Assembly (NCBI GenBank): GCA_021513695.1
Contig: CP084166.1
Coordinates: 1,280,001-1,344,000, forward strand
Direction: 5' to 3'
From: Candidatus Heimdallarchaeum aukensis
Lineage (GTDB): Archaea > Asgardarchaeota > Heimdallarchaeia > Heimdallarchaeales > Heimdallarchaeaceae
Length of the DNA: 64,000 bases
Shown here: piece after piece, positions 1-64,000 of the stretch
How positions within the stretch are numbered: the stretch's first letter is position 1
Layout of the letters: every line of letters begins with the position of its first letter
Notes under the pieces: generated by a model
Databases searched by the model: none
Seen by the model: the letters and a program-made list of their open reading frames with translations, nothing else
Told to the model about the DNA's origin: nothing
Position numbers and translations under genes: made by a program

Positions 1-367
1 GCATTTCTTCTATTTCATTTTTTACGAGGATATGTGCTTTTTCAACTAAAGTGGATACACCACTACCCCTGTATCCAAATAATACTGCGTCAAGAAAGAG
101 ATTATTTTGTCTGCTTTTATCTATATCAGCAATTAGAGTAATTATTTTACTTAGATTTGTATTGATTACCCCCTTTTCTATAAGAATGTTTATCTCATCA
201 AAACTCACACTTTGTTCAAAAGGATTTTTCTGAAAACCAAATGCTCTGAAAGGGTCTTGAGAGGAAAATTCTATAGCCTTCGCTCTATCTATTGTTTCTT
301 TCACAAATTTGCGAAGGTTTTCTGGAATTTCCATAATTTTTCCTCTATTGTAATATCTAGAAAACAT
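1..367 (-). CDS. hypothetical protein, 3'-truncated by the window edge (start at ATG complement 367 or 334)
   Basis: Open reading frame on the minus strand runs from ATG at 367 to the window start with no stop. I translated it myself (MFSRYYNRGKIMEIPENLRKFVKE...). It is missing from the ORF track because it runs off the edge. Confidence 0.35.
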   Translation of the reverse strand, partial: MFSRYYNRGKIMEIPENLRKFVKETIDRAKAIEFSSQDPFRAFGFQKNPFEQSVSFDEINILIEKGVINTNLSKIITLIADIDKSRQNNLFLDAVLFGYRGSGVSTLVEKAHILVKNEIEEM

Positions 368-617
368 CTAACCTTTAAACTTTTTCGAATTATTCAAATT
401 ATTCGAAATTTCGACAAAAAAACTAAATATTACGACAAAAAAGGGAACAATAAAAAAAACTATTTTGTTCAAACAGAAAGTATATAGTTATTTTCAAGTT
501 TATTATTATTTGAAGAAATAATCTGAGAAAATTTATAAGTGCATCAATAAAGTAAAAATCAGAGAATGAAAAAATTTATAAGTGGGTGAATAAGTCCTGA
601 GCTTTCGAGACCGAGAA

Positions 618-1160
618 ATGGATGAATGGCAGGTAAGAGCTAGAATTGATCAAGCACTTAACAATTCTACAAAAGTATATGCCATGGAAAATGGGCGGTT
701 AGTAAGATTACATGATGTTATAAAAGTAAGAGAGCTCAACGCATTTCTTGGCTTAATTATTGCTTATTCTGCAGGAAGTTTTATGACAATTGATCGCTTT
801 TATTTAGATAGTTTTCACCCAGTGAGACAAAAAAGAATAATAAATAGATTAAACAGCCACAGTGGTCAAATAAATACTGCATTATTATTGGAATTACTGC
901 GGTTACGGGATAAAACAAAACTTAGTAAATATGATATTATCAGAAAAGTTCAACACAAATATTTCATTAATCAACCCATAGGTACAAGAGACATTACAGA
1001 ATCTCTCAACAGAATGCTAAGAAAAACAATGGTAGATTACTTCTGGTTTGAAGGAAAATACTTTAGAAGATCAAATTTTGACTTGCGTTTAATCGAACTA
1101 CCAAATAATGCAAACTATGATTTTATTAAAATAAATATCGACAATATAATACAATTCTGA
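618..1160 (+). CDS. hypothetical protein
   Basis: 180-aa ORF with no recognisable motif. Confidence 0.35.
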   Translation: MDEWQVRARIDQALNNSTKVYAMENGRLVRLHDVIKVRELNAFLGLIIAYSAGSFMTIDRFYLDSFHPVRQKRIINRLNSHSGQINTALLLELLRLRDKTKLSKYDIIRKVQHKYFINQPIGTRDITESLNRMLRKTMVDYFWFEGKYFRRSNFDLRLIELPNNANYDFIKINIDNIIQF

Positions 1161-1213
1161 GTTTTTTGTCTATCTTTTTGTTTTAAAAAGAAAAAAGAAA
1201 AGATGATTTTTTT

Positions 1214-1675
1214 TTAATCACTAGTTTCTTGTTTTATAGAAGGAGCAATTATGTTTACAGATTGCCAAATATCCTCTTTGTCCAAAAGTAAAACAGGTAG
1301 TCCTCTTATCAAGTCTGGTTCTTTTTTTAGTTCATTCTGTAAAAATGGTGGATAAAATCCTACAAATTTAAAATCATGTTCTTCCAATTCACCTAATAAT
1401 ATTCCTAGTAACATATTATTTGTATCTAAACCTAATATTAAGAAAAAACTATGTTTTGAGAAATCTTCTCCTTCAGGGCTAGATAATTTCACTAATCCCC
1501 CTGAAAGGTGATAATTTTCTTTATTTTTCGATTTTTCTATTATGCTTTGAAAATACTCTGTTTTCAAGATTATATTTGTATTTGTAGCATCATAATAATC
1601 TACAAATTCGAGATCAATTATCGCTTCCTTCCCTTCCTTATCCTTACTTGCTACTGAAGCTTTCCATACTTTCAT
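1214..1675 (-). CDS. hypothetical protein
   Basis: 153-aa ORF with no recognisable motif. Confidence 0.35.
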   Translation of the reverse strand: MKVWKASVASKDKEGKEAIIDLEFVDYYDATNTNIILKTEYFQSIIEKSKNKENYHLSGGLVKLSSPEGEDFSKHSFFLILGLDTNNMLLGILLGELEEHDFKFVGFYPPFLQNELKKEPDLIRGLPVLLLDKEDIWQSVNIIAPSIKQETSD

Positions 1676-1836
1676 TGATTCAATTTCTCTAACACCAATA
1701 AATACTTTTAGAAAGAAACGATTTTGGAGGAATATGTTAGATTCACATTTACTTTTTCGAGTCTTTAGAATGCTATAAACATAGGTTAAACGCAGAATCT
1801 GGATAATTTTATGTTTATCAATGATAATCCTTATGA

Positions 1837-4800
1837 ATGCTTAACCATTCGCACTATTTGATGATAAATCCAATAGATGAAACCAAAGCAAGAAAAGTCT
1901 TTCTCAAATCGCTATTTATTATCACAAGAACATTCTACTATAAAATATTTCAATATTCAAAAATTAAACAGAAGATTGAAACAAGAAAAAACAATATTAA
2001 GTATATCATTGGGGTTCTTATTTCATTAGTATTCATATGGCTAATTCCTTTCTTGCTTCTATTGGATTTCCTTTTAATTCTGTTCCTCCCTAGTCTTCAT
2101 ATTTTTAAACCAATGTTCAAAGCTGGATGGAAGTTTAATCTCATCACTACTGTAGGTGTTGTTTTAGCTGTTTCAATTATTTCTCAGTATGTATTTTTTA
2201 TTTATTCATACCAGTATCAGGCTTTTGAATTATATCTTGAAGATGAACCACGCACATTCATTCAAGCACAAATAGACTCTGTTTATATTCAACCATCTTA
2301 TACTCAGACATATCTCATTGATAGAATAGCAGATATAACTATCCAGGAGATGAATCTTACTAATAACATTCTCCAAAGAGATCTTTTCTTCAAACGAGGA
2401 ACATTTACTTCTACTTATGATCCAATAGCTAAGCAAACATATTTACCAAACTTACCATTAGTTGGATTAACAGATAGATTGAGCCTGTTTTTGTCTAATC
2501 ACCTAACCCAAGGGAGATTCCCAGAGAATAATGGTGAAGTTTTAGCCTTCCTTACTAGTAATTCTTATAATCATTCAACAATAAGAGTAAATAGCACAAT
2601 TAGTTTATACATTCCAATCTCATTGCTAAAACAAGCTTCACTATCTGCACCTCAAGCTCAAACCGAGGTTACAGTTACAGGAATAGTTATTGCTGATAAT
2701 TTAACAGATTTTTCAGTAATTGGAAGTAACAAAGGTATTCCTTTTGATGTTTTTCTAAACTTGTACGAGGGAAATGCGGTTCTCGCACCTTGGATAATTG
2801 CAGCTAGAATTCTTTCTTCAATCCAACTCACCTATGGATTTGCATCTATTTATGAAAATTTATTTTATGATATCGGTACCATTGACACTTTTAATTTAGA
2901 CGGCGAAATTTCAAAGCTTAAAGAGTTAGCTATCAATCTCAAAGATTCTTATCTACAGATGGGAGGATATACTGGAGTAGATATTAATTCTTATCTTCTT
3001 ACAGCATTAGAAGAGTTCAAGGCTGAATATAATTTATATCAAATATTCATGTTTGCTTTTCTTGCACCAATTATAGTTTTAACTTTAATATTAACTATTT
3101 ATGCTGCAAACCTTGTGCGTAAAAAAAGAGAAAGACAGCTTACAATTCTTACTGAAAGAGGAACAACAAAAATAGAAATCGGAAGTTATCTAGCGCTAGA
3201 ATCTCTTATATTTGGAATTATCGCACTATTTTTAGGAATAGCTCTTGGAATACCCATTTCTGCTCTTCTTACAAAGAGTACGGGATTCCTTTCATTTAGT
3301 AATCAGACATCCAGTCTTCAACTAAAAATTCCTTCATTATCTCAAGCATTATTTGGTAGTTTATTAGTTATATTCATTATTCAAACATTTAATGTAATTA
3401 CTTTACTTAAAACTAGAAGCATTGAGGACTATGGTAAAGTGGAGAAAACATTACCTAACTTTTATCGCTACTATGTTGATATTATATTTATTAGTACTGG
3501 AGCCATATTATGGTTTATTTATCAACTTCCTGTGTTGAGTGGTTTCAGGGATAAAACTACTAAAAGCATCGGAATTCCAGCTATGATTGTTCTACTATTT
3601 GGTGTTGTTTTACTCATTCAAAGATTACTTCCCTTATTCTCTAAATTCATATTAAAAATCACACAGTTTCCTAATGATAAAGTAAGAAAAAAGCTTCGAC
3701 TAGATATTTTCTCTTTAGGAATAAAAGAGATAACTCGATATCAATCTAGTTTTGTTAGATCCTCTGTTATTCTTAGTCTTTCATTTGCAATTGTAGTTAG
3801 CGCAATCATCGTCCCTGCTTCTTATCAGAGATTTAACACTGACGGAGCTTATTATGATTTAGGAGCAGATATTGTTATTGAAAATTTTCCATTAGAAAAT
3901 AAATTCTTAATTGGAGAAATAGAAAACCTTACTGAAATTCAATCAACATGTGTAGTAAAATATGCTGCTCTCTCCGATGTTTCGGGTGATTATGCAATTA
4001 CACACGCTATACTAGGAATAGAAGTTAATAAATTCGCCCAAACAGCTTTTTTCAGAGAAGATTTTTCGGATTACTCCCTGGAGGAACTACTGTCACTACT
4101 AAGTGATGACACAACACTACTTGCACAAGAAGATGAGATAAAAATAATAAACAAAGGAGTTGGAGACTCTCTAATACTGGGTTATCGTGCATACAACGAG
4201 ACAAGAAGGGAAACAGATGGTTCACCATTTTATAGATCAAATATAACAGTTGAGATTGCAGGGTTATTCAAATACTGGCCCGTATTAGTTAAAGAAATTT
4301 CAACTACTAATGTTTTATCAATCTTGAACCATTTTGTTGCAAACATCTCAATCTTCAACAAACTTGAATTATCTCCTTTTGAAATTACAGACTACTTATT
4401 GATTAAAGTAAATCAGGGAGAGGATATTGAAGAAGTTACAAAGAAAATAAAAACAGTCGCAGGTTCAAATGTTGATAATGTTTATTCAAAGATTTTTGTT
4501 AGAGAAGGAAGTGCTAGATCATCAATTTTGTACTCTGCGATAAACTCTACTCTAATAATGTCGTTTACAATTAATTCTTTAATTATAGCACTCTACGCTT
4601 CTGTACAATTAATTGAAAGATCGAGAGAGATAGCAACTATGAAAGCAATTGGAGTTTCTAAAACACAGCTATTATTGCTTTTTCTATCTGAGTACGCAAC
4701 ATTACTAATTTTCTCAACTATTATGGGATTGCTAAGTGGTCTATTTTCTTCGTGGATGTTGATGAACATTATTACAATAAATCGTTCTATTCCTCCATTT

Positions 4801-4935
4801 ATCATGAAGTTTCCTGCATTCTATATTGCCTTAGTAGCTATTATTTTGTTTTTAACCGCATTTATTGGAGCACTTATCCCCTCTTTAACTGCAACTAACA
4901 AAAACATTGGAACAGATTTAAGGCAGTCAAGTTAA
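1837..4935 (+). CDS. ABC transporter permease, MacB/FtsX-like with two FtsX-type membrane modules and two large extracytoplasmic loops
   Basis: 1032 aa. There are N-terminal TM helices, and the repeated TM clusters carry an FtsX-like signature (…MKAIGVSKTQLLLLFLSEYATLLIF…). An ABC ATPase gene starts 13 bp downstream. Confidence 0.65.
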   Translation: MLNHSHYLMINPIDETKARKVFLKSLFIITRTFYYKIFQYSKIKQKIETRKNNIKYIIGVLISLVFIWLIPFLLLLDFLLILFLPSLHIFKPMFKAGWKFNLITTVGVVLAVSIISQYVFFIYSYQYQAFELYLEDEPRTFIQAQIDSVYIQPSYTQTYLIDRIADITIQEMNLTNNILQRDLFFKRGTFTSTYDPIAKQTYLPNLPLVGLTDRLSLFLSNHLTQGRFPENNGEVLAFLTSNSYNHSTIRVNSTISLYIPISLLKQASLSAPQAQTEVTVTGIVIADNLTDFSVIGSNKGIPFDVFLNLYEGNAVLAPWIIAARILSSIQLTYGFASIYENLFYDIGTIDTFNLDGEISKLKELAINLKDSYLQMGGYTGVDINSYLLTALEEFKAEYNLYQIFMFAFLAPIIVLTLILTIYAANLVRKKRERQLTILTERGTTKIEIGSYLALESLIFGIIALFLGIALGIPISALLTKSTGFLSFSNQTSSLQLKIPSLSQALFGSLLVIFIIQTFNVITLLKTRSIEDYGKVEKTLPNFYRYYVDIIFISTGAILWFIYQLPVLSGFRDKTTKSIGIPAMIVLLFGVVLLIQRLLPLFSKFILKITQFPNDKVRKKLRLDIFSLGIKEITRYQSSFVRSSVILSLSFAIVVSAIIVPASYQRFNTDGAYYDLGADIVIENFPLENKFLIGEIENLTEIQSTCVVKYAALSDVSGDYAITHAILGIEVNKFAQTAFFREDFSDYSLEELLSLLSDDTTLLAQEDEIKIINKGVGDSLILGYRAYNETRRETDGSPFYRSNITVEIAGLFKYWPVLVKEISTTNVLSILNHFVANISIFNKLELSPFEITDYLLIKVNQGEDIEEVTKKIKTVAGSNVDNVYSKIFVREGSARSSILYSAINSTLIMSFTINSLIIALYASVQLIERSREIATMKAIGVSKTQLLLLFLSEYATLLIFSTIMGLLSGLFSSWMLMNIITINRSIPPFIMKFPAFYIALVAIILFLTAFIGALIPSLTATNKNIGTDLRQSS

Positions 4936-4947
4936 GAAGGTGAAAAA

Positions 4948-5796
4948 ATGTCATTCATTGAAATTCAAGATCTAATCAAAATTTATGAAAGTAAAGAAAC
5001 ATTCATTCGAGTTCCTGCTCTCCGAGGAATAGAACTACAAGTAAAAAAAGGAGAATTTATATCTATAATAGGCCCTTCAGGGAGTGGAAAAACAACTCTA
5101 CTTTTAATTCTTGCAGGAATGACAGAACCTTCAGCTGGTTATGTAAGAGTAGATGATATCCAAATTGACAAGTTAGATGATACTCAAAGAGCATATTATA
5201 GAAGAAATCATGTTGGTACACTATGGCAACTTCCAACTAGAAATTTGATTTGGGAGTTACCTATTATTGAAAATGTTGAACTACCTATGAGACTATTAGG
5301 AGTAACAAGAGAAGAGAGAAAAAAACGAGCAAAAGAACTTTTAAAGGAAGTGGGCCTAGAACATAGAATAGAACACAAACCTCCACAACTAAGTGGAGGA
5401 GAAGTGCAAAGAGCAGGCTTAGCTACAGCACTCGCTCATCAACCAAAGCTTCTACTTGCTGATGAACCAACTGGAGAATTAGATTCACACACAGCAGAAG
5501 AGTTGCTTATCTACTTTAGAGATCTCAATAAGAGTTATGGAATCACTGCTATCATGGTTACACATGACTATTTCGTAGCATCAAAGACAAACAAAATTGT
5601 TCAAATTGTTGATGGAAGAATTTCGGGATATAACCCTGCAAGAGAACTAGAATCACTTATTGATATGGATAAGGTTTATATTGATAGATATGGTTGTATT
5701 CAACTTCCCAGACATATTGTTGAACAAATAGAAACACAAAAAGAGATTAAAGTATCAATGGAAAATGGTAAAATAATTCTAGAACAAAATAATTAA
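4948..5796 (+). CDS. ABC transporter ATP-binding protein (MacB/LolD-type)
   Basis: Walker A GPSGSGKTT, ABC signature LSGGEVQRAGLATAL, Walker B LLLADEPTGELD. Confidence 0.9.
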   Translation: MSFIEIQDLIKIYESKETFIRVPALRGIELQVKKGEFISIIGPSGSGKTTLLLILAGMTEPSAGYVRVDDIQIDKLDDTQRAYYRRNHVGTLWQLPTRNLIWELPIIENVELPMRLLGVTREERKKRAKELLKEVGLEHRIEHKPPQLSGGEVQRAGLATALAHQPKLLLADEPTGELDSHTAEELLIYFRDLNKSYGITAIMVTHDYFVASKTNKIVQIVDGRISGYNPARELESLIDMDKVYIDRYGCIQLPRHIVEQIETQKEIKVSMENGKIILEQNN

Positions 5797-5831
5797 ATTA
5801 TCAATGAGAAAACAGACACAAGCTGATAAAT

Positions 5832-6101
5832 ATGAAGCTTAAAAAGGGCAATAAAAAAGAAAAAGATGAAAAAGAAAAACCTGACAGGTTACTTGACCTA
5901 ATTATCATCAAAATGATGCTTGCTCTAACTTTAAGTGTCGTATTTTTATTTGGAGGGGGGACAATGTTTATTTATGCTTCTTTTAACAACATTGAAATTG
6001 AGGGATATAGTTCCATCTTTGGCTCAATTTTTGGAGTTCATATAGCAATTTTAATGCTTTATTATTCTGTTTCACTTTTCAAGTATATAGTTTCTGATTA
6101 G
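5832..6101 (+). CDS. small membrane protein, hypothetical
   Basis: 89 aa with a K/E-rich N-terminus and two hydrophobic helices. It is co-oriented directly after the ABC genes. Confidence 0.3.
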   Translation: MKLKKGNKKEKDEKEKPDRLLDLIIIKMMLALTLSVVFLFGGGTMFIYASFNNIEIEGYSSIFGSIFGVHIAILMLYYSVSLFKYIVSD

Positions 6102-6113
6102 GAGAATAAAATA

Positions 6114-6845
6114 ATGTTTGGGAAAAGAGAGAAAGACAAAAAAAAGAAAAAAAAAGAAATCGATTACATACACTTAACAAGAAATGAAAAAATAAAAAAG
6201 ATAATTATTTTCACAATAAAATCCGGTTTAGGAACTATTGGAACAATTGTTGTAATAAGCGTTATTTTATATTTATTCCATTACGACCCATTTTTCTTTT
6301 TTGAAAGATCGATTCTAATTATTTCTGCATTTATTCTTTTAACAGGAGGATGTATCGGAGGTCTAGGTCGGTACCACCCATCTCCTAAATTGAGAATAAT
6401 TGAACCAGAAGACCAAGGAGTTATTCCTCCTTCTTTTAGAATCAAAGTAAAGTATGACAAAGACCTAATCCAAAAAGAAACAATTACAATTAAAGTAAAT
6501 GAAAAAGAGATGCCTAAAAAAGAAGAAAAAGATGATGTAATTTCTGTTCCGAAAATATTCAAGACAGAACCAAAGAAGGCAATTCCTCTAGATATTAATG
6601 TTGTTGCTCTCAATAATAAAGGAAAGGAAATTAAAGACCAAATTAAAGTTATATGCGATCCTGATGAAGACCCTGAAGACTATGAAGATTACTGGGAATT
6701 CAAAAAAGATAATTATTGGACTAAAGAAACAAAATCAGCAAACAGATCTGCAAAACAAGGATTACGAGCTTTAAAATTAATATCACTCTCTATAACTTTA
6801 CTACTCATTAATGCTCTAGTTACAGCTATTAGAGGATGGGTATAA
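6114..6845 (+). CDS. membrane protein, hypothetical (poly-K N-terminus, acidic DPDEDPEDYEDY segment, C-terminal TM)
   Basis: 243 aa with several hydrophobic segments. An RBS-like GGAG lies upstream. Confidence 0.35.
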   Translation: MFGKREKDKKKKKKEIDYIHLTRNEKIKKIIIFTIKSGLGTIGTIVVISVILYLFHYDPFFFFERSILIISAFILLTGGCIGGLGRYHPSPKLRIIEPEDQGVIPPSFRIKVKYDKDLIQKETITIKVNEKEMPKKEEKDDVISVPKIFKTEPKKAIPLDINVVALNNKGKEIKDQIKVICDPDEDPEDYEDYWEFKKDNYWTKETKSANRSAKQGLRALKLISLSITLLLINALVTAIRGWV

Positions 6846-6963
6846 AATTCTAATTAAGGAGGGAGATTTTAAAATTTCTATTTGCATTCTAGTGCACACA
6901 CGTAATAACCAACACTTTAAATATTTATTTTGAGGATATAAATTTAAGAATTAATTTTTATAA

Positions 6964-9198
6964 ATGTTAAGAGGTCGAAAATTGAATAAAAAAACAGTAT
7001 ACATTATAATTTGGAATATACTATCTATTTACATTTTGGTTTCTAGTTTATCATACCATAATGTAATTGCTGAAGATATAACAATAAATGAAAATAGTGG
7101 TGTTTCACCAAAAGATTTGTTTTTGAAAGACCCTACTAATCCTACTCAAGTATTGAAAGCAGAAATAAATCAGAAAAAAGATCAACTTGTTAGCTTTTCT
7201 CCAAGAGTATCGAATGACAAAGAATTTTCTGATGCATTAGATGATGAGAGGAGTTTCTGGACAATTCAGAGTTTTAATAGCTATCCTTATACATATGTTC
7301 AAATTACGGCAACATTATTGGCTATTGGAGACCACACTTATGTCTATGTTGCAAATAGTGTAATTAATAATGTAGGAAAATCTACTGCACAATCAAAAGC
7401 TGAAACTTACAGAGATGAATTTGATGATGTTATTTATCCATCAGATACGTTATACTTTGGCTCTCCTGATGGATATCTAGGAGATATTGATGGTGACCCA
7501 AAAGTAACCATGTTATTACTATCTCTTGATGGGGGTGTTGCTGGTTATTTTGATCCTATTAACGAGTACGTTGACTCGAATTCGAATCAAAGAGAAATGA
7601 TTTATGTCAATTATGATATGTCAGATATTCAATATAGCTTTGCTGTTATTGCCCATGAATTTCAGCATTTAATACATTTTAATCATGATCAAGATGAACT
7701 ATGGTTTATTGATGAAGGGTGTTCTGAATTTGCAACTTATGCCGCTGGATATTGGGCTGGAAATGACAATCTGACTTATTTTGCTGAAGATAATTTTGCA
7801 AATAATCCCATAGATTCTTTGCTTTATTGGAATTACGATAGTGAAGGAGGATACGATGTTAGAATCGATTATGGTGGAGCATATTTGTTTATATTTTATC
7901 TGGCAGAGAAATATGGCTTTCAAATAATTGAAACTTTAGTTGCTGAAACAGCAAACGGAGCTCAAGGAGTTGAAAATGCTCTCATTGATGAAGAGATTCC
8001 TCTCACATTCAACGATTTATATCTAAATTGGATCACTGCATTGACTATCGATGCACCGAATATTGAAGGCGGATTATATGGGTTCGTGAATTTAGACATT
8101 CAAATAAAAGTTAAGACTGAAATTTCAAATGTTCCTACAGAAAGTAATAATGAATTGCATAGATATTATGGTATCCATGTAACTAAAATTACATCCGGAA
8201 GCGATAATATATTCTTTGAAATTTCAGGTTCTGACCAATATGCAATAGGCTTTTCAATTGCAGTTTTGGATTCTGAGGGCTGGCATATTAATCAGTCAAT
8301 AAGTGACATTTCAACTGAATCTAAATTGGAGATAATACAAGGAAAAGACATTTTGCGCATTTATGTTATTACAAGTTTATTAGATCCTGACACACCTTTT
8401 GTTGACAGTAATGATCAATTTGGATTAGGTCCTTACGAATATCTGGACTTGAACATATATGTAGGCAATCCATTATCTATCCAAAATGTACATTCAACTT
8501 ATGAAGAATCAACATGGACATACATTATTTCTGGAGTACGTATTTATGATGTAAACAATACAGAACTCGATAACACTTCTCAAATTGATGTTTTCGTAGA
8601 ATTTAAGGGAAGCGAAGGATTTCAAATGATAAAATCGCTAAATTATTCAGATACAGATTATTGGAATGGTCAATTTTCATTACAAAGTTTTTCAGAAGAT
8701 ACTTATTCAGTAAAACTTTTTGCTAAAAATAGTTCAGCTTTTGGAAGAATCAATCTAGCCGACATTATTGTTGAACACATCATTACTGTAGAAAAACCAT
8801 CTATTGAAATTTCAGGAGATTACTTAGTTATAACTGTTGGAGCTTCTTACACTCAACTTAATGGTTGGGAAAATTTCACTAAATATGCCGAGGTAAAAGC
8901 AGTTATCTATGACATTTCTTCAAGTACTCCTGCAGATGTAATTGATTTATCTTATGACTCTGGATTAGATAAATGGACTAGTGGAAGCTACTATTATGCA
9001 AATCTTACTTATGGTGATTATTACGTGTCTGTAACTTTTAAATATGGTTACCGAACTGTCACATCAAATAATTCAGATATTTTTTCAATCGAGACAGAAG
9101 ACACTACACCTCCAAGCTTTACTCCTTTCCCATTAATATCGACAACTTTAGCAATTGCCACCCTTGTTGCTGTTTTAACCCTGAAAAAGCGAAAATAA
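6964..9198 (+). CDS. secreted zinc metallopeptidase, MA clan (M1-like / Peptidase_MA_2-like), C-terminal membrane anchor
   Basis: N-terminal signal/TM. HEFQH…(16 aa)…WFIDEGCSEFA matches the gluzincin HExxH-x18-E pattern, with the second glutamate inside an M1-like xNEGxA context. C-terminal …PFPLISTTLAIATLVAVLTLKKRK. Confidence 0.6.
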   Translation: MLRGRKLNKKTVYIIIWNILSIYILVSSLSYHNVIAEDITINENSGVSPKDLFLKDPTNPTQVLKAEINQKKDQLVSFSPRVSNDKEFSDALDDERSFWTIQSFNSYPYTYVQITATLLAIGDHTYVYVANSVINNVGKSTAQSKAETYRDEFDDVIYPSDTLYFGSPDGYLGDIDGDPKVTMLLLSLDGGVAGYFDPINEYVDSNSNQREMIYVNYDMSDIQYSFAVIAHEFQHLIHFNHDQDELWFIDEGCSEFATYAAGYWAGNDNLTYFAEDNFANNPIDSLLYWNYDSEGGYDVRIDYGGAYLFIFYLAEKYGFQIIETLVAETANGAQGVENALIDEEIPLTFNDLYLNWITALTIDAPNIEGGLYGFVNLDIQIKVKTEISNVPTESNNELHRYYGIHVTKITSGSDNIFFEISGSDQYAIGFSIAVLDSEGWHINQSISDISTESKLEIIQGKDILRIYVITSLLDPDTPFVDSNDQFGLGPYEYLDLNIYVGNPLSIQNVHSTYEESTWTYIISGVRIYDVNNTELDNTSQIDVFVEFKGSEGFQMIKSLNYSDTDYWNGQFSLQSFSEDTYSVKLFAKNSSAFGRINLADIIVEHIITVEKPSIEISGDYLVITVGASYTQLNGWENFTKYAEVKAVIYDISSSTPADVIDLSYDSGLDKWTSGSYYYANLTYGDYYVSVTFKYGYRTVTSNNSDIFSIETEDTTPPSFTPFPLISTTLAIATLVAVLTLKKRK

Positions 9199-9201
9199 CT
9201 C

Positions 9202-9216
9202 TTTTTTCTTTTTTTT
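9202..9216 (+). terminator. oligo-T tract downstream of the metallopeptidase gene (archaeal-type intrinsic terminator candidate)
   Basis: cttttttcttttttttt lies immediately after the stop codon. Confidence 0.3.
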
Positions 9217-9223
9217 AAAAAAA

Positions 9224-9335
9224 TTAGTACTTCCGAATTATCTCAAAAAGTATGAATTGAGAACACGCCAATGATAGTATGAACTCCTATAATTTTAACT
9301 TATAGAAATCAGTCAACTTATTGCGGAAGTACTAA
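9224..9335. mobile_element. MITE-like element copy A (~112 bp, 12-bp terminal inverted repeats TTAGTACTTCCG…CGGAAGTACTAA)
   Basis: The terminal inverted repeats are read directly from the sequence. A near-identical copy (1 mismatch) is present in reverse orientation at 33479-33590. Non-coding, AT-rich, with an internal sub-palindrome. Confidence 0.6.
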
Positions 9336-9378
9336 AAAATCTAATAATGTTTAAATATATCGAAACCAATTTTTTATT

Positions 9379-10137
9379 ATGAGTCAATCAGAGCTCCAGT
9401 TATCAGATATTTTTAGCGTAGATAAAGATGGAAAGCCCACAATCAAAATTGTTCTTTTTGGTCCCACCTTAGCTGGAAAAACCAGTATGCTTACCGTTTT
9501 TAATGCTTTAAGAAGAATGGAAGATCCAGATCTTATTGTAAGTTCTCTTACCAAAATCCAAGAATATGGTCGAACAGTTTTCTTTGATCACTCTGTTTTT
9601 CAAACACCACCTTTCAAAGGTAAGAAATTTGATCGTCTTCGTTATCATCTATGGACAGTTCCTGGGGAAGAGAGACATAAGGCCCAAAGAGATATTGTTA
9701 TGAGAGGTGTAGATGCTGTTTTACTATTTTTAAATTTTGAAAAAACTGCTTGGGATTCAAATGTTAAAACAGTGAAAGAAGCAAAAGCAAAAATAGGAGA
9801 AAAATTCGGGAAAAAGATTCCAGTTGTTGCGTATATTAATAAATCAGACCTTCCTCCTGAAGAGCGTACAGATAAGCGTGCGTTTATTACATTTTTACAA
9901 GATATTGAAGCTATTCCAAAAGAGAATGTTGCAAACTATATTATGACTGGTAGTTGTCTTAATGCTCGTAATGACTTATTAACCATCTTAAAATCAGAAA
10001 ATCGTGATGAATACCTTGAAAATGAAAGATTGAAAACTAGTAAGCGTCCTGATTCAGTTTGGTTAGTGGTACGACCTATTCAAAAGCTTACACAATTAGT
10101 CGTACAGCAAAGAATGGAAGTTCTACAAGGCATATAA
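9379..10137 (+). CDS. MglA-like small GTPase (Ras superfamily)
   Basis: P-loop KIVLFGPTLAGKTSML. G3 motif is TVPGE, the MglA-type TxxG(Q) variant with Thr in place of the canonical Asp and Glu at the MglA Gln position, within YHLWTVPGEERHKAQRDIVMRGVDAVLLF. G4 motif NKSD. Confidence 0.7.
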   Translation: MSQSELQLSDIFSVDKDGKPTIKIVLFGPTLAGKTSMLTVFNALRRMEDPDLIVSSLTKIQEYGRTVFFDHSVFQTPPFKGKKFDRLRYHLWTVPGEERHKAQRDIVMRGVDAVLLFLNFEKTAWDSNVKTVKEAKAKIGEKFGKKIPVVAYINKSDLPPEERTDKRAFITFLQDIEAIPKENVANYIMTGSCLNARNDLLTILKSENRDEYLENERLKTSKRPDSVWLVVRPIQKLTQLVVQQRMEVLQGI

Positions 10138-10254
10138 CCTTTTTTTATCTTTTTTTCACGATGTTTATATAGTATTTTCTAGATTATTGTTTAAAGTAAA
10201 TCAAGTGTCTAATTCGATACTTATAATGTAGTAAATATAAAAGGAGTAGATAAA

Positions 10255-21321: not shown

Positions 21322-22494
21322 ATGAGTAATGAAGTATATATAATTGGTACTGGACAAACAAAATTTGGTGAATTTTTTAATTTAAACATTGGTGATCTTG
21401 CTTCTGAAGCAGTTAACAAAGCTATTGAAAACGCGGGAATAGGAAAAGATGAGATAAGAACGCTATTTATTGGGTCAACAGTTTCTAACTCTCTTTCTCA
21501 ATCATCAATAGGCGGAATTTGTACTAGAAGTTGTAGTTTATCTTCTAACGCTTACAGGATTGAATCTGGAAATGCTAGTGGTGCAGCTGCATTCCACCAC
21601 GCTTTTTTAAGCATAAAAAGTGGGTTATATGACGTTGTTGCTGTATTAGGAATTGATAAATTATCAGATTATATCCAAAATGGAACAATTGAAAAAATTT
21701 TAGCTTCATCCATTGATTACCAATGGGAATACGAAATGGGAGCTACCCTCACAGGATTATACTCTTTTCTGACTCAAGCTCATATGGAAGAATATGGAAC
21801 AACATTAGAACAGCTAGCTTATATTCCAACGAAAAACCATCAAAATGGAGTTCTAAACCCAAAAGCTCAATATAGGTATGCTATCCCACTAGAAAAATTT
21901 CTTAATGCAAAAAGAATTGCTGACCCTATTGGAAGGTTTGATGTGGCTACACCTTGTGACGGTGCAGCAGTAGTAATATTAGCTTCTGAAAGATATATTG
22001 AAAATAAAAAACCACATTCTTACAAGGTAAAAATTCTCTCCTCATCAGCTGGTTCAGACACTTTAGCTTTGCAACACAGAGAAAAACTAACAGAGTTAAA
22101 AGCAACTAGACTGGCTGTTAACGATGCTTACAATAAAGCCAAAATTTCAGCAAATGATATTAATGTTGCAGAAGTACATGATTCACACCCAATTGGAGAG
22201 ATATTAGCAATAGAAGATCTTGGTTTGGTACCTAAAGGTGAAGGAGGAAAAGCAACTGTAGAAGGGTTGACTGCGCTAAACGGAAAGATAACTGTTAACC
22301 CAAGTGGAGGATTAAAAGCTAGGGGTGATCCTTTCGGAGCAACAGGAATTGCACAGTTAATAGAAATCGTTGAACAAATAAGAGGAAATGCTGGAAAAAG
22401 ACAAGTCGAGGATGTAAAATATGGGTTAACACAAAATGTCATGGGAACAGGGGTTATGTCCTATGTTTCTATTCTAGGGAGAGGTGATAATTAA
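21322..22494 (+). CDS. acetoacetyl-CoA thiolase (intact copy)
   Basis: Thiolase-fold motifs. The stop overlaps the start of the DUF35 gene (TAATG). Confidence 0.8.
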   Translation: MSNEVYIIGTGQTKFGEFFNLNIGDLASEAVNKAIENAGIGKDEIRTLFIGSTVSNSLSQSSIGGICTRSCSLSSNAYRIESGNASGAAAFHHAFLSIKSGLYDVVAVLGIDKLSDYIQNGTIEKILASSIDYQWEYEMGATLTGLYSFLTQAHMEEYGTTLEQLAYIPTKNHQNGVLNPKAQYRYAIPLEKFLNAKRIADPIGRFDVATPCDGAAVVILASERYIENKKPHSYKVKILSSSAGSDTLALQHREKLTELKATRLAVNDAYNKAKISANDINVAEVHDSHPIGEILAIEDLGLVPKGEGGKATVEGLTALNGKITVNPSGGLKARGDPFGATGIAQLIEIVEQIRGNAGKRQVEDVKYGLTQNVMGTGVMSYVSILGRGDN

Positions 22495-22883
22495 TGGAAC
22501 CGCCAAAAATTTGGAGAGAACGCAGAGAGCGATACCTAGGAATAGGAATTATTTGCGAAGATTGTCAAAAAAAGAATTTTCCAAAAACAAGAATATGTCC
22601 TGATTGTGGAAGTGAAAACGTAAAACCTTACAAAATAGCAGAGAGAGGTACATTAAAGTATTTTACTCAGATCATGAATACTGGAGATGAATTAATATTC
22701 AACACACCTTATATTGTTGGTCTAGTCGAGTTAGAGGATGGTATTAAGGTTACAGCGCAAATTGTAGATTGTGATTTTAAAGAGCTAAGAAAAGGAATGA
22801 AATTAGAAAAAACATTCAGAGTACTAGCAAGAAATGGAAAAGAAGGATTAATTAAATATGGATTTAAGTTTAGACCAATCTAA
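22494..22883 (+). CDS. DUF35-type Zn-ribbon/OB-fold protein (scaffold subunit of the archaeal thiolase/HMGCS complex)
   Basis: CEDCQKKNF…CPDCGSE zinc ribbon followed by an OB-like C-terminus. Translationally coupled to thiolase. Confidence 0.7.
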   Translation: MEPPKIWRERRERYLGIGIICEDCQKKNFPKTRICPDCGSENVKPYKIAERGTLKYFTQIMNTGDELIFNTPYIVGLVELEDGIKVTAQIVDCDFKELRKGMKLEKTFRVLARNGKEGLIKYGFKFRPI

Positions 22884-22894
22884 ACTTCTTTTTT

Positions 22895-24244
22895 TTACAT
22901 ATCTATGTGTATAAAAGAATGAATCTTTAGGTTTTTTTCTTTTAGTTTCTCTATTGTTTTATTGTAATCATGTGTATAAGTGTGTATATCTCCTGTATGG
23001 AAACCGTGTATTCCCCCTTGTATTAAATCATGAACAACTACAAAGCCAATTCCACACCCTCCTTTTTCTTTAGGACAATAGAAAGCTGAAGAATTTTCAA
23101 AAGATAGTTCAATCGATATCTTAAGATTGTTAACAATAGAACTATGTATAGCATTTTCTACTTTCTCAAAACCACAAATTGGGCACTTTGGAGAAAAAAG
23201 TTGTGTTAATATTTCTATACATTTGTTATATATTGACTCAAAAAAGTATCCTGAAGACAAAAGTAGAAGGTTTTGCTCATCAAATTTCTTTATTTCAGGA
23301 AGCTTATGTACAGATAAGAGTTCTTCGAGTTTAGCAATTTCAAATAAGTGTTTAAAGCCTTCTACTGTAGTTTTAATTACACCAATTTCAGAGGAATTAT
23401 CCTTAATTGAAAAAGGTTTCATATATGAATCTTCTTCAACAGAAGAAATATTAAAAATAATAAAGTCTGTATTTTTGGGAAAAGAAGTTGTTTTTGGTCC
23501 ATAATGATAAATTAAGAAGTCCATCAATACTGGTTTTACCTCATTATCATGGGTATCAACTAGAAAAATAAACATCAAATTTCTATCACGAAATTGAATA
23601 ATTAATGGTGGAAGAGAAGATTTGTCCAGATGTAAAGTCTTCATTATCCCTAATCTACGTTTGGAAAGAATATTTTCAATGGACTTTACTGTTAAAAGTG
23701 TAGATTCAGGAACACTATAAGGAACAGGTTTAGAAACTGATACTCCTTGATCTATTAACGATTTTTCAAAATCTTCTCCCCAATTCTCCTTCATCCATTG
23801 CCATGGAATAAAAACGACATTCTTCCTCTTATACCATGCCTTTGAAGTCCTTGTTTCTCCATCGTAATAATAAAATAATGGGTGATTTTTTGAAGATTTT
23901 TCATTAATAATTATAGGTACAGCTACTAAATCTGCATATTTAGAACAATTTTCATGATCAATTCCTAAGCTTAAAGCACGAATGCAGCTTAGCAATTTCA
24001 ACGCAGGCTCTTGAAGCTTTAATTCTACTTCATCTTCAGTCCCTTGAAATGGGTCTTCTGCATCTCCACTTCTAGCCTTTATACAAAGAAGAAGATCTCC
24101 TTTTTGAGCACAGAGTACAACTCTTTTGTAACTTTGATAGTAGTCTACGTCCTTTGTATAAATTGTACAAATTTCAGTCCTAAATCCATTATCATTAAGA
24201 AAAGCTTCTATTAGTTTCATGAAATTTGTTTTAAATATCGACAT
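22895..24244 (-). CDS. hypothetical protein with C-terminal Cys/His cluster
   Basis: 449 aa. CPICGF…CPKEKGGCG near the C-terminus. No family recognised. Confidence 0.35.
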   Translation of the reverse strand: MSIFKTNFMKLIEAFLNDNGFRTEICTIYTKDVDYYQSYKRVVLCAQKGDLLLCIKARSGDAEDPFQGTEDEVELKLQEPALKLLSCIRALSLGIDHENCSKYADLVAVPIIINEKSSKNHPLFYYYDGETRTSKAWYKRKNVVFIPWQWMKENWGEDFEKSLIDQGVSVSKPVPYSVPESTLLTVKSIENILSKRRLGIMKTLHLDKSSLPPLIIQFRDRNLMFIFLVDTHDNEVKPVLMDFLIYHYGPKTTSFPKNTDFIIFNISSVEEDSYMKPFSIKDNSSEIGVIKTTVEGFKHLFEIAKLEELLSVHKLPEIKKFDEQNLLLLSSGYFFESIYNKCIEILTQLFSPKCPICGFEKVENAIHSSIVNNLKISIELSFENSSAFYCPKEKGGCGIGFVVVHDLIQGGIHGFHTGDIHTYTHDYNKTIEKLKEKNLKIHSFIHIDM

Positions 24245-24562
24245 TATCTTATTTGAGTGACAATCCTATAAAAGGATAATGGAGTACATAGAAGCAGAGA
24301 AAAAGCTTTTTCCTTTCCATATGGTGTAAAGGATTAAGAGACTAAGAAATAAGATTTGATAAATCAAATTTTTTACTTAACTGATTTCATTCTCTTCTTT
24401 TACTCGATACATATTGCCAAAGTTATAAAAGTTTAATAATAACATAATTCTATGCGTTTTGTAACCCTTTAATTGCTTGTATTCATAGAAAGGTTAATTA
24501 CAAATTTTTATAATTGCATTTATAAAAAAGAAATATGAAATAATATAAATAGGCTTTTTAGT

Positions 24563-25447
24563 TTGAAAACGAGAATGATGAGTATTAAGTTATTAACAGA
24601 TTCTACAACATCCATACCAAAAAGTTTCCTTGATGAGAAGAATATAGCTATGTTAGAGTTATTAATTGAGATAGATGGCGAGCTAAAAAAGGAGATTTCA
24701 GATATTGATATTGACAAATTTATTGAACAAATAGAAAAAGCAGAGAAGCCGTATACTACTAGTATGAGTTCTCCTCAACATGTTATTGAAACTTTTAATT
24801 CAATAATTAAAGAAGGATACTCTACTATATTATATCCATATATGACTTCTCAAACATCTAGCCAAATTAATGCTGTTAACATAGCTAAAAAACATATTGA
24901 TGGAAAACTAGATATAAAATTTTATGACACACAACTAGCGGGGCCTGCAGTTGCACCATTTATTCTTTACGGAGAAAAAATGATTAAAGAGGAATTAAGT
25001 ATTGACGAAATTATAAAAGTTTTTGATAAACTAAAAGAAAAAATTTACACAATAGGTTTCTCTGAGAATTTCAATGCTTTATTCAGAACAGGAAAAGTCA
25101 AAAAGAATCTCAAAACACAAGTAGTTACAAACATGTTAAATCTCAAGCCCTTATTCCAAATTAGAGTTGGAAAAGGTGTTGAAGGATTTGGAGGAGGAAT
25201 AGGATTTAATGGAGCTGTAAAGAAGATTAAAGAAAAAATATTGGATGAAACTGATGAAAAAATAATCTACAATCTTATTCTAACACACTCTTATGCAAAG
25301 GAAAATGCTAAAATGTTAGAGAAGGAAATCAAGAAAATCAGGAAGATCAAAGAAGTAAACTATTTCACTATCCCTCCAGTAATTGTAAATACTGTAGGTA
25401 AAGGAGCAATAATAGCTACTTTATACCCAATCTATGAAAACATATAA
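24563..25447 (+). CDS. DegV family (fatty-acid-binding) protein
   Basis: KLLTDSTTSIP…TSMSSPQHV…YMTSQTSSQINAV…FYDTQLAGPAVAPFIL matches DegV hallmark blocks. Confidence 0.5.
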   Translation: MKTRMMSIKLLTDSTTSIPKSFLDEKNIAMLELLIEIDGELKKEISDIDIDKFIEQIEKAEKPYTTSMSSPQHVIETFNSIIKEGYSTILYPYMTSQTSSQINAVNIAKKHIDGKLDIKFYDTQLAGPAVAPFILYGEKMIKEELSIDEIIKVFDKLKEKIYTIGFSENFNALFRTGKVKKNLKTQVVTNMLNLKPLFQIRVGKGVEGFGGGIGFNGAVKKIKEKILDETDEKIIYNLILTHSYAKENAKMLEKEIKKIRKIKEVNYFTIPPVIVNTVGKGAIIATLYPIYENI

Positions 25448-25482
25448 AATAGATTTTTCTTCTTTTTTTGGTGATTACTTAA

Positions 25483-26343
25483 ATGAAAAAAAAAGGAAAA
25501 ACAAAGTTTGATTTACTAGGCATTTCAGAATTTGAAAAAATTAGTGAAGAGATATTTATTGAAATGTCTGATCACTCAATACTCAGAATTTTACATGTTT
25601 CAAGTGAAAAAGAAACTTCCTACACTCTTCTAGTTATTGCAGGTTGGGCATCCATCCCCTTGGGTTGGAATGACTTCTTACTGGAAGCAAAGAAGAACTT
25701 TGAAATTTTTTATTTAGAATCTAGAGAAAAGAAATCTAGCATCCTTCCGCAAGATTCAATAAATGATATTGAGAGAATGGCATTAGATATTTGTGAAACT
25801 GTTGAAAAACTTAATTTAAGGCAAGATAAATTAATACTGTTTAGTTCATCCTTTGGAACACTTCTAACAGCACATGCGCTCTCTTATAAAATGATTAATC
25901 CTTTGCTTACTGTTCTAATCGGCCCAATTGCGAAAGTTGAAATGCCACCGCTAATTGGCTATCTTATAAAATTTCTTCCAATTCCAATTTTACGCTTGTA
26001 TAAACCTTTTGGAAAATTATGGGTAAAGCTATTTAAGAGTGAATCAGAAGAACAAGCAGCAAAGTATCTTCGCGTATTGAAGGAAGCTGATGAAGTTAAA
26101 TGGAAGAAAATTGGAAAAGCAATCGCCCAAAAAGAATATTGGAATATTTATGAAAACATAAGCCGATATCCCACATTAGTAATCGATGAAAGTAACGATA
26201 AAATGCATAACACAGAAGTTACTAAAAAAATAACTTCATTGATCAAAACTGCTAAGTATGTTGACCTTCATACAAATTATTTTACACATTCCGCAGATAT
26301 GGCTCACTTTCTGCAAGATTTCTTAAAAAACCTAGAATTGTGA
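25483..26343 (+). CDS. hypothetical protein, possible alpha/beta-hydrolase fold
   Basis: Nucleophile-elbow-like FSSSFGT. The call is weak. Confidence 0.3.
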   Translation: MKKKGKTKFDLLGISEFEKISEEIFIEMSDHSILRILHVSSEKETSYTLLVIAGWASIPLGWNDFLLEAKKNFEIFYLESREKKSSILPQDSINDIERMALDICETVEKLNLRQDKLILFSSSFGTLLTAHALSYKMINPLLTVLIGPIAKVEMPPLIGYLIKFLPIPILRLYKPFGKLWVKLFKSESEEQAAKYLRVLKEADEVKWKKIGKAIAQKEYWNIYENISRYPTLVIDESNDKMHNTEVTKKITSLIKTAKYVDLHTNYFTHSADMAHFLQDFLKNLEL

Positions 26344-26544
26344 TACATTTTATGTGTTAGCTTAATTCTTTTTTCTTATTTGTCTGTCTCATTTGATAAT
26401 AAACACAAGCTTTTCTGGTTATAGTTATCGTTCATTTACTAGAAAACAAGATTAATATGCAAAGAGCTACAAAAAAATCAATTTGATTAAAATGGAAATG
26501 CTTATATTTAAATCTATTAGAGGAAACTTAAAGGTGAATAATCT

Positions 26545-26940
26545 ATGCCCTATCAATGGTTAAAAAGAAGCCGCAGAAAATTGTCAGGTGGATTAATTAA
26601 GAAAGCAGCATCAAAGAAAAAGCGAGACATGGGTCGATATCCAGCTGAAACACAAATAGGTGAAAGAAAGCTCAAGATTATAAGGACAAGAGGAGGAAAC
26701 ATAAAACAACGCCTATTACGTGATAATTACGCAAATATTTTCGATCCAGAAGAAAAGATCTCAAGAAAAGTTAAGATTACCAACGTTTTAGAGAACAAAG
26801 CAAACAGAGAGTATGCAAGAAGAAGAATCATTACAAAAGGTTGTATCATTGAAACTGAAATAGGTAATGCTAGAGTAACAAGCAGACCTGGACAAGATGG
26901 ACAAATTAACGCTGTTTTGATTGAAAAGAAAACAGATTAG
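26545..26940 (+). CDS. rps8e: ribosomal protein eS8
   Basis: …KLSGG…[17 protein letters not shown]…[33 protein letters not shown] is closely similar to archaeal S8e. Confidence 0.85.
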
Positions 26941-27005
26941 TTCTCAACCATTTTTAATTTATTTTTCTAAAAGCATTAATATTATTTCTATTATTAATTT
27001 GGATA

Positions 27006-27290
27006 TTATTTGAATCTCTTTTTCTTTTGCTTTCTTTTTTTCTTAGGCTGAAGAGAATATAATATTGTTTCAGGAGATAGATACTCTTGAGCTCCTTCTT
27101 TTAATTTTACGCTTACGTAAGGAGCTTTTACAGGACCAAAAATATCATTTACAACCCCTATATGGACCATTTTCTCTGTTACTACTGCGCTACCTATTTT
27201 AGGAAGTTTATCTGGAGATTTAATAATCAAATTTCCAAGATCACTAATGTGAAGGAATCTTCCTAATTTTTTGATTGGAGGGGCACTCAT
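27006..27290 (-). CDS. gar1: H/ACA RNP protein Gar1
   Basis: LGRFLHISDLGNLIIKS…PKIGSAVV…IGVVNDIFGPVKAPYVSVK Gar1 signature, with a basic K-rich tail. Confidence 0.75.
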   Translation of the reverse strand: MSAPPIKKLGRFLHISDLGNLIIKSPDKLPKIGSAVVTEKMVHIGVVNDIFGPVKAPYVSVKLKEGAQEYLSPETILYSLQPKKKRKQKKKRFK

Positions 27291-27296
27291 CTGTAA

Positions 27297-27623
27297 TCAC
27301 TTTTTCTTTTTTGGTTTTCCAGTTTGTTGTTTTTTCTTTAGTTTTCTTGCTATACTTGCAACATTATTAATTAATTCAGATTTATTTTTTACAGATTCTG
27401 GGTTTATTAGTATTCTTCCTTCACTATTCCACCAATTCTTAGAATATTTTTTTTCTTTTTCAACTATATGATCATAATTAAGATGTTTACATGCGAAAGC
27501 TATTTTTGCTAGAGAACAATCATCTACTGCCTTGTTTTTTGGTACTTTTCTTCCTTGATTTCGCGTAAGTTTCTTGTCAAAATATTCAGGATATAGGACG
27601 AAATACCTCTTTCTACGAAGCAT
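27297..27623 (-). CDS. srp19: signal recognition particle protein SRP19
   Basis: YPEYFDKKLTRNQGRKVPK motif and a basic C-terminus. Confidence 0.7.
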   Translation of the reverse strand: MLRRKRYFVLYPEYFDKKLTRNQGRKVPKNKAVDDCSLAKIAFACKHLNYDHIVEKEKKYSKNWWNSEGRILINPESVKNKSELINNVASIARKLKKKQQTGKPKKKK

Positions 27624-27743
27624 GATAAAAGTTTTGAAACTTTGCTAATAATCTTTTGGGTACTGAACCTAACCTTATTCACTAACAAAAAATCACAAAA
27701 AAGTTAATTCAATTAAAAAAGAAGAGAATAACATAGTTGGTAA

Positions 27744-28211
27744 TCATTTGATAAATTGTATTTCTTCTTCGATATAGTCAAATTCCTCAAATTTGAACTT
27801 CATTTTTTCTTGTTCTTCATGATTTATATCTTCAGAATAGATTAGCCATTCATTAAAAGCTTTGCATAATATTGGGTTGACGGGATTATTAATGCTGCAT
27901 TCGTGAATACGCTCACAAGTAAAGCATCTACAAACCATTGTGTCCCATCCTGTTTCTTCTTTACGAGGAATTGTGAGTAAATAATCTTTAACATTACCAA
28001 TTTCAACTGGGATTTTTAGGATTTTATTGTTATAAAGGAGTTCATCAATTTTCAATTTAATTGTTGAATGATCACCCAGTAAATCAAGTACTTCACTATG
28101 GAGCAATTTTTTCTCTTTTGTTAATTCGATTAGCTCAATAATTTCTTCTCCCAAAGCATTACTATAGCTTTGTTCTACCTTAATTCTTTGTTTAGGAATC
28201 ATAATTCTCAC
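27744..28211 (-). CDS. hypothetical protein (possible winged-helix N-terminus plus CRCFTCERIHEC zinc cluster)
   Basis: 155-aa ORF. Confidence 0.3.
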   Translation of the reverse strand: MRIMIPKQRIKVEQSYSNALGEEIIELIELTKEKKLLHSEVLDLLGDHSTIKLKIDELLYNNKILKIPVEIGNVKDYLLTIPRKEETGWDTMVCRCFTCERIHECSINNPVNPILCKAFNEWLIYSEDINHEEQEKMKFKFEEFDYIEEEIQFIK

Positions 28212-28395
28212 TCACAATGTTTTTAGATCACATTCTATGGACTATACTGTCACATAACTACGTTATCTCTTCAAAAGTTACTATGTAATTTACTATATTT
28301 AAATCTTCATACAGATTCAAAAAACGTATGTGTGTTTTATATGCACAGTATTTTGAAACTGCTCAAAAAATATATTTAAAATATTTAGAATAGAA

Positions 28396-29061
28396 ATGAA
28401 CCCTATTTCAATTTATCATTTTAAGCAAAATTTATCATTTAATAATTTAACAACAACAAAAGGGAAAGTGACCAAAGTGCCACATGATGCAGATTACTTC
28501 TATGATAAAGCAAAAAAACAAGGTTATCGTTCAAGAGCTTCTTATAAACTCTTGCAAATACATGAGAAATTTCATATTTTCAAAAAAAATCAGATAGTTG
28601 TCGATCTTGGCGCATCTCCAGGAGGATGGACTCAAGTTGCATCAGAAAAAGTAGGCAATAATGGTTTAGTTATTGCAATAGATAAAGCCTATATTCCTCC
28701 TTTAAATCTAAAAAACGTGGAAATTTTACAGATGGATATAATGAATGAAATAATAAGTGAATACTTGAAAGACAGATATGGGTTGGTAGATGTTTTATTA
28801 AGTGATTGTGCGCCTAATGTAAGCGGAAAATGGTCTCTTGACCATTCAATTCAAATTATGCTCGCAGAAAGAGCACTAAGAATAGCTGAAGATATCCTGA
28901 AAGACGAAGGTTGGATAGTTGTCAAAGTTTTTCAAGGAGATCAATTTGCTAATTTTATCTCTTATGCAAAAAAAGTCTTCACTACAGTAAAATTATTCAA
29001 ACCACAAGCTTCAAGAAAGAAAAGCGCAGAAATTTATCTGGTTGCAAATACTAAAAGCTAA
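28396..29061 (+). CDS. rRNA 2'-O-methyltransferase FtsJ/RrmJ
   Basis: RSRASYKLLQI…VVDLGASPGGWTQVA SAM-MTase motifs. Confidence 0.85.
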   Translation: MNPISIYHFKQNLSFNNLTTTKGKVTKVPHDADYFYDKAKKQGYRSRASYKLLQIHEKFHIFKKNQIVVDLGASPGGWTQVASEKVGNNGLVIAIDKAYIPPLNLKNVEILQMDIMNEIISEYLKDRYGLVDVLLSDCAPNVSGKWSLDHSIQIMLAERALRIAEDILKDEGWIVVKVFQGDQFANFISYAKKVFTTVKLFKPQASRKKSAEIYLVANTKS

Positions 29062-29081
29062 AGACAAAGAGAGATATAAAT

Positions 29082-30263
29082 ATGAATAAGGAATTATGGG
29101 TTGAAATTAAAGAGGGAAAAACATCTTTCTTTCTAAAGAAAGATTCTGAAACTATCTATGATGCTTCTGTTTTTTACAACCCTAAAATGTCTATAAATAG
29201 AGATTTAGCTCTTTTGCATCTTTATACGATTGGAAATATAACAAAAAAAGGATTAATCATTATTGACCCTTTTGCAGGCTCAGGAATTAGAAGCTTTAGG
29301 ATAATTAATGAGCTTCCTAAAGAATATGTTAAGAAAATAATAATTTCAGATATAAGCGACAGAGCAATTAAGAATGTGAAATTAAATATTGAAAAGTTAT
29401 TCAATGACAAAAGAATTGTTGTTCATCGTGAAGATGCATTTAACATTATAGCTAAACAAATTTTAGATAAAGAAAATATTGATGTTATTGATCTTGACCC
29501 ATTTGGGACACCTATTTCATTTATTGATATAGCTGTTAGAGCTTTGGTAAAAAAAAGCGGATATTTGTTTTTAACTGCAACAGATCATCAAGTTTTGTGC
29601 GGTAAAGAGAAATCTACTTGTTTAAGAGAATATAACAGCAATTCAACAAATAATTATCTGTGTCATGAAATAGCTTTAAGGATTCTAATTTACAATATTT
29701 TGACAAGTTCTGGACGAATTGGTGCGTATGCTGAACCTATACTAGCTCTGCAATTTGAACATTTTTTCAGAATTCACGTAAGAATTGAAAAAGGAAAAAA
29801 AAGAGCAAATGAACAACATAAGGAGATAGGTTTTGTTTATGTTTGTGCTTATTGTAGTTTTTTTGAAACAGAGAGATTAAAAGAAAAAAAGAATTTACAA
29901 AAATGTCCAACATGTAACAAAGAGCTAGAAAAAGTAGGGCCTTTATGGCTAGGGCCTTTAGGAAATAAGAAAAAGGTAGGGGATCTTCTCAACTTTTTAG
30001 ATGAAATTGAATTTGAGCATAATAACAAGAAAAAAATTAATTTAATGTTATCAACATTCAAAGAAGAGATTGAACTCCCTCCAATGTTCTACAACTTACC
30101 TTTTTTATACAAAAAATATAAGAAAAATGGTGTTTCTCCTAATGAAATGATAAACAGATTAGAAAAAAGAGGATATAAGACCACAAGAACAATCTTCGAT
30201 TTTCAATCAATAAGAACAGAGGCACCATATTACGTTGTACATAATGAAATAAAGAAATTATAA
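29082..30263 (+). CDS. trm1: tRNA (guanine26-N2)-dimethyltransferase Trm1
   Basis: DPFAGSGIRSFR and DLDPFGTP motifs, with C-terminal Cys pairs. Confidence 0.85.
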   Translation: MNKELWVEIKEGKTSFFLKKDSETIYDASVFYNPKMSINRDLALLHLYTIGNITKKGLIIIDPFAGSGIRSFRIINELPKEYVKKIIISDISDRAIKNVKLNIEKLFNDKRIVVHREDAFNIIAKQILDKENIDVIDLDPFGTPISFIDIAVRALVKKSGYLFLTATDHQVLCGKEKSTCLREYNSNSTNNYLCHEIALRILIYNILTSSGRIGAYAEPILALQFEHFFRIHVRIEKGKKRANEQHKEIGFVYVCAYCSFFETERLKEKKNLQKCPTCNKELEKVGPLWLGPLGNKKKVGDLLNFLDEIEFEHNNKKKINLMLSTFKEEIELPPMFYNLPFLYKKYKKNGVSPNEMINRLEKRGYKTTRTIFDFQSIRTEAPYYVVHNEIKKL

Positions 30264-30265
30264 GG

Positions 30266-30943
30266 GTGATATTAATTCAAAAAATAATAGTAGGAATAGA
30301 TGAAGCTGGACGAGGACCAGTGCTAGGACCACTAGTCATTTGCGCCTATGCAATTGAAAAAAAAGATTTAGATCAATTACAAATTTTAGGGGCAAAAGAT
30401 TCAAAGATGCTATCTAAAAGCAAGAGAACAGATCTATATCAGAAATTAATTGATATTGCTGTTGATTATAAGACTATCCACCTATCTGCATCGGAAATTG
30501 ATGAAATGAGAAAAAATACAAGTTTAAATGATATTGAACAAAAAATTATGATAAAAGCTGTATTAGGATTAAAGGTTAAACCTTCAGAAATATACATTGA
30601 TGCAGCAGATGTAAAAGAAGAAAGGTTTGGTCTACTATTTAAGAACTATTTTCCAAAAGCTAAAATAGTCTCAAAACATGGAGCAGATAAAACCTTTCCT
30701 GTTGTTTCTGCCGCATCTATTATAGCTAAAGTAGAACGAGATAGAGAAATTGAAAAAATAAAAGAAGAAACAGGAGTTAACATTGGTTCAGGCTATCCTT
30801 CGGATCCTAAAACAAAGAAATTCTTAAATGAATATTATAAGAAACATAAAAAATTCCCTTCTTTTGCTAGAGAATCATGGGATACATGCAAAAAAATAAA
30901 AGAAAAGGATGTACAACAAGCTAAAATAAACGAATACCTTTAG
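30266..30943 (+). CDS. rnhB: ribonuclease HII
   Basis: IVGIDEAGRGPVLGPLVI catalytic motif. Confidence 0.9.
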   Translation: MILIQKIIVGIDEAGRGPVLGPLVICAYAIEKKDLDQLQILGAKDSKMLSKSKRTDLYQKLIDIAVDYKTIHLSASEIDEMRKNTSLNDIEQKIMIKAVLGLKVKPSEIYIDAADVKEERFGLLFKNYFPKAKIVSKHGADKTFPVVSAASIIAKVERDREIEKIKEETGVNIGSGYPSDPKTKKFLNEYYKKHKKFPSFARESWDTCKKIKEKDVQQAKINEYL

Positions 30944-30954
30944 AGATGTGATTA

Positions 30955-31590
30955 ATGGACGAAAAAAATTTAGAAGAATCCTCTATTGAAGATTTTTGGA
31001 AGAAAAGTTCTCCGACCAGAGATTTAATAATTGTTTTCACTGTTATTTACCTGATTCTTACAATATTATCACTAACTTTTTTTGTAGACACAGGATATAC
31101 TGGCATTGTCAAAGTAATTTCAATTAGTCGAATCGTCTTAGAATGGACAGGACAGTATAATTTGTTAGTATTTAAAGGGTACATTTACGAGCTATTTAGC
31201 GCAATTTTTGTTCATGCGAATTTATTACATTTATTATCTAATCTCTTATTCTTCCTAATTTATGGATTAAGAGCAGATGAGAGACTATATACAAAACATT
31301 TTTACATCATATTTATTTTCTCTGCATTATTAGGAAATCTATTTACTCTAGTAGTTTATCCAGTAAATACTGTTTCTTGTGGAGCTTCAGGAGGTGTTTT
31401 TGGGTTACTTGGAGCTGACTTGATTCTGGCTTATGAAGAGGATGAAAACAGATCAATTTGGACTTATCTGGCTTCAGGTGCTATATTTTTATTTATATCT
31501 GCAGGAGTAAATGTGAATAGTTTAGCGCACGGTATTGGACTAGTTTCTGGAATAATATTAACCCTTTTTATTATTAAAAAGAGAAAGTGA
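30955..31590 (+). CDS. rhomboid-family intramembrane serine protease
   Basis: Multi-TM protein. GASGGVFGLLGA (GxSG) and a downstream AHGIG histidine. Confidence 0.65.
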   Translation: MDEKNLEESSIEDFWKKSSPTRDLIIVFTVIYLILTILSLTFFVDTGYTGIVKVISISRIVLEWTGQYNLLVFKGYIYELFSAIFVHANLLHLLSNLLFFLIYGLRADERLYTKHFYIIFIFSALLGNLFTLVVYPVNTVSCGASGGVFGLLGADLILAYEEDENRSIWTYLASGAIFLFISAGVNVNSLAHGIGLVSGIILTLFIIKKRK

Positions 31591-31695
31591 AAGAAAGCAG
31601 TTTAATTTTAAATAAACAAGCCAAAGTAGATTTAAATAGCCTAGTACAAACAGAAGATTTATTTGTTTAAATTGGATTAGAAACTAAGATTCAAG

Positions 31696-32856
31696 ATGAT
31701 TCCGTACCATGTACAAGTTTTGTTAACTAATGTACCAAACATCGAAGAAGTGTCAATCAAAGAACTTATCGAATTAGATGTGAAAAAAATTAAAGGTATT
31801 GGTGACAAATATGCAAAGGTCTTGTACAGAAAAGGAATCAAGAAAGTAAAAGATTTAGCAAAGTTAGATTCTCAAGAAATAGATTTACCCGAAAAAATAG
31901 TTACTAAATGGATAGTTGCTGCAAGAATTATCGTTAATTCACAAAAAGTTCGCAGAACTGGAAAAATTATTTTCTCAGGTCTATCTCAAGCTGGAAAAAC
32001 AAGTATTGTTTATGTATTAAAGTCAATTGTTGAACTGCCTACAGTAACAATGGGGGTAAAACAAGATTTCATTAAATTTGCAGGGCACAATATTCAAATT
32101 TCAGATATGGGAGGACAAAAAAGATTTCGTGAGATTTACCTAACTACCCCTGATTTGTATTTTGAAAGAACAAAATTGGTTTTCTATGTAATTGATATTC
32201 AAAATAAAAAAAGAATAGATGATTCTCTCGAATATCTGAAAAGATTACTTGCAATTTACCGTTACTTGCACGAAAAACCGTTCATTTCTATCTTTTTCCA
32301 CAAATTTGATCCTGATTTATCCTACAACTTAAAATATGATATTCCACCCATAAAGGAGAAAATAGAGAAAATTTTTTCTCACTATACCGAATTTCAGTAC
32401 AATTTTTTCTACACTTCTATTTACAACCCACCTAGCATATACGTGGGAATTGCTTCAACTCTATCAGAGATATTTCCAGTAATGAGTATTTTAGACGTTT
32501 TACTTAAGGATTTTGCAGAATTACACGGTTTTGATGGTTTACTTATAATGGATAGTACAGGAATGTTAATTGGTCAATTCATACGAGGAGAACAAGAATC
32601 ATTGGTGGAAGAAACCTATTCTGCTTTTAAAGAAGCAAGAAAGATTGAAAAAAACCCTTTCGGCAATATTGTTTTACGAAAAAATATAGCAGACCCTCCA
32701 GGAGGAGAGATAGTTGTACAACAAATCTTTTTACCACACAATGATGGTTTTATCTTTTACTGGAAAAAAGAAGATACTGAAATTGATTTATCAGAGTATA
32801 TGTTAAGTGAGATAACAAAAACCCTTAATCCATGGTTGTATAACCTATTATCGTGA
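31696..32856 (+). CDS. Rag/Arf-like small GTPase with N-terminal HhH-like extension and C-terminal roadblock/LC7-like domain
   Basis: P-loop GLSQAGKTS, DMGGQ (DxxGQ), HKFD instead of NKxD as in Rag/Gtr. C-terminal …FDGLLIMDSTGMLIGQF… is roadblock-like. N-terminal IKGIGDKYAKVLYRKGIKKVKDLAKL is HhH-like. Confidence 0.55.
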   Translation: MIPYHVQVLLTNVPNIEEVSIKELIELDVKKIKGIGDKYAKVLYRKGIKKVKDLAKLDSQEIDLPEKIVTKWIVAARIIVNSQKVRRTGKIIFSGLSQAGKTSIVYVLKSIVELPTVTMGVKQDFIKFAGHNIQISDMGGQKRFREIYLTTPDLYFERTKLVFYVIDIQNKKRIDDSLEYLKRLLAIYRYLHEKPFISIFFHKFDPDLSYNLKYDIPPIKEKIEKIFSHYTEFQYNFFYTSIYNPPSIYVGIASTLSEIFPVMSILDVLLKDFAELHGFDGLLIMDSTGMLIGQFIRGEQESLVEETYSAFKEARKIEKNPFGNIVLRKNIADPPGGEIVVQQIFLPHNDGFIFYWKKEDTEIDLSEYMLSEITKTLNPWLYNLLS

Positions 32857-32929
32857 AATAATTTAGATATCAATAGTCTTTAATAAAGAAATACTTTTTA
32901 ATCTATCAAATTCTTTCTGGTTAATTTAA

Positions 32930-33448
32930 ATGAAAGATAACGAATATGACCAAGAAAATAGTGGAACCAAAATTGCAAGAATTCACTTAAATGGAAAAGT
33001 AGAAGTGTTAAAAAACATTCATTTCTCTTGCAGCTCTTGTGGAGTATGTTGTAGACTTAATCGTATTCCTGTAAGAGAGGAAGATATTTTACGTTTTCAA
33101 GAACATGGTTTTGAACTAGATCAGCTATTAATTGACTTGAGCCCTGTTCTAATTCCAAGTAAAAATGTTGATGGCAATTTTATAAAAGCATATATTTTAA
33201 GGAAAAAACCATTTGTAAATGAATGTATTTTTTTGGACGATAACAATCGCTGTAGAGTTCATGAATTTAAGCCATTAGCTTGTAGACTCTATCCTTTTGC
33301 TTTAAGAAGAGAAAATGATGAAACAGTAATTATGCAAATTCATTCAAAATCTGTTTGTCCTTCAGTAAAACTAGATGTATCTGAAGAAGAATCAAATACT
33401 TTAGAATTGGTAAAACAAATGTACGAGTTATTTGATTTAGAGGAATAA
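32930..33448 (+). CDS. YkgJ/UPF0153-type putative Zn/Fe-chelating Cys-cluster protein
   Basis: CSSCGVCC…C…C…C pattern. Confidence 0.5.
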   Translation: MKDNEYDQENSGTKIARIHLNGKVEVLKNIHFSCSSCGVCCRLNRIPVREEDILRFQEHGFELDQLLIDLSPVLIPSKNVDGNFIKAYILRKKPFVNECIFLDDNNRCRVHEFKPLACRLYPFALRRENDETVIMQIHSKSVCPSVKLDVSEEESNTLELVKQMYELFDLEE

Positions 33449-33478
33449 AAGTATACAATACATTTTTCTATCATTTGT

Positions 33479-33590
33479 CTAGTACTTCCGCAATAAGTTG
33501 ACTGATTTCTATAGGTTAAAATTATAGGAGTTCATACTATCATTGGCGTGTTCTCAATTCATACTTTTTGAGATAATTCGGAAGTACTAA
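33479..33590. mobile_element. MITE-like element copy B (reverse complement of copy A, 107/108 identical in core)
   Basis: By my own comparison, the reverse complement of 33481-33590 equals 9226-9335 with one T/C difference. Confidence 0.6.
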
Positions 33591-33635
33591 TTTGTCATAG
33601 AAAAATCTAAAAGCAATAAATGCTCAATTATAGTT

Positions 33636-36623
33636 ATGCAAAGAACTGGGTTTGTTTTTTTTATTTTCTTAATGCTATCTAGTCCTTTTGTTTATCCTAC
33701 ACTAGCAAAACAAGAAAATAAAATAGACTTTATGTCCAATAATAATAATCAATTGATTTCTTCAATTCAAAATAACAAAAAAATCGTTTATGCTAATGAT
33801 CTTAGTAAAACTTGGGACACTCCACTTTCTGACGAAGAGTTAAAAAAACAATTTTTAGAAGCAGAAGGGAGAGCAATTATTTCTTTTTTCAGTTTTGCAG
33901 AACAGAAAAAAGCGATTGATATACTTGAAGGTCAAGGTATAAATGTAATTCTTAAGTATAATTCTTTTCCTGGACTAAAAATTGAATACAGCTGGAAAAA
34001 AGTAACGGATATTAGTTTAGATAATTTAAGAGTAAAATATGTTTCTCAAATTGGAAAAGATACCTTTTACTCTATTTCATTAGAACAAAATAAAGATACA
34101 ACTTTAACTGGTTTAATCGATCTTTCCGAATTAAGAGCAGCTTTAGAAATAGACTTCCTCCACAATCAAAAAGATAAAAATGGAGACTATCTCTTCGGAA
34201 AGAACATTACAATTGCAGTAATGGATAGCGGTATAGAATCTTCTCTAAAAGGCCTTAATAAAAAATTTAAATATCTTGGAAACGGAGCAATTCAACCTAC
34301 TGATGAGGATAAAATTGTCTACGATTTTAATGCTGTTCCTGGTGAGGATAAAAATGATTTAAGCGGTCATGGTACTCATATAACTTCTATTCTTGCAGGG
34401 AATGGATTTTTCACTGTTGATGGAAAAGTACAATATGAGGGAGAATATGGAATAGTTCCTGAAGCATCTTTGATGAATATTAAAGTTTTGAATGCAAGTG
34501 GTTATGGGAAAGATGAGTGGTTGGTTGATGGTTTTGATAAAGCTATTGCAAATGAGTTAAACATTGTTCCTGATATTATAACTGCAAGTTTAACTTCAAT
34601 TACTTTTTTAAGTGAACATGACCCACTTAATGAAATTGTGCAAGAAGCAGCTAAAAAAGGAATAATGATAGTTACTTCTGCAGGAAATTATGGACCAACG
34701 AGTTCATCTATTGGTTCTCCAGCTGTATGGGAAAACGTTTTATCAATTGGCAGTACCTCAACTATGAAAGATATCTCACTATTCAGTTCAAGCGGTCCAA
34801 CACCATATTTAACAGCTGGAGTGGATTTAGTAGCACCAGGAAGATTAGTTTTAGGATTAAATAGTAGTACAGGAGAAAAGAGATACACATCTGGAACATC
34901 AATTTCAACACCAATAGTTTCAGGAATACTGGCTTTATTAAAACAAGCTTTTCCAGAGTACAACTCTTCACAGTTAGAATCGGCAATATTAAACACAGCA
35001 GACGATTTGAATAAGCCAATAGTTTTTCAAGGAAATGGATTAGTAGACGCTAGAGAAGCTTATTTCTGGTTAAAAAACAACCCAGGGATTACTTTTTCGA
35101 TTCTACCTAAGCGTATTTCACCTGAAAATCTATTCTTTTACTCATGTGTTGAAGGAACACAATCATCTTTCAAAGTGAAAACAATATCTAGTGATGAACA
35201 GCATTTATGGACAAATATAACTGGAGACGATGAGATAGTAGAAATCGGAGAAGAGATAGTTCTTTCAAAGGGTTGGAATATCTTTTCATTTAACATTACT
35301 ATTCCTTATAATAAACCTATTAAGAATTACCAAGCTGTAATAACTTTTACAAATTCTGAAAATTATACTGAAAATATAACAATTAATCTTCAATCTAGAT
35401 ATTACAGAGGATCGATTCTCTTTGATATTAGCCATGATAGTGATATAACAAACAATTCATGGTTTGGTGGATCGTCTCCTTATGGAGCTCATCTATATAT
35501 GGCAAGAATGTTAAAAGATAGAGGTTTTAAGATAAGCACTTTTTCTGAAGGAAACTTTTCTGATGAATTGAGCAAAAATGACATTTTGGTTATTTCAGAC
35601 CCTGAAAAGCATTTTTCTATAGATGAAAGAGAACAGATATATAATTTCATAAAAGACGGTGGTTCATTCTTGCTTTTAGTAGATAGCTATAGAATAGAAG
35701 TAGAATCTGCTAAAGAAGATCCAATTTATCCAAGTAATTATACAGCTATTGACAATTTAGTAGGTTCTCTTGGTATCACAATAGATCCCGATTTCCATTC
35801 AATGCAAACTCCTTATGCTACTGTGTTTTCTAGTGGGCATTCAGATATTACAGATGTAGAGGAAGCATTCTTTTTAGGTTCATGTTTACAATTCGATAAT
35901 GATACAAATTCAGATGTAAAACTTTCTCCTTTATCTGCGATTAATATAGGTACAGAAAAATCTCCGTTCTGGAAAATTACTGGTGTAGTTGGAGAGTATG
36001 GTAAAGGAAAAATAATTGTTTTCGGTTCAGGATACACATTCTCTAATTTTGGATTAATGTATGATGAATTCGATGTAGACTACAGAAATAGAGGTGCAAT
36101 TGGATTAGGGAGTATAAGTTATAACCATTTGTTCAGTGATGAGATGGATAAAAACAATAGAGAACTTATAAATGATACCTTTAGTTGGTTATCGACTTTC
36201 AACAGACCAATAATCGATTTTAGCTTGGATCAAGAAAAGATTCTAATTAGAGAAGAATTTACTATTTCTGTCTCAGTGACTATGACAAGTGAATTTCAAC
36301 AAGGGAATCCATATGCAACTCAATATCTTAATGGAACAATTCTTTTCAGCGACAATTCAATTAGATATGTTGTTCTCTCTGCAGTTGGAGCAGGAATTTA
36401 TGAGCTTTCTACTTCAATTTCGCGTTATGGAGAATTTACGTTATTTATTCCTTTGAAGTTAGAAGGGCACAACCCCACTGACGGGAGAATAGACTTGTTT
36501 TGTGATGTTGAACTTTGGGATCAACAACAAGAAATTGCAAACATAGCAAACCTTGTTCTCACTTTATTTTTCATTGTTCTGCTTGGTTTACCTTTTGTTA
36601 ATTATCGCTTCAAAAATAAATAA
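33636..36623 (+). CDS. secreted subtilisin-like serine protease (S8) with C-terminal membrane anchor
   Basis: Signal peptide. Asp in VMDSGIESS, His in HGTHITSILAG, Ser in GTSISTPIVSG. C-terminal TM plus RFKNK. Confidence 0.85.
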   Translation: MQRTGFVFFIFLMLSSPFVYPTLAKQENKIDFMSNNNNQLISSIQNNKKIVYANDLSKTWDTPLSDEELKKQFLEAEGRAIISFFSFAEQKKAIDILEGQGINVILKYNSFPGLKIEYSWKKVTDISLDNLRVKYVSQIGKDTFYSISLEQNKDTTLTGLIDLSELRAALEIDFLHNQKDKNGDYLFGKNITIAVMDSGIESSLKGLNKKFKYLGNGAIQPTDEDKIVYDFNAVPGEDKNDLSGHGTHITSILAGNGFFTVDGKVQYEGEYGIVPEASLMNIKVLNASGYGKDEWLVDGFDKAIANELNIVPDIITASLTSITFLSEHDPLNEIVQEAAKKGIMIVTSAGNYGPTSSSIGSPAVWENVLSIGSTSTMKDISLFSSSGPTPYLTAGVDLVAPGRLVLGLNSSTGEKRYTSGTSISTPIVSGILALLKQAFPEYNSSQLESAILNTADDLNKPIVFQGNGLVDAREAYFWLKNNPGITFSILPKRISPENLFFYSCVEGTQSSFKVKTISSDEQHLWTNITGDDEIVEIGEEIVLSKGWNIFSFNITIPYNKPIKNYQAVITFTNSENYTENITINLQSRYYRGSILFDISHDSDITNNSWFGGSSPYGAHLYMARMLKDRGFKISTFSEGNFSDELSKNDILVISDPEKHFSIDEREQIYNFIKDGGSFLLLVDSYRIEVESAKEDPIYPSNYTAIDNLVGSLGITIDPDFHSMQTPYATVFSSGHSDITDVEEAFFLGSCLQFDNDTNSDVKLSPLSAINIGTEKSPFWKITGVVGEYGKGKIIVFGSGYTFSNFGLMYDEFDVDYRNRGAIGLGSISYNHLFSDEMDKNNRELINDTFSWLSTFNRPIIDFSLDQEKILIREEFTISVSVTMTSEFQQGNPYATQYLNGTILFSDNSIRYVVLSAVGAGIYELSTSISRYGEFTLFIPLKLEGHNPTDGRIDLFCDVELWDQQQEIANIANLVLTLFFIVLLGLPFVNYRFKNK

Positions 36624-36772
36624 TTAATTTTTTCATTTATTCATTTATTCTCAGTATAAGACTCCATATACCAAATATTTATGAAAAATCACCAAAAATA
36701 TTAGATTTGCTTCTTACACGTTGAGAAAATTAGGTATTTATGTTTTTCAGAGCGCATACTCGCAACATAAAG

Positions 36773-36803
36773 TTTATATAGATGTGTGAGAATTTGTCAC
36801 ACA
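36773..36803 (+). promoter_or_regulatory. TATA box (TTTATATA) followed by perfect 7-7-7 palindrome TGTGTGA-gaatttg-TCACACA. Candidate operator of the downstream wHTH regulator gene.
   Basis: The palindrome lies between the TATA box and the GGTGG RBS (36807-36811), which precedes ATG 36818. Confidence 0.4.
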
Positions 36804-36817
36804 CAAAGGTGGTTAAG

Positions 36818-37081
36818 ATGAAACGAGAAAGATTACCCAAAGGGTCTCGTGAAGTAATTCAATTACTTGAAAAAGAGGGAGCATTAACTCAAAAAGCAAT
36901 TATTGATAAATTAAAGGACATGAAACCACGTTCTGTAAGATATACAGTTAGACAACTAATTGATAGATCAATTCTGTCAGAAATAGCTAACTTCTCAGAT
37001 ATGAGATCAAGCCTTATTGGTTTGAACAAACAAAATGAGGAAATCATTAAACAATTATCAAAAATTTCAGTTTCAACATAA
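36818..37081 (+). CDS. small winged-helix transcriptional regulator (likely true start at 36818, not 36782)
   Basis: 88-aa wHTH-like protein (…LTQKAIIDKLKDMKPRSVRYTVRQLIDRSIL…). The upstream ATG at 36782 falls inside the palindrome and lacks an RBS. Confidence 0.5.
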   Translation: MKRERLPKGSREVIQLLEKEGALTQKAIIDKLKDMKPRSVRYTVRQLIDRSILSEIANFSDMRSSLIGLNKQNEEIIKQLSKISVST

Positions 37082-37233
37082 GAAATGATAAACCAGAATT
37101 TTTCTGTTAATTATCATTTCTATTTTTTATAAAACATTCAATTTTTCTACTCTGATTAAAGAAAACCACATTAACTTTATTAATTTCTTTTCGCTTAAAG
37201 AAATACTTTTTTATGTATTATAATTAATTATCT

Positions 37234-38529
37234 TTGAAAGCTATGACATTAAAGATATTCCTTACAATAGGAGGTTTTTTTGTCTTAGATGACAATAATG
37301 ATGTTATATCTACTAAGACTTTTGAACCTGACCCAGTGTATGTTAGTACAAAGATCTTTAATTTAGAAAGATATAATGAATCTGAAGAATTAAATGCGAT
37401 TCTAGAAGAATATGCTGACACGGAAATTAAAACTAACTCTAGTTTAGTTCGTGATTTTATTCGTTCAAGAAGAAGGAAAGTTTCTTTAGATAATTCATCA
37501 GATGACTTCTATTCATTTCAAAGTTCATTATTTAGCAATTTAGCAAAACATACTAGTATTAAAACAGATGAGATTTATCATCAACTTGTTCGTGAAACTA
37601 ATATATTAATATCAAAAAAACGTGTTGCTGTCGCTAGTCAACGAACTGATAAAATGGTTGTCCATGCTATATTAAGTTTGGATGATATTGTTACTACAAT
37701 CAATCTTTTTATGAGTCGGATTCGAGAATGGTATGGGATTCATTTTCCTGAAATTTTAAAGGAAGTTGAAAACCATGAAACATTTTGCAAGATAATTACA
37801 GAAATTGGAGCAAGACAATTCTACTCAAAAAAAGCATTAGAAGAGTATGGATTTTCTGCTAAAAAAACAGAAAGGATCTATAATTTAGCAAAAAGTTCTA
37901 TGGGCGCAGAATATGATAACAAAGACCTTCTCCCTCTACAACGCTTAGCTCAGCAGACTCTACAATTATTCGAAGAAAAGCGTATGCTCGAAAATTGGAT
38001 AGATGAGCAAGTCAATAAGATTGCTCCTAATTTAAAAGCAATTGTTGGTTCAGCTATTACAGCAAGACTTATCGCTCTTGCTGGAGGTCTTCAAGAGATG
38101 GCACTTCTTCCTTCTTCTACAATTCAACTTCTTGGTGCAGAGAAAGCTCTCTTTAGAGCCTTAAAGACAGGTGCAAAACCCCCTAAACATGGTGTCATTT
38201 ATCAGACTCCTGAACTTCACAGTTGTAAATGGTGGCAAAGAGGTAACATCGCAAGAGCTATTGCTGGAAAATTGACAATTGCTGCCAGAATTGACGCTTT
38301 CCAAGGAGAATACAGAGGAGACGAATTAAAGATGGACCTCGATCAGAAAATTGAGGAAATAAAGGAGAAATATAGTGAACCTCCACAAGGAAAAAAAGAC
38401 CCTGCTCTAATACGTCAGCAAAGACCCCGCGGAAAACCAAAATCTCGATCAAGACAAAAAAACTATGATAAATCCAAAAGTAGGAAACACAAAGGTGGCA
38501 AAAACTATTCCAAAAAAGGAAAAAAATAG
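37234..38529 (+). CDS. nop5: C/D box snoRNP protein Nop56/58 (Nop5)
   Basis: NOP domain …AITARLIALAGGLQEMALLPSSTIQLLGAEKALFRAL…KHGVIYQ…, KK-rich tail, immediately upstream of fibrillarin. Confidence 0.85.
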   Translation: MKAMTLKIFLTIGGFFVLDDNNDVISTKTFEPDPVYVSTKIFNLERYNESEELNAILEEYADTEIKTNSSLVRDFIRSRRRKVSLDNSSDDFYSFQSSLFSNLAKHTSIKTDEIYHQLVRETNILISKKRVAVASQRTDKMVVHAILSLDDIVTTINLFMSRIREWYGIHFPEILKEVENHETFCKIITEIGARQFYSKKALEEYGFSAKKTERIYNLAKSSMGAEYDNKDLLPLQRLAQQTLQLFEEKRMLENWIDEQVNKIAPNLKAIVGSAITARLIALAGGLQEMALLPSSTIQLLGAEKALFRALKTGAKPPKHGVIYQTPELHSCKWWQRGNIARAIAGKLTIAARIDAFQGEYRGDELKMDLDQKIEEIKEKYSEPPQGKKDPALIRQQRPRGKPKSRSRQKNYDKSKSRKHKGGKNYSKKGKK

Positions 38530-38539
38530 GTGACAAATA

Positions 38540-39226
38540 ATGGTAGAACTAAAAAAACACAAATTTGAAAATCTTTTCTGGTTGCATTTTTCAGATGGAA
38601 AGGTTCGATTAGCTACTAAAAACAGCGATCCAGGTAAAAAAGTGTATACAGAAAGGCTCGTAAGTGTAGATGGAAATGAATATAGAACATTTGACCCCTA
38701 CAAAAGTAAATTAGCTGCCGCAATTAGATCGGACTTACAAAACTTTCCTTTTGATGAAGGAGTTAAAGTTCTTTATCTAGGTGCTGCATCAGGAACTACT
38801 GTTTCTCATGTTTCAGATATCATAGGAGATGATGGAGAGATTTATGCAGTAGAATTCTCTCCAAGATCATTAAGAGATTTAGTAACAGTAGCTGAAAGAA
38901 GAAAAAATATTATTCCTATTTTAGCTGATGCAAGGTATCCTGAGACTTACTCTTTCACTGTCCCCCAAGTTGACATTGTCTTTGAGGACGTAGCACAACC
39001 TTTTCAGACTGAGATTTTATGGGTAAATGTTCAAACCTTCCTTAAAAAAGGAGGCTTCTTCTTTATAGCTGTAAAAGCAAGAAGCATAGATGTTACAACT
39101 AGCCCAAAAGTTATTTTTGAACGAGTTAAAAAAGAGATTCTTGAATATGGATTAGAGATAGTCGAAGAAATCAACTTAGAACAATATGAAAAAGATCACA
39201 TGATGTTCGTGGGTAAAAAACCTTAA
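38540..39226 (+). CDS. flpA: fibrillarin (rRNA/tRNA 2'-O-methyltransferase)
   Basis: VLYLGAASGTTVSHVSDI SAM motif. Classic nop5-flpA pair. Confidence 0.9.
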   Translation: MVELKKHKFENLFWLHFSDGKVRLATKNSDPGKKVYTERLVSVDGNEYRTFDPYKSKLAAAIRSDLQNFPFDEGVKVLYLGAASGTTVSHVSDIIGDDGEIYAVEFSPRSLRDLVTVAERRKNIIPILADARYPETYSFTVPQVDIVFEDVAQPFQTEILWVNVQTFLKKGGFFFIAVKARSIDVTTSPKVIFERVKKEILEYGLEIVEEINLEQYEKDHMMFVGKKP

Positions 39227-40350
39227 CTCTCTAAATTTTCTTTTAGCATTGCATATTTTTTGATATATTCCTTAACTAAATCAAACGCTTTTTTCATTTC
39301 TTGTAGTTCGTCTATTGTAAATGTGGGAACTAGTTCTGAAGCTGGATGGTCTTCTTCATCGATTATCAAAATAGGTCTTCTTTTTGCAATAGATGCAATT
39401 TTTTGTGTCATTTCTACACGAGTAATGACATTTTTTCCGTTATCTTCGTCTACACACAACAAAACATTTAATCCGCTTTTTATGTCATGATTTCCATGTT
39501 CTCCATAAGCATCAAAAGGCATTTTTTTAACCCAGAACTGTGATATTAGTCCTAGATCTTCCAATAGAATTGCGATTTCTTCTTTCCTCGGAGTTAGTTT
39601 TTCTATTGAACTAACTGTATCTTCTTCTAAGCTGAATTTAATATTAAAAATAGGTATTCCTTGAGTTAAAGAGGTGTCTAAAATATCTTCCAGTAGAATT
39701 GCTGTTTCTGGAGGAGGATTTATAGAGTGCTCATATTCATACATTGTACGTCTTGAAATACCAATTAAACGTGCTAATTCACCATAACTTAGGTTTTTAT
39801 CCAATCTTGCTTTTCTTAAACTATTTCTATTTATACAGACATAATACCCTCCTCTATTACAATATACTACAGGAGGTAAACCATCGATCATCAAATTCAA
39901 AAATGTCTCAGGACTAATTACTGGGATGTCATGTCTGAATAAGACTAACCCATCTTGAATTTCATCAAATCTTTTTCCTCTTACACCAATAATAACAGGA
40001 GAAGCTTGGAGAAAAGCTGACAAGTTTTTTAATTCTTGAGCTTGTGCTTTTAATAAATTATCAATGTAGGGTTCGATTTTAATGATTGTTAACTTGCTTT
40101 CTTTTTTTGCAATAATATCAAAACATGTATTTGGAGTATTTGTGAGGTCGACAAATGAATAATTCAATTTAGTAAAAACTTTGAGAAGAATTTTTCTTAG
40201 AATCTCCTTTGCTTGACGCGAAGACGAATCCATCAACTCTCTCAGGTTTTCATTGAATTGTTTAATGTCGTCCTCAGAAAACATAGTGTTTCCTCTTTTA
40301 TTCTCAAAAAACATCACTTGTTTATAAATATAAATTTGTCTTTCGTGCAA
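39223..40350 (-). CDS. archaeal HTH (XRE-type) domain protein, putative transcriptional regulator, co-operonic with elp3
   Basis: Central HTH LSYGELARLIGISRRTMYEYE. The start is 4 nt after the Elp3 stop. Confidence 0.45.
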   Translation of the reverse strand: MHERQIYIYKQVMFFENKRGNTMFSEDDIKQFNENLRELMDSSSRQAKEILRKILLKVFTKLNYSFVDLTNTPNTCFDIIAKKESKLTIIKIEPYIDNLLKAQAQELKNLSAFLQASPVIIGVRGKRFDEIQDGLVLFRHDIPVISPETFLNLMIDGLPPVVYCNRGGYYVCINRNSLRKARLDKNLSYGELARLIGISRRTMYEYEHSINPPPETAILLEDILDTSLTQGIPIFNIKFSLEEDTVSSIEKLTPRKEEIAILLEDLGLISQFWVKKMPFDAYGEHGNHDIKSGLNVLLCVDEDNGKNVITRVEMTQKIASIAKRRPILIIDEEDHPASELVPTFTIDELQEMKKAFDLVKEYIKKYAMLKENLES

Positions 40351-40353
40351 AAC

Positions 40354-41946
40354 TCAAAGAATTTTACTCATATATGGGCCATCTCTTTCGTAGCCTAGTT
40401 TTCTATAATAATCTCTTACACCAACGCCAGAGATGACAGAAATTTTCTTATAACCTTTTTCGACTCCAATGTCCTCAGCTTTCTGAACTAGTTCTTTTCC
40501 AAAACCTCTATGCTGCCATTCATATTCTTCTTCTCCTTTTTTATGAACAGAAAGGGATTCACCGTAAACATGTAACTCTCTGATAACGATTGTAGGTTGA
40601 GATAGAAATTCAGGTCGATATTTATCCTCACTTAACTCTCTCAGTCGAAGGAAACCAATAATTACATCATGGTTTGTTTCTTCAAAAGACAAAAAGTATT
40701 CAATTCCCTTACTTGCTTTATATTTTCTTTTTACTAGTTCAATTGACTGAGGATCAAATTCTCCTTTGTTCTTGTAGAGATAATGACCAACTTCTCTACA
40801 TCTAATACACCTACACTTTTTGCCTTGTGATTCCATTAAAGCTTGTACATCAAGCCTTAAATCACTTTTTTTGGGACCAGCAACTATTTGATGTGCAGGA
40901 ATGTCTCTTAAAATTCTTTTTATTCGCACGTAAGGAGGAACAAATTCTTTTATTTTGGCAATGAGTTTAATCGTTTCTTCATCTGTTAAAGCTTGGTATT
41001 CTCCTTTTTTCCATAGGTCATAAAGTTTTGTACCAGGTATAACCATTGTAGGATAAATCTTAATTTCATCAGGTTGATAATCTTGAGATTGAAAAATTGT
41101 TTTAAAAGCTTCTATATCTCTTTCTTTTGTTGAACCTGGGAGTCCAGGCATCATATGTGCTGTTATTTTCAATCCTGCATCTTTTGTAAGCTGAATAGCT
41201 CTGATTGAATCAGTAACAGTATGCCCCCTAATCATTTTTTCGAAAACATCATCATAAACTGTTTGAATACCTAGTTCAAGTCTTGTAACACCATAATTTA
41301 ACAATTCATCTATCGTTTGTTTATCTATTTGATCTGGTCTCGTTTCTGCAGTTAACCCAACACATCGATGTTTAGCGTGTTCATTAATTTCATGAGCTTG
41401 CTCTATTGTATCAGAATCTACCCCATTAAATCCATCAAACATTCTTCTAATAAACCATTCTTGGTATTCTTTCGGTTGGTAAGTAAAAGTTCCTCCCATA
41501 ATAATAGCATCTATTTTTTCTGTAGAATGACCTATAGCTTCTAACTGATTAATCCTTTCAGTAACTTGAAGATAAGGGTCATAGTTATTTCTTATCCCTC
41601 TTCTTGATGTAGGTTCATAACCTGTATAACTTTGAGGTCTGTCAACATCTGGTCCCCCAGGACACATAATGCATTTACCATGAGGACAAGCCCAAGGCCT
41701 AGTCATTACTGCGACGATTGCCACACCAGATAGTGTTCTAACTCTTCTTTTCATTAAATAAGGACGAAGTTTTTCTAGTTCTTCATCATTACATATAGCG
41801 AGAATATCACTATTTCTAGGGAAAAAGGATAGAGAATACTCTTTAGATATCTTTCTTTTAATTTGATCAACGATTTTATCAGTTAATTTAGACTGACTCA
41901 ACAACTGTTTTTTAATTTCAGTAAAAGCAGAAAGAGATTTGTTCAT
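40354..41946 (-). CDS. elp3: Elp3-type radical SAM / GNAT tRNA modification enzyme
   Basis: Radical SAM Cys cluster CPHGKCIMCPGG and a C-terminal GNAT domain. Confidence 0.9.
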   Translation of the reverse strand: MNKSLSAFTEIKKQLLSQSKLTDKIVDQIKRKISKEYSLSFFPRNSDILAICNDEELEKLRPYLMKRRVRTLSGVAIVAVMTRPWACPHGKCIMCPGGPDVDRPQSYTGYEPTSRRGIRNNYDPYLQVTERINQLEAIGHSTEKIDAIIMGGTFTYQPKEYQEWFIRRMFDGFNGVDSDTIEQAHEINEHAKHRCVGLTAETRPDQIDKQTIDELLNYGVTRLELGIQTVYDDVFEKMIRGHTVTDSIRAIQLTKDAGLKITAHMMPGLPGSTKERDIEAFKTIFQSQDYQPDEIKIYPTMVIPGTKLYDLWKKGEYQALTDEETIKLIAKIKEFVPPYVRIKRILRDIPAHQIVAGPKKSDLRLDVQALMESQGKKCRCIRCREVGHYLYKNKGEFDPQSIELVKRKYKASKGIEYFLSFEETNHDVIIGFLRLRELSEDKYRPEFLSQPTIVIRELHVYGESLSVHKKGEEEYEWQHRGFGKELVQKAEDIGVEKGYKKISVISGVGVRDYYRKLGYERDGPYMSKIL

Positions 41947-41994
41947 CTAAATCTTCGCTCGAGTGATAAAAAGACAAATTGAATAAAAGAATGA

Positions 41995-42177
41995 TTACAT
42001 GTTATGCCTGCGTGAACCCATACTTGTTGGTTGTCCTGGAAACTTTCCTTTAATTACTCTTCTAATATAATTATTTCTGTGTCCTAGTCTTGGTATAGGA
42101 CTAACACGTTCTTTTCCTTGTACTTTTGGCGTTTGTTTTCTTACTTTTCCAGCTTTTTGTAACGAACCGTGACCCAT
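41995..42177 (-). CDS. rps30e: ribosomal protein eS30
   Basis: GSLQKAGKVRKQTPKV signature of S30e. Confidence 0.65.
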   Translation of the reverse strand: MGHGSLQKAGKVRKQTPKVQGKERVSPIPRLGHRNNYIRRVIKGKFPGQPTSMGSRRHNM

Positions 42178-42254
42178 TTAATCACTTCCACAAATTTCCT
42201 ATTTCATTGCAGATAAGAACTATATAAAAATATTTAGATTTCGTTGAATTCTCA

Positions 42255-42491
42255 GAAAAATTTGTGCCCAGATAGGAAGGAAATCTTTCTCGATGCTTCA
42301 GAGGTCTGGTAATTGAGGTTATACCTCTTTTGGGGGTTCTGGCAGACTAAAAGTCTGTGTTCTGGGGTTTAGAACTTTGTTAGGAGGTCATTCCTATAAA
42401 AAAGGGGGTGTTTAACCAAACTCATTCGCGCCCTTCACGGAGGGATTGAGCATCGGTTACTCTTCCTATCTGGTTTACACTTCCCTTTTTT
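42255..42491 (+). ncRNA. candidate structured ncRNA of unknown class (~230 nt) with TATA box upstream (42219-42230) and oligo-T terminator (42486-42491)
   Basis: GC-enriched island in AT-rich DNA. A 12-bp terminal helix pairs 42268-42279 (CCAGAUAGGAAG) with 42462-42473. A nested 8-bp helix pairs 42290-42297 with 42449-42456. There are several internal hairpins. Confidence 0.4.
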
Positions 42492-42571
42492 AGCTCTAAC
42501 TCATCAAAGTATCCACAACATTATTTATAAATCTTTTTCTGATTGTAACGTATATTTAAGAAAGAAAAAAA

Positions 42572-43759
42572 TTATAAAATGTCTTTAAAGCTATTTAAAA
42601 AACCAAGAAGAGCGTAAATAGCTGTTCCTTTCCAAAGTACACTTTCATCTACATCGAATTTCGGATGGTGATGAGGTGCGATTATTCCTTTTTCTTCATT
42701 TCTTACTCCAAGTGTAATAAAAGCTCCTTTGGTCTTTTTTACATAATAAGCAAAATCTTCTCCCCCCATCGTCATTTTTGCTTCACCGACATTGTCTAAA
42801 GCTGAAAGAGTTTTTTTCGCAAGTTCCACTGCTTCTTTATTATTAACTACAGGAGGATAGGTAGGATCATGGAATTTTATTTCAGCTTTGCATCTCCAAG
42901 CTTTACTATAACCTTCTGCTACTTCTATCAATCTATTAATAATATGTTCTCTCACCTCTTCATTAAAAGTTCTAAATGTACCTTCTAAAACTGCTCTAGC
43001 TGGAATTATGTTATGAGCATCACTTCCTGACAGTCTTGGGCTTGATAAAACTACATGTTCCAAAGGATCAATTTCTCTAGAAATTATCTTTTGAAGAGCA
43101 TTATAAATGTCCACTAGCACGGAGGTAGGGTCGAAAGTTTCATGAGGAGATGCGGCATGCCCTCCTTTTCCTGTTACTGTAATTATAAAACTGTCTGAAG
43201 AAGCTAAAAATGGTCCGACACGAGTTTCAATTTTTCCTGCATCATTATCGCCCCACACATGCAATCCATACACATAATCTACATCATCAAGTATTCCTTC
43301 CTCTGCAACTATTTTTCCTCCTCCATCTCCTTCTTCTGCTGGTTGAAAAATCAATTTTACTTTTCCTTCTAATTTATCCTTGTAGTCGTAGATTATTTTT
43401 GCTGCACCTAATAACATTGCAGTATGTGCGTCGTGACCACAAGCATGCATTTTTCCTTCATTTTTACTTTTATACTCTACTTCATTTTCTTCCTGAACAT
43501 TTAAAGCATCAATATCAGCTCTTAAACCAATAGTATAACCTTGTTTTTCTCCTTCTAATATAGCTAATACACCTGTTTTTGCTATTTTCTTTGTTTCATA
43601 ACCTATTTTTTGCAGTTCTTTTTCAATAAAAGCTTGAGTTTCATATTCTTCAAAAGCTGTTTCAGGGTGCATATGCAAATGTCTACGCTTTTCAATTATA
43701 TAGGAACTTAACTCTTTTGCCTTATTTATAATATCTTTTTTTAATTCCTCATTACTCAT
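42572..43759 (-). CDS. M20-family amidohydrolase (aminoacylase/hippurate-hydrolase type)
   Basis: MHACGHDAH metal-binding motif and M20D-like overall pattern. Confidence 0.8.
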   Translation of the reverse strand: MSNEELKKDIINKAKELSSYIIEKRRHLHMHPETAFEEYETQAFIEKELQKIGYETKKIAKTGVLAILEGEKQGYTIGLRADIDALNVQEENEVEYKSKNEGKMHACGHDAHTAMLLGAAKIIYDYKDKLEGKVKLIFQPAEEGDGGGKIVAEEGILDDVDYVYGLHVWGDNDAGKIETRVGPFLASSDSFIITVTGKGGHAASPHETFDPTSVLVDIYNALQKIISREIDPLEHVVLSSPRLSGSDAHNIIPARAVLEGTFRTFNEEVREHIINRLIEVAEGYSKAWRCKAEIKFHDPTYPPVVNNKEAVELAKKTLSALDNVGEAKMTMGGEDFAYYVKKTKGAFITLGVRNEEKGIIAPHHHPKFDVDESVLWKGTAIYALLGFLNSFKDIL

Positions 43760-43918
43760 TTAAGTCACTCCTAACTTAATAGAAAAATGAAAAGTTTTGT
43801 TTAAAAAATTTTTTGAACAAAAAGAGTATAATCAATTTTCAAAAAAGATAAATTTGTTGATATGCCATTTCTCGCCAAAAAGTAGTATTAATAAGCGTTT
43901 AAAGAAATTTCATCAAGA

Positions 43919-45781
43919 GTGTATAAGATGACAAAAAATTCTAAGATTCCTGAAGAACGAAAAAAGAAGATACCTAAAGGGCTTATTTATTTACTTGCTT
44001 TAATTTTTATTATCACAGCAATTTTTGCGATAATAGTTTTTGTCCCACAACCACCACCTACAAATGCTCTTTTTTCTGTATCTATTAGGTCATACACAAC
44101 AGGTTATGAAAAAAGCTATTATTCTGAGTATTCTACAACTATACAAACAAATTTAGGATTAATAGGAATAAATGCAGAAGTAAAGAGTACAGATTATGCA
44201 ACATTTTTGGATAAAGTAGTAGTAAACAAAGATTATGATTTAGCCATCTTAGAATTTGAGATGGAAAGCTCTCCTCATCTTGAAGTATTATTTAGAGAAA
44301 ACGCGAGCTTAAATATTTTCAATTACAAAAATGATTTAGATAATAGTTATGTTATAAATAAGATAAATTTAGCAGAAAAAACAATTGACTTTGAAGAAAG
44401 ACGAAATATCTATTTTGACATTCAAACATATTTAATGAAGGATGTACTACCTTTTGTTCCTTTGTTCACTCCTGTAAACACCTTTGCTTATTGGAAACAA
44501 GTAAATAATTTCTCTGCAGAATTAGGTCTATCAGACAGTCTTCCTTACATGTACCTATCTGATGCTTCAAAAGAGCAATTAAAAGTTGGAATAGGTTATT
44601 GGAACAATATTGACCCTTTAAACTCTAAAAGAACTTCAGAAAAACAACTAGTTTCTCTCTTCATGGACAAATTAATCAAAACTGCATCTGATGGTTCTAT
44701 TATCGGTGGGGGATTAATTAAAAAATGGAAATTTGAAAATGAAACCACATTACTACTTACAATCAGATCAAATGTTTATTGGCAACAAGATGTTGATAAA
44801 GAATATACTGATGAACAGTTTACTATAGATGATGTCATTTTTACTTTAAATGTCTTCAAAAGCCCTTATGTGAATAATGAATATCACCAATATGATTGGA
44901 TCAAAAAGATTACAAAAGTTAACGAAACAACAATAGCGATTGCAATAGACTCAGATAGAGAAACAAAGGAAAACGACCCTTATGCTTACGCTTTAGATGA
45001 TTTAAGCATTTATGCTCTTCCAGAGCATTATCTTAATGTTACTGGTTCTTGGGAAGGAATAACTAGTTCAACAAACTGGGTAAAATTTAGTTCCTATCCT
45101 TTTGGAACAGGGAAGTATAAAATAAACTTTGAAGAAACAGAAAAGGGAGTAACAATTGTTCTTGATAAATTTGAGAAATGGCATGGAGCAGGAGTAATTC
45201 CTAATTCTCCTACAGATCTAAACATTCAAACTTTATGGATAAATACGTATAGAGATAATTATGCTCTTCTGCTTTCTTTACAAAATAAAGATGTAGATTT
45301 TGCTATTTTTGGAAAAGATTCACAAATAGCAAACCCTGTATCAAATTCAGAAATAGAAATTCAACATTCTCCATCTAACTCAATAGTTGTATTAGCATTT
45401 AATTTAGATAACAAATACTTTGGAGGAGATAATAATTTTGTAAATACAACAGAAGAATCAGTTTCTAAAGCGTTGGCTGTTAGAAAAGCAATTGCTTACG
45501 CGGTCAATAGAGAACAGTTAAACGAAGGTTTTCACGATAGTTTCTATATTATAACAGATACAATAATACCCTATGGTACAAAATACTATTATTCAGGAAC
45601 AGAGAAATATGATTTTTCAATTCAAAAGGCCATAAATTACTTGGAGATAGCTGGATTTTCAGCAAAAACAGAGAACAACACAGAAACTAGTACAGCTCCT
45701 GGGACATTATGGTTTTCATCTTTTGCCGTCCTGTTTATTTCAACAACAAAAATAATACTTCGGCATAAAAAAGAGAGATAA
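43919..45781 (+). CDS. membrane-anchored extracellular solute-binding protein, family 5-like (orphan)
   Basis: N-terminal TM. …DYATFLDKVVVNKDYDLAIL…NY.NDLDNSYVINKIN…FEERRNIYFDIQTYLMKDVLPFVPLF resembles a conserved SBP_bac_5 block. C-terminal TM with HKKER. Confidence 0.4.
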   Translation: MYKMTKNSKIPEERKKKIPKGLIYLLALIFIITAIFAIIVFVPQPPPTNALFSVSIRSYTTGYEKSYYSEYSTTIQTNLGLIGINAEVKSTDYATFLDKVVVNKDYDLAILEFEMESSPHLEVLFRENASLNIFNYKNDLDNSYVINKINLAEKTIDFEERRNIYFDIQTYLMKDVLPFVPLFTPVNTFAYWKQVNNFSAELGLSDSLPYMYLSDASKEQLKVGIGYWNNIDPLNSKRTSEKQLVSLFMDKLIKTASDGSIIGGGLIKKWKFENETTLLLTIRSNVYWQQDVDKEYTDEQFTIDDVIFTLNVFKSPYVNNEYHQYDWIKKITKVNETTIAIAIDSDRETKENDPYAYALDDLSIYALPEHYLNVTGSWEGITSSTNWVKFSSYPFGTGKYKINFEETEKGVTIVLDKFEKWHGAGVIPNSPTDLNIQTLWINTYRDNYALLLSLQNKDVDFAIFGKDSQIANPVSNSEIEIQHSPSNSIVVLAFNLDNKYFGGDNNFVNTTEESVSKALAVRKAIAYAVNREQLNEGFHDSFYIITDTIIPYGTKYYYSGTEKYDFSIQKAINYLEIAGFSAKTENNTETSTAPGTLWFSSFAVLFISTTKIILRHKKER

Positions 45782-45870
45782 AGCATGAAGCAGTCTAAAT
45801 AACATTTTTCTGATTAATAATGAAATTTTGGTAAATAGAAAGTTTTTTTAGAGAATCATAGGATTGTAAA

Positions 45871-46893
45871 ATGATTTGTTTGAAAAAATTAGACATGAAG
45901 TTTTTTGAAACACTTTTTGATATTATGCCAAATTTAGTAGTAATTCTTGATAATAAGGGGCATATAATTAAGTTCAATAAAAAAGCTGAAATAGTAACAG
46001 GATACAAAGAAGAAGAAGTATTACACAAAAATATTTTTGACATATTTATATTAAAAGAGGAACTAGAAGACGTTAAAGGTGTTTTTTCTCAATTAAAAAG
46101 AAAAAATTTTCCAAATCGTTTTGTAAATTCATGGATTACGAAGAATGGTGAAAAAAGGCTTATCTCATGGAATAATACTTGTAAAATTGATGAAAATGAT
46201 GAAATTAGTTTTATAATATCTATTGGGACAGATGTTACTGAAAAGGTAAAAGATGCGGAGCGGATGCAAAAAATGTATGATAAAATCGAAATAATTAATA
46301 AAATCCTTATTCATGATTTGCAAAATTCCTTATCAGTATTGCAAGGTTACCTAGATTTATACGAGGAAACAAAAGATGACTTATATCTACAAAATATAAA
46401 AAGAATAGTTGAAGAGAATTTTAAAACATTAAAAAGAATGGAAACTGCCACACAGAGTTCAGAAGAGTTTAAACAAAAAAGAGTGAAATTATCTAAAATC
46501 TTTGAAGAAATAGAAGAAAGATATCAGTTTTTCTCTGACTTAATTATTCATTTTGATAATGTAATAGATACTGAAATAGAAGTAGATGATAGTTTATATT
46601 CAATATTCGACAATTTATTAATGAACTCGATTATGCATGGAAATGCGAAGAACATTTTCATTTCATCATTCAAAAACGATAATAAAATAAGTATAATCCT
46701 TGAAGATGATGGCAAAATAAGCAAATTGGATATAAAGAAAATAATAAAGGATCTTGATTCCTATTCTTTAGGAAAATATTCAGGTTTAGCATTAGTTGGC
46801 AAATTACTGAAAAATTTAAATGGAGATATCTCTGTTTCAGAAAATGAACAAGGTGGAATTAGAATAATATTGTCTTTTCCAGAGTCAGATTAA
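45871..46893 (+). CDS. PAS-domain sensor histidine kinase (orphan, no adjacent response regulator)
   Basis: PAS region, H-box IHDLQNSLSVLQGY, N-box MNSIMHGNAKN, G-box GLALVGKLLKNLNGDI. Confidence 0.65.
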   Translation: MICLKKLDMKFFETLFDIMPNLVVILDNKGHIIKFNKKAEIVTGYKEEEVLHKNIFDIFILKEELEDVKGVFSQLKRKNFPNRFVNSWITKNGEKRLISWNNTCKIDENDEISFIISIGTDVTEKVKDAERMQKMYDKIEIINKILIHDLQNSLSVLQGYLDLYEETKDDLYLQNIKRIVEENFKTLKRMETATQSSEEFKQKRVKLSKIFEEIEERYQFFSDLIIHFDNVIDTEIEVDDSLYSIFDNLLMNSIMHGNAKNIFISSFKNDNKISIILEDDGKISKLDIKKIIKDLDSYSLGKYSGLALVGKLLKNLNGDISVSENEQGGIRIILSFPESD

Positions 46894-47066
46894 ATTTAGT
46901 TATTTTACATTATTTTTACCTAAAAAGTTCTTTATTAGTTAGTTTTATACTCTGGTCTAAAAAGTTAAAGACAAGCATTGTTTTACAAGTTCAAGTTCTT
47001 AAAATAGCTTAAAAAAGTATAATTCAGAAAAGTATTTAGTCGGATAATAATAGTAATACTAGTAAG

Positions 47067-47855
47067 ATGAAAGCTCTTTCAATACAAAAGTTCTTAGAAG
47101 ATATTGAAAAATTTGGATTAAGTAAAACATATATTGATTTACTCTCAAAGAACAAAGAACTCTTTTCAAAAGAAAAAATAACAGAGATATTAACTGAAAA
47201 TCTTAATATTTACACAGATTACTCTGTATTACTTGATTTTCTGAATTATGTTTGGTCAAAAGAAAATTCGAGTCCTCTTTTACTTTATTATTTATCAGGC
47301 ATAGTTCATCGCTTGTTTTATCTAACAAGAGAATATTTCGAAAAAAAAGAGAATCACTTAGAACAATCAAAAAAGCATGTGTCGTCAATATTGTCTAAAT
47401 TAGAAAAAGTCAACCCTAATAGTTCATACAAAGAACAGAATAGCAATAAAGAAAGAAAAGAGAAAGGCACAAACTTTCATTCTGCTAGAGATTTTATTTT
47501 GTTTTTGAAAAGTATTCCTAAAATCGATGAAAATTTGTTTAAATGTTTAAAAATTACTGGAAAACTTTTTTTTTCTTTGCTTTCTTTCCCCCAGCAACAA
47601 ATATGTAATGCAAATGATCAAGCCATGTATATATCGCGAGTTTTTCTGTTATGGAAGTTAAATGCGCTGACTGATCAACAAATGATTAAGATTTTTGAAT
47701 ATTTAAAGAATAACCAAAAAAATGACATTTCATTAGATGAATTTACTAATATTCTTTTTTTAGAATTCAAAAACTATCAGTTTTTACAATTAGGAATAAA
47801 TAGAGAGATAGTTTCTTACATTGCACAATTTATTCTTTCTAGTTTTGAGAAGTGA
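47067..47855 (+). CDS. hypothetical protein
   Basis: 262-aa ORF. Confidence 0.3.
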   Translation: MKALSIQKFLEDIEKFGLSKTYIDLLSKNKELFSKEKITEILTENLNIYTDYSVLLDFLNYVWSKENSSPLLLYYLSGIVHRLFYLTREYFEKKENHLEQSKKHVSSILSKLEKVNPNSSYKEQNSNKERKEKGTNFHSARDFILFLKSIPKIDENLFKCLKITGKLFFSLLSFPQQQICNANDQAMYISRVFLLWKLNALTDQQMIKIFEYLKNNQKNDISLDEFTNILFLEFKNYQFLQLGINREIVSYIAQFILSSFEK

Positions 47856-47953
47856 CAGCTATATAGTAGAGTTAGGTAACAAATTAGCCTATTTTGAACT
47901 TTTTTTTATTTTTATTACGAAATGCTTTTAAAAATTATCGTTTCAATTGAAGC

Positions 47954-49123
47954 ATGGAACTTTCTGTTTTCCTTTCAGTTATAGAAGTTGGTCCCCCGTA
48001 TATAGGCTCACTAGCAGGAACACGTCGTTATGCTTATTCTCTAATTAATTCTTTGGCTTTACAAGGGATTAATATTACTGTGGTTTCTACAAACAAACTG
48101 GATAGTAAAGACGAGTTATTAGATCAACCAAATATCAAATTTTATTATATAAAACCCCGTAAGAAAAGAAAAGAAGGATACAGAAAGAATATTAGTTCTA
48201 TAAAGAGAGAGAGTAAATATTTTTCTAAAAAATCTTTAGAATACTTCTTAGAACTACAAAAAAAACAGAAGTTCCATATTATTCATACAATTGATTTTTC
48301 CTCTTTAGCTTTTATTAAAGCTAAAAAAGAAGATAAAATTATAACACCTGTTATTGCTTCGATAAGCAATCCAATTATTGCTTATTATTTAAAAAGAAAG
48401 CATGTCAACTGTTTAGATCAAATAATTTATACTAATAAAAAATCAAAAGAGAAATCTTTAAGGTTATTTCCAAATACAGGAAATAAAAGTGTGGTCATAC
48501 CATTATCAATAGATTGTACGAGATTTTCTCAAATACCAAAAATTGAGGATATAGATGAATTTACTCAAAAATATGATTTACAACGAGAGCGAGACATTAT
48601 TCTTATCCTTGGACCCTTTATTCCTCGAAAGAAACAAAAAGAACTTGTTTCTCTTTTCCCAAGAATTGTTCAGAGAAATCCCAACTGCTTTTTCTTGTTC
48701 TGTGGAGAAGGGCCTACTCTTACATCCATTAAAGAAAAAATAATTAGTTACCATTTAGAAGATTATTCAAGCTTTACAGGATACATTACTGAAGATGAGT
48801 TACAGATCGCTTATCACATTAGTTCAGTATTAATTTATCCAGCAGAAAGTGGAAGTTTTGGGACTCCAATAATTGAATCTTTAGCATCAGGACTTCCAGT
48901 CATAGCTGCAGATAAACCACCCATGAATGAGATAGTAAGTAAAGAGTATTTATATTCCATAGAAAATAGAGATAAAATAGTAGATATTATTATTTCTACA
49001 ATTGAAAAAAGAAAGAATGAAAATATAAGCACATTCGACTTACAAAAGGACGCTATTAAAGAATATCACCATACTATAGTTGGTAAAAAAATTTTGAAAC
49101 TATACGAAAAAATAGTTGAGTAG
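47954..49123 (+). CDS. glycosyltransferase family 4 (GT-B, group 1)
   Basis: E…FG…IESLASGLPVIAAD motif typical of GT4. Confidence 0.7.
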   Translation: MELSVFLSVIEVGPPYIGSLAGTRRYAYSLINSLALQGINITVVSTNKLDSKDELLDQPNIKFYYIKPRKKRKEGYRKNISSIKRESKYFSKKSLEYFLELQKKQKFHIIHTIDFSSLAFIKAKKEDKIITPVIASISNPIIAYYLKRKHVNCLDQIIYTNKKSKEKSLRLFPNTGNKSVVIPLSIDCTRFSQIPKIEDIDEFTQKYDLQRERDIILILGPFIPRKKQKELVSLFPRIVQRNPNCFFLFCGEGPTLTSIKEKIISYHLEDYSSFTGYITEDELQIAYHISSVLIYPAESGSFGTPIIESLASGLPVIAADKPPMNEIVSKEYLYSIENRDKIVDIIISTIEKRKNENISTFDLQKDAIKEYHHTIVGKKILKLYEKIVE

Positions 49124-49205
49124 AAAATTAAAATAATTTCTGCTCAATATGAGAAAAATCATTTCTTTTGCTACAAAGAAATGGAGATAGGTTTAAATAA
49201 TTGTC

Positions 49206-49823
49206 TTGATAAAAGACAAATGTATCATGTCAGCAAAATATTTCTGTCCTAACTGTGGTGCAGCAGTCACCCCAGAAGATAAATTTTGTCAGAACTGCGG
49301 AACAAAACTAGAAAATGTACAAGGAGTTTCTGCTCCAGCTTATCAAGCTCCAGTCTCACAATCTGGTCCAGTAACACCTGCTCCACCATATCAACAACCG
49401 AGTCAACAATATCAACCTTATCAACCTTATGTTGAAAGTCAAAGAATACAACAAGTTCGCGTGGTAGATCCTTCTCAATATATGCAAATAAAAGCTTCTT
49501 TAGGCAACAGATGTTTAGCCAATTTGATTGATTCTATAATTTGGTCTTTGATTTCTAGTTTTACGGGAGGGCTAGGTGCTTGTGCTGTACCTTTTAAAGA
49601 CTCTATCCCAGAAGAAGGTAAATCTTTTGGAAAACAAGCAATGCATATACGAGTAGTAGATTATAACACAGGTAAAGCAATGACTGTTGGTCAAGGATTT
49701 GTAAGAAATTGCTTAGGTTATTTAGTAACGCTAGGATTTGATATTTTCGTTCCTATTTGTACAAGTGATGGCAGAAGAGTTGGAGATTACCTAGCAGGAA
49801 CAATAGTAATCGAAGATATGTAA
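49206..49823 (+). CDS. Zn-ribbon + Pro/Gln-rich linker + RDD-family membrane domain protein
   Basis: CPNCGAAV…CQNCGTKL zinc ribbon. C-terminal NRCLANLID…GRRVGDYLAGTIVIED is RDD-like. Confidence 0.5.
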   Translation: MIKDKCIMSAKYFCPNCGAAVTPEDKFCQNCGTKLENVQGVSAPAYQAPVSQSGPVTPAPPYQQPSQQYQPYQPYVESQRIQQVRVVDPSQYMQIKASLGNRCLANLIDSIIWSLISSFTGGLGACAVPFKDSIPEEGKSFGKQAMHIRVVDYNTGKAMTVGQGFVRNCLGYLVTLGFDIFVPICTSDGRRVGDYLAGTIVIEDM

Positions 49824-49840
49824 TCGTTCAATTTTTTTGG

Positions 49841-51937
49841 TTGCTTCCGATGGTTGATAACAAGTTAAAGCAAATAAAAGAATTATTCAAAAAGGGGTAT
49901 TTTAGTGAAATTTTGTCTATTATTCAAGAGAAACTCTCTGAAGCAGATAATAGACAAAATTTATGGGAGTACTATTTCTATTTAGCACAAGTTCAATATA
50001 TGCTTGCAAAGAACAAAGATGCTTTAAAAGCTATAGAAAAAACCTTATCTCTCATTAAAGAGATCCAAATTGAAACTAAGAGCGTAATAGAAATTCAGAT
50101 TATGTATGGTAAGATTTTAAGAAGAAACAGGAAACTTCAGGAAGCAAGGCAAGTATATTTAGATTTATTAAGAAAGGAAGAAAAAGACATTAGTAAAGAG
50201 ACAAAAATAGTTATTTTTCATAATTTAGCTAATGTTTATTTAGAATTAAAAGAATACAAAGAAGCCGAGAAACTACTAAAAAAAGCTTTATCCCTCTCTA
50301 AAGAATTAAAAAAAGAAGAAAAAATAGCTACAGTATATTCAAGTTTTGCTGCTTTTAAATACTTATTAGGCGAAGTAGATACAGCCTTAGAGTACTATTT
50401 AAAAAGCCTAGATATTCGAGAAAAACTTCAAGATGAGCAAGGAAAAGCAATGTTATATTTCAACATTGGAACAATATATTCTAATATACAAAATAGAGAA
50501 AATGCTGAAAAATATCTTTTAAATGCTATAAAATTATTCAAATCTACGAACAATTCCAAAGGAGAGACTGCAGCAAAAGAAACACTAGCAACAATGTATT
50601 ATAATTTAGGTAAAATAGATGAAACTATTAAGTGGTTAGATCATCTTATAGACGTTCCTGAGTATAACCCTAAACAACTTCAAAAGGTATCTATACTTAT
50701 TGACTGCCTTTTACAACGAAATCAAATTAAACCACTAGAAAATATTTTATTAAAATCAATTAACTCAATAAACAATTTAGAAAAAAATATCTTAGAGAAG
50801 TATTGGAAAGAAATTTTTCGGATTAAATATATCTATGTTACCTTTATTTTAGAAAAAGAAGACCAAGAAAAGGCTTTAGAAATGCTAGAAGAACTAAAAA
50901 ATGAAGAAAGCTTAAGAAACAATTGGGATAATATAATTCTTGTAAGCTTAGAAAAAGCACGCATATATGAAAACATGTCGAATTTAGAACATGCAATCAA
51001 TGAATTAGAAATTGTAGAAGAAATTGGAAAAAAACAAAAAAGAAATATTAAACTAGTTATGATAAAGGAAAGCCAAATATATTTTAGATTAGGAAAATAT
51101 AAGAAAACGCTTAAGAAACTTGAGAACGTAAGAGATTTAGTTGAAAACAGGCATAAATATATCATTGAAACAATTATTCGTTCTTTGAAAATAGCTTTAA
51201 AACAAAAACTTATAGATTCAACAAAATTATTAGAATCAAATTTCAAAGATATTGATTATGAATTAGTTTTCTTACAAGACATATTAGTTCAAATTCAGAA
51301 AAATAGTTTGAAGATCAAGAATGTTGACAAATTATGCAAGAAAATAGGAATATGTAGTGAAAAACTTACTTTTTCAAACTATCTCTTGATTCACAAATTA
51401 TTAACAAATGAGGAGCTCGACAGAGAACTTTATTTGGAAAGCAATTCAAGATTAGAACAAATTTACAGAAGAGTTATTGAAAATCAAATACTTCCTGAAG
51501 AATTTAGAGAACATTTTGAAAAATCATTTCAAAGTGATTCTTGGGATTATAAAGAAAAGAGTAGAATTCTAGACATTTTATGTATAGGAGTTTTGAATGA
51601 CTTAATATCAAAAAATGTAATTTCACAAGTCTCTTGGAAAAAAGAAGAAAAGGCAATTAATGAAAGTTTATTGAAAATAAAGAAAATATTATACACAAGG
51701 CTCATTGAAGCTCATTCGCTATATGATTTCCAATTAGAGAATGAAGAAAAAGGAGTGTTCCTATTAAAAGAATCACAGCAATTTATTAGACAGTTGATTT
51801 ATACAATAACAGATTTTATAAAAAGTAATTTTTCGGAATTTACAAGAGAACAAATTCAAACCTATCTGTTTATCGTTGTGAAAGTAACCATAGGAACAAT
51901 TGAACAATTATTTTTAGTTGATTTTAATGAAAGATAA
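49841..51937 (+). CDS. TPR-repeat protein
   Basis: 698 aa with repeated 34-residue helical hairpin patterns (…YFNIGTIYSNIQNRENAEKYLLNAIKLF…). Confidence 0.55.
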   Translation: MLPMVDNKLKQIKELFKKGYFSEILSIIQEKLSEADNRQNLWEYYFYLAQVQYMLAKNKDALKAIEKTLSLIKEIQIETKSVIEIQIMYGKILRRNRKLQEARQVYLDLLRKEEKDISKETKIVIFHNLANVYLELKEYKEAEKLLKKALSLSKELKKEEKIATVYSSFAAFKYLLGEVDTALEYYLKSLDIREKLQDEQGKAMLYFNIGTIYSNIQNRENAEKYLLNAIKLFKSTNNSKGETAAKETLATMYYNLGKIDETIKWLDHLIDVPEYNPKQLQKVSILIDCLLQRNQIKPLENILLKSINSINNLEKNILEKYWKEIFRIKYIYVTFILEKEDQEKALEMLEELKNEESLRNNWDNIILVSLEKARIYENMSNLEHAINELEIVEEIGKKQKRNIKLVMIKESQIYFRLGKYKKTLKKLENVRDLVENRHKYIIETIIRSLKIALKQKLIDSTKLLESNFKDIDYELVFLQDILVQIQKNSLKIKNVDKLCKKIGICSEKLTFSNYLLIHKLLTNEELDRELYLESNSRLEQIYRRVIENQILPEEFREHFEKSFQSDSWDYKEKSRILDILCIGVLNDLISKNVISQVSWKKEEKAINESLLKIKKILYTRLIEAHSLYDFQLENEEKGVFLLKESQQFIRQLIYTITDFIKSNFSEFTREQIQTYLFIVVKVTIGTIEQLFLVDFNER

Positions 51938-52508
51938 TAAAGCTAAAGCTAGGTGGATGCTTTATCCATATCGCCTTGCTCATCACCCAACATGTGAAAA
52001 GTACAAAGATCATGTTTACACAATAAAAGGAATAAAAGTTTGCAGAGGATGCTTTAACCTCTACCTGGGTCAGATAGTTGGTTTAATTTTAGCCTTTATT
52101 CTAAGTTTTGTTTTAGATGTAGAATTCTGGATACCTTTTATTTTAACTTATGTTCTCTATTCTTTTACACTTCTTAATCTAAAGTTCGAAATTCCTAGAT
52201 TAATTAAAGACTTTTTCAGATTTTTATTAGGTATTGCAGTAATTATGTCTTATTTAACTGTAATACTATCAATATTTGAACTAATTAAAGGAATAAATAT
52301 CCTTGCTATAGTCTCACTTTTTTTAGTTGGATTAACACACCTTTTATCAAGAACACTATTAGTGAAATGGAGAAATGGTCAAAATAGAAAAATCTGTCTC
52401 AGTTGTGAACAATATCATCTTCCTCGATGTGAAGGAATGAAATTAGCATACGATAGAATGATTTCTCTTCAAGTCTCAGAGTTAGGAGATGCTTTTAGTG
52501 ACGATTGA
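51918..52508 (+). CDS. membrane protein with two CxxC pairs (DUF2085-like?), overlaps TPR gene end by 20 nt
   Basis: CEKY…CRGC … CLSCEQYHLPRC. Four hydrophobic helices. Confidence 0.35.
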   Translation: MILMKDNKAKARWMLYPYRLAHHPTCEKYKDHVYTIKGIKVCRGCFNLYLGQIVGLILAFILSFVLDVEFWIPFILTYVLYSFTLLNLKFEIPRLIKDFFRFLLGIAVIMSYLTVILSIFELIKGINILAIVSLFLVGLTHLLSRTLLVKWRNGQNRKICLSCEQYHLPRCEGMKLAYDRMISLQVSELGDAFSDD

Positions 52509-52565
52509 AATTCTTTCCTTACAAAAAAGTTTTAAAAAAAAATTAGAGCCTTTCTTGAATATTAA

Positions 52566-54137
52566 ATGGCAATGAATTCATTAACTTTAAACATTTTAGG
52601 GTTAGTTATTTTATTTATATTTGTTTTTTCTGTTCTAGCAACAGTAGAAATATTAAAGATAAAACAACTTTTAGAAGGAAAAACATCAAGAAAAGTAATT
52701 CATATATTAGTAGGAAATGTGGTTATTGTTTTTCCATTTGTTTTCTCAAATTTATGGTTTGCTTTAGTGGGCCCATTATTCTTTGTACTTTTCACTTATT
52801 TAACATGTCCAGGAAGCCCTATTAAAAAATTCAGACTTAAAAGTGTTGAAGAGGGACACACTTATGGTACTGTTTTTTATGCAATATCTTTAACAATTCT
52901 TGTTGTTTTATTTTTTGAACCAGAACACTTCAATCAAAAAAATGTAATAATTTTTGCTTCTTTTCTTCCTTTGGTATGGGGAGATGGAATTAGTGCTGTT
53001 ATTGGATTAAAGTATGGTAAAAAGGGAGAATTTACGATATTCAAAGACAAAAAATCACTAATTGGAAGTTGGTCTCTTGCTATTTCTTCTTTGGTTGTAG
53101 TTACTATTATATTGACCTTTTTCCAGATTAATTTCTTTGTTTCTCTTTACATTGGATTACTTATAGCTTTTATCTCAACCATAATTGAAGTAGTTTCACC
53201 AAAAGGGTTAGATAACATCACAATTCCAGCAGTTAATGCTTTGGTTCTCTATTTAATGTTTAAATCGTTAAATAACAATTTTAATACTTTAGAGGAAAGG
53301 ATTTCAAAAACCACCATCCTTATCGCATTATGTTTATCTTTTGTCATAGCTGCAGCAAGTATTTCAGTAAAAGCACTAACGTGGGATGGAGCTCTAGCTG
53401 GATTCTTTTTTGGCATTGTCATTTTTGGATTAGGTGGGTGGAGTTGGGGCGCGATGTATTTTGCATTTTTCCTAATTGGGAGCTTAACCACATTCTTTAA
53501 GAAAAAGGAAAAAAGCGACATAACCAAGGAATTTGAAAAAGGATCAACAGCAAGAGATAGCATACAAGCTTCAGTGAATAGTTTTATTCCTGTAATTGCA
53601 GCTTTATTGAATTTAATTTTTCCTTCGCACTTTTTCACTGTTATAACTGCAGGAGCTTTAGCTACAAGTCTAAGTGATACTTTAGCTACTGAAATAGGTT
53701 CGCTATCCAAAAAAAACCCAAGAGAAGCAATTAGACCATGGAAAGAAGCAAAAAAAGGTTCTCCAGGAGCAATTTCAATATTAGGAACATCAGCTTCATT
53801 ATTGGGTGCAGGAATAATAGCAATAGCAGGATGGATAGGTAGTCTCTTTGAAAAAACTTCTTTATTCCAAAATAATACAGCCATATTACTTTTAATAATA
53901 ACATTTAGTGGTTTCATTGGAGCTTATTTTGATAGCGTTTTTGCAGAAACAGTTCAATGTCTGAATAAATGTTCAATCTGTGGAAAAATAACAGAAAAAA
54001 CTTATCATTGTGAAACAAAAACAGAGTATTTTAGAGGTATTAAATTCATAAAAAATGATTTGGTAAACCTACTAAGCATCACAGTAGGTTCAGTTCTCTC
54101 TATTACCTTCGTATTTCTTGTTGAGCTATTGTATTAG
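52566..54137 (+). CDS. fusion of a CTP-dependent polyprenol (phytol/dolichol) kinase-like domain (VTE5/SEC59 family) and a DUF92/VTE6-like polyprenyl-phosphate kinase-like domain
   Basis: N-terminal half: RKVIHILVGN… and WGDGISAVIGLKYGK…KKSLIGSW (VTE5-like GDG…GR/K.fG…KS.eGS). C-terminal half: GGWSWGAMYF…RDSIQASVNSFIP (DUF92-like). C-terminal CxxC pairs. Confidence 0.5.
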   Translation: MAMNSLTLNILGLVILFIFVFSVLATVEILKIKQLLEGKTSRKVIHILVGNVVIVFPFVFSNLWFALVGPLFFVLFTYLTCPGSPIKKFRLKSVEEGHTYGTVFYAISLTILVVLFFEPEHFNQKNVIIFASFLPLVWGDGISAVIGLKYGKKGEFTIFKDKKSLIGSWSLAISSLVVVTIILTFFQINFFVSLYIGLLIAFISTIIEVVSPKGLDNITIPAVNALVLYLMFKSLNNNFNTLEERISKTTILIALCLSFVIAAASISVKALTWDGALAGFFFGIVIFGLGGWSWGAMYFAFFLIGSLTTFFKKKEKSDITKEFEKGSTARDSIQASVNSFIPVIAALLNLIFPSHFFTVITAGALATSLSDTLATEIGSLSKKNPREAIRPWKEAKKGSPGAISILGTSASLLGAGIIAIAGWIGSLFEKTSLFQNNTAILLLIITFSGFIGAYFDSVFAETVQCLNKCSICGKITEKTYHCETKTEYFRGIKFIKNDLVNLLSITVGSVLSITFVFLVELLY

Positions 54138-55410
54138 CAACTGTGAATTCTATTTCTTCTTTATCTGAAAGGCACTCAATACCTGGCAGCAGTTCTCCTT
54201 TCATTAAAGCTAAACTTGCACCTCCACCTGTAGATATAAAACTAATGTCATCTTGAAAACCAAATTTCTCAAAAGCTGCTGCAGAGTCTCCACCACAGAT
54301 AATAGAATAGATTTTATTTTCAATTAAAAAGCGTGCAATTTCTTTAGTACCATTCTCAAAGTCTTCTTTTTCAAAAACCCCTAGAGGTCCTTGCCATATA
54401 ACTTGTTTTGAGTTCTTAAGTACTTCTTTGAACATTTTAATTGTCTCACTGCCTATGTCTACTCCCATATGATTTTCTTGTATTGTTGTAATAGGAACTT
54501 CTTCAACATGTGTTGGATCATCTAACTCATCACAAACAACCACATCAACGGGCAAGTGAATTTTTGTTCCATTTAAGTTGGCTTCATGGAGATAATTCCG
54601 CACATCATCTAATTTAGATACATCTATTACTGATTTACCCACATTATATCCTTTAGCAGATAGAAAAGTGTAAGCCATTCCTCCCCCAATTATTATATTA
54701 TCAGCAACACCAATTAAATACTTAATCACATCAAGTTTATCTTTAACCTTCTTTCCACCTAAAATTACAGTAAATGGGCGTTTAGGGTTACTTAAAGCTT
54801 GGCTGAAAAATTTCAATTCTTTCTCAACCAAAAATCCATACCCTGCTTCCTCAAAGTATGCAGCTACACCATAAGTAGATGCGTGTTTTCGATGAGATGT
54901 GGCAAAAGCATCATTAATGTAGACATCAGCTAACTTTGCTAGTTGTCTTGCAAATTCTGGGTCATTTGCTTTTTCACCAGGATGAAAACGAGGATTTTCT
55001 AACAACAATATTTCTCCAGGTTTAAGTTTTTTTACCATCGCTTCAACTTCAGGCCCAATACAGTCTTTTGCCCTATAAACTGTCGTAAGTGGAAAGAATT
55101 CTTTTAATCTTTTATATATGGGAAGTAAATTGTAACGTTCATCTCTTTCTCCCCCTGGTCTTCCTAAGTGTGACAAAACTATAATTTTACAGTTTTCATT
55201 ATGAAGATAGAATAGAGTTGGTAATGTAAATCGAATTCTTCTTGCATCTGTTATTTGCCTGTAATCATTCAACGGTACGTTAAAATCAACTCTTACAAGA
55301 ACTGTTTTATTTCTTAAATCAATATCTGTTATAGATTTCTTCTGCTTAAATTTCAGAATATTTTTCATTTTTTCTACAGTTTCTGCGTCTAAGTGATTGT
55401 TATAGTTCAT
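54103..55410 (-). CDS. pgk: phosphoglycerate kinase
   Basis: LVRVDFNVPL, LLENPRFHPGE and GGGASLALMKGELLPG motifs. The 3' end overlaps the convergent upstream gene by 35 bp. Confidence 0.85.
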   Translation of the reverse strand: MNYNNHLDAETVEKMKNILKFKQKKSITDIDLRNKTVLVRVDFNVPLNDYRQITDARRIRFTLPTLFYLHNENCKIIVLSHLGRPGGERDERYNLLPIYKRLKEFFPLTTVYRAKDCIGPEVEAMVKKLKPGEILLLENPRFHPGEKANDPEFARQLAKLADVYINDAFATSHRKHASTYGVAAYFEEAGYGFLVEKELKFFSQALSNPKRPFTVILGGKKVKDKLDVIKYLIGVADNIIIGGGMAYTFLSAKGYNVGKSVIDVSKLDDVRNYLHEANLNGTKIHLPVDVVVCDELDDPTHVEEVPITTIQENHMGVDIGSETIKMFKEVLKNSKQVIWQGPLGVFEKEDFENGTKEIARFLIENKIYSIICGGDSAAAFEKFGFQDDISFISTGGGASLALMKGELLPGIECLSDKEEIEFTVANTIAQQEIRR

Positions 55411-55601
55411 GCAGTTAACCCCAATACAGATAATGAATCAATACGTATTATCAATACGTATAACCCATAACGGAAACAAATATAGCATAGTATTAAAATA
55501 TTCCCCTTCCATCATGTGTGATAATTTTAAAAGAAAATAACTTTTTCAATTAAGAGAAAAACAGCAAAAAATATTAAGTACAAAACTTATTTTCTCTGTG
55601 A

Positions 55602-56099
55602 ATGGACCACATTAAACAAGAATTAAAATATAATGTTAGTGAAGCAACTTTGAAAGATATCCCAAAGATTGTACTTCTATGGGGAGAAGCAATAAATTGG
55701 CATGCTAGTTTAGATCAGTCGTTTATTTTACAAGAAAATGGAGAAGAAAAATATGCAAGTTTCTTAAGAGAAGCAATATTTTCAGAAAAGCAAACGATAC
55801 TTAAAGCAGAAAAAGACAACAAAGAGGTTTTAGGATTTATCTTTGGTTACATTAGTGATAAAAGCATGTTTTTTAGAAGGAAGATTACAGCTCATATTAG
55901 TGACATTGTAGTTCATAAGGATTACAGAAACAAGGGAATAGGAACAACACTAATGGAAACTTTTGAAAAAGGGTTTGCAAAAAAGCATAATGCTTCCTCA
56001 ATTACCCTTTATGTTCATCCATTAAATGAAATAGCGTTAAAGTTTTACAAAAAATTAAAATTTAAAGAACAATTGAGATTACTAATAAAGGAAATTTGA
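55602..56099 (+). CDS. GNAT-family N-acetyltransferase
   Basis: VVHKDYRNKGIGTTLME acetyl-CoA-binding motif. Confidence 0.7.
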   Translation: MDHIKQELKYNVSEATLKDIPKIVLLWGEAINWHASLDQSFILQENGEEKYASFLREAIFSEKQTILKAEKDNKEVLGFIFGYISDKSMFFRRKITAHISDIVVHKDYRNKGIGTTLMETFEKGFAKKHNASSITLYVHPLNEIALKFYKKLKFKEQLRLLIKEI

Positions 56100-56119
56100 A
56101 GTGAGCGAAATGTTGAAAT

Positions 56120-56542
56120 TTAAATTAAGACACCTATAGAAAAATTTGAAGAAGGATAGTAATTTTCATCATTTTTTTTGAGAATAAAGCCCATTCCTGT
56201 ACCAACAGAAGTAGAAAAAACACCCATTTTGCCATTTTGTACTTGCAATATGACTTCTACTTTTCTTTGTGGAAAAACTGTTTTTTCTAAAAGAAAGGAA
56301 ATTTCACCTTCTTTGGTATTAGTAAATTCTTTTTCGATTACTGGATTTTCATCAATCAATAGGCTTAGTTGTGCTTTTAAGTTCCCTTCTAAATTTGAAA
56401 TTTTAGCGACAACGCCTTTAATTCCTGTATCTCTAAAGAGAATACTTGCAAACATTTGCTTTATTGAAGATATATCATCCCCTAACCATAGAACTTTAAA
56501 TGATGGGGATGATATATCATATCCCCATATTGGTTCAGTCAT
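56120..56542 (-). CDS. hypothetical protein
   Basis: 140-aa ORF with no family recognised. Confidence 0.3.
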   Translation of the reverse strand: MTEPIWGYDISSPSFKVLWLGDDISSIKQMFASILFRDTGIKGVVAKISNLEGNLKAQLSLLIDENPVIEKEFTNTKEGEISFLLEKTVFPQRKVEVILQVQNGKMGVFSTSVGTGMGFILKKNDENYYPSSNFSIGVLI

Positions 56543-56546
56543 TCAA

Positions 56547-57509
56547 TCACCTTTTCTTTTGTTTTATATATAAAGCAATAATTGCAACCACGGATAACGG
56601 ACCAATAATTATTAGAAAGATGACCGGTAGGCTTGTAGTCTTGTAAAAGTAATTAAGTAAATTGTTTACAAATAGTTTTCCTTGTATGGGACTACCGTGT
56701 TCTCCCTCTTCTCCATACATATTTTTATATGTACTGAATAGTACTTCTCCAGAAACAATAAGATGTGATTCTCCAAAGTCTTCGTATACTACAGCGGGAT
56801 AATTTCCTTTTTCATCTAGAGAGATGTAGAAATCACTTTCAGTGTTACTATAATCTTGATCTAACATTTCAGCAGACTCATTATAAGAGAACAGGACTTC
56901 TATTCCTTCAATTGTTTGTGTTCGTAAATCGACAAAATTTCCATTTTCCATTCCATATACAGCTGTTGGGCCATGAAGTAATAGCCTTTCTACTCCTTCA
57001 TTTACAACAGAACCGATATCTCCTGTTCCAGGATTGGTTGCAATAACACGGTATCCTGTACCGTCATTAGAGTATAGGTCAGAAACTGCACCAGAATCTA
57101 ATCTCAATTTAGAATCAATGTATTCTAGTAATGGATTAATGGACTTATGTGAGATAAATTGACCTGCATAATCAGAGTCCCCTGCTATCCATAGCAATTT
57201 ATCAGGATTTGAAAACCATGTTTTAATAACATTCATTTCATCCGAAGTGTAGTTTATTCTAGAAGCAGGAATTAGTAACATATCATAATCGTTAATATTC
57301 GTGAAATTTTCGATTTCATCGACAATATTACCACTTTCTAAGTAATCAGTTTTAAAAAGATCATAGGTTATATGCATAGGAGAGTGGCCAATGTCAATAG
57401 CTATCTTCTTTTTAGATAACCTAATTTCTGAAGCTTGTACTAAAACCACAAAAGAAATTTGTTCAGTGACTAAAAATAATAAAAATAAAGTTGTTAATAT
57501 TTTTTTCAT
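56547..57509 (-). CDS. secreted membrane-anchored protein, paralogue A (DUF4350-like?)
   Basis: Signal peptide. WFSNPDKLLWIAGDSDYAGQF…RLDSGAVSD…NDGTGYRVIATNPGTGD. C-terminal TM plus KQKKR. Confidence 0.45.
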   Translation of the reverse strand: MKKILTTLFLLFLVTEQISFVVLVQASEIRLSKKKIAIDIGHSPMHITYDLFKTDYLESGNIVDEIENFTNINDYDMLLIPASRINYTSDEMNVIKTWFSNPDKLLWIAGDSDYAGQFISHKSINPLLEYIDSKLRLDSGAVSDLYSNDGTGYRVIATNPGTGDIGSVVNEGVERLLLHGPTAVYGMENGNFVDLRTQTIEGIEVLFSYNESAEMLDQDYSNTESDFYISLDEKGNYPAVVYEDFGESHLIVSGEVLFSTYKNMYGEEGEHGSPIQGKLFVNNLLNYFYKTTSLPVIFLIIIGPLSVVAIIALYIKQKKR

Positions 57510-57686
57510 AGGAGGAAAAGAACTATTTTTTTAAAAAAGTTTATGTTTAGTCTTGTTATGAGGATTTACACATCTAAAAGAATAATGTCGATGTATAAAT
57601 ATTTTAAAACTTATTATATTCTATGAGAAATATTTAATTATTGGAATATTATAACATATTCAGCACAATCGTGCGGTGAAAAAAAG

Positions 57687-58676
57687 ATGAAAAAAACAAT
57701 TGTAGGCCTACTTCTAATAGTGACAATTTTAGCCACTGTCCCTTCAACTTTTGCTTATGACACATCAATCAAAGTAAAAAATAAAACAATCATGATTGAT
57801 GTAAGTCATGGAGCATATCATACATCAGTTGAAAATTTCAAGGGAAATCTTACTGAAGCAAAGAATACAGTAGTAATGCTAGAGAGCGATCTCTTGACTA
57901 ACTTTACTGCTGAAGCTGATGCTCTGTTCATGTCAGGACCAGACGAAATGTATACTGGTGAAGAAACCGAAAAGATCAAGGATTGGTTCAACCAAGGAGG
58001 AAAATTCCTCTTCATTGGTGGAGATTCTGACTACGGTGGTTACTTCTCTCCAGTAGCTATAAACAACCTTCTAAGAAACTTAGGAGCTAACATTAGATTA
58101 GACAGTACATCAATCAGTGATGAAAATAACAACGACGGAGCATCATACAGAGTTGCAGCTACTCAACCAGGTACTGGTGATGTTGCTACAAAGGTAACAG
58201 AAGGTATGGAAGCTGGTTTCATTCTTCATGGACCATGTTCTATACTTGGAATCAACACTTCAACAGCAGTTCCTGAATATCTTGACCTAAGAACTGCAAC
58301 ACTTCCTAATGTTGAAGTTTTATACAAATATTCAGCAGATGCTGTATCAAGTGACAGTGACGTTAGTGGATTGCCAACTGACTTATATGCAGAGTCTGAC
58401 ACAACTGGAAACTATCCAGCTGTAGTCTTAGAAACAATTGGCAATTCATACTTAGTATTAGCTGGTGAAGCCATCTTCACTGACTATAAGTCTATGTATG
58501 ATCAATTCACTGAAACTGGAGAATATAATGGCGGAGTAACCTATGGACAAATGTTCGTTAATAACCTAATTAACTACTTCCTAGGTGAAGCTCAAGCTCC
58601 ATTACCAATTGCTCCAGTTGTTGCTGCCTTAGCTTTATTTGGTGGCGCATTAGTCATTGTTAGAAGAAGAAAGTAA
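57687..58676 (+). CDS. secreted membrane-anchored protein, paralogue B (DUF4350-like?)
   Basis: WFNQGGKFLFIGGDSDYGGYF…RLDSTSISD…NDGASYRVAATQPGTGD. C-terminal TM plus RRRK. Clearly homologous to 56547-57509. Confidence 0.45.
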   Translation: MKKTIVGLLLIVTILATVPSTFAYDTSIKVKNKTIMIDVSHGAYHTSVENFKGNLTEAKNTVVMLESDLLTNFTAEADALFMSGPDEMYTGEETEKIKDWFNQGGKFLFIGGDSDYGGYFSPVAINNLLRNLGANIRLDSTSISDENNNDGASYRVAATQPGTGDVATKVTEGMEAGFILHGPCSILGINTSTAVPEYLDLRTATLPNVEVLYKYSADAVSSDSDVSGLPTDLYAESDTTGNYPAVVLETIGNSYLVLAGEAIFTDYKSMYDQFTETGEYNGGVTYGQMFVNNLINYFLGEAQAPLPIAPVVAALALFGGALVIVRRRK

Positions 58677-58689
58677 ATAAAGTTTTAAC

Positions 58690-58722
58690 TTTATTTTATT
58701 TTTTTATTTTTTTATTTTGTTT
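58690..58722 (+). terminator. T-rich tract after paralogue B
   Basis: ttttattttatttttttatttttttatttt. Confidence 0.3.
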
Positions 58723-58837
58723 CTAAGATTCATTTTTTATGTCTTAACTTATCATAATTTTTTAAAGCAGAATCTTCCAATAGTACATAAATTTATTAGG
58801 GCTACTTCATTATAAATACAAGGACTCTGGGATAATA

Positions 58838-60445
58838 ATGAATACATTTGGGTTAATTATTAATTATTTAAGGAAAGGAAGACTATTTTCTGTCTCTCCA
58901 AATACCGTTTTATTACCAAATGATATTTTATTATTATCCATTAGGAGTAATATTCAACATTTATATTTTCAAGAATGGCTAAAGGACGAACAACTAGTTG
59001 TGAATATTATTTCACCAATTGGTACAATTGTTGATAGTTTAGATATAGATCTAAAGTATACTGGATTAGAAGAATTTTATTCTTTTGAAATATCGAATAA
59101 TCTATATTCTGGTGTTTATATTTTATCAATTCAAGGGAAAAACACAGAAATTAAAAGAAAAATCACAATAAAAACAAACAGGAAATTAGTTAATCATTAT
59201 ATTCTTACTTATGGAGCTAAAATTACTAACACTAGTGAAGAAAATCTTACCGGGTTTATTGCTGATATTGTAATTCCACCAAATATAGGACAATTTCAGG
59301 AAGTTCAAAAAATTAAATTCAATATTAATCCTGTTGAAAAAAAGTGTGACATTGATGGAAACTGTTGGGCAAGGTTTCATTTTCCTATAGTCTATCCAAA
59401 TGAAGATATTATTTTAGAATACAAAGCCCTTGTTACCACTAAAATTATAGGTTATGATGTTACTCGCATAAAAACAATTAGAGAATTAGAAGAAGTAAAC
59501 TATGAATTTTTTGAGAGATATACTAGAAATGAACCCTTTATTGAAAGTGATGACATTTTAATTAAGAAAGTCACACGGTCATTAAAATCAGAAAATCCAA
59601 TAGACAAGGCCATCAATATTCTAAATTACATTCAAAAAAACATTAATTACCAACATGAACTAGGTGACTTTGGAGCAAAATATGCCATAAGAGCAAAAAG
59701 GGGAGATTGTACAGAATTTGCAAGCTTATTCGTTGGAATGTGTAGAGCAGCTAAAATACCAGCTAGACTTGCAACTAGCTTAATAAAAGAAGACGGTTTA
59801 AGATGGGAAAAACATTCGTATGCAGAGTTTTTCGCAAAAGGTATTTGGTGGCAAATAGATCCGACACTAAACACAGATAAGCAATATTTAACAAGAAATC
59901 CAGAGAATATTGTCCTATTAAGAGGAAACTCATTAGCTAAAACTCATATTAAAGAAATAAGGTATTTTCATTCAGATCTAAAAAGGAAAAAAGTAAATGT
60001 CCAAATTTATTGGAAGGTTGAAGAAGTAAAAACTTTCAGTCAAAATAATGAAAAGAGAGGTCATGTTTGGGATAACCAAAATAATTCAAATACGCGATTA
60101 AATACACAAAGAAAAGACATTGTTCAAGATGCTAATAAAAGTTTTATCTCAATAAACGTTCCTACTTTACCTGAAGTTTCTACAGGGTCAATTTATAAAG
60201 TACCTGTAAGATTGATTAATAATTCCACATCAGAAGTATCAGGAACACTAGTTGTTTCTATAAATCGCGGAGGTATCTTCATTAGTCAGCTCTATCAGAG
60301 AACAATAAAAGCTAAATCAAACACTGGTATTGTTGTTGACATTCCCGCACAAAGCTATTTTGGTCCAGCAATGATTGAATTTAGTTTTCAAGATAACACT
60401 GGTTTTGTATTCTGTAAATCAGAAAAGAAGATTCAATTTCAATAA
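58838..60445 (+). CDS. transglutaminase-like (TGc) cysteine-protease-fold domain protein
   Basis: RGDCTEFASLFVGMCRAAKIPARL core motif, with a downstream H…D. Confidence 0.55.
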   Translation: MNTFGLIINYLRKGRLFSVSPNTVLLPNDILLLSIRSNIQHLYFQEWLKDEQLVVNIISPIGTIVDSLDIDLKYTGLEEFYSFEISNNLYSGVYILSIQGKNTEIKRKITIKTNRKLVNHYILTYGAKITNTSEENLTGFIADIVIPPNIGQFQEVQKIKFNINPVEKKCDIDGNCWARFHFPIVYPNEDIILEYKALVTTKIIGYDVTRIKTIRELEEVNYEFFERYTRNEPFIESDDILIKKVTRSLKSENPIDKAINILNYIQKNINYQHELGDFGAKYAIRAKRGDCTEFASLFVGMCRAAKIPARLATSLIKEDGLRWEKHSYAEFFAKGIWWQIDPTLNTDKQYLTRNPENIVLLRGNSLAKTHIKEIRYFHSDLKRKKVNVQIYWKVEEVKTFSQNNEKRGHVWDNQNNSNTRLNTQRKDIVQDANKSFISINVPTLPEVSTGSIYKVPVRLINNSTSEVSGTLVVSINRGGIFISQLYQRTIKAKSNTGIVVDIPAQSYFGPAMIEFSFQDNTGFVFCKSEKKIQFQ

Positions 60446-60537
60446 AAAGATTTAGAGCCTTATCAATTAATCAATACTGTTTTTATTTTTACTCTAAACA
60501 ATTATCTCATTCCAACATAAGGAATACAGAGGAAAAT

Positions 60538-61248
60538 CTATTGGTTTAAAAAATAAATTATTACACTAATCGATAATGGAATATAAAGATTATCAAATAA
60601 GTTTTTACAAATAAATTCTAAGACAGTAGCGAATATTGCTAATAGAAAGATAATAAGAAAGTTCTCAATAATACTGATTTTGTACATATAATAAGTAATT
60701 GTTAAAGCTGTAAGAGAACCCAGAAAAACAGCAAATGAGCCTTCTAAGGTTTTTGGATAGTTTCTAATGACTTTGGATTTTCCGAAAGATCGACCCACAA
60801 GTTCTCCCATTCCATCGCCAAGAGATAAGACAAATATTCCTCCCACAAAAGCGAAAGGAGAATCAAGAGTTATGAAAAAAACGTAAATTAGCATTAAAGC
60901 AGTCAGAATAATATTTATACCTAATTCTTTTTTTGGTTCATCGATTCTATGATCTTTTGAAATAAAGAAATCAAATAATTTTATTGACGGAATTATTGAC
61001 AAAATACCCACAATCAGAACAGAAATAAAAAAGATTGCTAAAATGTCATAAAAATTAGTGTTTAGAGCTCTTAAAATTCCAATATAAAGGAGAAAGGACA
61101 TATGATCAAGTTTCCTTTTTCTCCAAGAGCAGAGCTTGGTTTTTGAAAGTAAAAAAGAAGCTAAAAAAAGAAAAGCAAGTCCTAGTACTGATAGAAAAAT
61201 TGACACCCAATTCATTTCTTTGTAATCGAAAATCATTATCAGGTTCAT
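60538..61248 (-). CDS. CTP-dependent polyprenol kinase family membrane protein (stand-alone VTE5/SEC59-like)
   Basis: SLGDGMGELVGRSFGKSK…KTLEGSFAVF matches the family signature. 6-7 TM helices. Confidence 0.5.
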   Translation of the reverse strand: MNLIMIFDYKEMNWVSIFLSVLGLAFLFLASFLLSKTKLCSWRKRKLDHMSFLLYIGILRALNTNFYDILAIFFISVLIVGILSIIPSIKLFDFFISKDHRIDEPKKELGINIILTALMLIYVFFITLDSPFAFVGGIFVLSLGDGMGELVGRSFGKSKVIRNYPKTLEGSFAVFLGSLTALTITYYMYKISIIENFLIIFLLAIFATVLEFICKNLFDNLYIPLSISVIIYFLNQ

Positions 61249-61277
61249 TTTATCGCCTAAATAAGTAAATAGGGGGA

Positions 61278-63971
61278 TTAGACCCCAGTTATTGCTTCTG
61301 TTCTTGAGCCAAGAATGATATTTGTAAATACTAGACTAAGTATTTGTAGGAACATTAAGATTACTCCTAAAGCACAGAATATTTGAAACCTTGCATTAAC
61401 TTGATTTGCCATCATCCATGTTAATGTTCCACCAAGTTCTGAAGTGATTAGAAAAACTGTAGTTGAGACTTCAGACAAGCAGTACAAGAACGAAACAAGA
61501 CTTCCTGCGAACACATTAAGAGAAATCATAGGTACAGTTATTTTTGCAAAAGTTTTCATTCTTCCAGCTCCCAGATTAAAGGAAGACTCTTCTAGCACTT
61601 TATCCATCTGTTGTAAACCAGCATATGCTGCTCTAACTGTGAATGGGAATTTTCTAATTGTATATGAGAGTACTAAAAGTACATAAGCGATACCCACAAA
61701 AGGATCAAGGTGCGCTTTTACTACAAATTTATTCATAAACAAGTTAAATGAATTAGGATTGTTAGTGAAAATTGTACCCCAATCAAAAGTTCGATAATAT
61801 CCAAGCGCTAAAACGATTCCAGGTATAGCAATTGGAACAGTAACCAGTGAGTCAAAAGCTGCTTTTCCTTTAAACTCTTTTCTACTCACCACATAAGCTG
61901 CCAATGAGCCTAAAATAACAATTAATATTGTTGCAGCAAAACTGTAAAGTAGAGTATTTCGGACAAAACTTGGAATATTATACTGCGAAGATACAAAGAT
62001 AAGTCTATAATTTTCTAAAGTAAAACTCATGTTTTTTATATTAGATGAACCTAGTGTTTCGCTAATTGACATCATTATTATACCAACATGTACGATTAAA
62101 GAAAGTGCGAATAGGATAACAAGGAATGGATAAATAATCAACAACTTCCATTTTGCTTTACTTAACCTATATTGGCCTGCACGCCCCTTAGAAACCATAG
62201 AATACTGTCTTAGCGAAACATATTTTCGTATAACTAGAAATCCTGCTATAGCAATCACTAACAGAAGACCACCCAAGACACATACTTCTGGAGTTATAAT
62301 GTTAGAACTTGAAAGTTGAAAATCAGAAAAGATGTAGTATGTTAGAAATTGCCTTGCAAAATTATCTCCCATACCAACGAAGATAATTGGTGTTCCTACA
62401 TCTTCCATTGATAATATAAGTACTAAAATAGCTCCTGCACCAATACCAGGAAGAGCTAGAGGTAAAGTCACAGTAAAGAATAATCTAAAACTACCAGCTC
62501 CAAGGTTTTCAGCTTGTTCTTCCATACTTGGGTCAACATTAACAAATGAAGAGAAAGCGTTTAAATAAACTAAAGCATAAAAATGAAAACTTTGTACAAA
62601 GCAAATTGCAACAAAACCTTCAATAATAAATCTTGAATGGAAGACTGGAATAAGGAAGAGGGTATTAAGTAATCCATTAGGGCCTAAGAAATATCTGAAA
62701 CCCATTCCGCTAATAAAGGGTGGAATAATTAAAGGAGCGAGGGCTAAAACACTGAAGAACTTCTTTCCAGGAAATTCGTACCTAGCTAAAATAAAAGCTA
62801 ATGATGTTCCTAATAGAACTGAAATAAGAGTGGTAACAAGGCCAAGAATTAATGTGTTTAGAACAATTCCCCTTGATACACCTACTAGCTTGTAAGTTGT
62901 AATCTCAATATTATCTTGATATTGGTATATTTTTTCAAATTCTGTCATATCATGAGTATCTAGAATTAGTACTCCATCACCCCCATTTGCAACATATACA
63001 AAATCAGTTATTGGGTCATAAAATATATCTTCTACACCAACTATTCCTAAACTATAGGATAAAAGGTGAGATATATTGTACGGATTTGTAACATTATAAG
63101 CTTCTATACTATAAAAGTCTCCAATTTTCGAAGTTATAAATGCTTTATTATTAAAAACGTTGATATTATCTGCACGCCTGTTTTCTCTGTGAACCAAAGT
63201 AATGTTAGAAGGGTCTGAAATATCAAGAACTACGAAACCTGTACTTCCCAGTGACAAATATGCGTAATCATCAATAATTTGTATTTCTTTTGCTCTCAAA
63301 CTTATACCGTCGATCTCTTCCACTCTTGAATATAAAGAAGGATTCGAGGGGTCAGAAATATCAAAAATCATTAACCTTGAATATGAACCAACTAAATAAG
63401 CATAATTATCTTTAATTTTAATATCATCTGAATCTGTCTCTAATGTAGCGTTTCCAATTAGTTCTGGGGCAGATGGATCACTTATATCATAAATTAAGAA
63501 ACCATCATCTTGATAGTCAAGAAAAGCGTAATTATCATGTATAGTAATAAATTCTGTTTTATTGGTGGGTAAAGGAGTTATGGATACAATGTCTGTACCT
63601 TCACCAACATCGCTTACATTGAAAATCATTAATCCCTGTCTTGAATCTGAAGCAAATAGTAGTTCTCCACGTTGTTCAATATCTGTTACAAAACTATTAT
63701 CAAATTTTATTTGGTTGATTTCCTCAACATTATTGTAATCAGTTACATTTAGAACTTCAATCCCTTCAAAACCCTCTGCGGTATAGATATAACCATTTGA
63801 ATAGAGTATAGACTTTGCATAACCTCCAAATTCATAATTCTGGTTTTTTGTAAAAAATGAAGTTGAGGAATCACCTTTAAAATTAAAGAATTTTTCATCA
63901 GAAAAAACACGACCAAAAGCGTAAAAAGTTATTTGACCTGACTCTTCTAAATAAATTGCAACATTTATCAA
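61278..63971 (-). CDS. fusion of an N-terminal LVIVD-repeat beta-propeller-like domain and a two-module ABC permease (Fe3+/polyamine-type, 2x BPD_transp_1)
   Basis: Repeats …IFDISDPSNPSL…, …VLDISDPSNITLV…, …YNVTNPYNISHL…. These are followed by ~550 aa with about 12 TM helices in two homologous halves. Confidence 0.55.
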   Translation of the reverse strand: MINVAIYLEESGQITFYAFGRVFSDEKFFNFKGDSSTSFFTKNQNYEFGGYAKSILYSNGYIYTAEGFEGIEVLNVTDYNNVEEINQIKFDNSFVTDIEQRGELLFASDSRQGLMIFNVSDVGEGTDIVSITPLPTNKTEFITIHDNYAFLDYQDDGFLIYDISDPSAPELIGNATLETDSDDIKIKDNYAYLVGSYSRLMIFDISDPSNPSLYSRVEEIDGISLRAKEIQIIDDYAYLSLGSTGFVVLDISDPSNITLVHRENRRADNINVFNNKAFITSKIGDFYSIEAYNVTNPYNISHLLSYSLGIVGVEDIFYDPITDFVYVANGGDGVLILDTHDMTEFEKIYQYQDNIEITTYKLVGVSRGIVLNTLILGLVTTLISVLLGTSLAFILARYEFPGKKFFSVLALAPLIIPPFISGMGFRYFLGPNGLLNTLFLIPVFHSRFIIEGFVAICFVQSFHFYALVYLNAFSSFVNVDPSMEEQAENLGAGSFRLFFTVTLPLALPGIGAGAILVLILSMEDVGTPIIFVGMGDNFARQFLTYYIFSDFQLSSSNIITPEVCVLGGLLLVIAIAGFLVIRKYVSLRQYSMVSKGRAGQYRLSKAKWKLLIIYPFLVILFALSLIVHVGIIMMSISETLGSSNIKNMSFTLENYRLIFVSSQYNIPSFVRNTLLYSFAATILIVILGSLAAYVVSRKEFKGKAAFDSLVTVPIAIPGIVLALGYYRTFDWGTIFTNNPNSFNLFMNKFVVKAHLDPFVGIAYVLLVLSYTIRKFPFTVRAAYAGLQQMDKVLEESSFNLGAGRMKTFAKITVPMISLNVFAGSLVSFLYCLSEVSTTVFLITSELGGTLTWMMANQVNARFQIFCALGVILMFLQILSLVFTNIILGSRTEAITGV

Positions 63972-64000
63972 ATATTCTCCTGTTCCTTTATTTGAGTAAA

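Follow-up and report, generated by a model that had tools for sequence, protein, structure and literature searches.

A 110-bp inverted-repeat element of the Heimdallarchaeum lineage, very probably a MITE derived from an ISH3-like insertion sequence

The SM MITEs of Sulfolobus belong to the archaeal miniature inverted-repeat transposable elements (MITEs) that derive from insertion sequences (ISs). Such IS-derived elements are well known in archaea (PMC7002104; PMC13343696), and those reported here resemble the MITEHsal elements of Halobacterium salinarum. Like our element, MITEHsal is small and non-coding, carries the terminal inverted repeats of a resident IS and is flanked by target-site duplications; it is likewise multi-copy and polymorphic among strains, breaks short-read assemblies and reflects an internal deletion of the IS (PMC7002104). 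The autonomous partner described below finds its counterpart in the ISH3 family of the IS4 superfamily. It is an IS of 1218 bp with one ORF and a DDE transposase whose best NCBIfam match, ISH3, spans the whole profile, and it shares with that family a Y-(2)-R-(3)-E-(3)-R motif, ends of the form xRGT and AT-rich duplications with a T...A asymmetry between the flanks (PMC2266710). The motif is the form that YREK takes in ISH3 (De Palmenaer et al. 2008, PMC2266710), and duplications in ISH3 have A on one flank and T on the other (PMC2266710).

Mobile elements of the Heimdallarchaeia, the archaea that are most often placed beside eukaryotes, have so far been described mainly as transposase gene families. 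For the genomes of Ca. Heimdallarchaeum endolithica and Ca. Heimdallarchaeum aukensis, Wu et al. 2022 (PMC8813620) report that dispersed repeats are abundant and that there are 11 families of transposases/integrases, reaching up to 27 copies in a genome. Here we examine a pair of short inverted repeats in a 64-kb window, the whole stretch of DNA that was analysed, from a Heimdallarchaeum-like Asgard host. We conclude, with a probability of about 94%, that the repeats are recent insertions of a non-autonomous MITE derived from an ISH3-like IS.

Two insertions in the window

Direct reading and a repeat finder both give 9225-9334 as the reverse complement of 33480-33589, 110 nt in each case with one mismatch, a T at 9300 against the equivalent of the C at 33514. 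This confirms the claim of the sequence-only reading that two near-identical copies lie in inverted orientation 24 kb apart and differ by a single T/C. The boundaries in that reading (9224-9335 and 33479-33590) prove one base too wide at each end, and its 12-bp terminal inverted repeat shortens to 11 bp when only perfect pairing is counted, with an imperfect extension that matches at 14 of 16 positions. The outermost bases 9224, 9335, 33479 and 33590 belong to the flank or target-site duplication, which explains the T/C ambiguity in the earlier repeat. The 11-bp end motif occurs exactly four times in the window, where 0.41 occurrences would be expected even with one mismatch allowed. Neither the repeat finder nor the end-motif scan detected any further full or partial copy in the 64 kb.

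The element has no coding capacity, its sole ORF being an 8-codon remnant of a transposase start. Both copies are intergenic and lie just upstream of start codons, as had been claimed, at measured distances of 44 nt (copy 1) and 46 nt (copy 2) rather than 43-45 bp. Within the element, a CTATA(A/G)-N7-TTATAG sub-palindrome had also been noted. It is perfect in copy 1 and imperfect in copy 2, which has the family consensus C there, and the stretch corresponds to codons 3-9 of the parent transposase gene. We rejected CTATAA-N7-TTATAG as a functional feature on both grounds, its restriction in perfect form to copy 1 and its origin in transposase codons.

Table 1. Features of the two MITE copies and their surroundings in the window.
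Feature	Position	Strand	Details
MITE copy 1	9225..9334	+	110 bp; repeat finder and direct reading
Genes flanking copy 1			744-aa gene, stop codon 9198; MglA/Roc-like small GTPase gene, start 9379
Left terminal inverted repeat, copy 1	9225..9235	+	TAGTACTTCCG
Right terminal inverted repeat, copy 1	9324..9334	+	CGGAAGTACTA
Left target-site duplication, copy 1	9219..9224	+	AAAAAT; read directly; single in L118 empty site
Right target-site duplication, copy 1	9335..9340	+	AAAAAT; read directly; single in L118 empty site
Remnant of parent transposase gene, copy 1	9279..9305	+	ATG, 7 more sense codons, stop
MITE copy 2	33480..33589	-	110 bp; orientation opposite to copy 1
Genes flanking copy 2			YkgJ/CxxCxxCC gene, end 33448; S8 peptidase gene, start 33636
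Left target-site duplication, copy 2	33473..33479	+	ATTTGTC, 7 bp; single in L152
Right target-site duplication, copy 2	33590..33596	+	ATTTGTC, 7 bp; single in L152

Relatives 86-99% identical to the window have these sites unoccupied. At site 1, window positions 9224 and 9334 are joined directly, with 7 nt of overlap, in the JGI contig L118 (96-99% identical), where the sequence T8-A7-TCTAA stands once, against ...A7T-(MITE)-A5T-CTAA in the window, so that AAAAAT is duplicated there. The site is unoccupied too in the more distant relatives L148 and L149, with gene order unchanged. At site 2, two independent contigs (L152 and L153, 94.5% identical) join 33479 to 33590, again with a 7-nt overlap, and have a single ATTTGTC against ATTTGTC-(MITE)-ATTTGTC in the window. 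Filled and empty sites were compared by BLAST coordinates and direct reading, global MAFFT alignments being uninformative across the large indel. One copy in Ca. H. endolithica PR6 (L115:3809-3918) sits in a spacer that is MITE-free in the window; this comparison shows the absence of the copy from the window, the spacer being too diverged to give a clean empty site. MITE copies are thus not syntenic between the species.

Both window insertions are recent: a single nucleotide of the 110 distinguishes the copies, and the nearest relatives lack them. The recent mobility proposed from the sequence alone is thereby borne out, and the flanks singled out for inspection do contain target-site duplications (AAAAAT at copy 1, ATTTGTC at copy 2). 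The syntenic conservation that would have spoken for another kind of element did not appear: relatives are MITE-free at both sites, and the L115 copy is unmatched. In the Logan assembly SRR15988954, a short-read assembly of the window strain, contigs 100% identical to the window break inside both copies, L119 starting 30 nt before the end of copy 1 and L120 stopping 30 nt into copy 2, as assemblies commonly do at repeats.

Dispersed copies, target sites and an autonomous partner

Searches of a genome collection with a 16-nt degenerate end, and of metagenomes with a 30-nt left-end pattern, added at least 13 copies, at intergenic sites other than those of the window, from Ca. Heimdallarchaeum endolithica PR6 (CP084167.1) and from metagenomes, so that the check for copies at unrelated sites came out positive. 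We tabulated 16 complete copies of 108-110 bp, two of which represent one locus in two samples, and one truncated copy. Two are in the window, at least five in PR6 and ten in JGI metagenome contigs, the last representing nine distinct loci. Window and PR6 copies are 96-97% identical. Both flanks are available for 15 complete copies, and the direct repeats measure 6 bp in 11 of these, 7 bp in two and 5 bp in one, with one degenerate case. Among the genome-scan matches listed, many fall in unrelated bacteria with one match each, and one contig has two on the same strand. Viral contigs scanned for the 16-nt end gave lone matches only, never a pair; we took these as chance, and they give no evidence of an element riding on viruses.

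A sister Heimdallarchaeaceae MAG, CAZHRF01, whose MglA-like orthologue is 73% identical to that of the window, carries ~108-bp MITEs with 11-16-nt ends in common with ours, an unrelated interior and 5-bp duplications, a further likeness to ISH3 (contigs L006, L037, L063, L066, L067, L069, L080, L089 and L114). Ends shared despite an unrelated interior suggest that the ends are the conserved, presumably transposase-bound, part. In the MAGs JAHLWR01 and DAOVER01, contigs match the same end within ~140 nt of the contig end.

Pre-insertion sites were reconstructed for 15 insertions, using flanks that include 9203-9224/9335-9356 and 33457-33479/33590-33612 in the window and loci L044-L132. Every site (15/15) has T at -7 and -6 before the duplication and A at +6 and +7 after it. 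Once the sites are symmetrised, TT stands at -7/-6 in all 30 half-sites, against only ~1.7% of window positions that fit TT-N16-AA. The target consensus is AAnTTTTTyTnn-(N6)-nnArAAAAAnTT, with TTTTTyT-nn-(N6)-nn-ArAAAAA as its core. Several insertion sites read TTTTCTAT-N6-ATAGAAAA. A palindromic target suggests that the transposase complex is symmetric.

All 15 copies examined are intergenic and lie outside ORFs. Thirteen distances to a neighbouring start codon were obtained; the shortest is 42 nt, and six fall at 42-47 nt. The copies concerned include those of the window (with downstream spacers 9335-9378 and 33590-33635) and L075, L115, L128, L130 and L131. Orientation to the neighbouring gene varies, with copy 2, L075 and L115 facing away. 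In the window, the insertions lie between the stop codon and T-tract of the upstream gene and a downstream putative TATA/BRE region that is left intact, and beyond copy 1 the downstream spacer hardly differs from that of the empty allele. These positions are consistent with insertions that survive only just upstream of the core promoter, at genes with short or absent leaders.

The sequence-only reading had predicted an autonomous partner with the same inverted repeats. No transposase homologue lies within the 64-kb window, and the prediction holds instead in the sister species PR6 and in metagenome contigs. The PR6 element (L044:308-1525) is 1218 bp long, has the terminal repeats of the MITE and a 7-bp duplication, AATTTTA, and contains a single intact ORF for a 381-aa DDE transposase. 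This protein matches Pfam DDE_Tnp_1 at E = 1e-9. Its best NCBIfam match is ISH3 (NF033541; E = 5.4e-39; profile positions 2-298 of 298) at 134 bits, a score below the curated ISH3 cut-off of 225 bits. Residues 293-307 carry the motif YCHRWGIETSYRLLK, read as Y-x2-R-x3-E-x3-R/x6-K with E299 as the glutamate, and local motifs, rather than a family alignment, point to D128 and D204 as candidate catalytic aspartates. At 90% identity the transposase clusters with UJG42406.1, UJG43520.1 and UJG43563.1 of PR6 and UJG40423.1 of H. aukensis, all of them annotated in the genomes of PMC8813620; more distant homologues, at 27-31% identity, are named ISH3 family transposases by NCBI.

A second IS copy (L126:78-1297, 94% identical) stands alone on a 1.3-kb metagenome contig and is frameshifted. 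The frameshift stems from a single base missing in an A-run near codon 18 and could reflect either a decayed copy or an assembly error. There is also a partial IS copy at a contig end (L125), and another Heimdall MAG has a diverged IS, 38% identical, with the same ends (L040).

Aligned with the IS ends, the MITE proves to be ~92 nt from the left end of the IS fused to ~18 nt from its right end. The left part comprises the terminal repeat, the untranslated 5' region and ~13 initial codons; the junction falls at a short microhomology, GTCAA/GTCTAA. One metagenome MITE (L123) is even closer to the left end of the IS. An internal deletion of the ~1.22-kb IS very probably generated the MITE, and the DDE transposase of the parent (ISH3-like, IS4 superfamily) may then move it in trans. 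The transposase would bind the common 11-bp ends (14/16 with mismatches) and cut the AT-rich palindromic target with a stagger of 6 bp, in some cases 5 or 7. Presence/absence polymorphism among strains counts indirectly in favour of such trans mobilisation, which we infer from these sequence comparisons.

Alternative explanations and local rearrangements

The best-supported reading is that of a selfish non-autonomous transposon, probably moved in trans, whose insertions would be neutral. The repeat is small and non-coding with terminal inverted repeats, and every prediction of the MITE interpretation offered at the outset that could be checked was borne out: duplications with empty sites, dispersed copies and a transposase-encoding relative with the same ends. 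This interpretation has to be weighed against a structured non-coding RNA gene, or a cis-regulatory element kept by selection upstream of particular genes. Both strands fold well (-25.4 and -30.7 kcal/mol; z = -3.95 and -4.85), and both window copies lie ~45 nt upstream of start codons, as such an element might. The terminal inverted repeats account for the fold, however, because a terminal stem and internal hairpins follow from inverted ends in any element of this type. Nor did Rfam return a match, either for the whole window at gathering thresholds or for the locus at E <= 1, and a tRNA scan with ARAGORN found nothing. The interior is the 5' end of a transposase gene, and the sister MAG has elements with the same ends around an unrelated interior. 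Target-site duplications flank the element, which occurs in either orientation to the neighbouring gene. The same spacers are MITE-free in relatives 86-99% identical, in which the downstream promoter regions are otherwise nearly identical. A selected RNA or regulatory element is, on these grounds, hardly credible.

A different possibility is that the MITEs, once inserted, were co-opted and alter expression of the small GTPase and S8 peptidase genes. They could do so through a retained transposase promoter, through displaced upstream elements or through hairpin formation. The MITE does keep a 54-nt stretch that must hold the promoter of the parent transposase, together with the ATG, and this leader points to the GTPase gene in copy 1; the start-codon distances, clustered at 42-47 nt in 6 of 13 with none shorter, would fit as well. 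Yet the leader points away from the peptidase gene in copy 2, orientation is inconstant (also at L075 and L115), and the insertions are polymorphic among near-identical strains and so not fixed. The 42-nt minimum, moreover, is what one would expect if, in a compact genome with short leaders, purifying selection removes insertions that disrupt promoters. Co-option is therefore clearly unlikely in our judgement, although the insertions may have a regulatory side-effect.

The inverted copies might also have recombined already, inverting the 24-kb segment between them, an outcome that the sequence-only reading had raised as something they could mediate. The copies are 99% identical and suitably oriented, and part of the interval, ~24.25-33.45 kb, has the opposite orientation in a more distant relative, one breakpoint falling in the spacer of copy 2. 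The other end of that inversion lies at ~24.25 kb, however, and not at copy 1. The junction of the 744-aa gene with the GTPase gene is MITE-free in L118, L148 and L149, as is that of the CxxCxxCC gene with the S8 peptidase gene in L152 and L153. Because MITE-free relatives have both junctions, the window arrangement is ancestral at both ends; and because L152 and L153 have the window junction without a MITE, the ~24.25-33.45 kb inversion is older than copy 2. Each copy, furthermore, keeps its own matching target-site duplication, and recombination would have swapped them. An inversion through the copies is accordingly highly improbable as a past event, and what stands of the earlier suggestion is the potential for one.

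The distant relative that shows the inversion of ~24250-33450 is contig Ga0366833_1001624, the segment having been compared with L154 and L149. The window shows several other local features. A block comprising SRP19, Gar1 and a 152-aa gene lies on opposite strands in L120:77-1273 and L154:133-1402, a second small inversion. At 14083-22470 there is a ~4.19-kb tandem duplication (units ~14.1-18.29 kb and 18.29-22.47 kb; 97% over a 300-nt stretch), which by a relative's gene calls spans a partial S8 peptidase gene and the genes for HMG-CoA synthase and thiolase; Ga0366833_1001624 has a single copy of this unit. Eukaryote-like signature proteins are encoded at 9379-11301, where the MglA/Roc-like small GTPase is followed by an actin-like ALP/MreB-type ATPase, and at 31696-32856, where there is an Arf/Rag-like GTPase with an N-terminal HhH domain.

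Possible spread between species and relation to known elements

The window has ~31% G+C. In two stretches compared, it is collinear with PR6 at 82-87% nucleotide identity, and its MglA-like protein shares 71% identity with the orthologue in Ca. H. aukensis AB_125; on these figures we rejected both as the source of the window and regard the host as a third Heimdallarchaeum-like Asgard archaeon. H. endolithica and H. aukensis have IS transposases at least 90% identical to each other. An element at 96-97% identity and a transposase at or above 90%, set against far more diverged host genes, suggest recent horizontal spread. A broader proposal, that TT-N16-AA insertion is targeted just upstream of archaeal core promoters and is combined with horizontal spread among co-occurring Heimdallarchaeum species, is tentative and rather unlikely. 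If true, it would describe a mobile element that inserts close to promoters, crosses between species and can rewire the expression of eukaryote-like signature genes, such as that for a small GTPase, in the closest archaeal relatives of eukaryotes.

For the MITE itself, the findings document in Heimdallarchaeia a MITE paired with an autonomous IS, with ends, duplications, empty sites, parent and target motif. The copies explain breaks in short-read assemblies and provide strain-level presence/absence markers for Heimdallarchaeum populations, and as 110-bp inverted repeats they could support rearrangements. The text of PMC8813620 contains none of the terms MITE, insertion sequence, ISH3 or inverted repeat, and it describes neither the MITE nor the ends, duplications and target motif that go with it; within the library searched, no paper combined 'Asgard' with 'miniature inverted-repeat transposable'. 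What is new is the documentation of the element in the Heimdallarchaeum lineage; it is of an ordinary kind and involves no new mechanism.

Its partner departs from the described ISH3 family in several respects. Duplications are 6-7 bp here and 4-5 bp in the family, the ends read TAGT rather than CRGT, so that the first base is T and not C, and the length of 1218 bp lies just below the family range of 1225-1500 bp (PMC2266710). The profile score falls short of the curated cut-off, identity to ISH3-named proteins is 27-31%, and the lysine of YREK is present here. The MITE in turn is much shorter than MITEHsal2, whose copies measure 405-413 bp (PMC7002104) against 110 bp here. What sets it apart from the known archaeal IS-derived MITEs is its Heimdallarchaeum-like Asgard host and its well-defined palindromic T-tract/A-tract target.

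Follow-up and report, generated by a model that had tools for sequence, protein, structure and literature searches.

Evidence for an (HhH)2, Rag-like GTPase and roadblock protein in Candidatus Heimdallarchaeum aukensis and its Asgard relatives

The gene described here, from a window of 64,000 nucleotides of Candidatus Heimdallarchaeum aukensis, most probably encodes a GTPase of the Rag/Gtr family (Asgard 'RagA-like' group) with an additional (HhH)2 domain, flexibly linked, in front of its G and roadblock domains, and we put the probability of this three-domain architecture at roughly 0.9. Pfam, matches in the PDB, a structural model and family profiles support the HhH, Rag-like GTPase and roadblock arrangement proposed in the sequence-only reading, and the motifs quoted there were located at residues 32-51 (IKGIGDKYAKVLYRKGIKKV), 137-141 (DMGGQ) and 202-205 (HKFD). 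Rag-like roadblock GTPases of Asgard archaea are known, and the variant with HhH appears to be common yet undescribed. The coordinates of all features are collected in Table 1.

Table 1. Features of the gene and its predicted product, in positions of the window.
Feature	Residues	Position	Strand	Remark
Whole gene, (HhH)2 - Rag-like GTPase - roadblock protein		31696..32856	+	386 aa plus stop; ORF list, homologues, Pfam
N-terminal (HhH)2 domain	1-88	31696..31959	+	Low-confidence linker to G domain
HhH motif IKGIGDKYAKVLYRKGIKKV	32-51	31789..31848	+	First hairpin G34-I35-G36
Rag/Gtr-like G domain	89-258	31960..32469	+	Gtr1_RagA 63 bits (isolated domain); PDB sequence matches
G1 / P-loop GLSQAGKTS	95-103	31978..32004	+	G95, G100 and K101 invariant in 70 relatives
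G2 / switch I threonine	T118	32047..32049	+	Invariant in 70 relatives
G3 / switch II DMGGQ	137-141	32104..32118	+	G139 and G140 invariant, D137 and Q141 at least 90% (70 relatives)
G4 HKFD	202-205	32299..32310	+	K203 and D205 invariant in 70 relatives
G5 TSI	240-242	32413..32421	+	S241 and I242 at least 90% in 70 relatives
C-terminal roadblock (LC7-like) domain	259-386	32470..32853	+	Predicted topology, Foldseek, C-domain profile
C-terminal motif NPWLYNLL	378-385	32827..32850	+	Family pattern P-W-[LI]-x-N-[LF]-[LF]

An N-terminal extension of about 90 amino acids with an HhH-like motif had been noticed from the sequence, and this was borne out. Residues 1-88 in isolation match the Pfam family HHH_5 (PF14520) with 30.8 bits (cutoff 27) over profile positions 3-54 of 57, and the full-length protein scores 26.3 bits, slightly under the same cutoff. 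The motif of helix, G-h-G hairpin (G34-I35-G36) and helix is present within a predicted five-helix (HhH)2 fold, and G34 is invariant in the family alignment (A4). Modelled alone, the domain reaches a pLDDT of 92.4; the full-length AlphaFold model, built from an 8-sequence alignment, has a mean pLDDT of 72.7 and is of moderate confidence. Residues 85-87 fall below a pLDDT of 50, the domains on either side are well modelled, and the linker between the (HhH)2 and G domains is, as modelled, a flexible tether. A role of the helix of residues 66-85 in membrane insertion, as an amphipathic helix of Arf type, was also considered but dismissed, since this helix is integral to the HhH bundle (pLDDT 93-97).

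The strongest sequence match of the N-domain is the DNA-contacting thumb of Y-family polymerases, and compared with NusA AR2 its profile matched over the entire length (1e-3). Foldseek E-values for the domain lie between 0.02 and 0.1, and the sole match in the N-domain profile search was one degraded fragment of the same Rag-like family. The HHH_5 class comprises the (HhH)2 domains of the Rad51/RadA N-terminus, the Y-family polymerase thumb, the NusA acidic repeats and the C-terminal domain (CTD) of RNA polymerase alpha. These occur in proteins of DNA repair, recombination or transcription, whereas the (HhH)2 domain of the window protein is fused to a Rag-like GTPase. It differs from them further in its second hairpin, which is degenerate (D-L-P instead of G-I-S), and in its last helix, which carries a KW-x3-A-K-[IL]-I signature specific to the Rag-like family.

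The distribution of the fusion was analysed in 158 sequences, comprising the window protein, 8 homologues from a word search (P0001-P0008) and 149 representatives of 50%-identity clusters from an exhaustive search. An HMM of the N-domain matched 70 of these 158 closest sequences (157 database relatives and the window protein), and the fusion is no isolated case. About 78 of the 158 have a short N-terminus like that of LokiRagO, the homotetrameric RagA-like GTPase of a Lokiarchaeota member (PDB 8yl2, released 2025-09-10). The remaining N-terminal modules, verified in Pfam, were TIR_2 (P0120), DUF4062 (P0140) and a folliculin/longin-like domain (P0096), and some relatives with HhH and G domains carry a coiled-coil or low-complexity tail in place of the roadblock domain. 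On a neighbour-joining tree of the G domain, presence of the N-domain requires 9 parsimony changes, compared to a mean of 49 (minimum 40) for shuffled labels, and the window protein lies within a clade of 32 tips, 30 of which bear HhH. Named HhH-bearing members belong to the Heimdallarchaeaceae, Hodarchaeales/Hodarchaeota, Thorarchaeota, Odinarchaeota, Lokiarchaeia and Helarchaeota, and several Asgard lineages hold more than one distinct HhH-bearing cluster. Given the 70 carriers, the 9 versus about 49 changes and the six lineages, the HhH fusion is therefore old, inherited and pan-Asgard, its presence following the G-domain tree.

Modularity is a known trait of small GTPases in Asgard archaea. 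Nearly half of the closest relatives, in at least six Asgard lineages, have inherited (HhH)2 in a variable N-terminal slot that is elsewhere occupied by longin/folliculin-like, TIR or DUF4062 modules. A genome scan with narrow patterns yielded 49 loci, all in Asgard (Promethearchaeota) assemblies except for two in a 'Deferrimicrobium' MAG, which are probably binning contamination. The same narrow patterns found one locus in the complete genome of Ca. Heimdallarchaeum endolithica; since the patterns are narrow, a single locus per genome is no evidence against paralogues. Within the 64-kb window no second Rag-like paralogue was found.

Upstream of the gene the window holds FtsJ/RlmE, Trm1, RNase HII and a rhomboid protease, and downstream a CxxCxxCC protein followed by a large S8 subtilase. 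The block S8e-SRP19-Gar1-x-FtsJ-Trm1-RNase HII-rhomboid-Rag recurs in relatives from the Heimdallarchaeaceae that are 43-54% identical, two of which have the rhomboid gene in the opposite orientation, and conservation of the FtsJ-Trm1-RNase HII-rhomboid-Rag part of the block is confined to this family. The neighbours of distant HhH-bearing relatives are housekeeping genes of other kinds, EMG1 and S19e or TFIIB. Because they share none of the neighbours seen in the window, the conserved block is read as lineage inheritance and not as an operon. A functional link to the rhomboid protease, which is adjacent in five of five family members, was considered and dropped as unsupported, since its orientation flips and the entire block is syntenic. 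No partner gene with a link to DNA or RNA adjoins consistently beyond the Heimdallarchaeaceae synteny block, and the locus has no LAMTOR-like, Ragulator-like or roadblock neighbour. The window also contains an MglA-like gene at 9379-10137, 22 kb upstream, which had been recognised beforehand and is confirmed by a match of 1.4e-14 to MglA; the MglA-like and Rag-like GTPases are barely similar to each other.

Judging from Gtr1-Gtr2, RagA-RagC and LokiRagO, the G domain would cycle between GTP and GDP as a switch, and on the same precedents, among which LokiRagO is a homotetramer, the roadblock domain would mediate dimerisation or higher oligomerisation. Most speculatively, the (HhH)2 domain of the Heimdallarchaeaceae orthologue may serve for targeting by binding nucleic acid, be it DNA or structured RNA, at the phosphate backbone in a non-sequence-specific manner, whereby an oligomeric switch dependent on nucleotide state would be placed on chromatin or a ribonucleoprotein and not on a membrane. 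The full mechanism, putative nucleic-acid binding included, is put forward tentatively.

The (HhH)2 fold class also includes purely protein-binding modules, e.g. NusA AR2. It is likewise conceivable, at somewhat less than even odds, that the domain is a module for protein-protein docking or oligomerisation, resembling NusA AR2 with the RNA polymerase alpha CTD or SAM-type domains, and that it recruits an effector or regulator, or aids assembly of the oligomer, without any binding of nucleic acid. Several observations speak for nucleic acid and against docking in the window protein and its orthologues. The N-domain of the window protein is basic, with a net charge of +7 (the roadblock domain has -9), its G-I-G hairpin is canonical, and its best matches, headed by the polymerase thumb, are DNA-contacting HhH modules. 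Within the orthologue group of the Heimdallarchaeaceae the G-h-G hairpin is present in 7 of 7 members and a positive charge of the N-domain in 6 of 7. In addition, no candidate docking partner is encoded by a gene conserved alongside. Family-wide binding of nucleic acid is argued against by a mean N-domain charge of only +0.8 (range -13 to +8; zero or negative in 17 of 40), by retention of G-h-G in just 22 of the 70 HhH-bearing members and by HHH_5 matches at E <= 0.01 in just 11 of the 70. For this orthologue, weighing these data, we would place a nucleic-acid tether slightly ahead of protein docking. That the (HhH)2 domain truly tethers a Rag-family, roadblock-oligomerising switch to chromatin or to a ribonucleoprotein such as the ribosome, and that such tethering is ancient and pan-Asgard, we consider unlikely. 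If true, Rag-type GTPases would have coupled the nucleotide or nutrient state to the genome or the translation machinery before the eukaryotes, which would later have re-targeted them to lysosomal membranes via Ragulator.

The sequence of the G domain leads us to conclude that it is Rag-like, by a modest margin over Arf. Gtr1_RagA (PF04670), the profile suggested for this comparison in the sequence-only reading, is indeed the best Pfam model, with 3.9e-21 and 76 bits (cutoff 22) over profile positions 1-214 of 232. The Arf profile (PF00025) comes second with 59.7 bits and covers positions 5-112 of 174 only; the Arf match thus ends before G4. For the isolated G domain the scores are 63 bits for Gtr1_RagA and 57.3 for Arf, and only Gtr1_RagA spans G4-G5. 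Among PDB chains, phmmer placed two Asgard proteins on top (8yl2 at 1.5e-37, then 8zla at 4.9e-22); human RagA matched residues 89-300 (1.4e-10, 44.5 bits), Arf1 only residues 87-188 (about 4e-9, 39.9 bits), and Gtr1 was also matched.

The G1-G5 motifs are complete and invariant or nearly so in the 70 relatives, which shows the domain, at the level of its motifs, to be switch-competent. Both the DxxGQ motif (DMGGQ) and the Rag-type HKxD (HKFD) that had been pointed out are present and conserved in relatives. HKFD is the Rag-type variant of NKxD, RagA having HKMD at the aligned site, and its H202 is at least 90% conserved in alignment A4. The G5 motif continues as TSIY in the window protein (Y243) and as TSIW in RagA (FRTSIWD aligned). 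Residues 110-121 of switch I have a pLDDT below 50, in line with a mobile switch.

It is improbable that the G domain is that of a generic Asgard Arf-like or SR-beta-like GTPase, with a likeness to Rag that is convergent or stems from shared Arf/Rag/SR-beta ancestry. Such an identity would agree with the names of the relatives at NCBI and JGI, which throughout are 'ADP-ribosylation factor-like protein', 'GTPase SAR1 family protein' or 'hypothetical', and with the closeness of the scores, since the Arf profile is merely 6-16 bits under Gtr1_RagA, Arf1 chains come close to RagA in the phmmer search and one relative (P0089) scores marginally higher with Arf. However, the Gtr1_RagA profile passes through G4 and G5 into the C-domain, where the Arf match has already ended, and it is matched by all 70 relatives. 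The motifs are HKxD rather than NKxD and the Rag-type TSI[YW] at G5. The Arf-family features of a full-length profile match, NKxD and an N-terminal amphipathic helix are all lacking, and the protein has no Gly2 (N-terminus MIPY...), CAAX box or lipid-anchor motif. The C-terminal roadblock domain occupies the Rag/Gtr position relative to the G domain (about 300 columns, TM about 0.7), and a published tree has 'Arfl' proteins of this kind from Asgard archaea outside the Arf clade, in the vicinity of Rag (PMC11914678).

Directly after the Rag-like G domain, residues 259-386 are supported as a roadblock domain, since fold prediction and profile homology concur. The predicted topology is alpha-beta-beta-alpha-beta-beta-beta-alpha, that of a roadblock (pLDDT 70-77), and the C-terminal motif includes an invariant W380 and an N383 conserved at 90% or more in alignment A4. 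By Foldseek the whole model matches LokiRagO with E = 3e-19, a target-normalised TM of 0.80 and 30% identity over 304 columns, and RagA, RagC, Gtr1 and Gtr2 with a TM of about 0.65-0.74 and 14-20% identity. These last alignments run full-length across about 300 columns, so the G and roadblock domains would stand in the same relative arrangement as in Rag chains; the earlier proposal of a roadblock fold for the C-terminal domain was thereby supported. The Pfam profile Robl_LC7 (PF03259), which had been proposed as a check, did not match the single sequence or the isolated C-domain, but a profile built from 27 family C-domains did reach roadblock proteins. With it, E-values were 1.7e-9 for the C-domain of LokiRagO, 3-5e-3 for dynein light chain roadblock/LC7, which was covered almost end to end, 4e-3 to 9.5e-3 for solved Robl_LC7 proteins from Asgard archaea, and 0.2-0.4 for MglB and the C-domain of Gtr1 (0.2-0.3 for MglB alone).

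The open reading frame has an ATG start and exactly the extent first noted. Its stop-to-stop frame opens at 31681, just 5 codons 5' of the ATG, so the start codon is well defined. A word-indexed search gave 7 and then 8 homologous proteins, with little gained outside the Heimdallarchaeaceae, whose orthologues range from E = 3.5e-238 down to 1e-96. The orthologue of Candidatus Heimdallarchaeum endolithica is 89% identical, and the genome it comes from is complete (3.3 Mb). When 1.84 billion representatives were searched exhaustively with a profile, 2254 relatives reached E <= 1e-3, of which 87 reached E <= 1e-30, and together with the orthologues these rule out a chance ORF. The idea that faulty annotation or assembly produced the N-terminal extension, for instance through a misplaced start codon or fusion to an ORF upstream, could appeal to precomputed Pfam annotations that list no N-terminal domain for any homologue, but judged by sequence conservation it is already refuted, because the extension with its G-I-G hairpin is kept in homologues down to 42% identity, its length and motif are conserved in independent assemblies from six Asgard lineages to about 25% identity, it folds confidently by itself, and the frame opens so shortly before the ATG. 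Rfam has no family inside or around the gene. The GC content of the window is about 30%, and TATA-like strings in the AT-rich gap upstream of the gene are given no weight because in a genome of 30% GC they are uninformative.

Among known systems, MglA and MglB likewise pair a small GTPase with a roadblock fold. They are separate polypeptides, MglB acting as a GAP, whereas the window protein carries its roadblock domain in cis, like Rag/Gtr. Of the solved structures, that of LokiRagO belongs to the closest relative, which phmmer aligned with residues 57-302 of the window protein and which shares with it the motifs YVIDIQ, HKFDP and TSIY. Before its P-loop LokiRagO has about 40 residues; these contain no HhH and show a weak alignment to the final helix of the window N-domain. 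LokiRagM, the second Lokiarchaeota member in the PDB (8zla / 9m28), is without any N-terminal extension, its alignment beginning at chain residue 9. The literature search found no paper on either set of PDB entries.

The architectures described for Rag-like proteins of Asgard archaea are GTPase-RB, longin-GTPase and longin-GTPase-RB (Tran et al. 2024, PMC10933270). These are the same Rag-like, Arf-annotated, roadblock-fused Asgard GTPases to which the window protein belongs, and the longin/folliculin-like N-terminal variants of that study also occur among its relatives. An HhH N-terminal domain is mentioned neither in that paper with its supplement nor in the 2025 study of 'Arfl' proteins (PMC11914678), and a targeted full-text literature search found no description of an HhH-Rag-like GTPase fusion. 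Absence there is no proof, but since none of these sources mentions such a domain, the architecture appears undescribed, and this part of the earlier claim stands. The annotation 'ADP-ribosylation factor-like protein' masks both the affinity to Rag and the extra domain.

Rag GTPases are eukaryotic nutrient-sensing switches that recruit TORC1 to lysosomes, and reconstructions of the origin of eukaryotes draw on 'eukaryotic signature proteins' that include the Asgard relatives of Rag. We know of no TOR in Asgard archaea. Eukaryotic RagA-D and Gtr1/Gtr2 have the same arrangement of G domain and C-terminal roadblock, HKxD and TSI[WY], and like the window protein no lipid-modification motif, but they are without HhH and only 14-20% identical to it. 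They work only as heterodimers, which Ragulator/EGO anchors at lysosomes or vacuoles, and signal to TORC1; of this context, a paralogous partner or a LAMTOR-like neighbour, nothing is evident in the window. Set against these membrane-tethered eukaryotic Rags, the (HhH)2 domain is a clean and widespread clue to the targets of pre-eukaryotic Rag-type switches, and provides an experimental handle on where such switches act in a cell free of lysosomes.

The N-terminal position of the Rag-like protein is occupied by modules other than the HhH domain in six of its close database relatives (P0120, P0140, P0096, P0090, P0091 and P0122). These include a TIR_2 domain in P0120 (1.3e-14), DUF4062 in P0140 (3.6e-15) and a folliculin/longin-like module in P0096. 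The fusion of TIR, Rag-like and roadblock domains is unusual by itself. Variation extends to the other end of the protein: several HhH-bearing relatives in the diverse alignment A2 carry a coiled-coil or a low-complexity, Pro/Lys-rich C-terminus instead of the roadblock domain, and the core of HhH and G domains is therefore paired with more than one type of tail.

The last roadblock helix of the Rag-like protein is closed at the extreme C-terminus by a conserved NPWLYNLL motif (residues 378-385). The family pattern is P-W-[LI]-x-N-[LF]-[LF], with W380 invariant in the diverse alignment A4, and this motif may be a determinant of interaction or oligomerisation.

The gene itself ends a Heimdallarchaeaceae synteny block (S8e, SRP19, Gar1, hypothetical, FtsJ/RlmE, Trm1, RNase HII, rhomboid, Rag-like GTPase) that is conserved between the window and the loci L001, L003, L004 and L005, with the rhomboid gene inverted in two relatives. 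The S8 subtilase 3′ of the Rag-like gene, one of two of about 1000 aa each in the window, has an orthologue that is retained close to the Rag-like GTPase at both L001 and L004. It displays an additional ABC_transp_aux/DUF4350 match, and its residues 621-809 weakly match the IFT52 GIFT domain.

Two Rag-like loci (L025 and L029) were found within a MAG labelled as the bacterium Candidatus Deferrimicrobium. These are most likely Asgard contigs binned in by contamination, horizontal transfer being the less likely source. In an Asgard (Promethearchaeota) MAG, a 900-aa protein (L009:1811-4510) strongly matches the CD36 family (3.4e-74), a typically eukaryotic family of lipid scavengers; its gene adjoins a folliculin/longin-type Rag-like GTPase.

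The window also harbours a direct tandem duplication of 4201 nt, with 99.76% identity between the copies and a spacing of 4185 nt, which could be either a recent genuine event or an artefact of assembly.

Features of the window and their positions
Feature	Position	Strand	Remark
744-aa ORF	6964-9198		no Pfam match; upstream of MglA-like gene
MglA-like small GTPase	9379-10137		
Actin-like gene	10255-11301		ALP_N and MreB-like_C; MglA-like gene directly upstream
S8 subtilase, full copy	12870-15911	minus	N-terminal ~600 aa within duplication
Tandem duplication	14093-18293 and 18278-22478		
HMG-CoA synthase, two copies	16088-17134 and 20273-21319		within duplication
Thiolase, two copies	17137-18333 and 21322-22494		duplicated
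S8 subtilase, truncated copy	18276-20096	minus	from duplication
Synteny block	26545-32856		
NPWLYNLL motif	32827-32850		
S8 subtilase, downstream	33636-36623		

No MglB/roadblock gene was recognised beside the MglA-like gene, the product of which matches MglA of Myxococcus and Thermus at 1.4e-14.

Follow-up and report, generated by a model that had tools for sequence, protein, structure and literature searches.

We found that a GC-rich intergenic block in Candidatus Heimdallarchaeum aukensis is, judging from its sequence and that of its relatives, a conserved gene that, in Heimdallarchaeum-like Asgard archaea, encodes a structured non-coding RNA with no family assigned. The block lies in a 64-kb stretch of DNA that was analysed as a whole (the window), and the signals around it place the gene on the minus strand. 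Since the ends of the RNA are predicted to form a bulge-helix-bulge (BHB), the motif cut by the archaeal tRNA-splicing enzyme, excision and circularisation are probable, and we think it fairly likely that this is an independent gene whose structured RNA is cut out at the BHB by the splicing endonuclease and ligated into a circle. The sequence-only reading had proposed a structured non-coding RNA without a known family at this place; that part held up, while its strand, promoter, terminator and boundaries did not.

Conservation and covariation of the RNA

G+C content reaches 42-45% in 42250-42499, as opposed to ~30% on either side and 31.5% in the entire window. The block contains the nested helices and local hairpins first described from the sequence, each where it had been placed: a 12-bp helix of CCAGATAGGAAG (42268-42279) with its exact reverse complement (42462-42473), an 8-bp helix of TCGATGCT (42290-42297) with AGCATCGG (42449-42456), and the hairpins GAGGU-UAU-ACCUC, CAGACU-AAA-AGUCUG and CCCUU-CACG-GAGGG. 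The 12-bp arm has only two occurrences in the 64 kb, where chance would give 0.25 with one mismatch allowed. Both strands fold more stably than any of 200 shuffles (plus strand, -79.1 kcal/mol, z -3.45, 0/200 as good; minus strand, -65.7 kcal/mol, z -5.06, 0/200 as good). The GC-rich block is a real feature and not a product of chance.

Homologs were searched for with nhmmer profiles, and the set compared here comprises 10 sequences. When the window is set against Ca. Heimdallarchaeum endolithica PR6, the RNA region stands out as the most conserved stretch, with 98-99.5% identity against a mean of 88.7% for the flanking genes over 7.5 kb, and homologs at 62-78% identity occur in seven lineages, one per locus. 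A pattern scan of metagenomes yielded a duplicate (L022, of L019), a new close relative (L023) and a chance match inside a Pro/Thr-rich ORF (L024), which was discarded. No copy was found in a scan of viral contigs, or in the available DNA of the Elp3-anchored loci L025-L028 and the distant locus L029. So far, the RNA is known only from Heimdallarchaeum and related Heimdallarchaeaceae-like Asgard archaea, and our reading of the literature on non-coding RNAs of Asgard archaea and Heimdallarchaeum and on circular RNAs turned up no description of it. In most lineages its neighbourhood, beside rpS30e or PAC2, is syntenic. An SRP19 gene lies 4-9 kb from the RNA in several loci, and in PR6 an IS element adjoins it.

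On the minus strand, we assigned the following features:

42522-42540, minus: promoter, with a BRE-like AGAAAAAG (42533-42540) directly 5' of a TATA box, TTTATAAATA (42522-42531)
42481-42505, minus: 5' leader of ~22-25 nt, contributing the outer BHB helix's 5' strand through the A-run 42486-42491 or through AGGGA (42482-42486)
42474-42480, minus: 5' half of the BHB, GUGU (42480-42477) and then a 3-nt bulge, AAA (42476-42474)
42262-42474, minus: predicted excised RNA, 213 nt, 45% G+C, circularisation probable
42462-42473, minus: P1 5' strand (CCAGAUAGGAAG), pairing perfectly over 12 bp with 42268-42279
42449-42455, minus: P2 5' strand (CGAUGCU), pairing with 42291-42297
42431-42444, minus: variable hairpin A (CCCU-CCGUGA-AGGG), in all lineages with altered stem sequence
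42404-42417, minus: GGUU(N)AAC(A)CCCC, a conserved motif with a U-tract (42398-42403) after it
42381-42396, minus: hairpin B, presenting GACCUCCUA (42381-42389), 9 nt invariant in 10/10 sequences
42359-42367, minus: CCCCAGAAC, in invariant columns of alignment A4, on the 5' side of hairpin C
42343-42357, minus: hairpin C (CAGACU-UUU-AGUCUG), with conserved CAGAC/GUCUG stem
42330-42342, minus: CCAGAACCCCCAA segment, 3' of hairpin C, near-invariant
42315-42327, minus: variable hairpin D (GAGGU-AUA-ACCUC), not in L014, L018 or L020
42291-42297, minus: P2 3' strand (AGCAUCG), partner of 42449-42455
42268-42279, minus: P1 3' strand (CUUCCUAUCUGG), partner of 42462-42473
42261-42267, minus: 3' half of the BHB, GCAC (42267-42264) and then the AAA bulge (42263-42261)
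42256-42260, minus: U5 run, 3' strand of the outer helix and likely transcription stop

The nested helices covary in the related loci. In alignment A4, where 94.2% of the cells are paired, compensatory changes occur in 16 of 36 pairs; shuffled alignments had 7.6±1.7 (0/500 reached 16) and slid controls 1-6. RNAalifold likewise supported the covariation. Positions 2-6 of P1 covary, its distal AGGAAG/CUUCCU half is near-invariant, and position 10 carries a compensated A-U to G-C change in L012 only. P2 has compensatory changes at four of its seven positions. The interior fold differs between lineages, and in a manual alignment no tertiary pairing of the interior was supported by covariation. Long-range or P4-like pairings (GAGUUUGG with CCAGACCUC, GGG with CCC, GGUU with GACC) were rejected for inconsistent support across the alignment, and a K-turn or loop-E motif in the internal loop between P1 and P2 was rejected because its AGUA/GAA occurs only in the window type and L020.

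A predicted bulge-helix-bulge and proposed maturation

In pre-tRNAs, a BHB has one 3-nt bulge on either strand, located 3' of a central helix in both cases. Leader and trailer of the RNA, read in minus orientation, would form such a motif, with an outer helix, a 4-bp helix, an AAA bulge and the 12-bp helix P1. The central helix is exactly 4 bp in 10/10 sequences (GUGU/GCAC, GUGC/GCAC or CUGC/GCAG), and its first pair switches between G-C and C-G with both strands in step. Every homolog has [G/C]UG[C/U]-AA[A/G] immediately 5' of the 12-bp helix and GCA[C/G]-AA[A/U] immediately 3' of P1, and the register, [4-bp helix]-AAA-[P1] ... [P1]-[4-bp helix]-AAA-[outer helix], is identical across them. 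Helices flank the motif on both sides, P1 (11-12 bp) inside and the outer helix (5-9 bp) outside. The latter covaries among lineages (ACUGAAAAG/CUUUUCAGU, CUGUAAAG/CUUUACAG, GGGGA/UCCCU, AGGAGC/GCUCCU), with compensatory changes in 5/5 counted pairs; the window has a weak version of it, made of A5:U5 or of three G-U pairs.

All 10 sequences have a strict 5' bulge, AAA or AAG. On the 3' side, where the bulge reads AAA or AAU, only L020 and L021 are strict and show the textbook form of the motif; in the other lineages 1-2 nt oppose this bulge, with as many as 5 in one conformer of the window, and the motif is of the relaxed HBh' type. When mini-substrates made of leader and trailer were folded, the BHB was the minimum-energy structure in 7/8 homologs; in the window it lay 0.4 kcal/mol above the minimum-energy fold.

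In the pathway that we favour, the promoter at 42522-42540 would start a precursor of ~250 nt that ends at the U-run 42256-42260. Pairing of leader and trailer would bracket the RNA body with the BHB, and the archaeal tRNA-splicing endonuclease would cut both AAA bulges. From pre-tRNA geometry, we predict the 5' cut between 42475 and 42474 and the 3' cut between 42262 and 42261. RtcB would then ligate the ends into an exonuclease-resistant circle of ~213 nt (42474 to 42262), with the junction GGGCACAA^ACCAGAUAGG and with a 7-nt loop, GCACAAA, capping the 12-bp helix.

It is also possible, if on the unlikely side, that the minus-strand RNA stays linear and that its bulged terminal stem has a structural or protein-binding role and is not an endonuclease substrate. 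This would suit a motif that is relaxed in five of seven lineages and that is not the minimum-energy fold in the window. However, the 3-nt / 4-bp / 3-nt register is held in all lineages though the helix sequences vary, two loci (L020 and L021) have strict BHBs, and beyond the motif the leader and trailer show no sequence conservation, as would fit discarded flanks. Asgard archaea also have a broad-specificity (alpha-beta)2 endonuclease that accepts relaxed motifs (PMC5829648).

The features of this pathway resemble several known systems, among them the SRP RNA of Thermoproteus, which has a 23-nt leader and a BHB formed by leader and trailer, and which is cut by the endonuclease, circular and permuted (Plagens et al. 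2015, PMC4731332). Both are stand-alone non-coding RNA genes that have a short leader (~22-25 nt predicted here) behind a TATA promoter; the leader/trailer BHB, which in Thermoproteus is cut and ligated to a stable circle with the junction closing a helix, is predicted to act likewise here. Unlike the Thermoproteus RNA, which is recognisable and binds SRP19 and SRP54, the Heimdallarchaeal RNA has no SRP motifs or Rfam match and no sign of permutation, and its circle is a prediction. The processing stems of archaeal 16S and 23S pre-rRNAs likewise have a long flanking helix with a BHB, and lead to excision followed by circularisation (predicted here); circular pre-rRNA processing has also been reported for Asgard rRNAs (PMC12918454). 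Those stems bracket kilobase-sized rRNAs in an operon, whereas this one brackets a ~213-nt RNA in its own small unit. With archaeal tRNA BHB introns the RNA would share the cleavage motif, the endonuclease and RtcB, and a circular excised piece. In this case, however, it is the excised piece that is conserved and structured and forms the product, between short 'exons' that are not conserved, and no tRNA is present.

Strand, promoter and transcript ends

We place the gene on the minus strand because the BRE/TATA promoter and oligo-T runs are conserved there and its helices hold G-U pairs without A-C mismatches. In 7/7 lineages the promoter, AGAAAAAG-TTTAWATA, precedes the central BHB helix by 45-78 nt, in minus orientation only, and T5-T6 runs follow 0-40 nt past the 3' bulge in the same orientation in all lineages. 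The signals that mark an archaeal transcription unit (BRE and TATA upstream, oligo-T downstream) are thus present at the sequence level. The usual archaeal promoter-to-start spacing of ~26 nt would put the transcription start at ~42500-42505.

The outer, central, P1 and P2 helices together have 235 Watson-Crick pairs, 13 G-U pairs and no A-C mismatch in minus orientation. The outer helix was itself defined in minus orientation, and the G-U evidence beyond it comes from few independent events, two counted, in the central and P2 helices: the U-G wobble of GUGU/GCAC, which on the plus strand would be a C-A mismatch, and a P2 G-U pair in L013, which would be A-C. Further strand evidence comes from G-U pairs of hairpin C in L012 and L018, which would also be A-C on the plus strand (alignment read by eye), and from partial copies of the 3' end in L018, which in minus orientation lie downstream of the gene. 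Against our model, the minus-strand RNA of every lineage has an internal U4-U6 tract, which could terminate archaeal RNA polymerase prematurely.

The sequence-only reading had instead seen a plus-strand RNA of ~230 nt, running from its own TATA box at 42221-42230 to a T6 terminator at 42486-42491. We consider this quite improbable. As sequence, both elements are there (TATATAAAAA and T6), and in the window the TATA spacing and the T6 tract suit a plus-strand RNA; this strand also has the lower-energy fold (-79.1 vs -65.7 kcal/mol), and it is G/U-rich, as many structured RNAs are. Across lineages, however, no plus-strand promoter or terminator is conserved. The TATA box turned out to be the rpS30e promoter: in every lineage it precedes the ATG of rpS30e by 45-60 nt, also in L012, L017, L025, L027 and L028, where rpS30e is not preceded by the RNA. 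In L013 it is 54 nt from the RNA, and on that side of the RNA no TATA-like box lies within 20-40 nt in L014, L018 or L020. Plus-strand T-runs past the helix are short or missing in L012, L014 and L015. The 13 G-U positions would become A-C mismatches, and the BHB geometry would be wrong, with the bulges 5' of the central helix in mirror image. The stronger plus-strand folding energy had misled the earlier strand call. Read on the minus strand, the T6 tract is an A-run in the 5' leader that could pair with the trailer. The boundaries 42255-42491 also needed revision: with the promoter at 42522-42540 and the U-run at 42256-42260 on the other strand, the transcript 5' end would fall outside them, and the BHB of leader and trailer had gone unnoticed.

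A minus-strand transcript could also be a cis-acting leader, or a 5' UTR BHB intron, of the rpS30e mRNA, regulating rpS30e by read-through from upstream. In 5/7 lineages the RNA is the immediate upstream neighbour of rpS30e, on the same strand, and BHB introns are known in archaeal mRNAs (Cbf5). We nevertheless find this very improbable. rpS30e retains its own conserved promoter between the RNA and its ATG, T-runs part the two, and the RNA body is far more conserved than its flanks, the would-be UTR. Moreover, the RNA is inverted and 1.6 kb from rpS30e in L012, and 6.4 kb away in L018.

Identity of the RNA

Comparison with Rfam gave no gathering-score match in the window or in 8 related loci, in keeping with the earlier view that the RNA is unclassified and is neither RNase P RNA nor SRP RNA. 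At E<=10, four divergent members of the set returned only noise (mir-223, CLRN1-AS1, Termite-leu, IRES_Tobamo etc.). Archaea_SRP had no match at this threshold on either strand of the window, L015, L020 or L014, nor did RNase P types A, M and T, for which a conserved P4 pairing of the GGAAAGUCC/ACAGAA type was also not found. A scan of the window found no tRNA or tmRNA.

That a highly divergent or permuted SRP or RNase P RNA was missed by the covariance models, as the Thermoproteus SRP RNA was, is extremely improbable in our view. The BHB-flanked leader and trailer are as in that permuted RNA, the SRP19 gene is 4-9 kb off in several loci, and CCAGAAC faintly resembles the ACAGAA of RNase P. 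However, permutation could not hide local matches, and none appeared at E<=10 for the four members, which differ by up to ~40%. The sole GAAGCA is in the covarying Watson-Crick helix P2 and not in a helix-8-type loop, neither a GNAR-capped helix 6 nor a helix 8 with its GNRA and AGCA-type loops was found by eye, and the manual alignment holds no conserved P4-type long-range pairing. The RNA is also absent from this locus in other relatives, whose genomes could have it elsewhere.

A MITE or small mobile element, to which the perfect 12-bp terminal inverted repeats, the IS element beside the RNA in PR6 and partial copies of its 3' end in L018 (downstream of the gene in minus orientation) might point, is scarcely credible for an RNA that is single-copy in the window and in every locus, syntenic by rpS30e or PAC2 in most lineages and without viral-contig matches, that has its own promoter and terminator, and whose 'inverted repeats' change by compensation, keeping the pairing and not the sequence; a structured RNA gene in place of a MITE, argued earlier from the nested helices, is thus borne out.

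Several resemblances to other RNAs were set aside. A C/D-box reading of the spliced leader and trailer was rejected for want of conservation: UGAUGA (leader) and CUGA (trailer) are confined to the window and PR6, L023 has lost them, and L013 and the remaining lineages lack them. The ACA after P1, as in an H/ACA guide, is not conserved (GCAGAAA in L014, L018 and L015). A telomerase-template look-alike in L014, AACCCCAAC, was taken as a coincidence, as the genomes are circular and no reverse transcriptase is present.

Interior motifs and possible roles

We modelled the mature RNA as a long stem (P1 of 12 bp, an internal loop and P2 of 7-10 bp) closing a multi-branched domain. This domain would show invariant, mostly unpaired C-rich motifs: GACCUCCUA in a hairpin loop, CCCCAGAAC and CCAGAACCCCCAA on either side of another hairpin, and GGUUGAACCCC followed by a U-tract. 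In circular folds, the mean unpaired probability of GACCUCC was 0.58-0.85, and the unpaired probability of the CCAGAACCCCCAA segment was 0.5-0.95; CAGAACCCC, in this segment, occurs only once in 64 kb. UGGUUGAACCCC(C) with its U-run is found in all lineages and is doubled in L014, L018, L015 and L020. The stem of hairpin A becomes UUCCU/AGGAA in L015 and CGCC/GGCG in L020, that of hairpin B is longer and altered in L014, L018, L015 and L020 (GGCUUAG/CUAAGCC), and a second hairpin is inserted at hairpin C in L014, L018 and L015.

Our guess is that the C-rich motifs are binding sites for a protein or a G-rich RNA partner, in which case the RNA might serve as a stable scaffold or sponge; no partner for them was found. 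Candidate protein partners would be Sm-like proteins at the U-tract and, at the ACCUCCU loop, KH-domain proteins of the Dim2/Pno1 kind. The arrangement, with three to four copies of GAACCCC / CCAGAAC, recalls the short unpaired motifs repeated between hairpins in CsrB/RsmZ and CrcZ. The likeness is architectural only, since those are bacterial, linear, protein-sequestering RNAs with GGA or CA motifs and known protein partners.

More speculatively, and we think this decidedly doubtful, the RNA could be the first of a new class of endonuclease-made circular regulatory RNAs, acting as a sponge on the translation apparatus. The invariant loop GACCUCCUA would then copy the 16S rRNA 3' end (ACCUCCU), and the GAACCCC repeats would titrate either G-rich RNAs or a factor that binds this end and acts in ribosome biogenesis or in translation initiation. 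Possible targets complementary to GACCUCCUA, CCAGAACCCCC and GGUUUGAACCCCC would be rRNA precursors, tRNA T-arms (GGGGGUUCAAA) and 5' UTRs. An anti-Shine-Dalgarno sponge has low probability because the Shine-Dalgarno sequence used by local genes, GGUGAU, pairs poorly with the GACCUCC loop.

Beyond tRNAs, the archaeal tRNA-splicing machinery has, to our knowledge, few targets: precursors of rRNAs, a single permuted SRP RNA and a small number of mRNAs. If our model is true, a BHB-excised RNA from a dedicated small gene would be a new substrate class of this machinery and would suggest purpose-built circular non-coding RNAs in Asgard archaea. No known organisms are closer to eukaryotes than Heimdallarchaeia, and a connection of the RNA with translation or ribosome biogenesis, if there is one, would bear on the origin of eukaryotic RNA biology. 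For annotators, the RNA is a new family to model, with 10 sequences, a defined structure, clear strand signals and a predicted excised product of 210-260 nt in the relatives.

A conserved GC-rich element upstream of rpS30e

The sequence-only reading had described a GC-rich block with nested inverted arms between rpS30e and an M20 amidohydrolase gene, and all the sequence features it listed were found in place. The 12-nt arm CCAGATAGGAAG occurs in the 64-kb window only at 42268-42279 and, as its reverse complement, at 42462-42473, and TCGATGCT (42290-42297) pairs with AGCATCGG (42449-42456). Positions 42250-42499 have 42-45% G+C, whereas the flanks have about 30% and the whole window has 31.5%.

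Features flanking the RNA gene in the window
42572-43759, minus: M20 peptidase gene, one neighbour
42522-42540, minus: putative BRE/TATA of the RNA gene
42221-42236, minus: rpS30e promoter TAAATATTTTTATATA, with equivalent sites in L012-L028
41995-42177, minus: rpS30e, the other neighbour

An Elp3-anchored genome scan identified Ca. Heimdallarchaeum endolithica PR6 (CP084167.1) as the nearest relative (Elp3 identity 95%), which places the source of the window among Heimdallarchaeum-like Asgard archaea. PR6 is 88.7% identical to the window across 7.5 kb of mostly coding DNA, and 98-99.5% identical in windows spanning 42101-42500, the top of the whole comparison. Further contigs were reached through Elp3 homologs (64-77% identity). 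Searched with a profile, L013, L012, L014, L018 (the same as L019 and L022), L015 (the same as L016) and L020 (nearly the same as L021) each proved to contain a single homolog of the element. With a third close relative, L023, from a metagenome pattern scan, the set reaches 10 distinct sequences, which represent 7 lineages, measure 210-260 nt and fall to about 62% identity. The element usually lies immediately upstream of rpS30e; L012 has it inverted at a distance of 1.6 kb, and L018 has it 6.4 kb away. It was not found in the DNA available for L025-L029. A match to a degenerate DNA pattern at L024:668-728, in a Pro/Thr-rich repetitive coding region of an unrelated metagenomic contig, was rejected as chance; C/A-rich patterns pick up low-complexity ORFs. 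Together, these comparisons indicate that the element is conserved and under selection.

Past rpS30e, the minus-strand downstream order is Elp3, a PDDEXK/HTH gene, fibrillarin and Nop56/58. This translation and RNA-processing neighbourhood (Nop56/58, fibrillarin, PDDEXK_19-HTH protein, Elp3, rpS30e) is kept in the window (36782-41946) and in L012-L028, and relatives carry ribosomal S8e, SRP19 and Gar1 within a few kb of it. In several lineages (L014:5293-5619, L017:155-481 and L018:7288-7614, minus in each) a conserved 108-aa ORF without a Pfam match lies upstream of rpS30e and diverges from it; in L014 it separates the RNA gene from rpS30e. Several metagenomic contigs extend no more than a few hundred bases past rpS30e on its upstream side and end close to the expected site of the RNA gene.

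Anatomy and ends of the predicted RNA

Predicted mature RNA, in minus orientation
42473-42462 / 42279-42268, minus: terminal helix P1, 12 bp
between P1 and P2, minus: asymmetric internal loop, with strands of 5-7 nt and 10-13 nt
42455-42449 / 42297-42291, minus: nested helix P2, 7-10 bp according to lineage
42444-42431, minus: hairpin A, variable
42417-42398, minus: GGUU(N)AAC(A)CCCC and U-tract, duplicated in four lineages
42396-42381, minus: hairpin B, presenting invariant GACCUCCUA
42367-42359, minus: CCCCAGAAC, invariant
42357-42343, minus: hairpin C, stem conserved
42342-42330, minus: CCAGAACCCCCAA, near-invariant
42327-42315, minus: hairpin D, variable

In circular partition-function folds the invariant blocks, which are C-rich and G-poor, are mainly unpaired (0.5-0.95 for CAGAACCCC, 0.58-0.85 for GACCUCC). 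The interior fold varies among lineages, and a search across them for tertiary pairing in the interior established none.

On the minus strand, every homolog reads outer helix, 0-2 nt, 4-bp central helix, AAA or AAG, and P1, and on the 3' side the second strand of P1, that of the 4-bp helix, AAA or AAU, and that of the outer helix. This is the layout of a bulge-helix-bulge (BHB), the motif cut by the archaeal tRNA-splicing endonuclease, in textbook form in L020 and L021 (AGGAG[U/C]-GUGC-AAG-CAGAG ... CUCUG-GCAC-AAA-GCUCCU) and in a relaxed form in the other lineages. The two strands of the outer helix covary (ACUGAAAAG/CUUUUCAGU, CUGUAAAG/CUUUACAG, GGGGA/UCCCU, AGGAA/UUUCU), and the central helix changes from GUGC/GCAC to CUGC/GCAG. 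In pre-tRNA the central helix comprises positions 32-35, the 5' site follows position 37 and the 3' bulge adjoins the anticodon stem; here too each bulge is on the 3' side of the central helix, where the plus strand would give the mirror image. When leader and trailer were folded around a capped P1 for 8 homologs, the BHB was exactly the minimum-energy structure in 7; in the window it lies 0.4 kcal/mol above the minimum because the outer helix is weak.

Pre-tRNA is cut after the second bulge nucleotide. Cuts by this rule would release a 213-nt product from the window precursor (42474 to 42262), which ligation would close into a GCACAAA loop on P1. The element shares its TATA, leader and leader-trailer BHB layout with the Thermoproteus SRP RNA precursor, which has a TATA box and a 23-nt leader and whose RNA is endonuclease-cut and found as a circle (PMC4731332). 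The (alpha-beta)2 endonuclease encoded by Asgard archaea has the L1 insert and tolerates relaxed motifs (PMC5829648). We infer that the RNA is excised and circularised; a linear RNA whose terminal stem is left uncut is unlikely, but is the alternative that we take most seriously.

A C/D sRNA of about 50 nt, spliced from leader and trailer through the BHB, was considered and rejected: L023 has lost the boxes, and other lineages lack them. The C-box-like UGAUGA in the window leader (about 42498-42503, minus) and the D-box-like CUGA in its trailer (42252-42255, minus) are probably chance.

Strand, promoter and terminator

A plus-strand RNA with a TATA box at 42221-42230 and a T6 terminator at 42486-42491 had been proposed, but four lines of evidence, from the promoter, the terminator, the proposed TATA box and the wobble pairs, all favour the minus strand. 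The terminal helices were tabulated by hand (235 Watson-Crick, 13 G-U and 1 other pair), and every one of the 13 non-Watson-Crick transition pairs is G-U on the minus strand; examples are U-G in window GUGU/GCAC, G-U in L013 P2, and U-G in L020 where L021 has C-G. Further G-U pairs occur in hairpin C of L012 and L018. Either strand folds better than its shuffled controls, and the plus strand does have the lower folding energy (-79.1 kcal/mol, z -3.45; minus strand -65.7 kcal/mol, z -5.06), but this is an effect of its richness in G and U and does not identify the strand. A plus-strand sRNA would turn the helix G-U pairs into A-C mismatches, and we regard it as improbable.

In all lineages a purine-rich BRE immediately 5' of a TATA (AGAAAAAG-TTTAWATA) lies on the minus strand 45-78 nt upstream of the terminal structure; in the window, where it occupies 42522-42540, there is no plus-strand gene beyond it for it to serve. 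A T5-T6 run follows 0-40 nt past the structure on the minus strand in all lineages, and plus-strand T-runs are short or absent in L012, L014 and L015. Some lineages have internal T-runs in both orientations; the minus-strand RNA carries a conserved U4-U6 tract in its interior, at which some termination might occur.

The TATA box of the sequence-only reading instead belongs to rpS30e, because its motif (ATCTAAATATTTTTA / AACTATAAGTTTTTAAA, 45-60 nt before the rpS30e ATG at all loci) tracks that ATG even in L012, L017, L025, L027 and L028, where the RNA is missing from that position. Along with this promoter, all lineages keep a Shine-Dalgarno of the GGTGAT type some 10 nt ahead of the ATG. That the element is itself a leader or intron of rpS30e, the gene it usually adjoins, seems very unlikely.

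Class, possible function and nearby insertions

Rfam 15 gave no match at gathering score in the window or 8 loci; with the threshold relaxed to E<=10, both strands of the window, L015, L020 and L014 gave nothing beyond noise. A tRNA/tmRNA scan of the window found none, and C/D and ACA boxes are not conserved among the homologs. Hallmarks of SRP RNA and RNase P RNA are absent, the sole GAAGCA sitting in a covarying Watson-Crick helix, so a disguised form of either is still less likely than an rpS30e leader.

RNAalifold recovers the outer helix, the 4-bp helix, P1 (12 bp), P2 (8 pairs) and hairpin C. In the alignment of homologs used for pair counts, 94.2% of cells are paired, and compensatory double changes occur in 16 of 36 pairs; column shuffles gave 7.6+-1.7 (none of 500 reached 16), and sliding the partners by 1-3 columns gave 1-6. 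On these covariation grounds the element acts as an RNA. A MITE is expected to keep its arm sequence; here the arms change while pairing persists, and each locus, the window included, has one copy, which makes a MITE the least likely reading of all. Thus a structured RNA, not a MITE and of no known family, stands from the earlier interpretation, whereas its strand, TATA box and terminator do not. The element is a new RNA family that seems to follow a known maturation route.

Comparative evidence establishes a conserved, covarying minus-strand RNA gene with its own signals and a BHB at its base. Our guess is that the unpaired, invariant motifs are recognition sites, in which case the RNA would serve as a stable scaffold or as a sponge. 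GACCUCCUA and the 16S rRNA 3' end have ACCUCCU in common, and the GAACCCC repeats are complementary to GGGGUUC. We give functional readings of either likeness low weight because the local Shine-Dalgarno is GGUGAU and the window yielded no target. Interest would be greater if circularity and a link to translation were demonstrated, and is moderate at present.

L018 (like L019 and L022) has degenerate copies of the final ~45 nt of the RNA gene, from the second strand of P2 to the U-run, at two places (L018:1646-1690 and L018:3105-3150) within the 6.4 kb that parts the RNA from rpS30e; they come after successive inserted ORFs. The pattern resembles recurrent site-specific insertion at the gene's 3' end, of the kind seen at tRNA genes; Pfam searches of the inserted ORFs had no hits and revealed no integrase. 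PR6 carries a ~1-kb insertion (L001:4371-5390) that is missing from the window, just upstream of the BRE/TATA of the RNA gene, at a point corresponding to window ~42553-42557. Its coding content, an HTH_28 protein together with an rve (DDE integrase core) transposase divided among several ORFs, marks it as an IS element, possibly decayed.

Follow-up and report, generated by a model that had tools for sequence, protein, structure and literature searches.

A single gene of Candidatus Heimdallarchaeum aukensis joins a polyprenol-kinase-like domain to a DUF92 domain, and this fusion is real and widespread, being common in bacteria. By analogy with plant enzymes, its product, UJG41939.1, is probably an enzyme that regenerates diphosphates from free isoprenoid alcohols. 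The gene lies in a stretch of 64,000 nucleotides that was analysed as a whole (hereafter, the window; Table 1), and it adds an Asgard member to an architecture already described computationally in 2015.

Within isoprenoid metabolism, prenol salvage, in which an alcohol becomes a monophosphate and then a diphosphate, is poorly mapped; in the accessible literature, its genes are experimentally reported only from plants (VTE5, FOLK, VTE6) and from Plasmodium (PfPolK, first step only). Publicly, UJG41939.1 is annotated as “DUF92 domain-containing protein” and nothing more, and fusion proteins are labelled only “DUF92” or “TIGR00297 family”. The annotation names the DUF92 half only because the kinase half falls under the Pfam threshold, so that a likely prenol-kinase function is missed when the metabolism of Asgard archaea and of many bacteria is reconstructed. 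With an architecture known since 2015 and found widely, the fusion is a useful lead for annotation and experiments rather than a discovery. In the fused form, both steps are testable in a single gene, and naturally split pairs found in Bacillota offer matched controls for each half.

Table 1 Features of the fusion locus and of its paralogue, in window coordinates
Feature	Position	Strand	Basis or remark
Upstream neighbour, 196 aa, ~4 TM, HHPxC...CxxC and CxxC...C	51918..52508	+	conserved position
Whole fusion gene, 523 aa (UJG41939.1, Ca. Heimdallarchaeum aukensis)	52566..54137	+	ATG start
N-terminal domain, like COG0170-type CTP-dependent polyprenol/phytol/dolichol kinases, 8 TM	52566..53306	+	motifs, named relatives, model
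R42-K43-V-I-H46, “charged clamp” R-K-x-x-H	52689..52703	+	in 42/42 sequences
D140-x6-G147-x3-G151-x10-K162-K163-S-L-I-G167, DOLK-type CTP motif with small deviations	52983..53066	+	pattern test
E208...G214-x-D216-N217, acidic motif closing the N-domain active site	53187..53216	+	E...DN in 42/42
C-terminal domain, DUF92/COG1836/arCOG02245, 8 TM	53307..54137	+	PF01940
D371-T-L-A-T-E376-I-G378, first conserved Asp, DUF92 counterpart of D140...G147	53676..53699	+	invariant columns, hhalign
D456-S457...Q464, second acidic motif, aligned with E208	53931..53957	+	invariant columns, hhalign
C469-x2-C472...H481-C482 cluster, cytoplasmic loop before last TM helix	53970..54011	+	conservation
Polyprenol-kinase-like paralogue, 236 aa, UJG41945.1 (K9W45_05635)	60538..61248	-	N-domain HMM

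Two apparently related domains in one predicted membrane protein

The ORF translation has an intact frame with no internal stops, and comprises a polyprenol-kinase-like domain (residues 1–247) and a DUF92 half starting at residue 248. The AF2 model (pLDDT 90.1, pTM 0.87) contains 16 long helices, eight of them within residues 5–234, and Lys and Arg residues are distributed 33 versus 2 between alternate loops. A 16-TM membrane protein with an N-out/C-out topology is predicted, in which the conserved polar motifs of both domains are all located on the cytoplasmic side. Searching the PDB with the full-length sequence gave no meaningful match, and the fold search returned CarS and CdsA with scores barely above the helical-bundle background. 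When the two halves are compared to each other with hhalign, D140 aligns with D371 and G147 with G378; the halves thus appear to be distant homologues. Conservation was derived from an alignment of 41 fusions, and motif patterns were tested on 42 sequences.

The sequence-only reading had described the N-terminal half as a VTE5-like kinase, and the motifs it quoted are all present: RKVIH (residues 42–46), GDGIS (139–143), GLKYGK (147–152) and KSLIGSW (163–169). Invariant residues of this domain are R42, H46, G101, T102, V103, D140, K163, G167, E208, D216 and N217. The clamp and the eight helices are shared with PfPolK, a validated stand-alone CTP-dependent farnesol/geranylgeraniol kinase of Plasmodium falciparum modelled with eight TM helices and with Arg29, Lys30 and His33 clamping the CTP pocket (PMC10849223). 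Unlike the fusion, PfPolK carries no DUF92 domain, and its assay gave no diphosphate (PMC10849223). The CTP motif resembles that of Sec59/DOLK, DXXAXXXGXXXGX8KKTXEG, which also faces the cytoplasm (Shridas and Waechter 2006, quoted in PMC13586052), as predicted here. However, DOLK has about 15 TM helices with a C-terminal catalytic part, acts on C80–C100 dolichols and differs in motif spacing and in two residues: in the fusion, the spacer is 10 instead of 8, the Ala is moved by one position, T is replaced by S and E by I. A relaxed pattern is found in 35 of the 42 sequences and the strict one in 4.

The profile check suggested along with that assignment fails, since residues 1–247 scanned alone against PF01148 reach 16.9 bits (E=0.0059) for a cut-off of 24. 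NCBIfam gave no match at E≤10 for the N half, for the stand-alone paralogue or for named phytol-kinase relatives. On the other hand, a profile built on the N domain picks up proteins of about 225 residues named phytol kinase or diacylglycerol/polyprenol kinase family, and its relatives are called polyprenol or phytol kinase by NCBI, UniRef and JGI, with E-values down to 1e-52. Because the PF01148 match is sub-threshold, the identity of the N half rests on the motifs and on these named relatives.

The C-terminal half was proposed to be a DUF92/COG1836 member, and PF01940 confirms it at residues 257–508 with E=2.7e-54 (184.6 bits, cut-off 27.5), covering model positions 2–250 of 251. With TIGR00297, a hypothetical equivalog whose cut-off is 205.85, the score is only 90.2 bits, and a bacterial fusion (P0040) likewise stays below it with 106.4 bits; the fused subfamily is therefore a divergent DUF92 branch, its C half being no close orthologue of the canonical stand-alone proteins. 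Residues R330, D331, Q334, D371, E376, G398, G401, G407, D456, S457, Q464, N497 and N501 are invariant, D371 and D456 being so in the 41 fusions and also in a set of 13 sequences, stand-alone DUF92 proteins among them. From the hhalign register, these two residues may be equivalent to the Asp residues of CdsA. Both domains have been placed in the cytidylyltransferase superfamily, with conserved Asp pairs, two conserved Asp of arCOG02245 being proposed to bind the di-metal centre (Makarova, Galperin and Koonin 2015, PMC5898192). The Cys/His cluster (C469, C472, H481, C482), flanked in the AF2 model by short β strands at 466–468 and 487–490, is a putative Zn-binding hairpin. It is nearly invariant in the 41 fusions and is also found in most stand-alone DUF92 proteins; it is therefore a general DUF92 feature and not a fusion-specific one.

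Candidate function and substrate

The best-supported function is a sequential conversion of prenol to prenyl phosphate and prenyl diphosphate at the cytoplasmic face, by analogy with plant VTE5 and VTE6. According to the accessible part of the literature, VTE5, a phytol kinase, and then VTE6, a phytyl-phosphate kinase, convert the alcohol to monophosphate and diphosphate in plants and cyanobacteria. They belong to the same two families as the fusion halves and act in sequence; in plants they are two polypeptides, whereas H. aukensis has one chain. The study that predicted VTE6 reportedly used clustering or fusion of COG1836 with phytol kinase. A role of COG1836 in phytol-phosphate metabolism was predicted by comparative genomics (Gerdes et al. 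2011), and VTE6, which acts on a C20 phosphate, is the only characterised DUF92 protein in the accessible sources.

In the proposed mechanism, one enzyme of about 16 TM helices would combine two domains that are distant relatives within the CTP-dependent intramembrane cytidylyltransferase/kinase superfamily. The COG0170-type domain would use CTP to convert a free isoprenoid alcohol to its monophosphate, and the DUF92/VTE6-type domain would add the second phosphate. Because all polar motifs are predicted to be cytoplasmic, the monophosphate could diffuse to the second site within the same leaflet and the same polypeptide. In an archaeon with ether lipids, such an enzyme may salvage geranylgeraniol or a phytol-type C20 alcohol (or farnesol) into GGPP-type diphosphates. 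The phytol used by VTE5 and VTE6 derives from chlorophyll, which cannot be the case of the substrate in a non-photosynthetic archaeon. We consider a bifunctional CTP-dependent prenol and prenyl-phosphate kinase with a C20 (or farnesol) salvage role to be moderately likely; in doing so, we infer the catalysis, the nucleotide donor, the chain length, any channelling and the physiological role. The salvage function put forward in the sequence-only reading was likewise an argument from homology only. In Sulfolobus, both prenol and prenyl-phosphate phosphorylation were reported in 1996, with no genes assigned to them in the accessible literature. The two-step reaction is the same, also in an archaeon, but was attributed to two separable enzymes known only as activities; the fusion family is the obvious candidate for them.

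A phytol- or geranylgeraniol-specific role cannot be general, because most carriers are bacteria without chlorophyll or ether lipids. The substrate could instead be a long-chain polyprenol or dolichol (C55–C60), its two-step phosphorylation recycling the glycan carrier for N-glycosylation or for the envelope. We regard this as rather unlikely, with several observations in its favour. The N domain has been described as closest to Sec59 dolichol kinase, and uppS is the only conserved genomic context of arCOG02245 (PMC5898192), which suggests longer polyprenols. In addition, most carriers are bacteria using undecaprenyl carriers, and, in the window, a gene for a GT4 glycosyltransferase is located two to four genes upstream of the fusion; in a Heimdall relative, such a gene directly precedes a 188-residue ORF. 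In contrast, VTE6, the characterised DUF92 member, acts on a C20 phosphate, and neither uppS nor an oligosaccharyltransferase gene is found near the fusion in the window. Moreover, since a carrier-lipid cycle needs the monophosphate and not the diphosphate, the second phosphorylation would be without obvious use in it.

Less probable still is a DUF92 half acting as a CTP-dependent cytidylyltransferase like CdsA or CarS, its product from the prenyl monophosphate of the N half then being a CDP-activated prenol or some other activated lipid. The accessible description of VTE6 as a phytyl-phosphate kinase argues against it. So does the absence of the CdsA signature, the PROSITE pattern S-x-[LIVMF]-K-R-x4-K-D-x-[GSA]-x2-[LIF]-[PGS]-x-H-G-G-x-x-D-R-x-D: neither this signature nor its HGGxxDR core occurs in any of the 42 whole proteins. 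To our knowledge, CDP-prenol is known from no organism. A more elaborate version, in which the fusion would be a CDP-prenol machine for an undiscovered prenyl transfer, with the Cys/His cluster and the Heimdall-specific Cys-rich membrane protein encoded upstream as accessory elements, is very improbable; it keeps a small probability since the accessible literature describes no product for any prokaryotic DUF92 protein.

It is also very unlikely that one half alone is catalytic, the other being a degenerate, structural or regulatory duplicate, with a single phosphorylation as the outcome. Such an arrangement would fit the apparent homology of the halves, tandem homologous domains often including an inactive one, and an N half too divergent for Pfam or NCBIfam. 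However, both halves keep their motif residues unchanged in archaeal and bacterial sequences that share about 25–30% overall identity, and loci at which the halves are split keep both genes.

That the N half is a CDP-diglyceride or CDP-archaeol synthase of the CdsA/CarS type is highly improbable. It would account for the only Pfam match, PF01148, being to a “Cytidylyltransferase family”, for the UniRef name of the stand-alone paralogue (“Phosphatidate cytidylyltransferase”) and for the fold matches. CdsA (4q2e) and CarS (5guf) are nevertheless similar to the fusion at the fold level only and transfer CMP, whereas phosphate transfer is proposed here. As noted above, none of the 42 sequences has the CdsA signature, and each of them has both the RKxxH clamp and E...DN. 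PF01864 (CarS) did not match the fusion, either whole or as the N half alone, the N-domain profile retrieved no CdsA or CarS chain from the PDB by sequence, and the relatives bear kinase names. As the sequence-only reading had supposed, the N half would thus be a divergent member of the polyprenol/phytol/dolichol kinase lineage rather than of the CdsA one.

Continuity and spread of the fusion

A continuous ORF with an architecture of about 500–530 residues is found at 74 of 82 related loci, in independent assemblies that include complete chromosomes (CP084167.1). The Heimdall fusions form one clade of the same length, with identities of 39–96%, and the domain junction of UJG41939.1 contains no Met, the nearest being M231 and M297. 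An assembly or frameshift artefact joining two genes, which seven bacterial genomes with two genes and one Heimdall contig with a frameshifted fusion (L022) might suggest, is effectively refuted by this recurrence, by the constant length of the Heimdall clade and by the absence of a start codon at the junction; the earlier claim of a genuine fusion therefore holds.

At the seven bacterial loci, the halves are adjacent, separate genes lying in frame, and these split pairs are from Bacillota, Clostridium hominis NSJ-6 (locus L078) being one carrier. Treating 7/7 in-frame pairs as seven independent trials (P~5e-4) is ruled out by the NJ tree: because six of the seven share one clade, only a few events were involved. 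A genome scan with a 9-sequence subset of the 41-sequence alignment showed the carriers to be mostly bacteria. Relatives are encoded, at the least, in 150 clusters (50% identity) and 321 species genomes, most of them bacterial.

The fusion had been presented as not being a characterised system in archaea, which overstated its novelty. Mbar_A3310 of Methanosarcina barkeri was described in 2015 as an N-terminal Sec59/COG0170-like domain followed by COG1836/pfam01940, and the two-domain arCOG02245 proteins were predicted to catalyse a kinase step of isoprenoid metabolism (PMC5898192). Going by its description, Mbar_A3310 is also archaeal and shares the two-domain architecture, but belongs to Methanosarcinales and not to Asgard archaea, and the uppS context of arCOG02245 is not seen here.

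Gene neighbourhood and stand-alone paralogue

In Heimdallarchaeia, the conserved neighbours of the fusion are a Cys-rich membrane ORF of about 190 residues and PGK. Homologues of the former are directly upstream of the fusion in most of about 25 Heimdall loci (43–55% identity; 89% in H. endolithica), and were not detected in two Heimdall loci (L022, L025) or in any bacterial locus. The upstream gene is possibly co-transcribed with the fusion and is only tentatively counted with the same system. It has no significant family match, DUF2085-like matches being non-significant. Neither in the window nor in Heimdall relatives does an isoprenoid or lipid gene adjoin the fusion, and the three bacterial loci examined have none beside it either, containing unrelated housekeeping genes only. 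Overall, gene context gives no clue to the substrate.

A second kinase-like ORF, UJG41945.1, had been noted 6 kb away, and it does exist. Pfam and NCBIfam gave no match to it, but it aligns along its entire length with the N-domain HMM at 74.8 bits (E=7e-23), where 200 shuffles reached 7.9 bits at best. It contains R45-K46-L-D-H49, D145-x6-G152-x3-G156-x8-P-K-T-L-E-G-S and E211...D-N, and appears to be a distant paralogue and a real member of the N-domain family. Its proximity had been taken to strengthen the idea of an elaborated polyprenol phosphorylation, to which it adds little: identity to the fusion N half is 28% over 93 residues (BLASTP), and a Heimdall relative at 52% identity has no counterpart at the syntenic position. 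Four homologues were found, two of them near-identical, and in our survey they are essentially confined to the genus Heimdallarchaeum. UJG41945.1 is about equally far from Heimdall and bacterial N halves (25–37% identity), which rules it out as a recent duplicate of the fusion N half.

Identity of the two halves

The C-terminal half of the fusion is unambiguously a DUF92 domain, as proposed in the sequence-only reading: residues 257-508 match PF01940 with 184.6 bits (E=2.7e-54). It scores 90.2 bits against the hypothetical-equivalog model TIGR00297, far under the cut-off of 205.85, and therefore belongs to a divergent DUF92 branch. Scanned alone, the N-terminal half has no match in NCBIfam, and its sole Pfam match, PF01148 (E=0.0059), stays under the gathering score, so that only one of the two proposed family assignments passes its Pfam threshold. 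Because of this sub-threshold score the kinase half is never annotated: each public record encountered names the protein either 'DUF92 domain-containing protein' or 'TIGR00297 family'.

Relatives of the N-terminal half were searched with a profile of 20 N-terminal domains. Stand-alone proteins of ~225 residues were retrieved with E-values down to 1e-57 (among the five top matches, two are truncated fusion copies and one is an unnamed fragment). They are named 'diacylglycerol/polyprenol kinase family protein' at NCBI and 'phytol kinase' in UniRef and JGI. The motifs quoted in the sequence-only reading are all present in the ORF. An R-K-x-x-H clamp, described too in PfPolK, the validated farnesol/geranylgeraniol kinase of Plasmodium (PMC10849223), and an E...DN motif are conserved in all 42 sequences examined. 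In addition, the domain carries the dolichol-kinase CTP motif, DXXAXXXGXXXGX8KKTXEG (PMC13586052), in slightly altered form. None of the 42 sequences shows the CdsA signature. A grouping of the N half with this cytidylyltransferase, which would have counted against the sequence-only reading, was not borne out.

The AlphaFold2 model, for which 41 homologues were used, has high confidence (pLDDT 90.1, pTM 0.87) and contains 16 long helices, eight in each half. With helix boundaries taken from the model, alternate loops hold 33 versus 2 Lys and Arg residues. The predicted topology is N-out/C-out, placing all conserved polar motifs of both halves on the cytoplasmic side, as expected of NTP-using enzymes. 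Profile-profile comparison of the halves aligned 183 columns (E=1.7e-4, probability 50%) with D140/D371, G147/G378, KSLIGS/ISILGT and E208/D456 in register. The suggested kinship, weak by this alignment alone, agrees with the published HHpred placing of pfam01940 in the pfam01148 superfamily (Makarova, Galperin and Koonin 2015, PMC5898192).

The same study related COG1836/pfam01940 to pfam01148, noted that the metal-binding Asp pair is conserved, and described several archaeal COG1836 members, such as Mbar_A3310, with an extra N-terminal Sec59/COG0170-like domain. The fusion was therefore correctly read, and its architecture is already known; the lineage is new. The searchable literature yielded no experimental characterisation of this architecture.

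A C-x2-C...H-C (or H-x-C) cluster, located in the final cytoplasmic loop, is nearly invariant in aligned fusions. Since most stand-alone DUF92 proteins also have it, it is possibly a metal site, so far undescribed, that the whole DUF92 family shares.

Distribution and continuity of the fusion

Searching one genome per species turned up a relative in 321 genomes. The best 80 all encode both halves; about 25 are Heimdallarchaeota and the remainder bacteria (KSB1, Calditrichota, Bacteroidota/Cytophagia, Ignavibacteria, Kryptoniota, Fidelibacterota, Thermotogota, Bacillota), with two cultured carriers, Clostridium hominis and Anaeromonas gelatinilytica. An exhaustive HMM search gave 4,474 representatives at E<=1e-30, of which the best 150 all exceed 400 bits and are nearly all full-length fusions, a few being N-terminally truncated. 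Full-length homologues (477-546 residues, 50-57% identity) are abundant in Heimdallarchaeia, and related proteins of ~480-512 residues occur at ~30% identity. The closest match, P0001 (96%), has a 90%-identity cluster that contains UJG41939.1, from the same contig as UJG41945.1; among species-representative genomes the nearest is that of Ca. H. endolithica PR6 (86% amino-acid identity).

Among 82 loci (the genome scan gave 80; L081 and L082 were added), 74 have one uninterrupted frame across both halves and one contig is frameshifted. In seven bacterial loci the halves are two adjacent genes that invariably share a frame, the second starting 1-30 codons past the stop. In the window's gene, the domain junction lacks a Met. 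An assembly artefact is hence excluded as the origin of the fusion, and the frameshift-joined pair considered in the sequence-only reading is not borne out. The split pairs (L043, L052, L059, L070, L073, L075, L078; Bacillota, Thermotogota and Muribaculaceae) suggest that fused and split forms interconvert as a stop codon is gained or lost. A neighbour-joining tree groups six of the seven, together with continuous fusions, in a single Bacillota-type clade, so that the number of independent events must be small.

Heimdall sequences are monophyletic in this tree. A contig labelled Candidatus Thorarchaeota (L012, JBHLQZ010000183.1) is nested in their clade and has the Heimdall-type upstream-ORF/fusion/phosphoglycerate kinase synteny; it is therefore probably mis-binned or mislabelled.

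Putative function

In the best-supported reading, the fusion would phosphorylate a free isoprenoid alcohol twice in sequence, first to the monophosphate and then to the diphosphate. This reading draws on the family membership of both halves, their conserved catalytic-type residues, the persistent coupling of the two genes, fused or adjacent, and the plant VTE5/VTE6 precedent. A kinase step in isoprenoid metabolism was already the probable role given to COG1836 proteins (PMC5898192), which had been listed under 'phytol-phosphate metabolism' (Gerdes et al. 2011). Later work on VTE6 characterised it as a phytyl-phosphate kinase. As substrates, C20 alcohols would fit an ether-lipid archaeon and the alcohol-to-diphosphate phosphorylating activities reported in Sulfolobus. 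Long-chain polyprenols are a serious alternative, favoured by the bacterial distribution of the fusion and by uppS, the conserved context reported for arCOG02245 (PMC5898192). That the DUF92 half transfers cytidylyl groups instead of acting as a kinase is an unlikely possibility.

P0123, a 365-residue PAP2 phosphatase-family protein from a Nanoarchaeota MAG, weakly matches the polyprenol-kinase domain profile (E=3.8e-4); a kinase-like region may be joined to the phosphatase in this protein.

Gene context, the second kinase and other window genes

Features of the window
Feature	Position	Strand	Remarks
Eukaryote-like Asgard genes	9379-10137, 10255-11301, 31696-32856, 37234-39226, 40354-41946
Adjoining CDP-alcohol phosphatidyltransferase and phosphatidylserine decarboxylase genes	11333-12749	-
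Tandem duplication	14100-18288 and 18285-22473		4189 bp, 100% identity, period 4185
HMG-CoA-synthase-like gene copies	16088-17134 = 20273-21319
Thiolase gene copies	17137-18333, 21322-22494
CxxC...CxxC ORF	22494-22883		129 aa, past copy 2
DegV-family (fatty-acid-binding) gene	24563-25447	+
Upstream neighbour of fusion	51918-52508	+	196 aa, ~4 TM helices, Cys-rich
Fusion gene	52566-54137	+	523 aa, intact, ATG start
Antisense ORF	53249-53917	-	222 aa, wholly within fusion gene; probably spurious
Cys/His cluster	53970-54011		fusion aa 469-482
Phosphoglycerate kinase gene	54103-55410	-	35-nt 3' overlap with fusion gene (54103-54137)
Stand-alone kinase	60538-61248	-	N-domain HMM match end to end, 74.8 bits, E=7e-23
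LVIVD-permease gene	61278-63971	-	897 aa

No isoprenoid gene adjoins the fusion; the window's lipid genes (CDP-alcohol phosphatidyltransferase, PS decarboxylase, the duplicated thiolase/HMG-CoA-synthase pair, DegV) lie 28-41 kb upstream. At three bacterial fusion loci the neighbours are unrelated housekeeping genes. At most of the ~25 Heimdall loci, a ~190-residue Cys-rich four-TM ORF precedes the fusion and a convergent phosphoglycerate kinase gene follows. The window's upstream ORF has the conserved motifs YPYRLAHHPxC...CRGC and CxxCxQ(F/Y)xxPRCxG, and is kept among these loci at 43-55% identity (89% in H. endolithica). It has no counterpart in bacterial fusion loci and no significant match in Pfam or NCBIfam, where DUF2085-like matches recur at E 0.8-5. 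Both neighbours are uninformative on the role of the fusion. The relative at L081 has fusion and phosphoglycerate kinase genes without overlap.

The second kinase, 100% identical to UJG41945.1 (K9W45_05635), is a real family member by the N-domain HMM (best of 200 shuffled sequences, 7.9 bits), with R45-K-x-x-H49, D145-x6-G-x3-G-x8-PKTLEGS and E...DN motifs. It shares 28% identity over 93 residues with the fusion N half and is about as far from Heimdall N halves as from bacterial ones; it is a distant paralogue. A search of 5.8 billion proteins gave just four homologues, two of them near-identical Heimdallarchaeum sequences, and in a Heimdall relative at 52% identity the flanking transglutaminase and LVIVD-permease genes directly adjoin, the kinase missing between them. 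It is thus a genus-level addition, and lends little weight to the earlier idea of an elaborated pathway. In the window its gene and the LVIVD-permease gene share a strand, with the kinase gene 29 nt downstream; the permease gene's product joins an LVIVD beta-propeller with two BPD_transp_1 ABC-permease domains.

The phosphatidyltransferase and decarboxylase pair resembles an archaetidylserine-to-ethanolamine head-group pathway. The exact tandem duplication comprises the 3' portion of a subtilase gene together with the HMG-CoA-synthase-like and thiolase genes, which look like the enzymes that open the archaeal mevalonate pathway. As the copies are perfectly identical, the duplication is either very recent or an artefact of assembly. 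The eukaryote-like genes comprise a small Ras/Roc-like GTPase, an actin-like ALP/MreB-like protein, a Gtr1/RagA-Arf-type GTPase, Nop5 with fibrillarin, and ELP3.

Follow-up and report, generated by a model that had tools for sequence, protein, structure and literature searches.

Genes A and B, a divergent pair in the 64-kb window analysed (the whole stretch of DNA, from Candidatus Heimdallarchaeum aukensis), encode old and diverged copies, ancient paralogues within one Asgard family. They are type-I anchored GIFT modules that lack an amidotransferase nucleophile, and they probably serve a non-amidotransferase binding or scaffold role at the cell surface, with the adjacency of a transglutaminase-core (TGc) gene best read as inherited synteny. 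The features of the locus are listed in Table 1.

Table 1 Features of the A/B locus, in positions of the window
Feature	Position	Strand	Description	Basis
Gene A	56547..57509	-	320 aa, type-I membrane-anchored GIFT-domain protein	ORF
Gene A signal peptide	57429-57509	-		hydropathy
Gene A ectodomain	56643-57428	-		
Gene A TM + KQKKR tail	56550-56642	-		hydropathy
Gene A GDSDYAG motif	57162-57182	-		
A/B divergent intergenic spacer	57510..57686		177 bp, AT-rich	sequence
Gene B	57687..58676	+	329 aa, type-I membrane-anchored GIFT-domain protein	
Gene B signal peptide	57687-57758	+		
Gene B ectodomain	57759-58595	+		
Gene B TM + RRRK tail	58596-58673	+		
Gene B GDSDYGG motif	58020-58040	+		
Oligo-T-rich tract	58677..58720	+	ATAAAGTTTTAACTTTATTTTATTTTTTTATTTTTTTATTTT, directly 3' of B stop codon	sequence
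TGc gene	58838..60445	+	535 aa, Transglut_core protein	
TGc core	59573-59863	+		
TGc triad codons	Cys291 59708-59710; His326 59813-59815; Asp341 59858-59860	+		
p140 gene	56120..56542	-	140 aa, orphan cytoplasmic protein	ORF

A sequence-only reading of this region had described two paralogous genes for secreted, membrane-anchored proteins, and both open reading frames, together with the 177-bp divergent region between them, are present exactly where it placed them. The two proteins share 37% identity and 55% positives over their full length (BLASTP, 320 versus 329 aa, E = 2e-70), and the shared blocks quoted in that reading are all real and are the most conserved motifs of the family (GDSDYGG, RLDS..S.SD, NDG..YRV, HGP, DLR, GNYPAVV, and YK.MY). 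The signal peptides, C-terminal anchors, and basic tails were likewise recovered: each protein has an N-terminal hydrophobic segment, an ectodomain of ~270 aa, and, near its C-terminus, a hydrophobic helix that leads into RRRK or KQKKR. The topology is type I, with one C-terminal transmembrane (TM) helix and a short, basic tail on the cytosolic side. For an archaeosortase-type C-terminal sorting signal, the NCBIfam matches were all below threshold (PVV-CTERM 0.027, MYXO-CTERM 0.42).

The conserved polar residues are retained in both copies. The family HMM matches A with an E-value of 7.7e-108. When A was set against B at 26 conserved positions, it departed at one, where C184 is changed to T, and kept the other 25. 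An N-x-S/T sequon found in 40 of 41 family members, including B, is missing from A; A is the faster-evolving paralogue and B the conserved copy. The two may have subfunctionalised or may have joined as a putative heteromer. Across the family alignment, 15 positions are invariant and about 35 are nearly invariant, with Asp, His, Arg, and Asn predominating where strands end, and the invariant D38, H45, D113/D115, D145, R155, H181, R202, and D232/Y234 are predicted to lie at the C-terminal ends of beta-strands. Judged by position relative to the secondary structure, these Asp, His, and Arg residues appear to cluster, and they are most likely a putative glycan- or Ca2+-binding site. The Cys-His-Glu triad of class-I glutamine amidotransferases, with its elbow Cys, was sought in A and B and not found. 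The elbow motif of the family is G-D-S/A-D-Y, with Ser114 replaced by Ala in 5 of 41 members; A has no Cys at all, and the single Cys of B (C184) is away from the nucleophile elbow.

The class-I glutamine-amidotransferase-like (GATase1-like) alpha/beta fold anticipated from the sequence is present in the model of B, which comprises one alpha/beta domain (residues ~30-300) with the TM helix directly after it and the GDSDY motif after strand 4. The closest structural relatives of A and B appear to be IFT52, OST48, the S1P domain, and the GH42 middle domain, all of them non-catalytic modules, in a PDB-based ranking that favors the small number of GIFT domains with solved structures. IFT52 is a better match than OST48 by every method. 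Each ectodomain is a single GIFT-type (GldG/IFT52/OST48-like) domain of the class-I glutamine-amidotransferase-like superfold from which the nucleophile has been lost, and at the cell surface A and B probably serve for binding or as scaffolds, without amidotransferase activity.

In both Pfam and NCBIfam the scores of A and B fall short of the curated thresholds, so their family assignment rests on fold and weak profile matches. A GDSL lipase had been named as a case against the DUF4350-like interpretation, and no GDSL/SGNH match was found for A or B in Pfam or NCBIfam at E ≤ 1; other well-known families were rejected for lack of Pfam or NCBIfam matches. The DUF4350 model (PF14258, gathering score 30.4) gives 19.6 bits for B (E = 1.2e-3) and 14.7 bits for A (E = 0.039), and it matches 24 of the 41 family members at E ≤ 0.1, with a best E-value of 8.9e-5. 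DUF4350 is also the UniRef name of the H. endolithica orthologue, and the four-copy family protein P0045 alone passes the Pfam cut-off, at 70.7 bits. The proposal that the paralogues are DUF4350-like thus stands at the level of the fold, whereas the Pfam scores of A and B stay below the gathering threshold. Their architecture is that of arCOG01314, and they are an already described, uncharacterised archaeal protein type; by architecture they would be divergent relatives of archaeal arCOG01314/DUF4350 and of bacterial GldG/ABC_transp_aux.

All named members of the A/B subfamily belong to Asgard archaea, and within this taxonomic range of named members the family has so far been found only there. 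In Heimdallarchaeota, where related loci were searched with an 11-sequence family alignment, the GIFT gene linked to TGc is mostly single-copy. The wider family has expanded and includes fusions to adhesin-like modules, with the GIFT domain reused in large surface proteins and pectate-lyase-like beta-helices fused to some paralogues.

The published label "WBP1/OST48," given by Eme et al. (2023) to the arCOG01314-annotated Heimdallarchaeial cluster S1SH2070012561, invites a more specific interpretation. OST48/DDOST and yeast Wbp1 are the subcomplex-III subunit of the eukaryotic oligosaccharyltransferase (OST), and A and B share with them the type-I topology, the single C-terminal TM helix, and the short basic cytosolic tail. 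It is possible, if doubtful, that A and B are Heimdallarchaeial counterparts of OST48/Wbp1, duplicated in Heimdallarchaeum into two diverged copies, and that they are non-catalytic type-I subunits docking on AglB/STT3 with Ost2/Swp1 homologues and aiding lipid-linked glycan recruitment. An evolutionary version deserves the same tentative standing: the TGc-linked GIFT gene might be what Eme et al. (2023) took as a "divergent WBP1/OST48 homologue" and, with its one domain, might represent a minimal precursor of the eukaryotic OST subcomplex-III subunit, duplicated in Heimdallarchaeum into a conserved B that kept the sequon and a fast-evolving A that lost it, with the Asgard extracellular GIFT expansion as the pool for both OST48 and IFT52. 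Against the OST48 reading, none of the 41 family members matches the Pfam OST48 models (PF03345 and PF23358), and OST48 is missing from the Foldseek top 50. The hhalign probability of A1 is 0.7% against human OST48 (the query was human DDOST, 100% identical to 8b6l_N) and 0.2% against a metazoan OST48 profile of 15 sequences, which is shallow because only metazoan sequences stand among the 120 matches listed in the homologue search with OST48. No Asgard OST48-like protein appeared among those matches. OST48 membership by sequence was rejected on these insignificant hhalign matches. Furthermore, the B model shows a single luminal domain, against two in Wbp1 (PMC7226087), no genes for STT3/AglB, ribophorin, Ost2, or Swp1 were found in the window, and the expansion of the family and its adhesin-like fusions are unlike a dedicated OST subunit.

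An accessory role in export is unlikely. Here an ABC-2-type exporter would have A and B as its extracytoplasmic subunits, much as GldA/GldF has GldG, the accessory component of the ABC-2 transporter for gliding motility, and A and B would aid the export or assembly of a surface polymer. The GldG-family model ABC_transp_aux (PF09822) is the joint most frequent Pfam match in the family (24 of 41) and reaches the lowest E-value of any (1.1e-6), arCOG01314 has an HHpred probability of 99.2% to GldG (PMC5898192), and one paralogue (P0020, in loci L005, L006, and L017) divergently adjoins ABC_tran and ABC2_membrane_3 genes. This neighborhood was nevertheless seen in one paralogue lineage only; an ABC-2 transporter is found beside A and B neither in the window nor in any TGc-linked locus, and the adjacent LVIVD-ABC permease and SBP form an importer-type BPD_transp_1 system. 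The GIFT domain is shared with GldG/ABC_transp_aux, whereas B scores 16.9 bits against a threshold of 34.7, and the NCBIfam GldG score is negligible (TIGR03521, E = 0.14).

The density of conserved residues raises the question of catalysis: about 15 invariant, mostly charged residues are more than a mere scaffold would seem to need and could be the mark of an enzyme instead. A and B would then be extracellular enzymes, e.g., carbohydrate-active hydrolases or esterases, in which a GATase1-like scaffold carries the invariant Asp/His cluster, similar to ThuA, dimethylformamidase, or PfpI-type proteins. The prevalence of Asp, His, Arg, and Asn where strands end agrees with this, D115 and H181 correspond under our putative mapping to two sites of GATase1 folds, the nucleophile elbow and the loop with the catalytic His, and the beta-helix fusions of the paralogues resemble pectate lyases. 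We nonetheless consider an enzymatic role very unlikely, because neither a Cys nor a Ser nucleophile is conserved, the closest structural relatives are non-catalytic, and the two DSD-type motifs are equally consistent with structural Ca2+ sites.

The next gene had been read as encoding a transglutaminase-core protein, and Pfam Transglut_core (PF01841) matches it with 73.3 bits (E = 2.3e-20), well over the cut-off of 23. Two N-terminal beta-sandwiches precede the TGc core and a C-terminal beta-sandwich follows it, and none of the triad residues Cys291, His326, and Asp341 varies among 16 homologues. The model is most like a bacterial putative cysteine protease, with 3isr (a bacterial TGc-like putative protease) and animal transglutaminases as best relatives, and a PNGase (Png1/NGLY1) reading, attractive beside an OST48-like gene, was rejected in view of them. 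Since TGc has no signal peptide or TM segment, it and A/B are in different compartments. TGc is predicted to be a cytoplasmic Cys-His-Asp enzyme, transcribed separately, whose adjacency would reflect inherited synteny and not a shared pathway. Archaeal transcription termination occurs at oligo-T, and the tract 3' of B is a candidate archaeal terminator separating B from TGc. Scans for sigma-70 promoters and intrinsic terminators gave fewer sites than shuffles, with models that are not meaningful for an archaeon. The A/B spacer is 95% identical to that of H. endolithica; because the coding DNA on either side is conserved to the same degree, this identity is uninformative about regulatory sites.

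TGc adjoins a GIFT gene in the large majority of TGc-carrying Heimdallarchaeota loci, and the divergent spacer is common to most, but this adjacency is part of a ~12-gene synteny, with exceptions, and the surrounding block including PGK is as well conserved as the pair. One locus has TGc and no GIFT gene (L011), and in another the two are separated (L012). TGc is probably a syntenic neighbor of A and B and not a functional partner, although the survival of the adjacency through some local rearrangements (L007, L023) may point to a functional link. On the other side of the pair, p140 starts 4 nt beyond the A stop codon and is therefore probably cotranscribed with A. In most TGc-linked Heimdallarchaeota loci a p140 homologue comes next downstream after the GIFT gene; it is displaced in L007 and L015 and is kept in L011, which has no GIFT gene. 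Neither p140 nor p236 has Pfam, NCBIfam, or PDB relatives.

The sequence-only interpretation of the whole, that secreted DUF4350-like proteins join with the TGc enzyme in a reduced Bat/MoxR-type module for remodelling or cross-linking the cell surface, is the least probable: the frequent TGc-GIFT pairing, the intact TGc triad, and the adjacency of arCOG01314 genes to MoxR and vWA genes in other archaea (PMC5898192) speak for it, and against it are the absence of AAA_3/MoxR, DUF58, and vWA from the 64-kb window (Pfam, all ORFs of at least 150 aa), the separate compartment of TGc and its likeness to a protease, the block-wide synteny with its broken pairings, and a paper on arCOG01314 that makes no mention of transglutaminase (PMC5898192). 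Among called genes with Pfam annotation in related loci, MoxR, DUF58, and vWA were not found either. What survives of that interpretation is the DUF4350-like fold and not the Bat-like cross-linking module.

Eukaryotes have GIFT domains in two of their hallmark machines, in OST48/Wbp1 for N-glycosylation and in IFT52 for ciliary transport. A Heimdallarchaeon, of the archaeal lineage closest to eukaryotes, has a sizeable membrane-anchored GIFT family, and among solved structures the best relatives of this family appear to be those two eukaryotic proteins. The published claim of an OST48-like subunit in Heimdallarchaeia thus has concrete, well-modelled candidates in A, B, and the orthologues, mostly single-copy, with the caution that a generic arCOG01314/DUF4350-type surface module and an OST subunit cannot be told apart by fold and topology alone. 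In annotation terms, the tempting functional cassette of A and B with their transglutaminase neighbor is corrected.

Compared with known systems, site-1 protease (MBTPS1; PDB 8uw8, 9csd) has a GATase-like fourth domain, and A and B have no protease domain. A subtilase is encoded in the window; its catalytic domain is nearest to archaeal Tk-SP, not S1P, and it gives no match to the A/B family HMM at E ≤ 1e-3. The N-terminal GIFT domain of IFT52 (PDB 5fms, 5fmr, 8bd7) shares its fold with A and B at 11-13% identity, and the IFT52_GIFT model (PF23355) scores 19.8 bits, below its threshold of 27.2; IFT52 is a cytosolic IFT-B subunit without a signal peptide or TM helix, whereas A and B are secreted and membrane-anchored. 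Closest in architecture are the archaeal membrane-anchored flavodoxin-like proteins of arCOG01314/DUF4350 (Makarova, Galperin & Koonin 2015, PMC5898192), whose signal peptide, large extracellular flavodoxin/GATase1-like domain, and one C-terminal TM helix are all present in A and B. The A/B subfamily differs from them in standing without MoxR or vWA operon partners and in having its own invariant motif set (GDSDYGG, HGP, GNYPAVV).

The genes A and B are paralogues whose proteins align over their full length (37% identity, E 2e-70), and each carries a hydrophobic signal-like segment at the N-terminus and, at the C-terminus, a hydrophobic helix that runs into a basic tail. The sequence-only reading, in which two membrane-anchored secreted paralogues diverge from a short spacer and are followed by a transglutaminase-core gene (TGc), holds in each of these features, and its ORF positions were exact (see the table). 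A Candidatus Heimdallarchaeum aukensis protein, encoded on a contig of 3.08 Mb, matches TGc at 100% identity, and B has a 95% identical orthologue in Ca. H. endolithica, which places the window in an Asgard (Heimdallarchaeia) genome of ~31% GC. Our analysis shows A and B to be type-I membrane-anchored extracellular GIFT-domain paralogues that lack the amidotransferase nucleophile, and shows that both are under purifying selection.

Features of the locus and of the remaining window
Feature	Position	Strand	Description
GTPase	9379-10137		small, Ras/Roc-like
Actin-like protein	10255-11301		ALP_N/MreB-like_C
Tandem repeat, first copy	~14080-18270
Tandem repeat, second copy	~18268-22455
GTPase	31696-32856		Gtr1/RagA/Arf-like, helix-hairpin-helix at N-terminus
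Subtilase-GIFT protein	33636-36623	+	995 aa; Peptidase_S8, then ABC_transp_aux/GIFT domain
DUF92 fusion protein	52566-54137	+	523 aa
p140	56120-56542	-	orphan ~140-aa cytoplasmic protein; start codon 4 nt past A stop
A	56547-57509	-	320 aa
A/B spacer	between 57509 and 57687		177 bp
B	57687-58676	+	329 aa
Sequon in B	57846-57854		residues 54-56
TGc	58838-60445	+	535 aa; Pfam Transglut_core 73.3 bits (cut-off 23)
p236	60538-61248	-	unannotated 236-aa membrane protein adjoining TGc
LVIVD-permease fusion	61278-63971	-	897 aa

Pfam and NCBIfam scans of A and B gave sub-threshold matches only, all in the GATase1-like/GIFT group. For B, the Pfam matches were IFT52_GIFT (E 4.4e-4), DUF4350 (1.2e-3), GATase1_like and ABC_transp_aux (4.1e-3 each) and MBTPS1_4th (0.054), to which NCBIfam made no significant addition. 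When 41 family members were scanned individually, ABC_transp_aux was found in 24 (best 1.1e-6), DUF4350 likewise in 24, and IFT52_GIFT in six. The family profile matched nothing significantly among all PDB sequences, the best being IFT52 (E 0.045). The AlphaFold2 model of B, built from the 41 sequences, is confident (pLDDT 91.3, pTM 0.84) and has a single alpha/beta domain (residues ~30-300) joined to the TM helix by a short linker. Its closest known structures are the IFT52 N-terminal GIFT domain (score 20.7; E 3.9e-9), human OST48 (18.5 over 237 aligned residues), Chlamydomonas IFT52 (16.0; 3.9e-6), yeast Wbp1 (14.8), a ThuA-like protein (4jqs, 14.7), site-1 protease (14.6; 2e-7) and a GATase1-like protein (3rht, 14.4); OST48, Wbp1, 4jqs and 3rht fell outside the Foldseek top 50, and the GH42 middle domain was among the next Foldseek matches. 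Furthermore, A and B lack the amidotransferase triad, A contains no cysteine, and G-D-S/A-D-Y-G-G makes up the loop that follows strand 4, Ala standing in place of Ser in 5/41 members. From the profile matches, the model with its structural relatives and the missing triad, the ectodomain is identified as a GIFT-type, non-amidotransferase GATase1-like domain; the class-I-GATase-like, DUF4350-like fold proposed earlier is right at the fold level.

An exhaustive profile search returned 702 clusters at E<=1e-3, of which 126 reached E<=1e-30, and all name-bearing members are Asgard (Heimdallarchaeota, Kariarchaeaceae, Hodarchaeales, Thorarchaeota or Promethearchaeota). Proteins of 1,200-3,600 aa carry up to 4-8 copies of the domain, and it is also found joined to parallel beta-helix/NosD, Ig-like (Big_7, HYR) or Bmp modules; a building block of the cell surface behaves in this modular way. 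The family has fifteen invariant positions and ~35 that are nearly so, mostly Asp/His/Arg/Asn at the C-terminal ends of beta-strands (D38, H45, D113/D115, D145, R155, H181, R202, D232/Y234). Because these conserved residues sit at strand ends, they probably form a ligand (glycan) or Ca2+ site, their clustering being judged from their positions relative to secondary structure. In the alignment, 40/41 members share an N-x-S/T sequon (mostly N-L-T), A being the sole exception with D-Y-L, which suggests a conserved N-glycosylation site or structural motif given up by the fast-evolving A.

We propose that A and B would serve on the cell surface as modules for binding or scaffolding (glycan or Ca2+), and that they possibly form a heteromer. 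That they are instead an OST48-like accessory subunit of AglB is unlikely: hhalign gave a probability of 0.2-0.7% between OST48 and the family, and Pfam OST48 models matched 0/41 members. A GldG-like partnership with an ABC-2 exporter is more doubtful still; in its favor, one dispersed paralogue, P0020 (L005/L006/L017), lies divergent to an ABC_tran ATPase and an ABC2_membrane_3 permease, as in GldA/GldF/GldG. An 883-aa beta-helix/NosD protein is encoded 4.5 kb from P0020. An extracellular enzyme using the Asp/His cluster is slightly less probable again.

Across 16 homologues, TGc keeps Cys291, His326 and Asp341 without exception. Adjacency to a GIFT gene is widespread, found in the large majority of distinct Heimdallarchaeota loci carrying TGc, the usual arrangement being TGc(-) / GIFT(+) / p140(+). 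Conservation extends equally over the whole block (SBP, LVIVD-ABC permease, (p236), TGc, GIFT, p140, GNAT, PGK, DUF92, p196, (TPR, RDD), GT1), including the glycolytic gene PGK. Exceptions exist: L011 lacks only the GIFT gene, GNAT and PGK stand between GIFT+p140 and TGc in L012, and p140 is relocated in L007/L015. No TGc was found near dispersed GIFT paralogues, nor any MoxR, DUF58 or vWA gene among the ORFs of 150 aa or more in the 64-kb window. We therefore conclude that the adjacency is inherited synteny, and the suggested Bat-like cross-linking module of A, B and TGc, the least probable reading, is unsupported on the same grounds.

A is probably co-transcribed with p140, which has no detectable family but has homologues in L001, L003, L010-L013, L016, L018-L023, L026, L027 and L029. 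The place of p140 immediately after the locus-linked GIFT gene is conserved across Heimdallarchaeota, and p140 is kept in L011 despite the missing GIFT gene. p236 shares homology with the DUF92 fusion protein, its C-terminal half matching the latter's N-terminal module at 28% identity (pairwise E 5e-9). Their common motif, GDG(x)5G(x)2GK, presumably resembles that of polyprenol/dolichol or phytol kinases, with no supporting Pfam, NCBIfam or PDB match. In the LVIVD-permease fusion, an N-terminal LVIVD-repeat beta-propeller is combined with two permease domains of ABC importers (BPD_transp_1; WtpB/ModB/PhnU-like); every related locus retains this fusion beside an SBP gene.

A-type and B-type copies fall into two distinct clades of a distance tree, and H. 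aukensis, H. endolithica and a third MAG (L003) have members in both; at the locus, most other Heimdallarchaeota carry one copy. Between H. aukensis and H. endolithica, A is 85% and B 95% identical, so A is the faster-evolving copy; it retains 25/26 conserved positions compared. In L003 (642-2689) the paralogues stand in tandem on one strand, B then A. Relative to L003, only B is inverted in place in the two named species (window 56547-58676), and this clean single-gene inversion created the divergent arrangement and its promoter region.

Elsewhere in the window, a 4,185-bp tandem duplication, exact at 100% identity in 200-nt bins, takes in the 5' portion of a subtilase gene together with HMG-CoA-synthase-like and thiolase-like genes; of the two subtilase copies, the second is cut short (606 vs 1,013 aa), and the repeat either arose very recently or is an artefact of assembly. 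Genes of the eukaryote-signature type that is typical of Asgard genomes lie at 9379-11301 and 31696-32856. The GIFT domain of the 995-aa subtilase is above threshold (44.9 bits), also matches DUF4350 and IFT52_GIFT, and is not matched by the A/B family HMM at E<=1e-3. The protein's S8 plus GATase-like domain order resembles eukaryotic site-1 protease (S1P), whereas the nearest relative of its catalytic domain is archaeal Tk-SP (3afg) and not S1P.

A and B are new members of the known, uncharacterised arCOG01314/DUF4350-type GIFT proteins. Makarova, Galperin & Koonin (2015; PMC5898192) defined arCOG01314, its N-terminal part being DUF4350, by a signal peptide, an extracellular GldG-similar flavodoxin-like domain and a single C-terminal TM helix, with genes usually in operons with MoxR and vWA genes. 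A and B have this architecture, but lack such an operon and fall under the Pfam threshold. A related Heimdallarchaeial cluster has already been labelled WBP1-like: the report by Eme et al. (2023; PMC10307638) was of [quoted passage not shown], and their supplementary table has one 17-member cluster annotated arCOG01314|arCOG01312, present at roughly one copy in each genome. The TGc-linked GIFT gene, itself mostly single-copy, fits the description of this cluster, as judged from annotation and copy number. While not itself a new system, the locus supplies clean candidates on which the Asgard OST48 claim can be tested.
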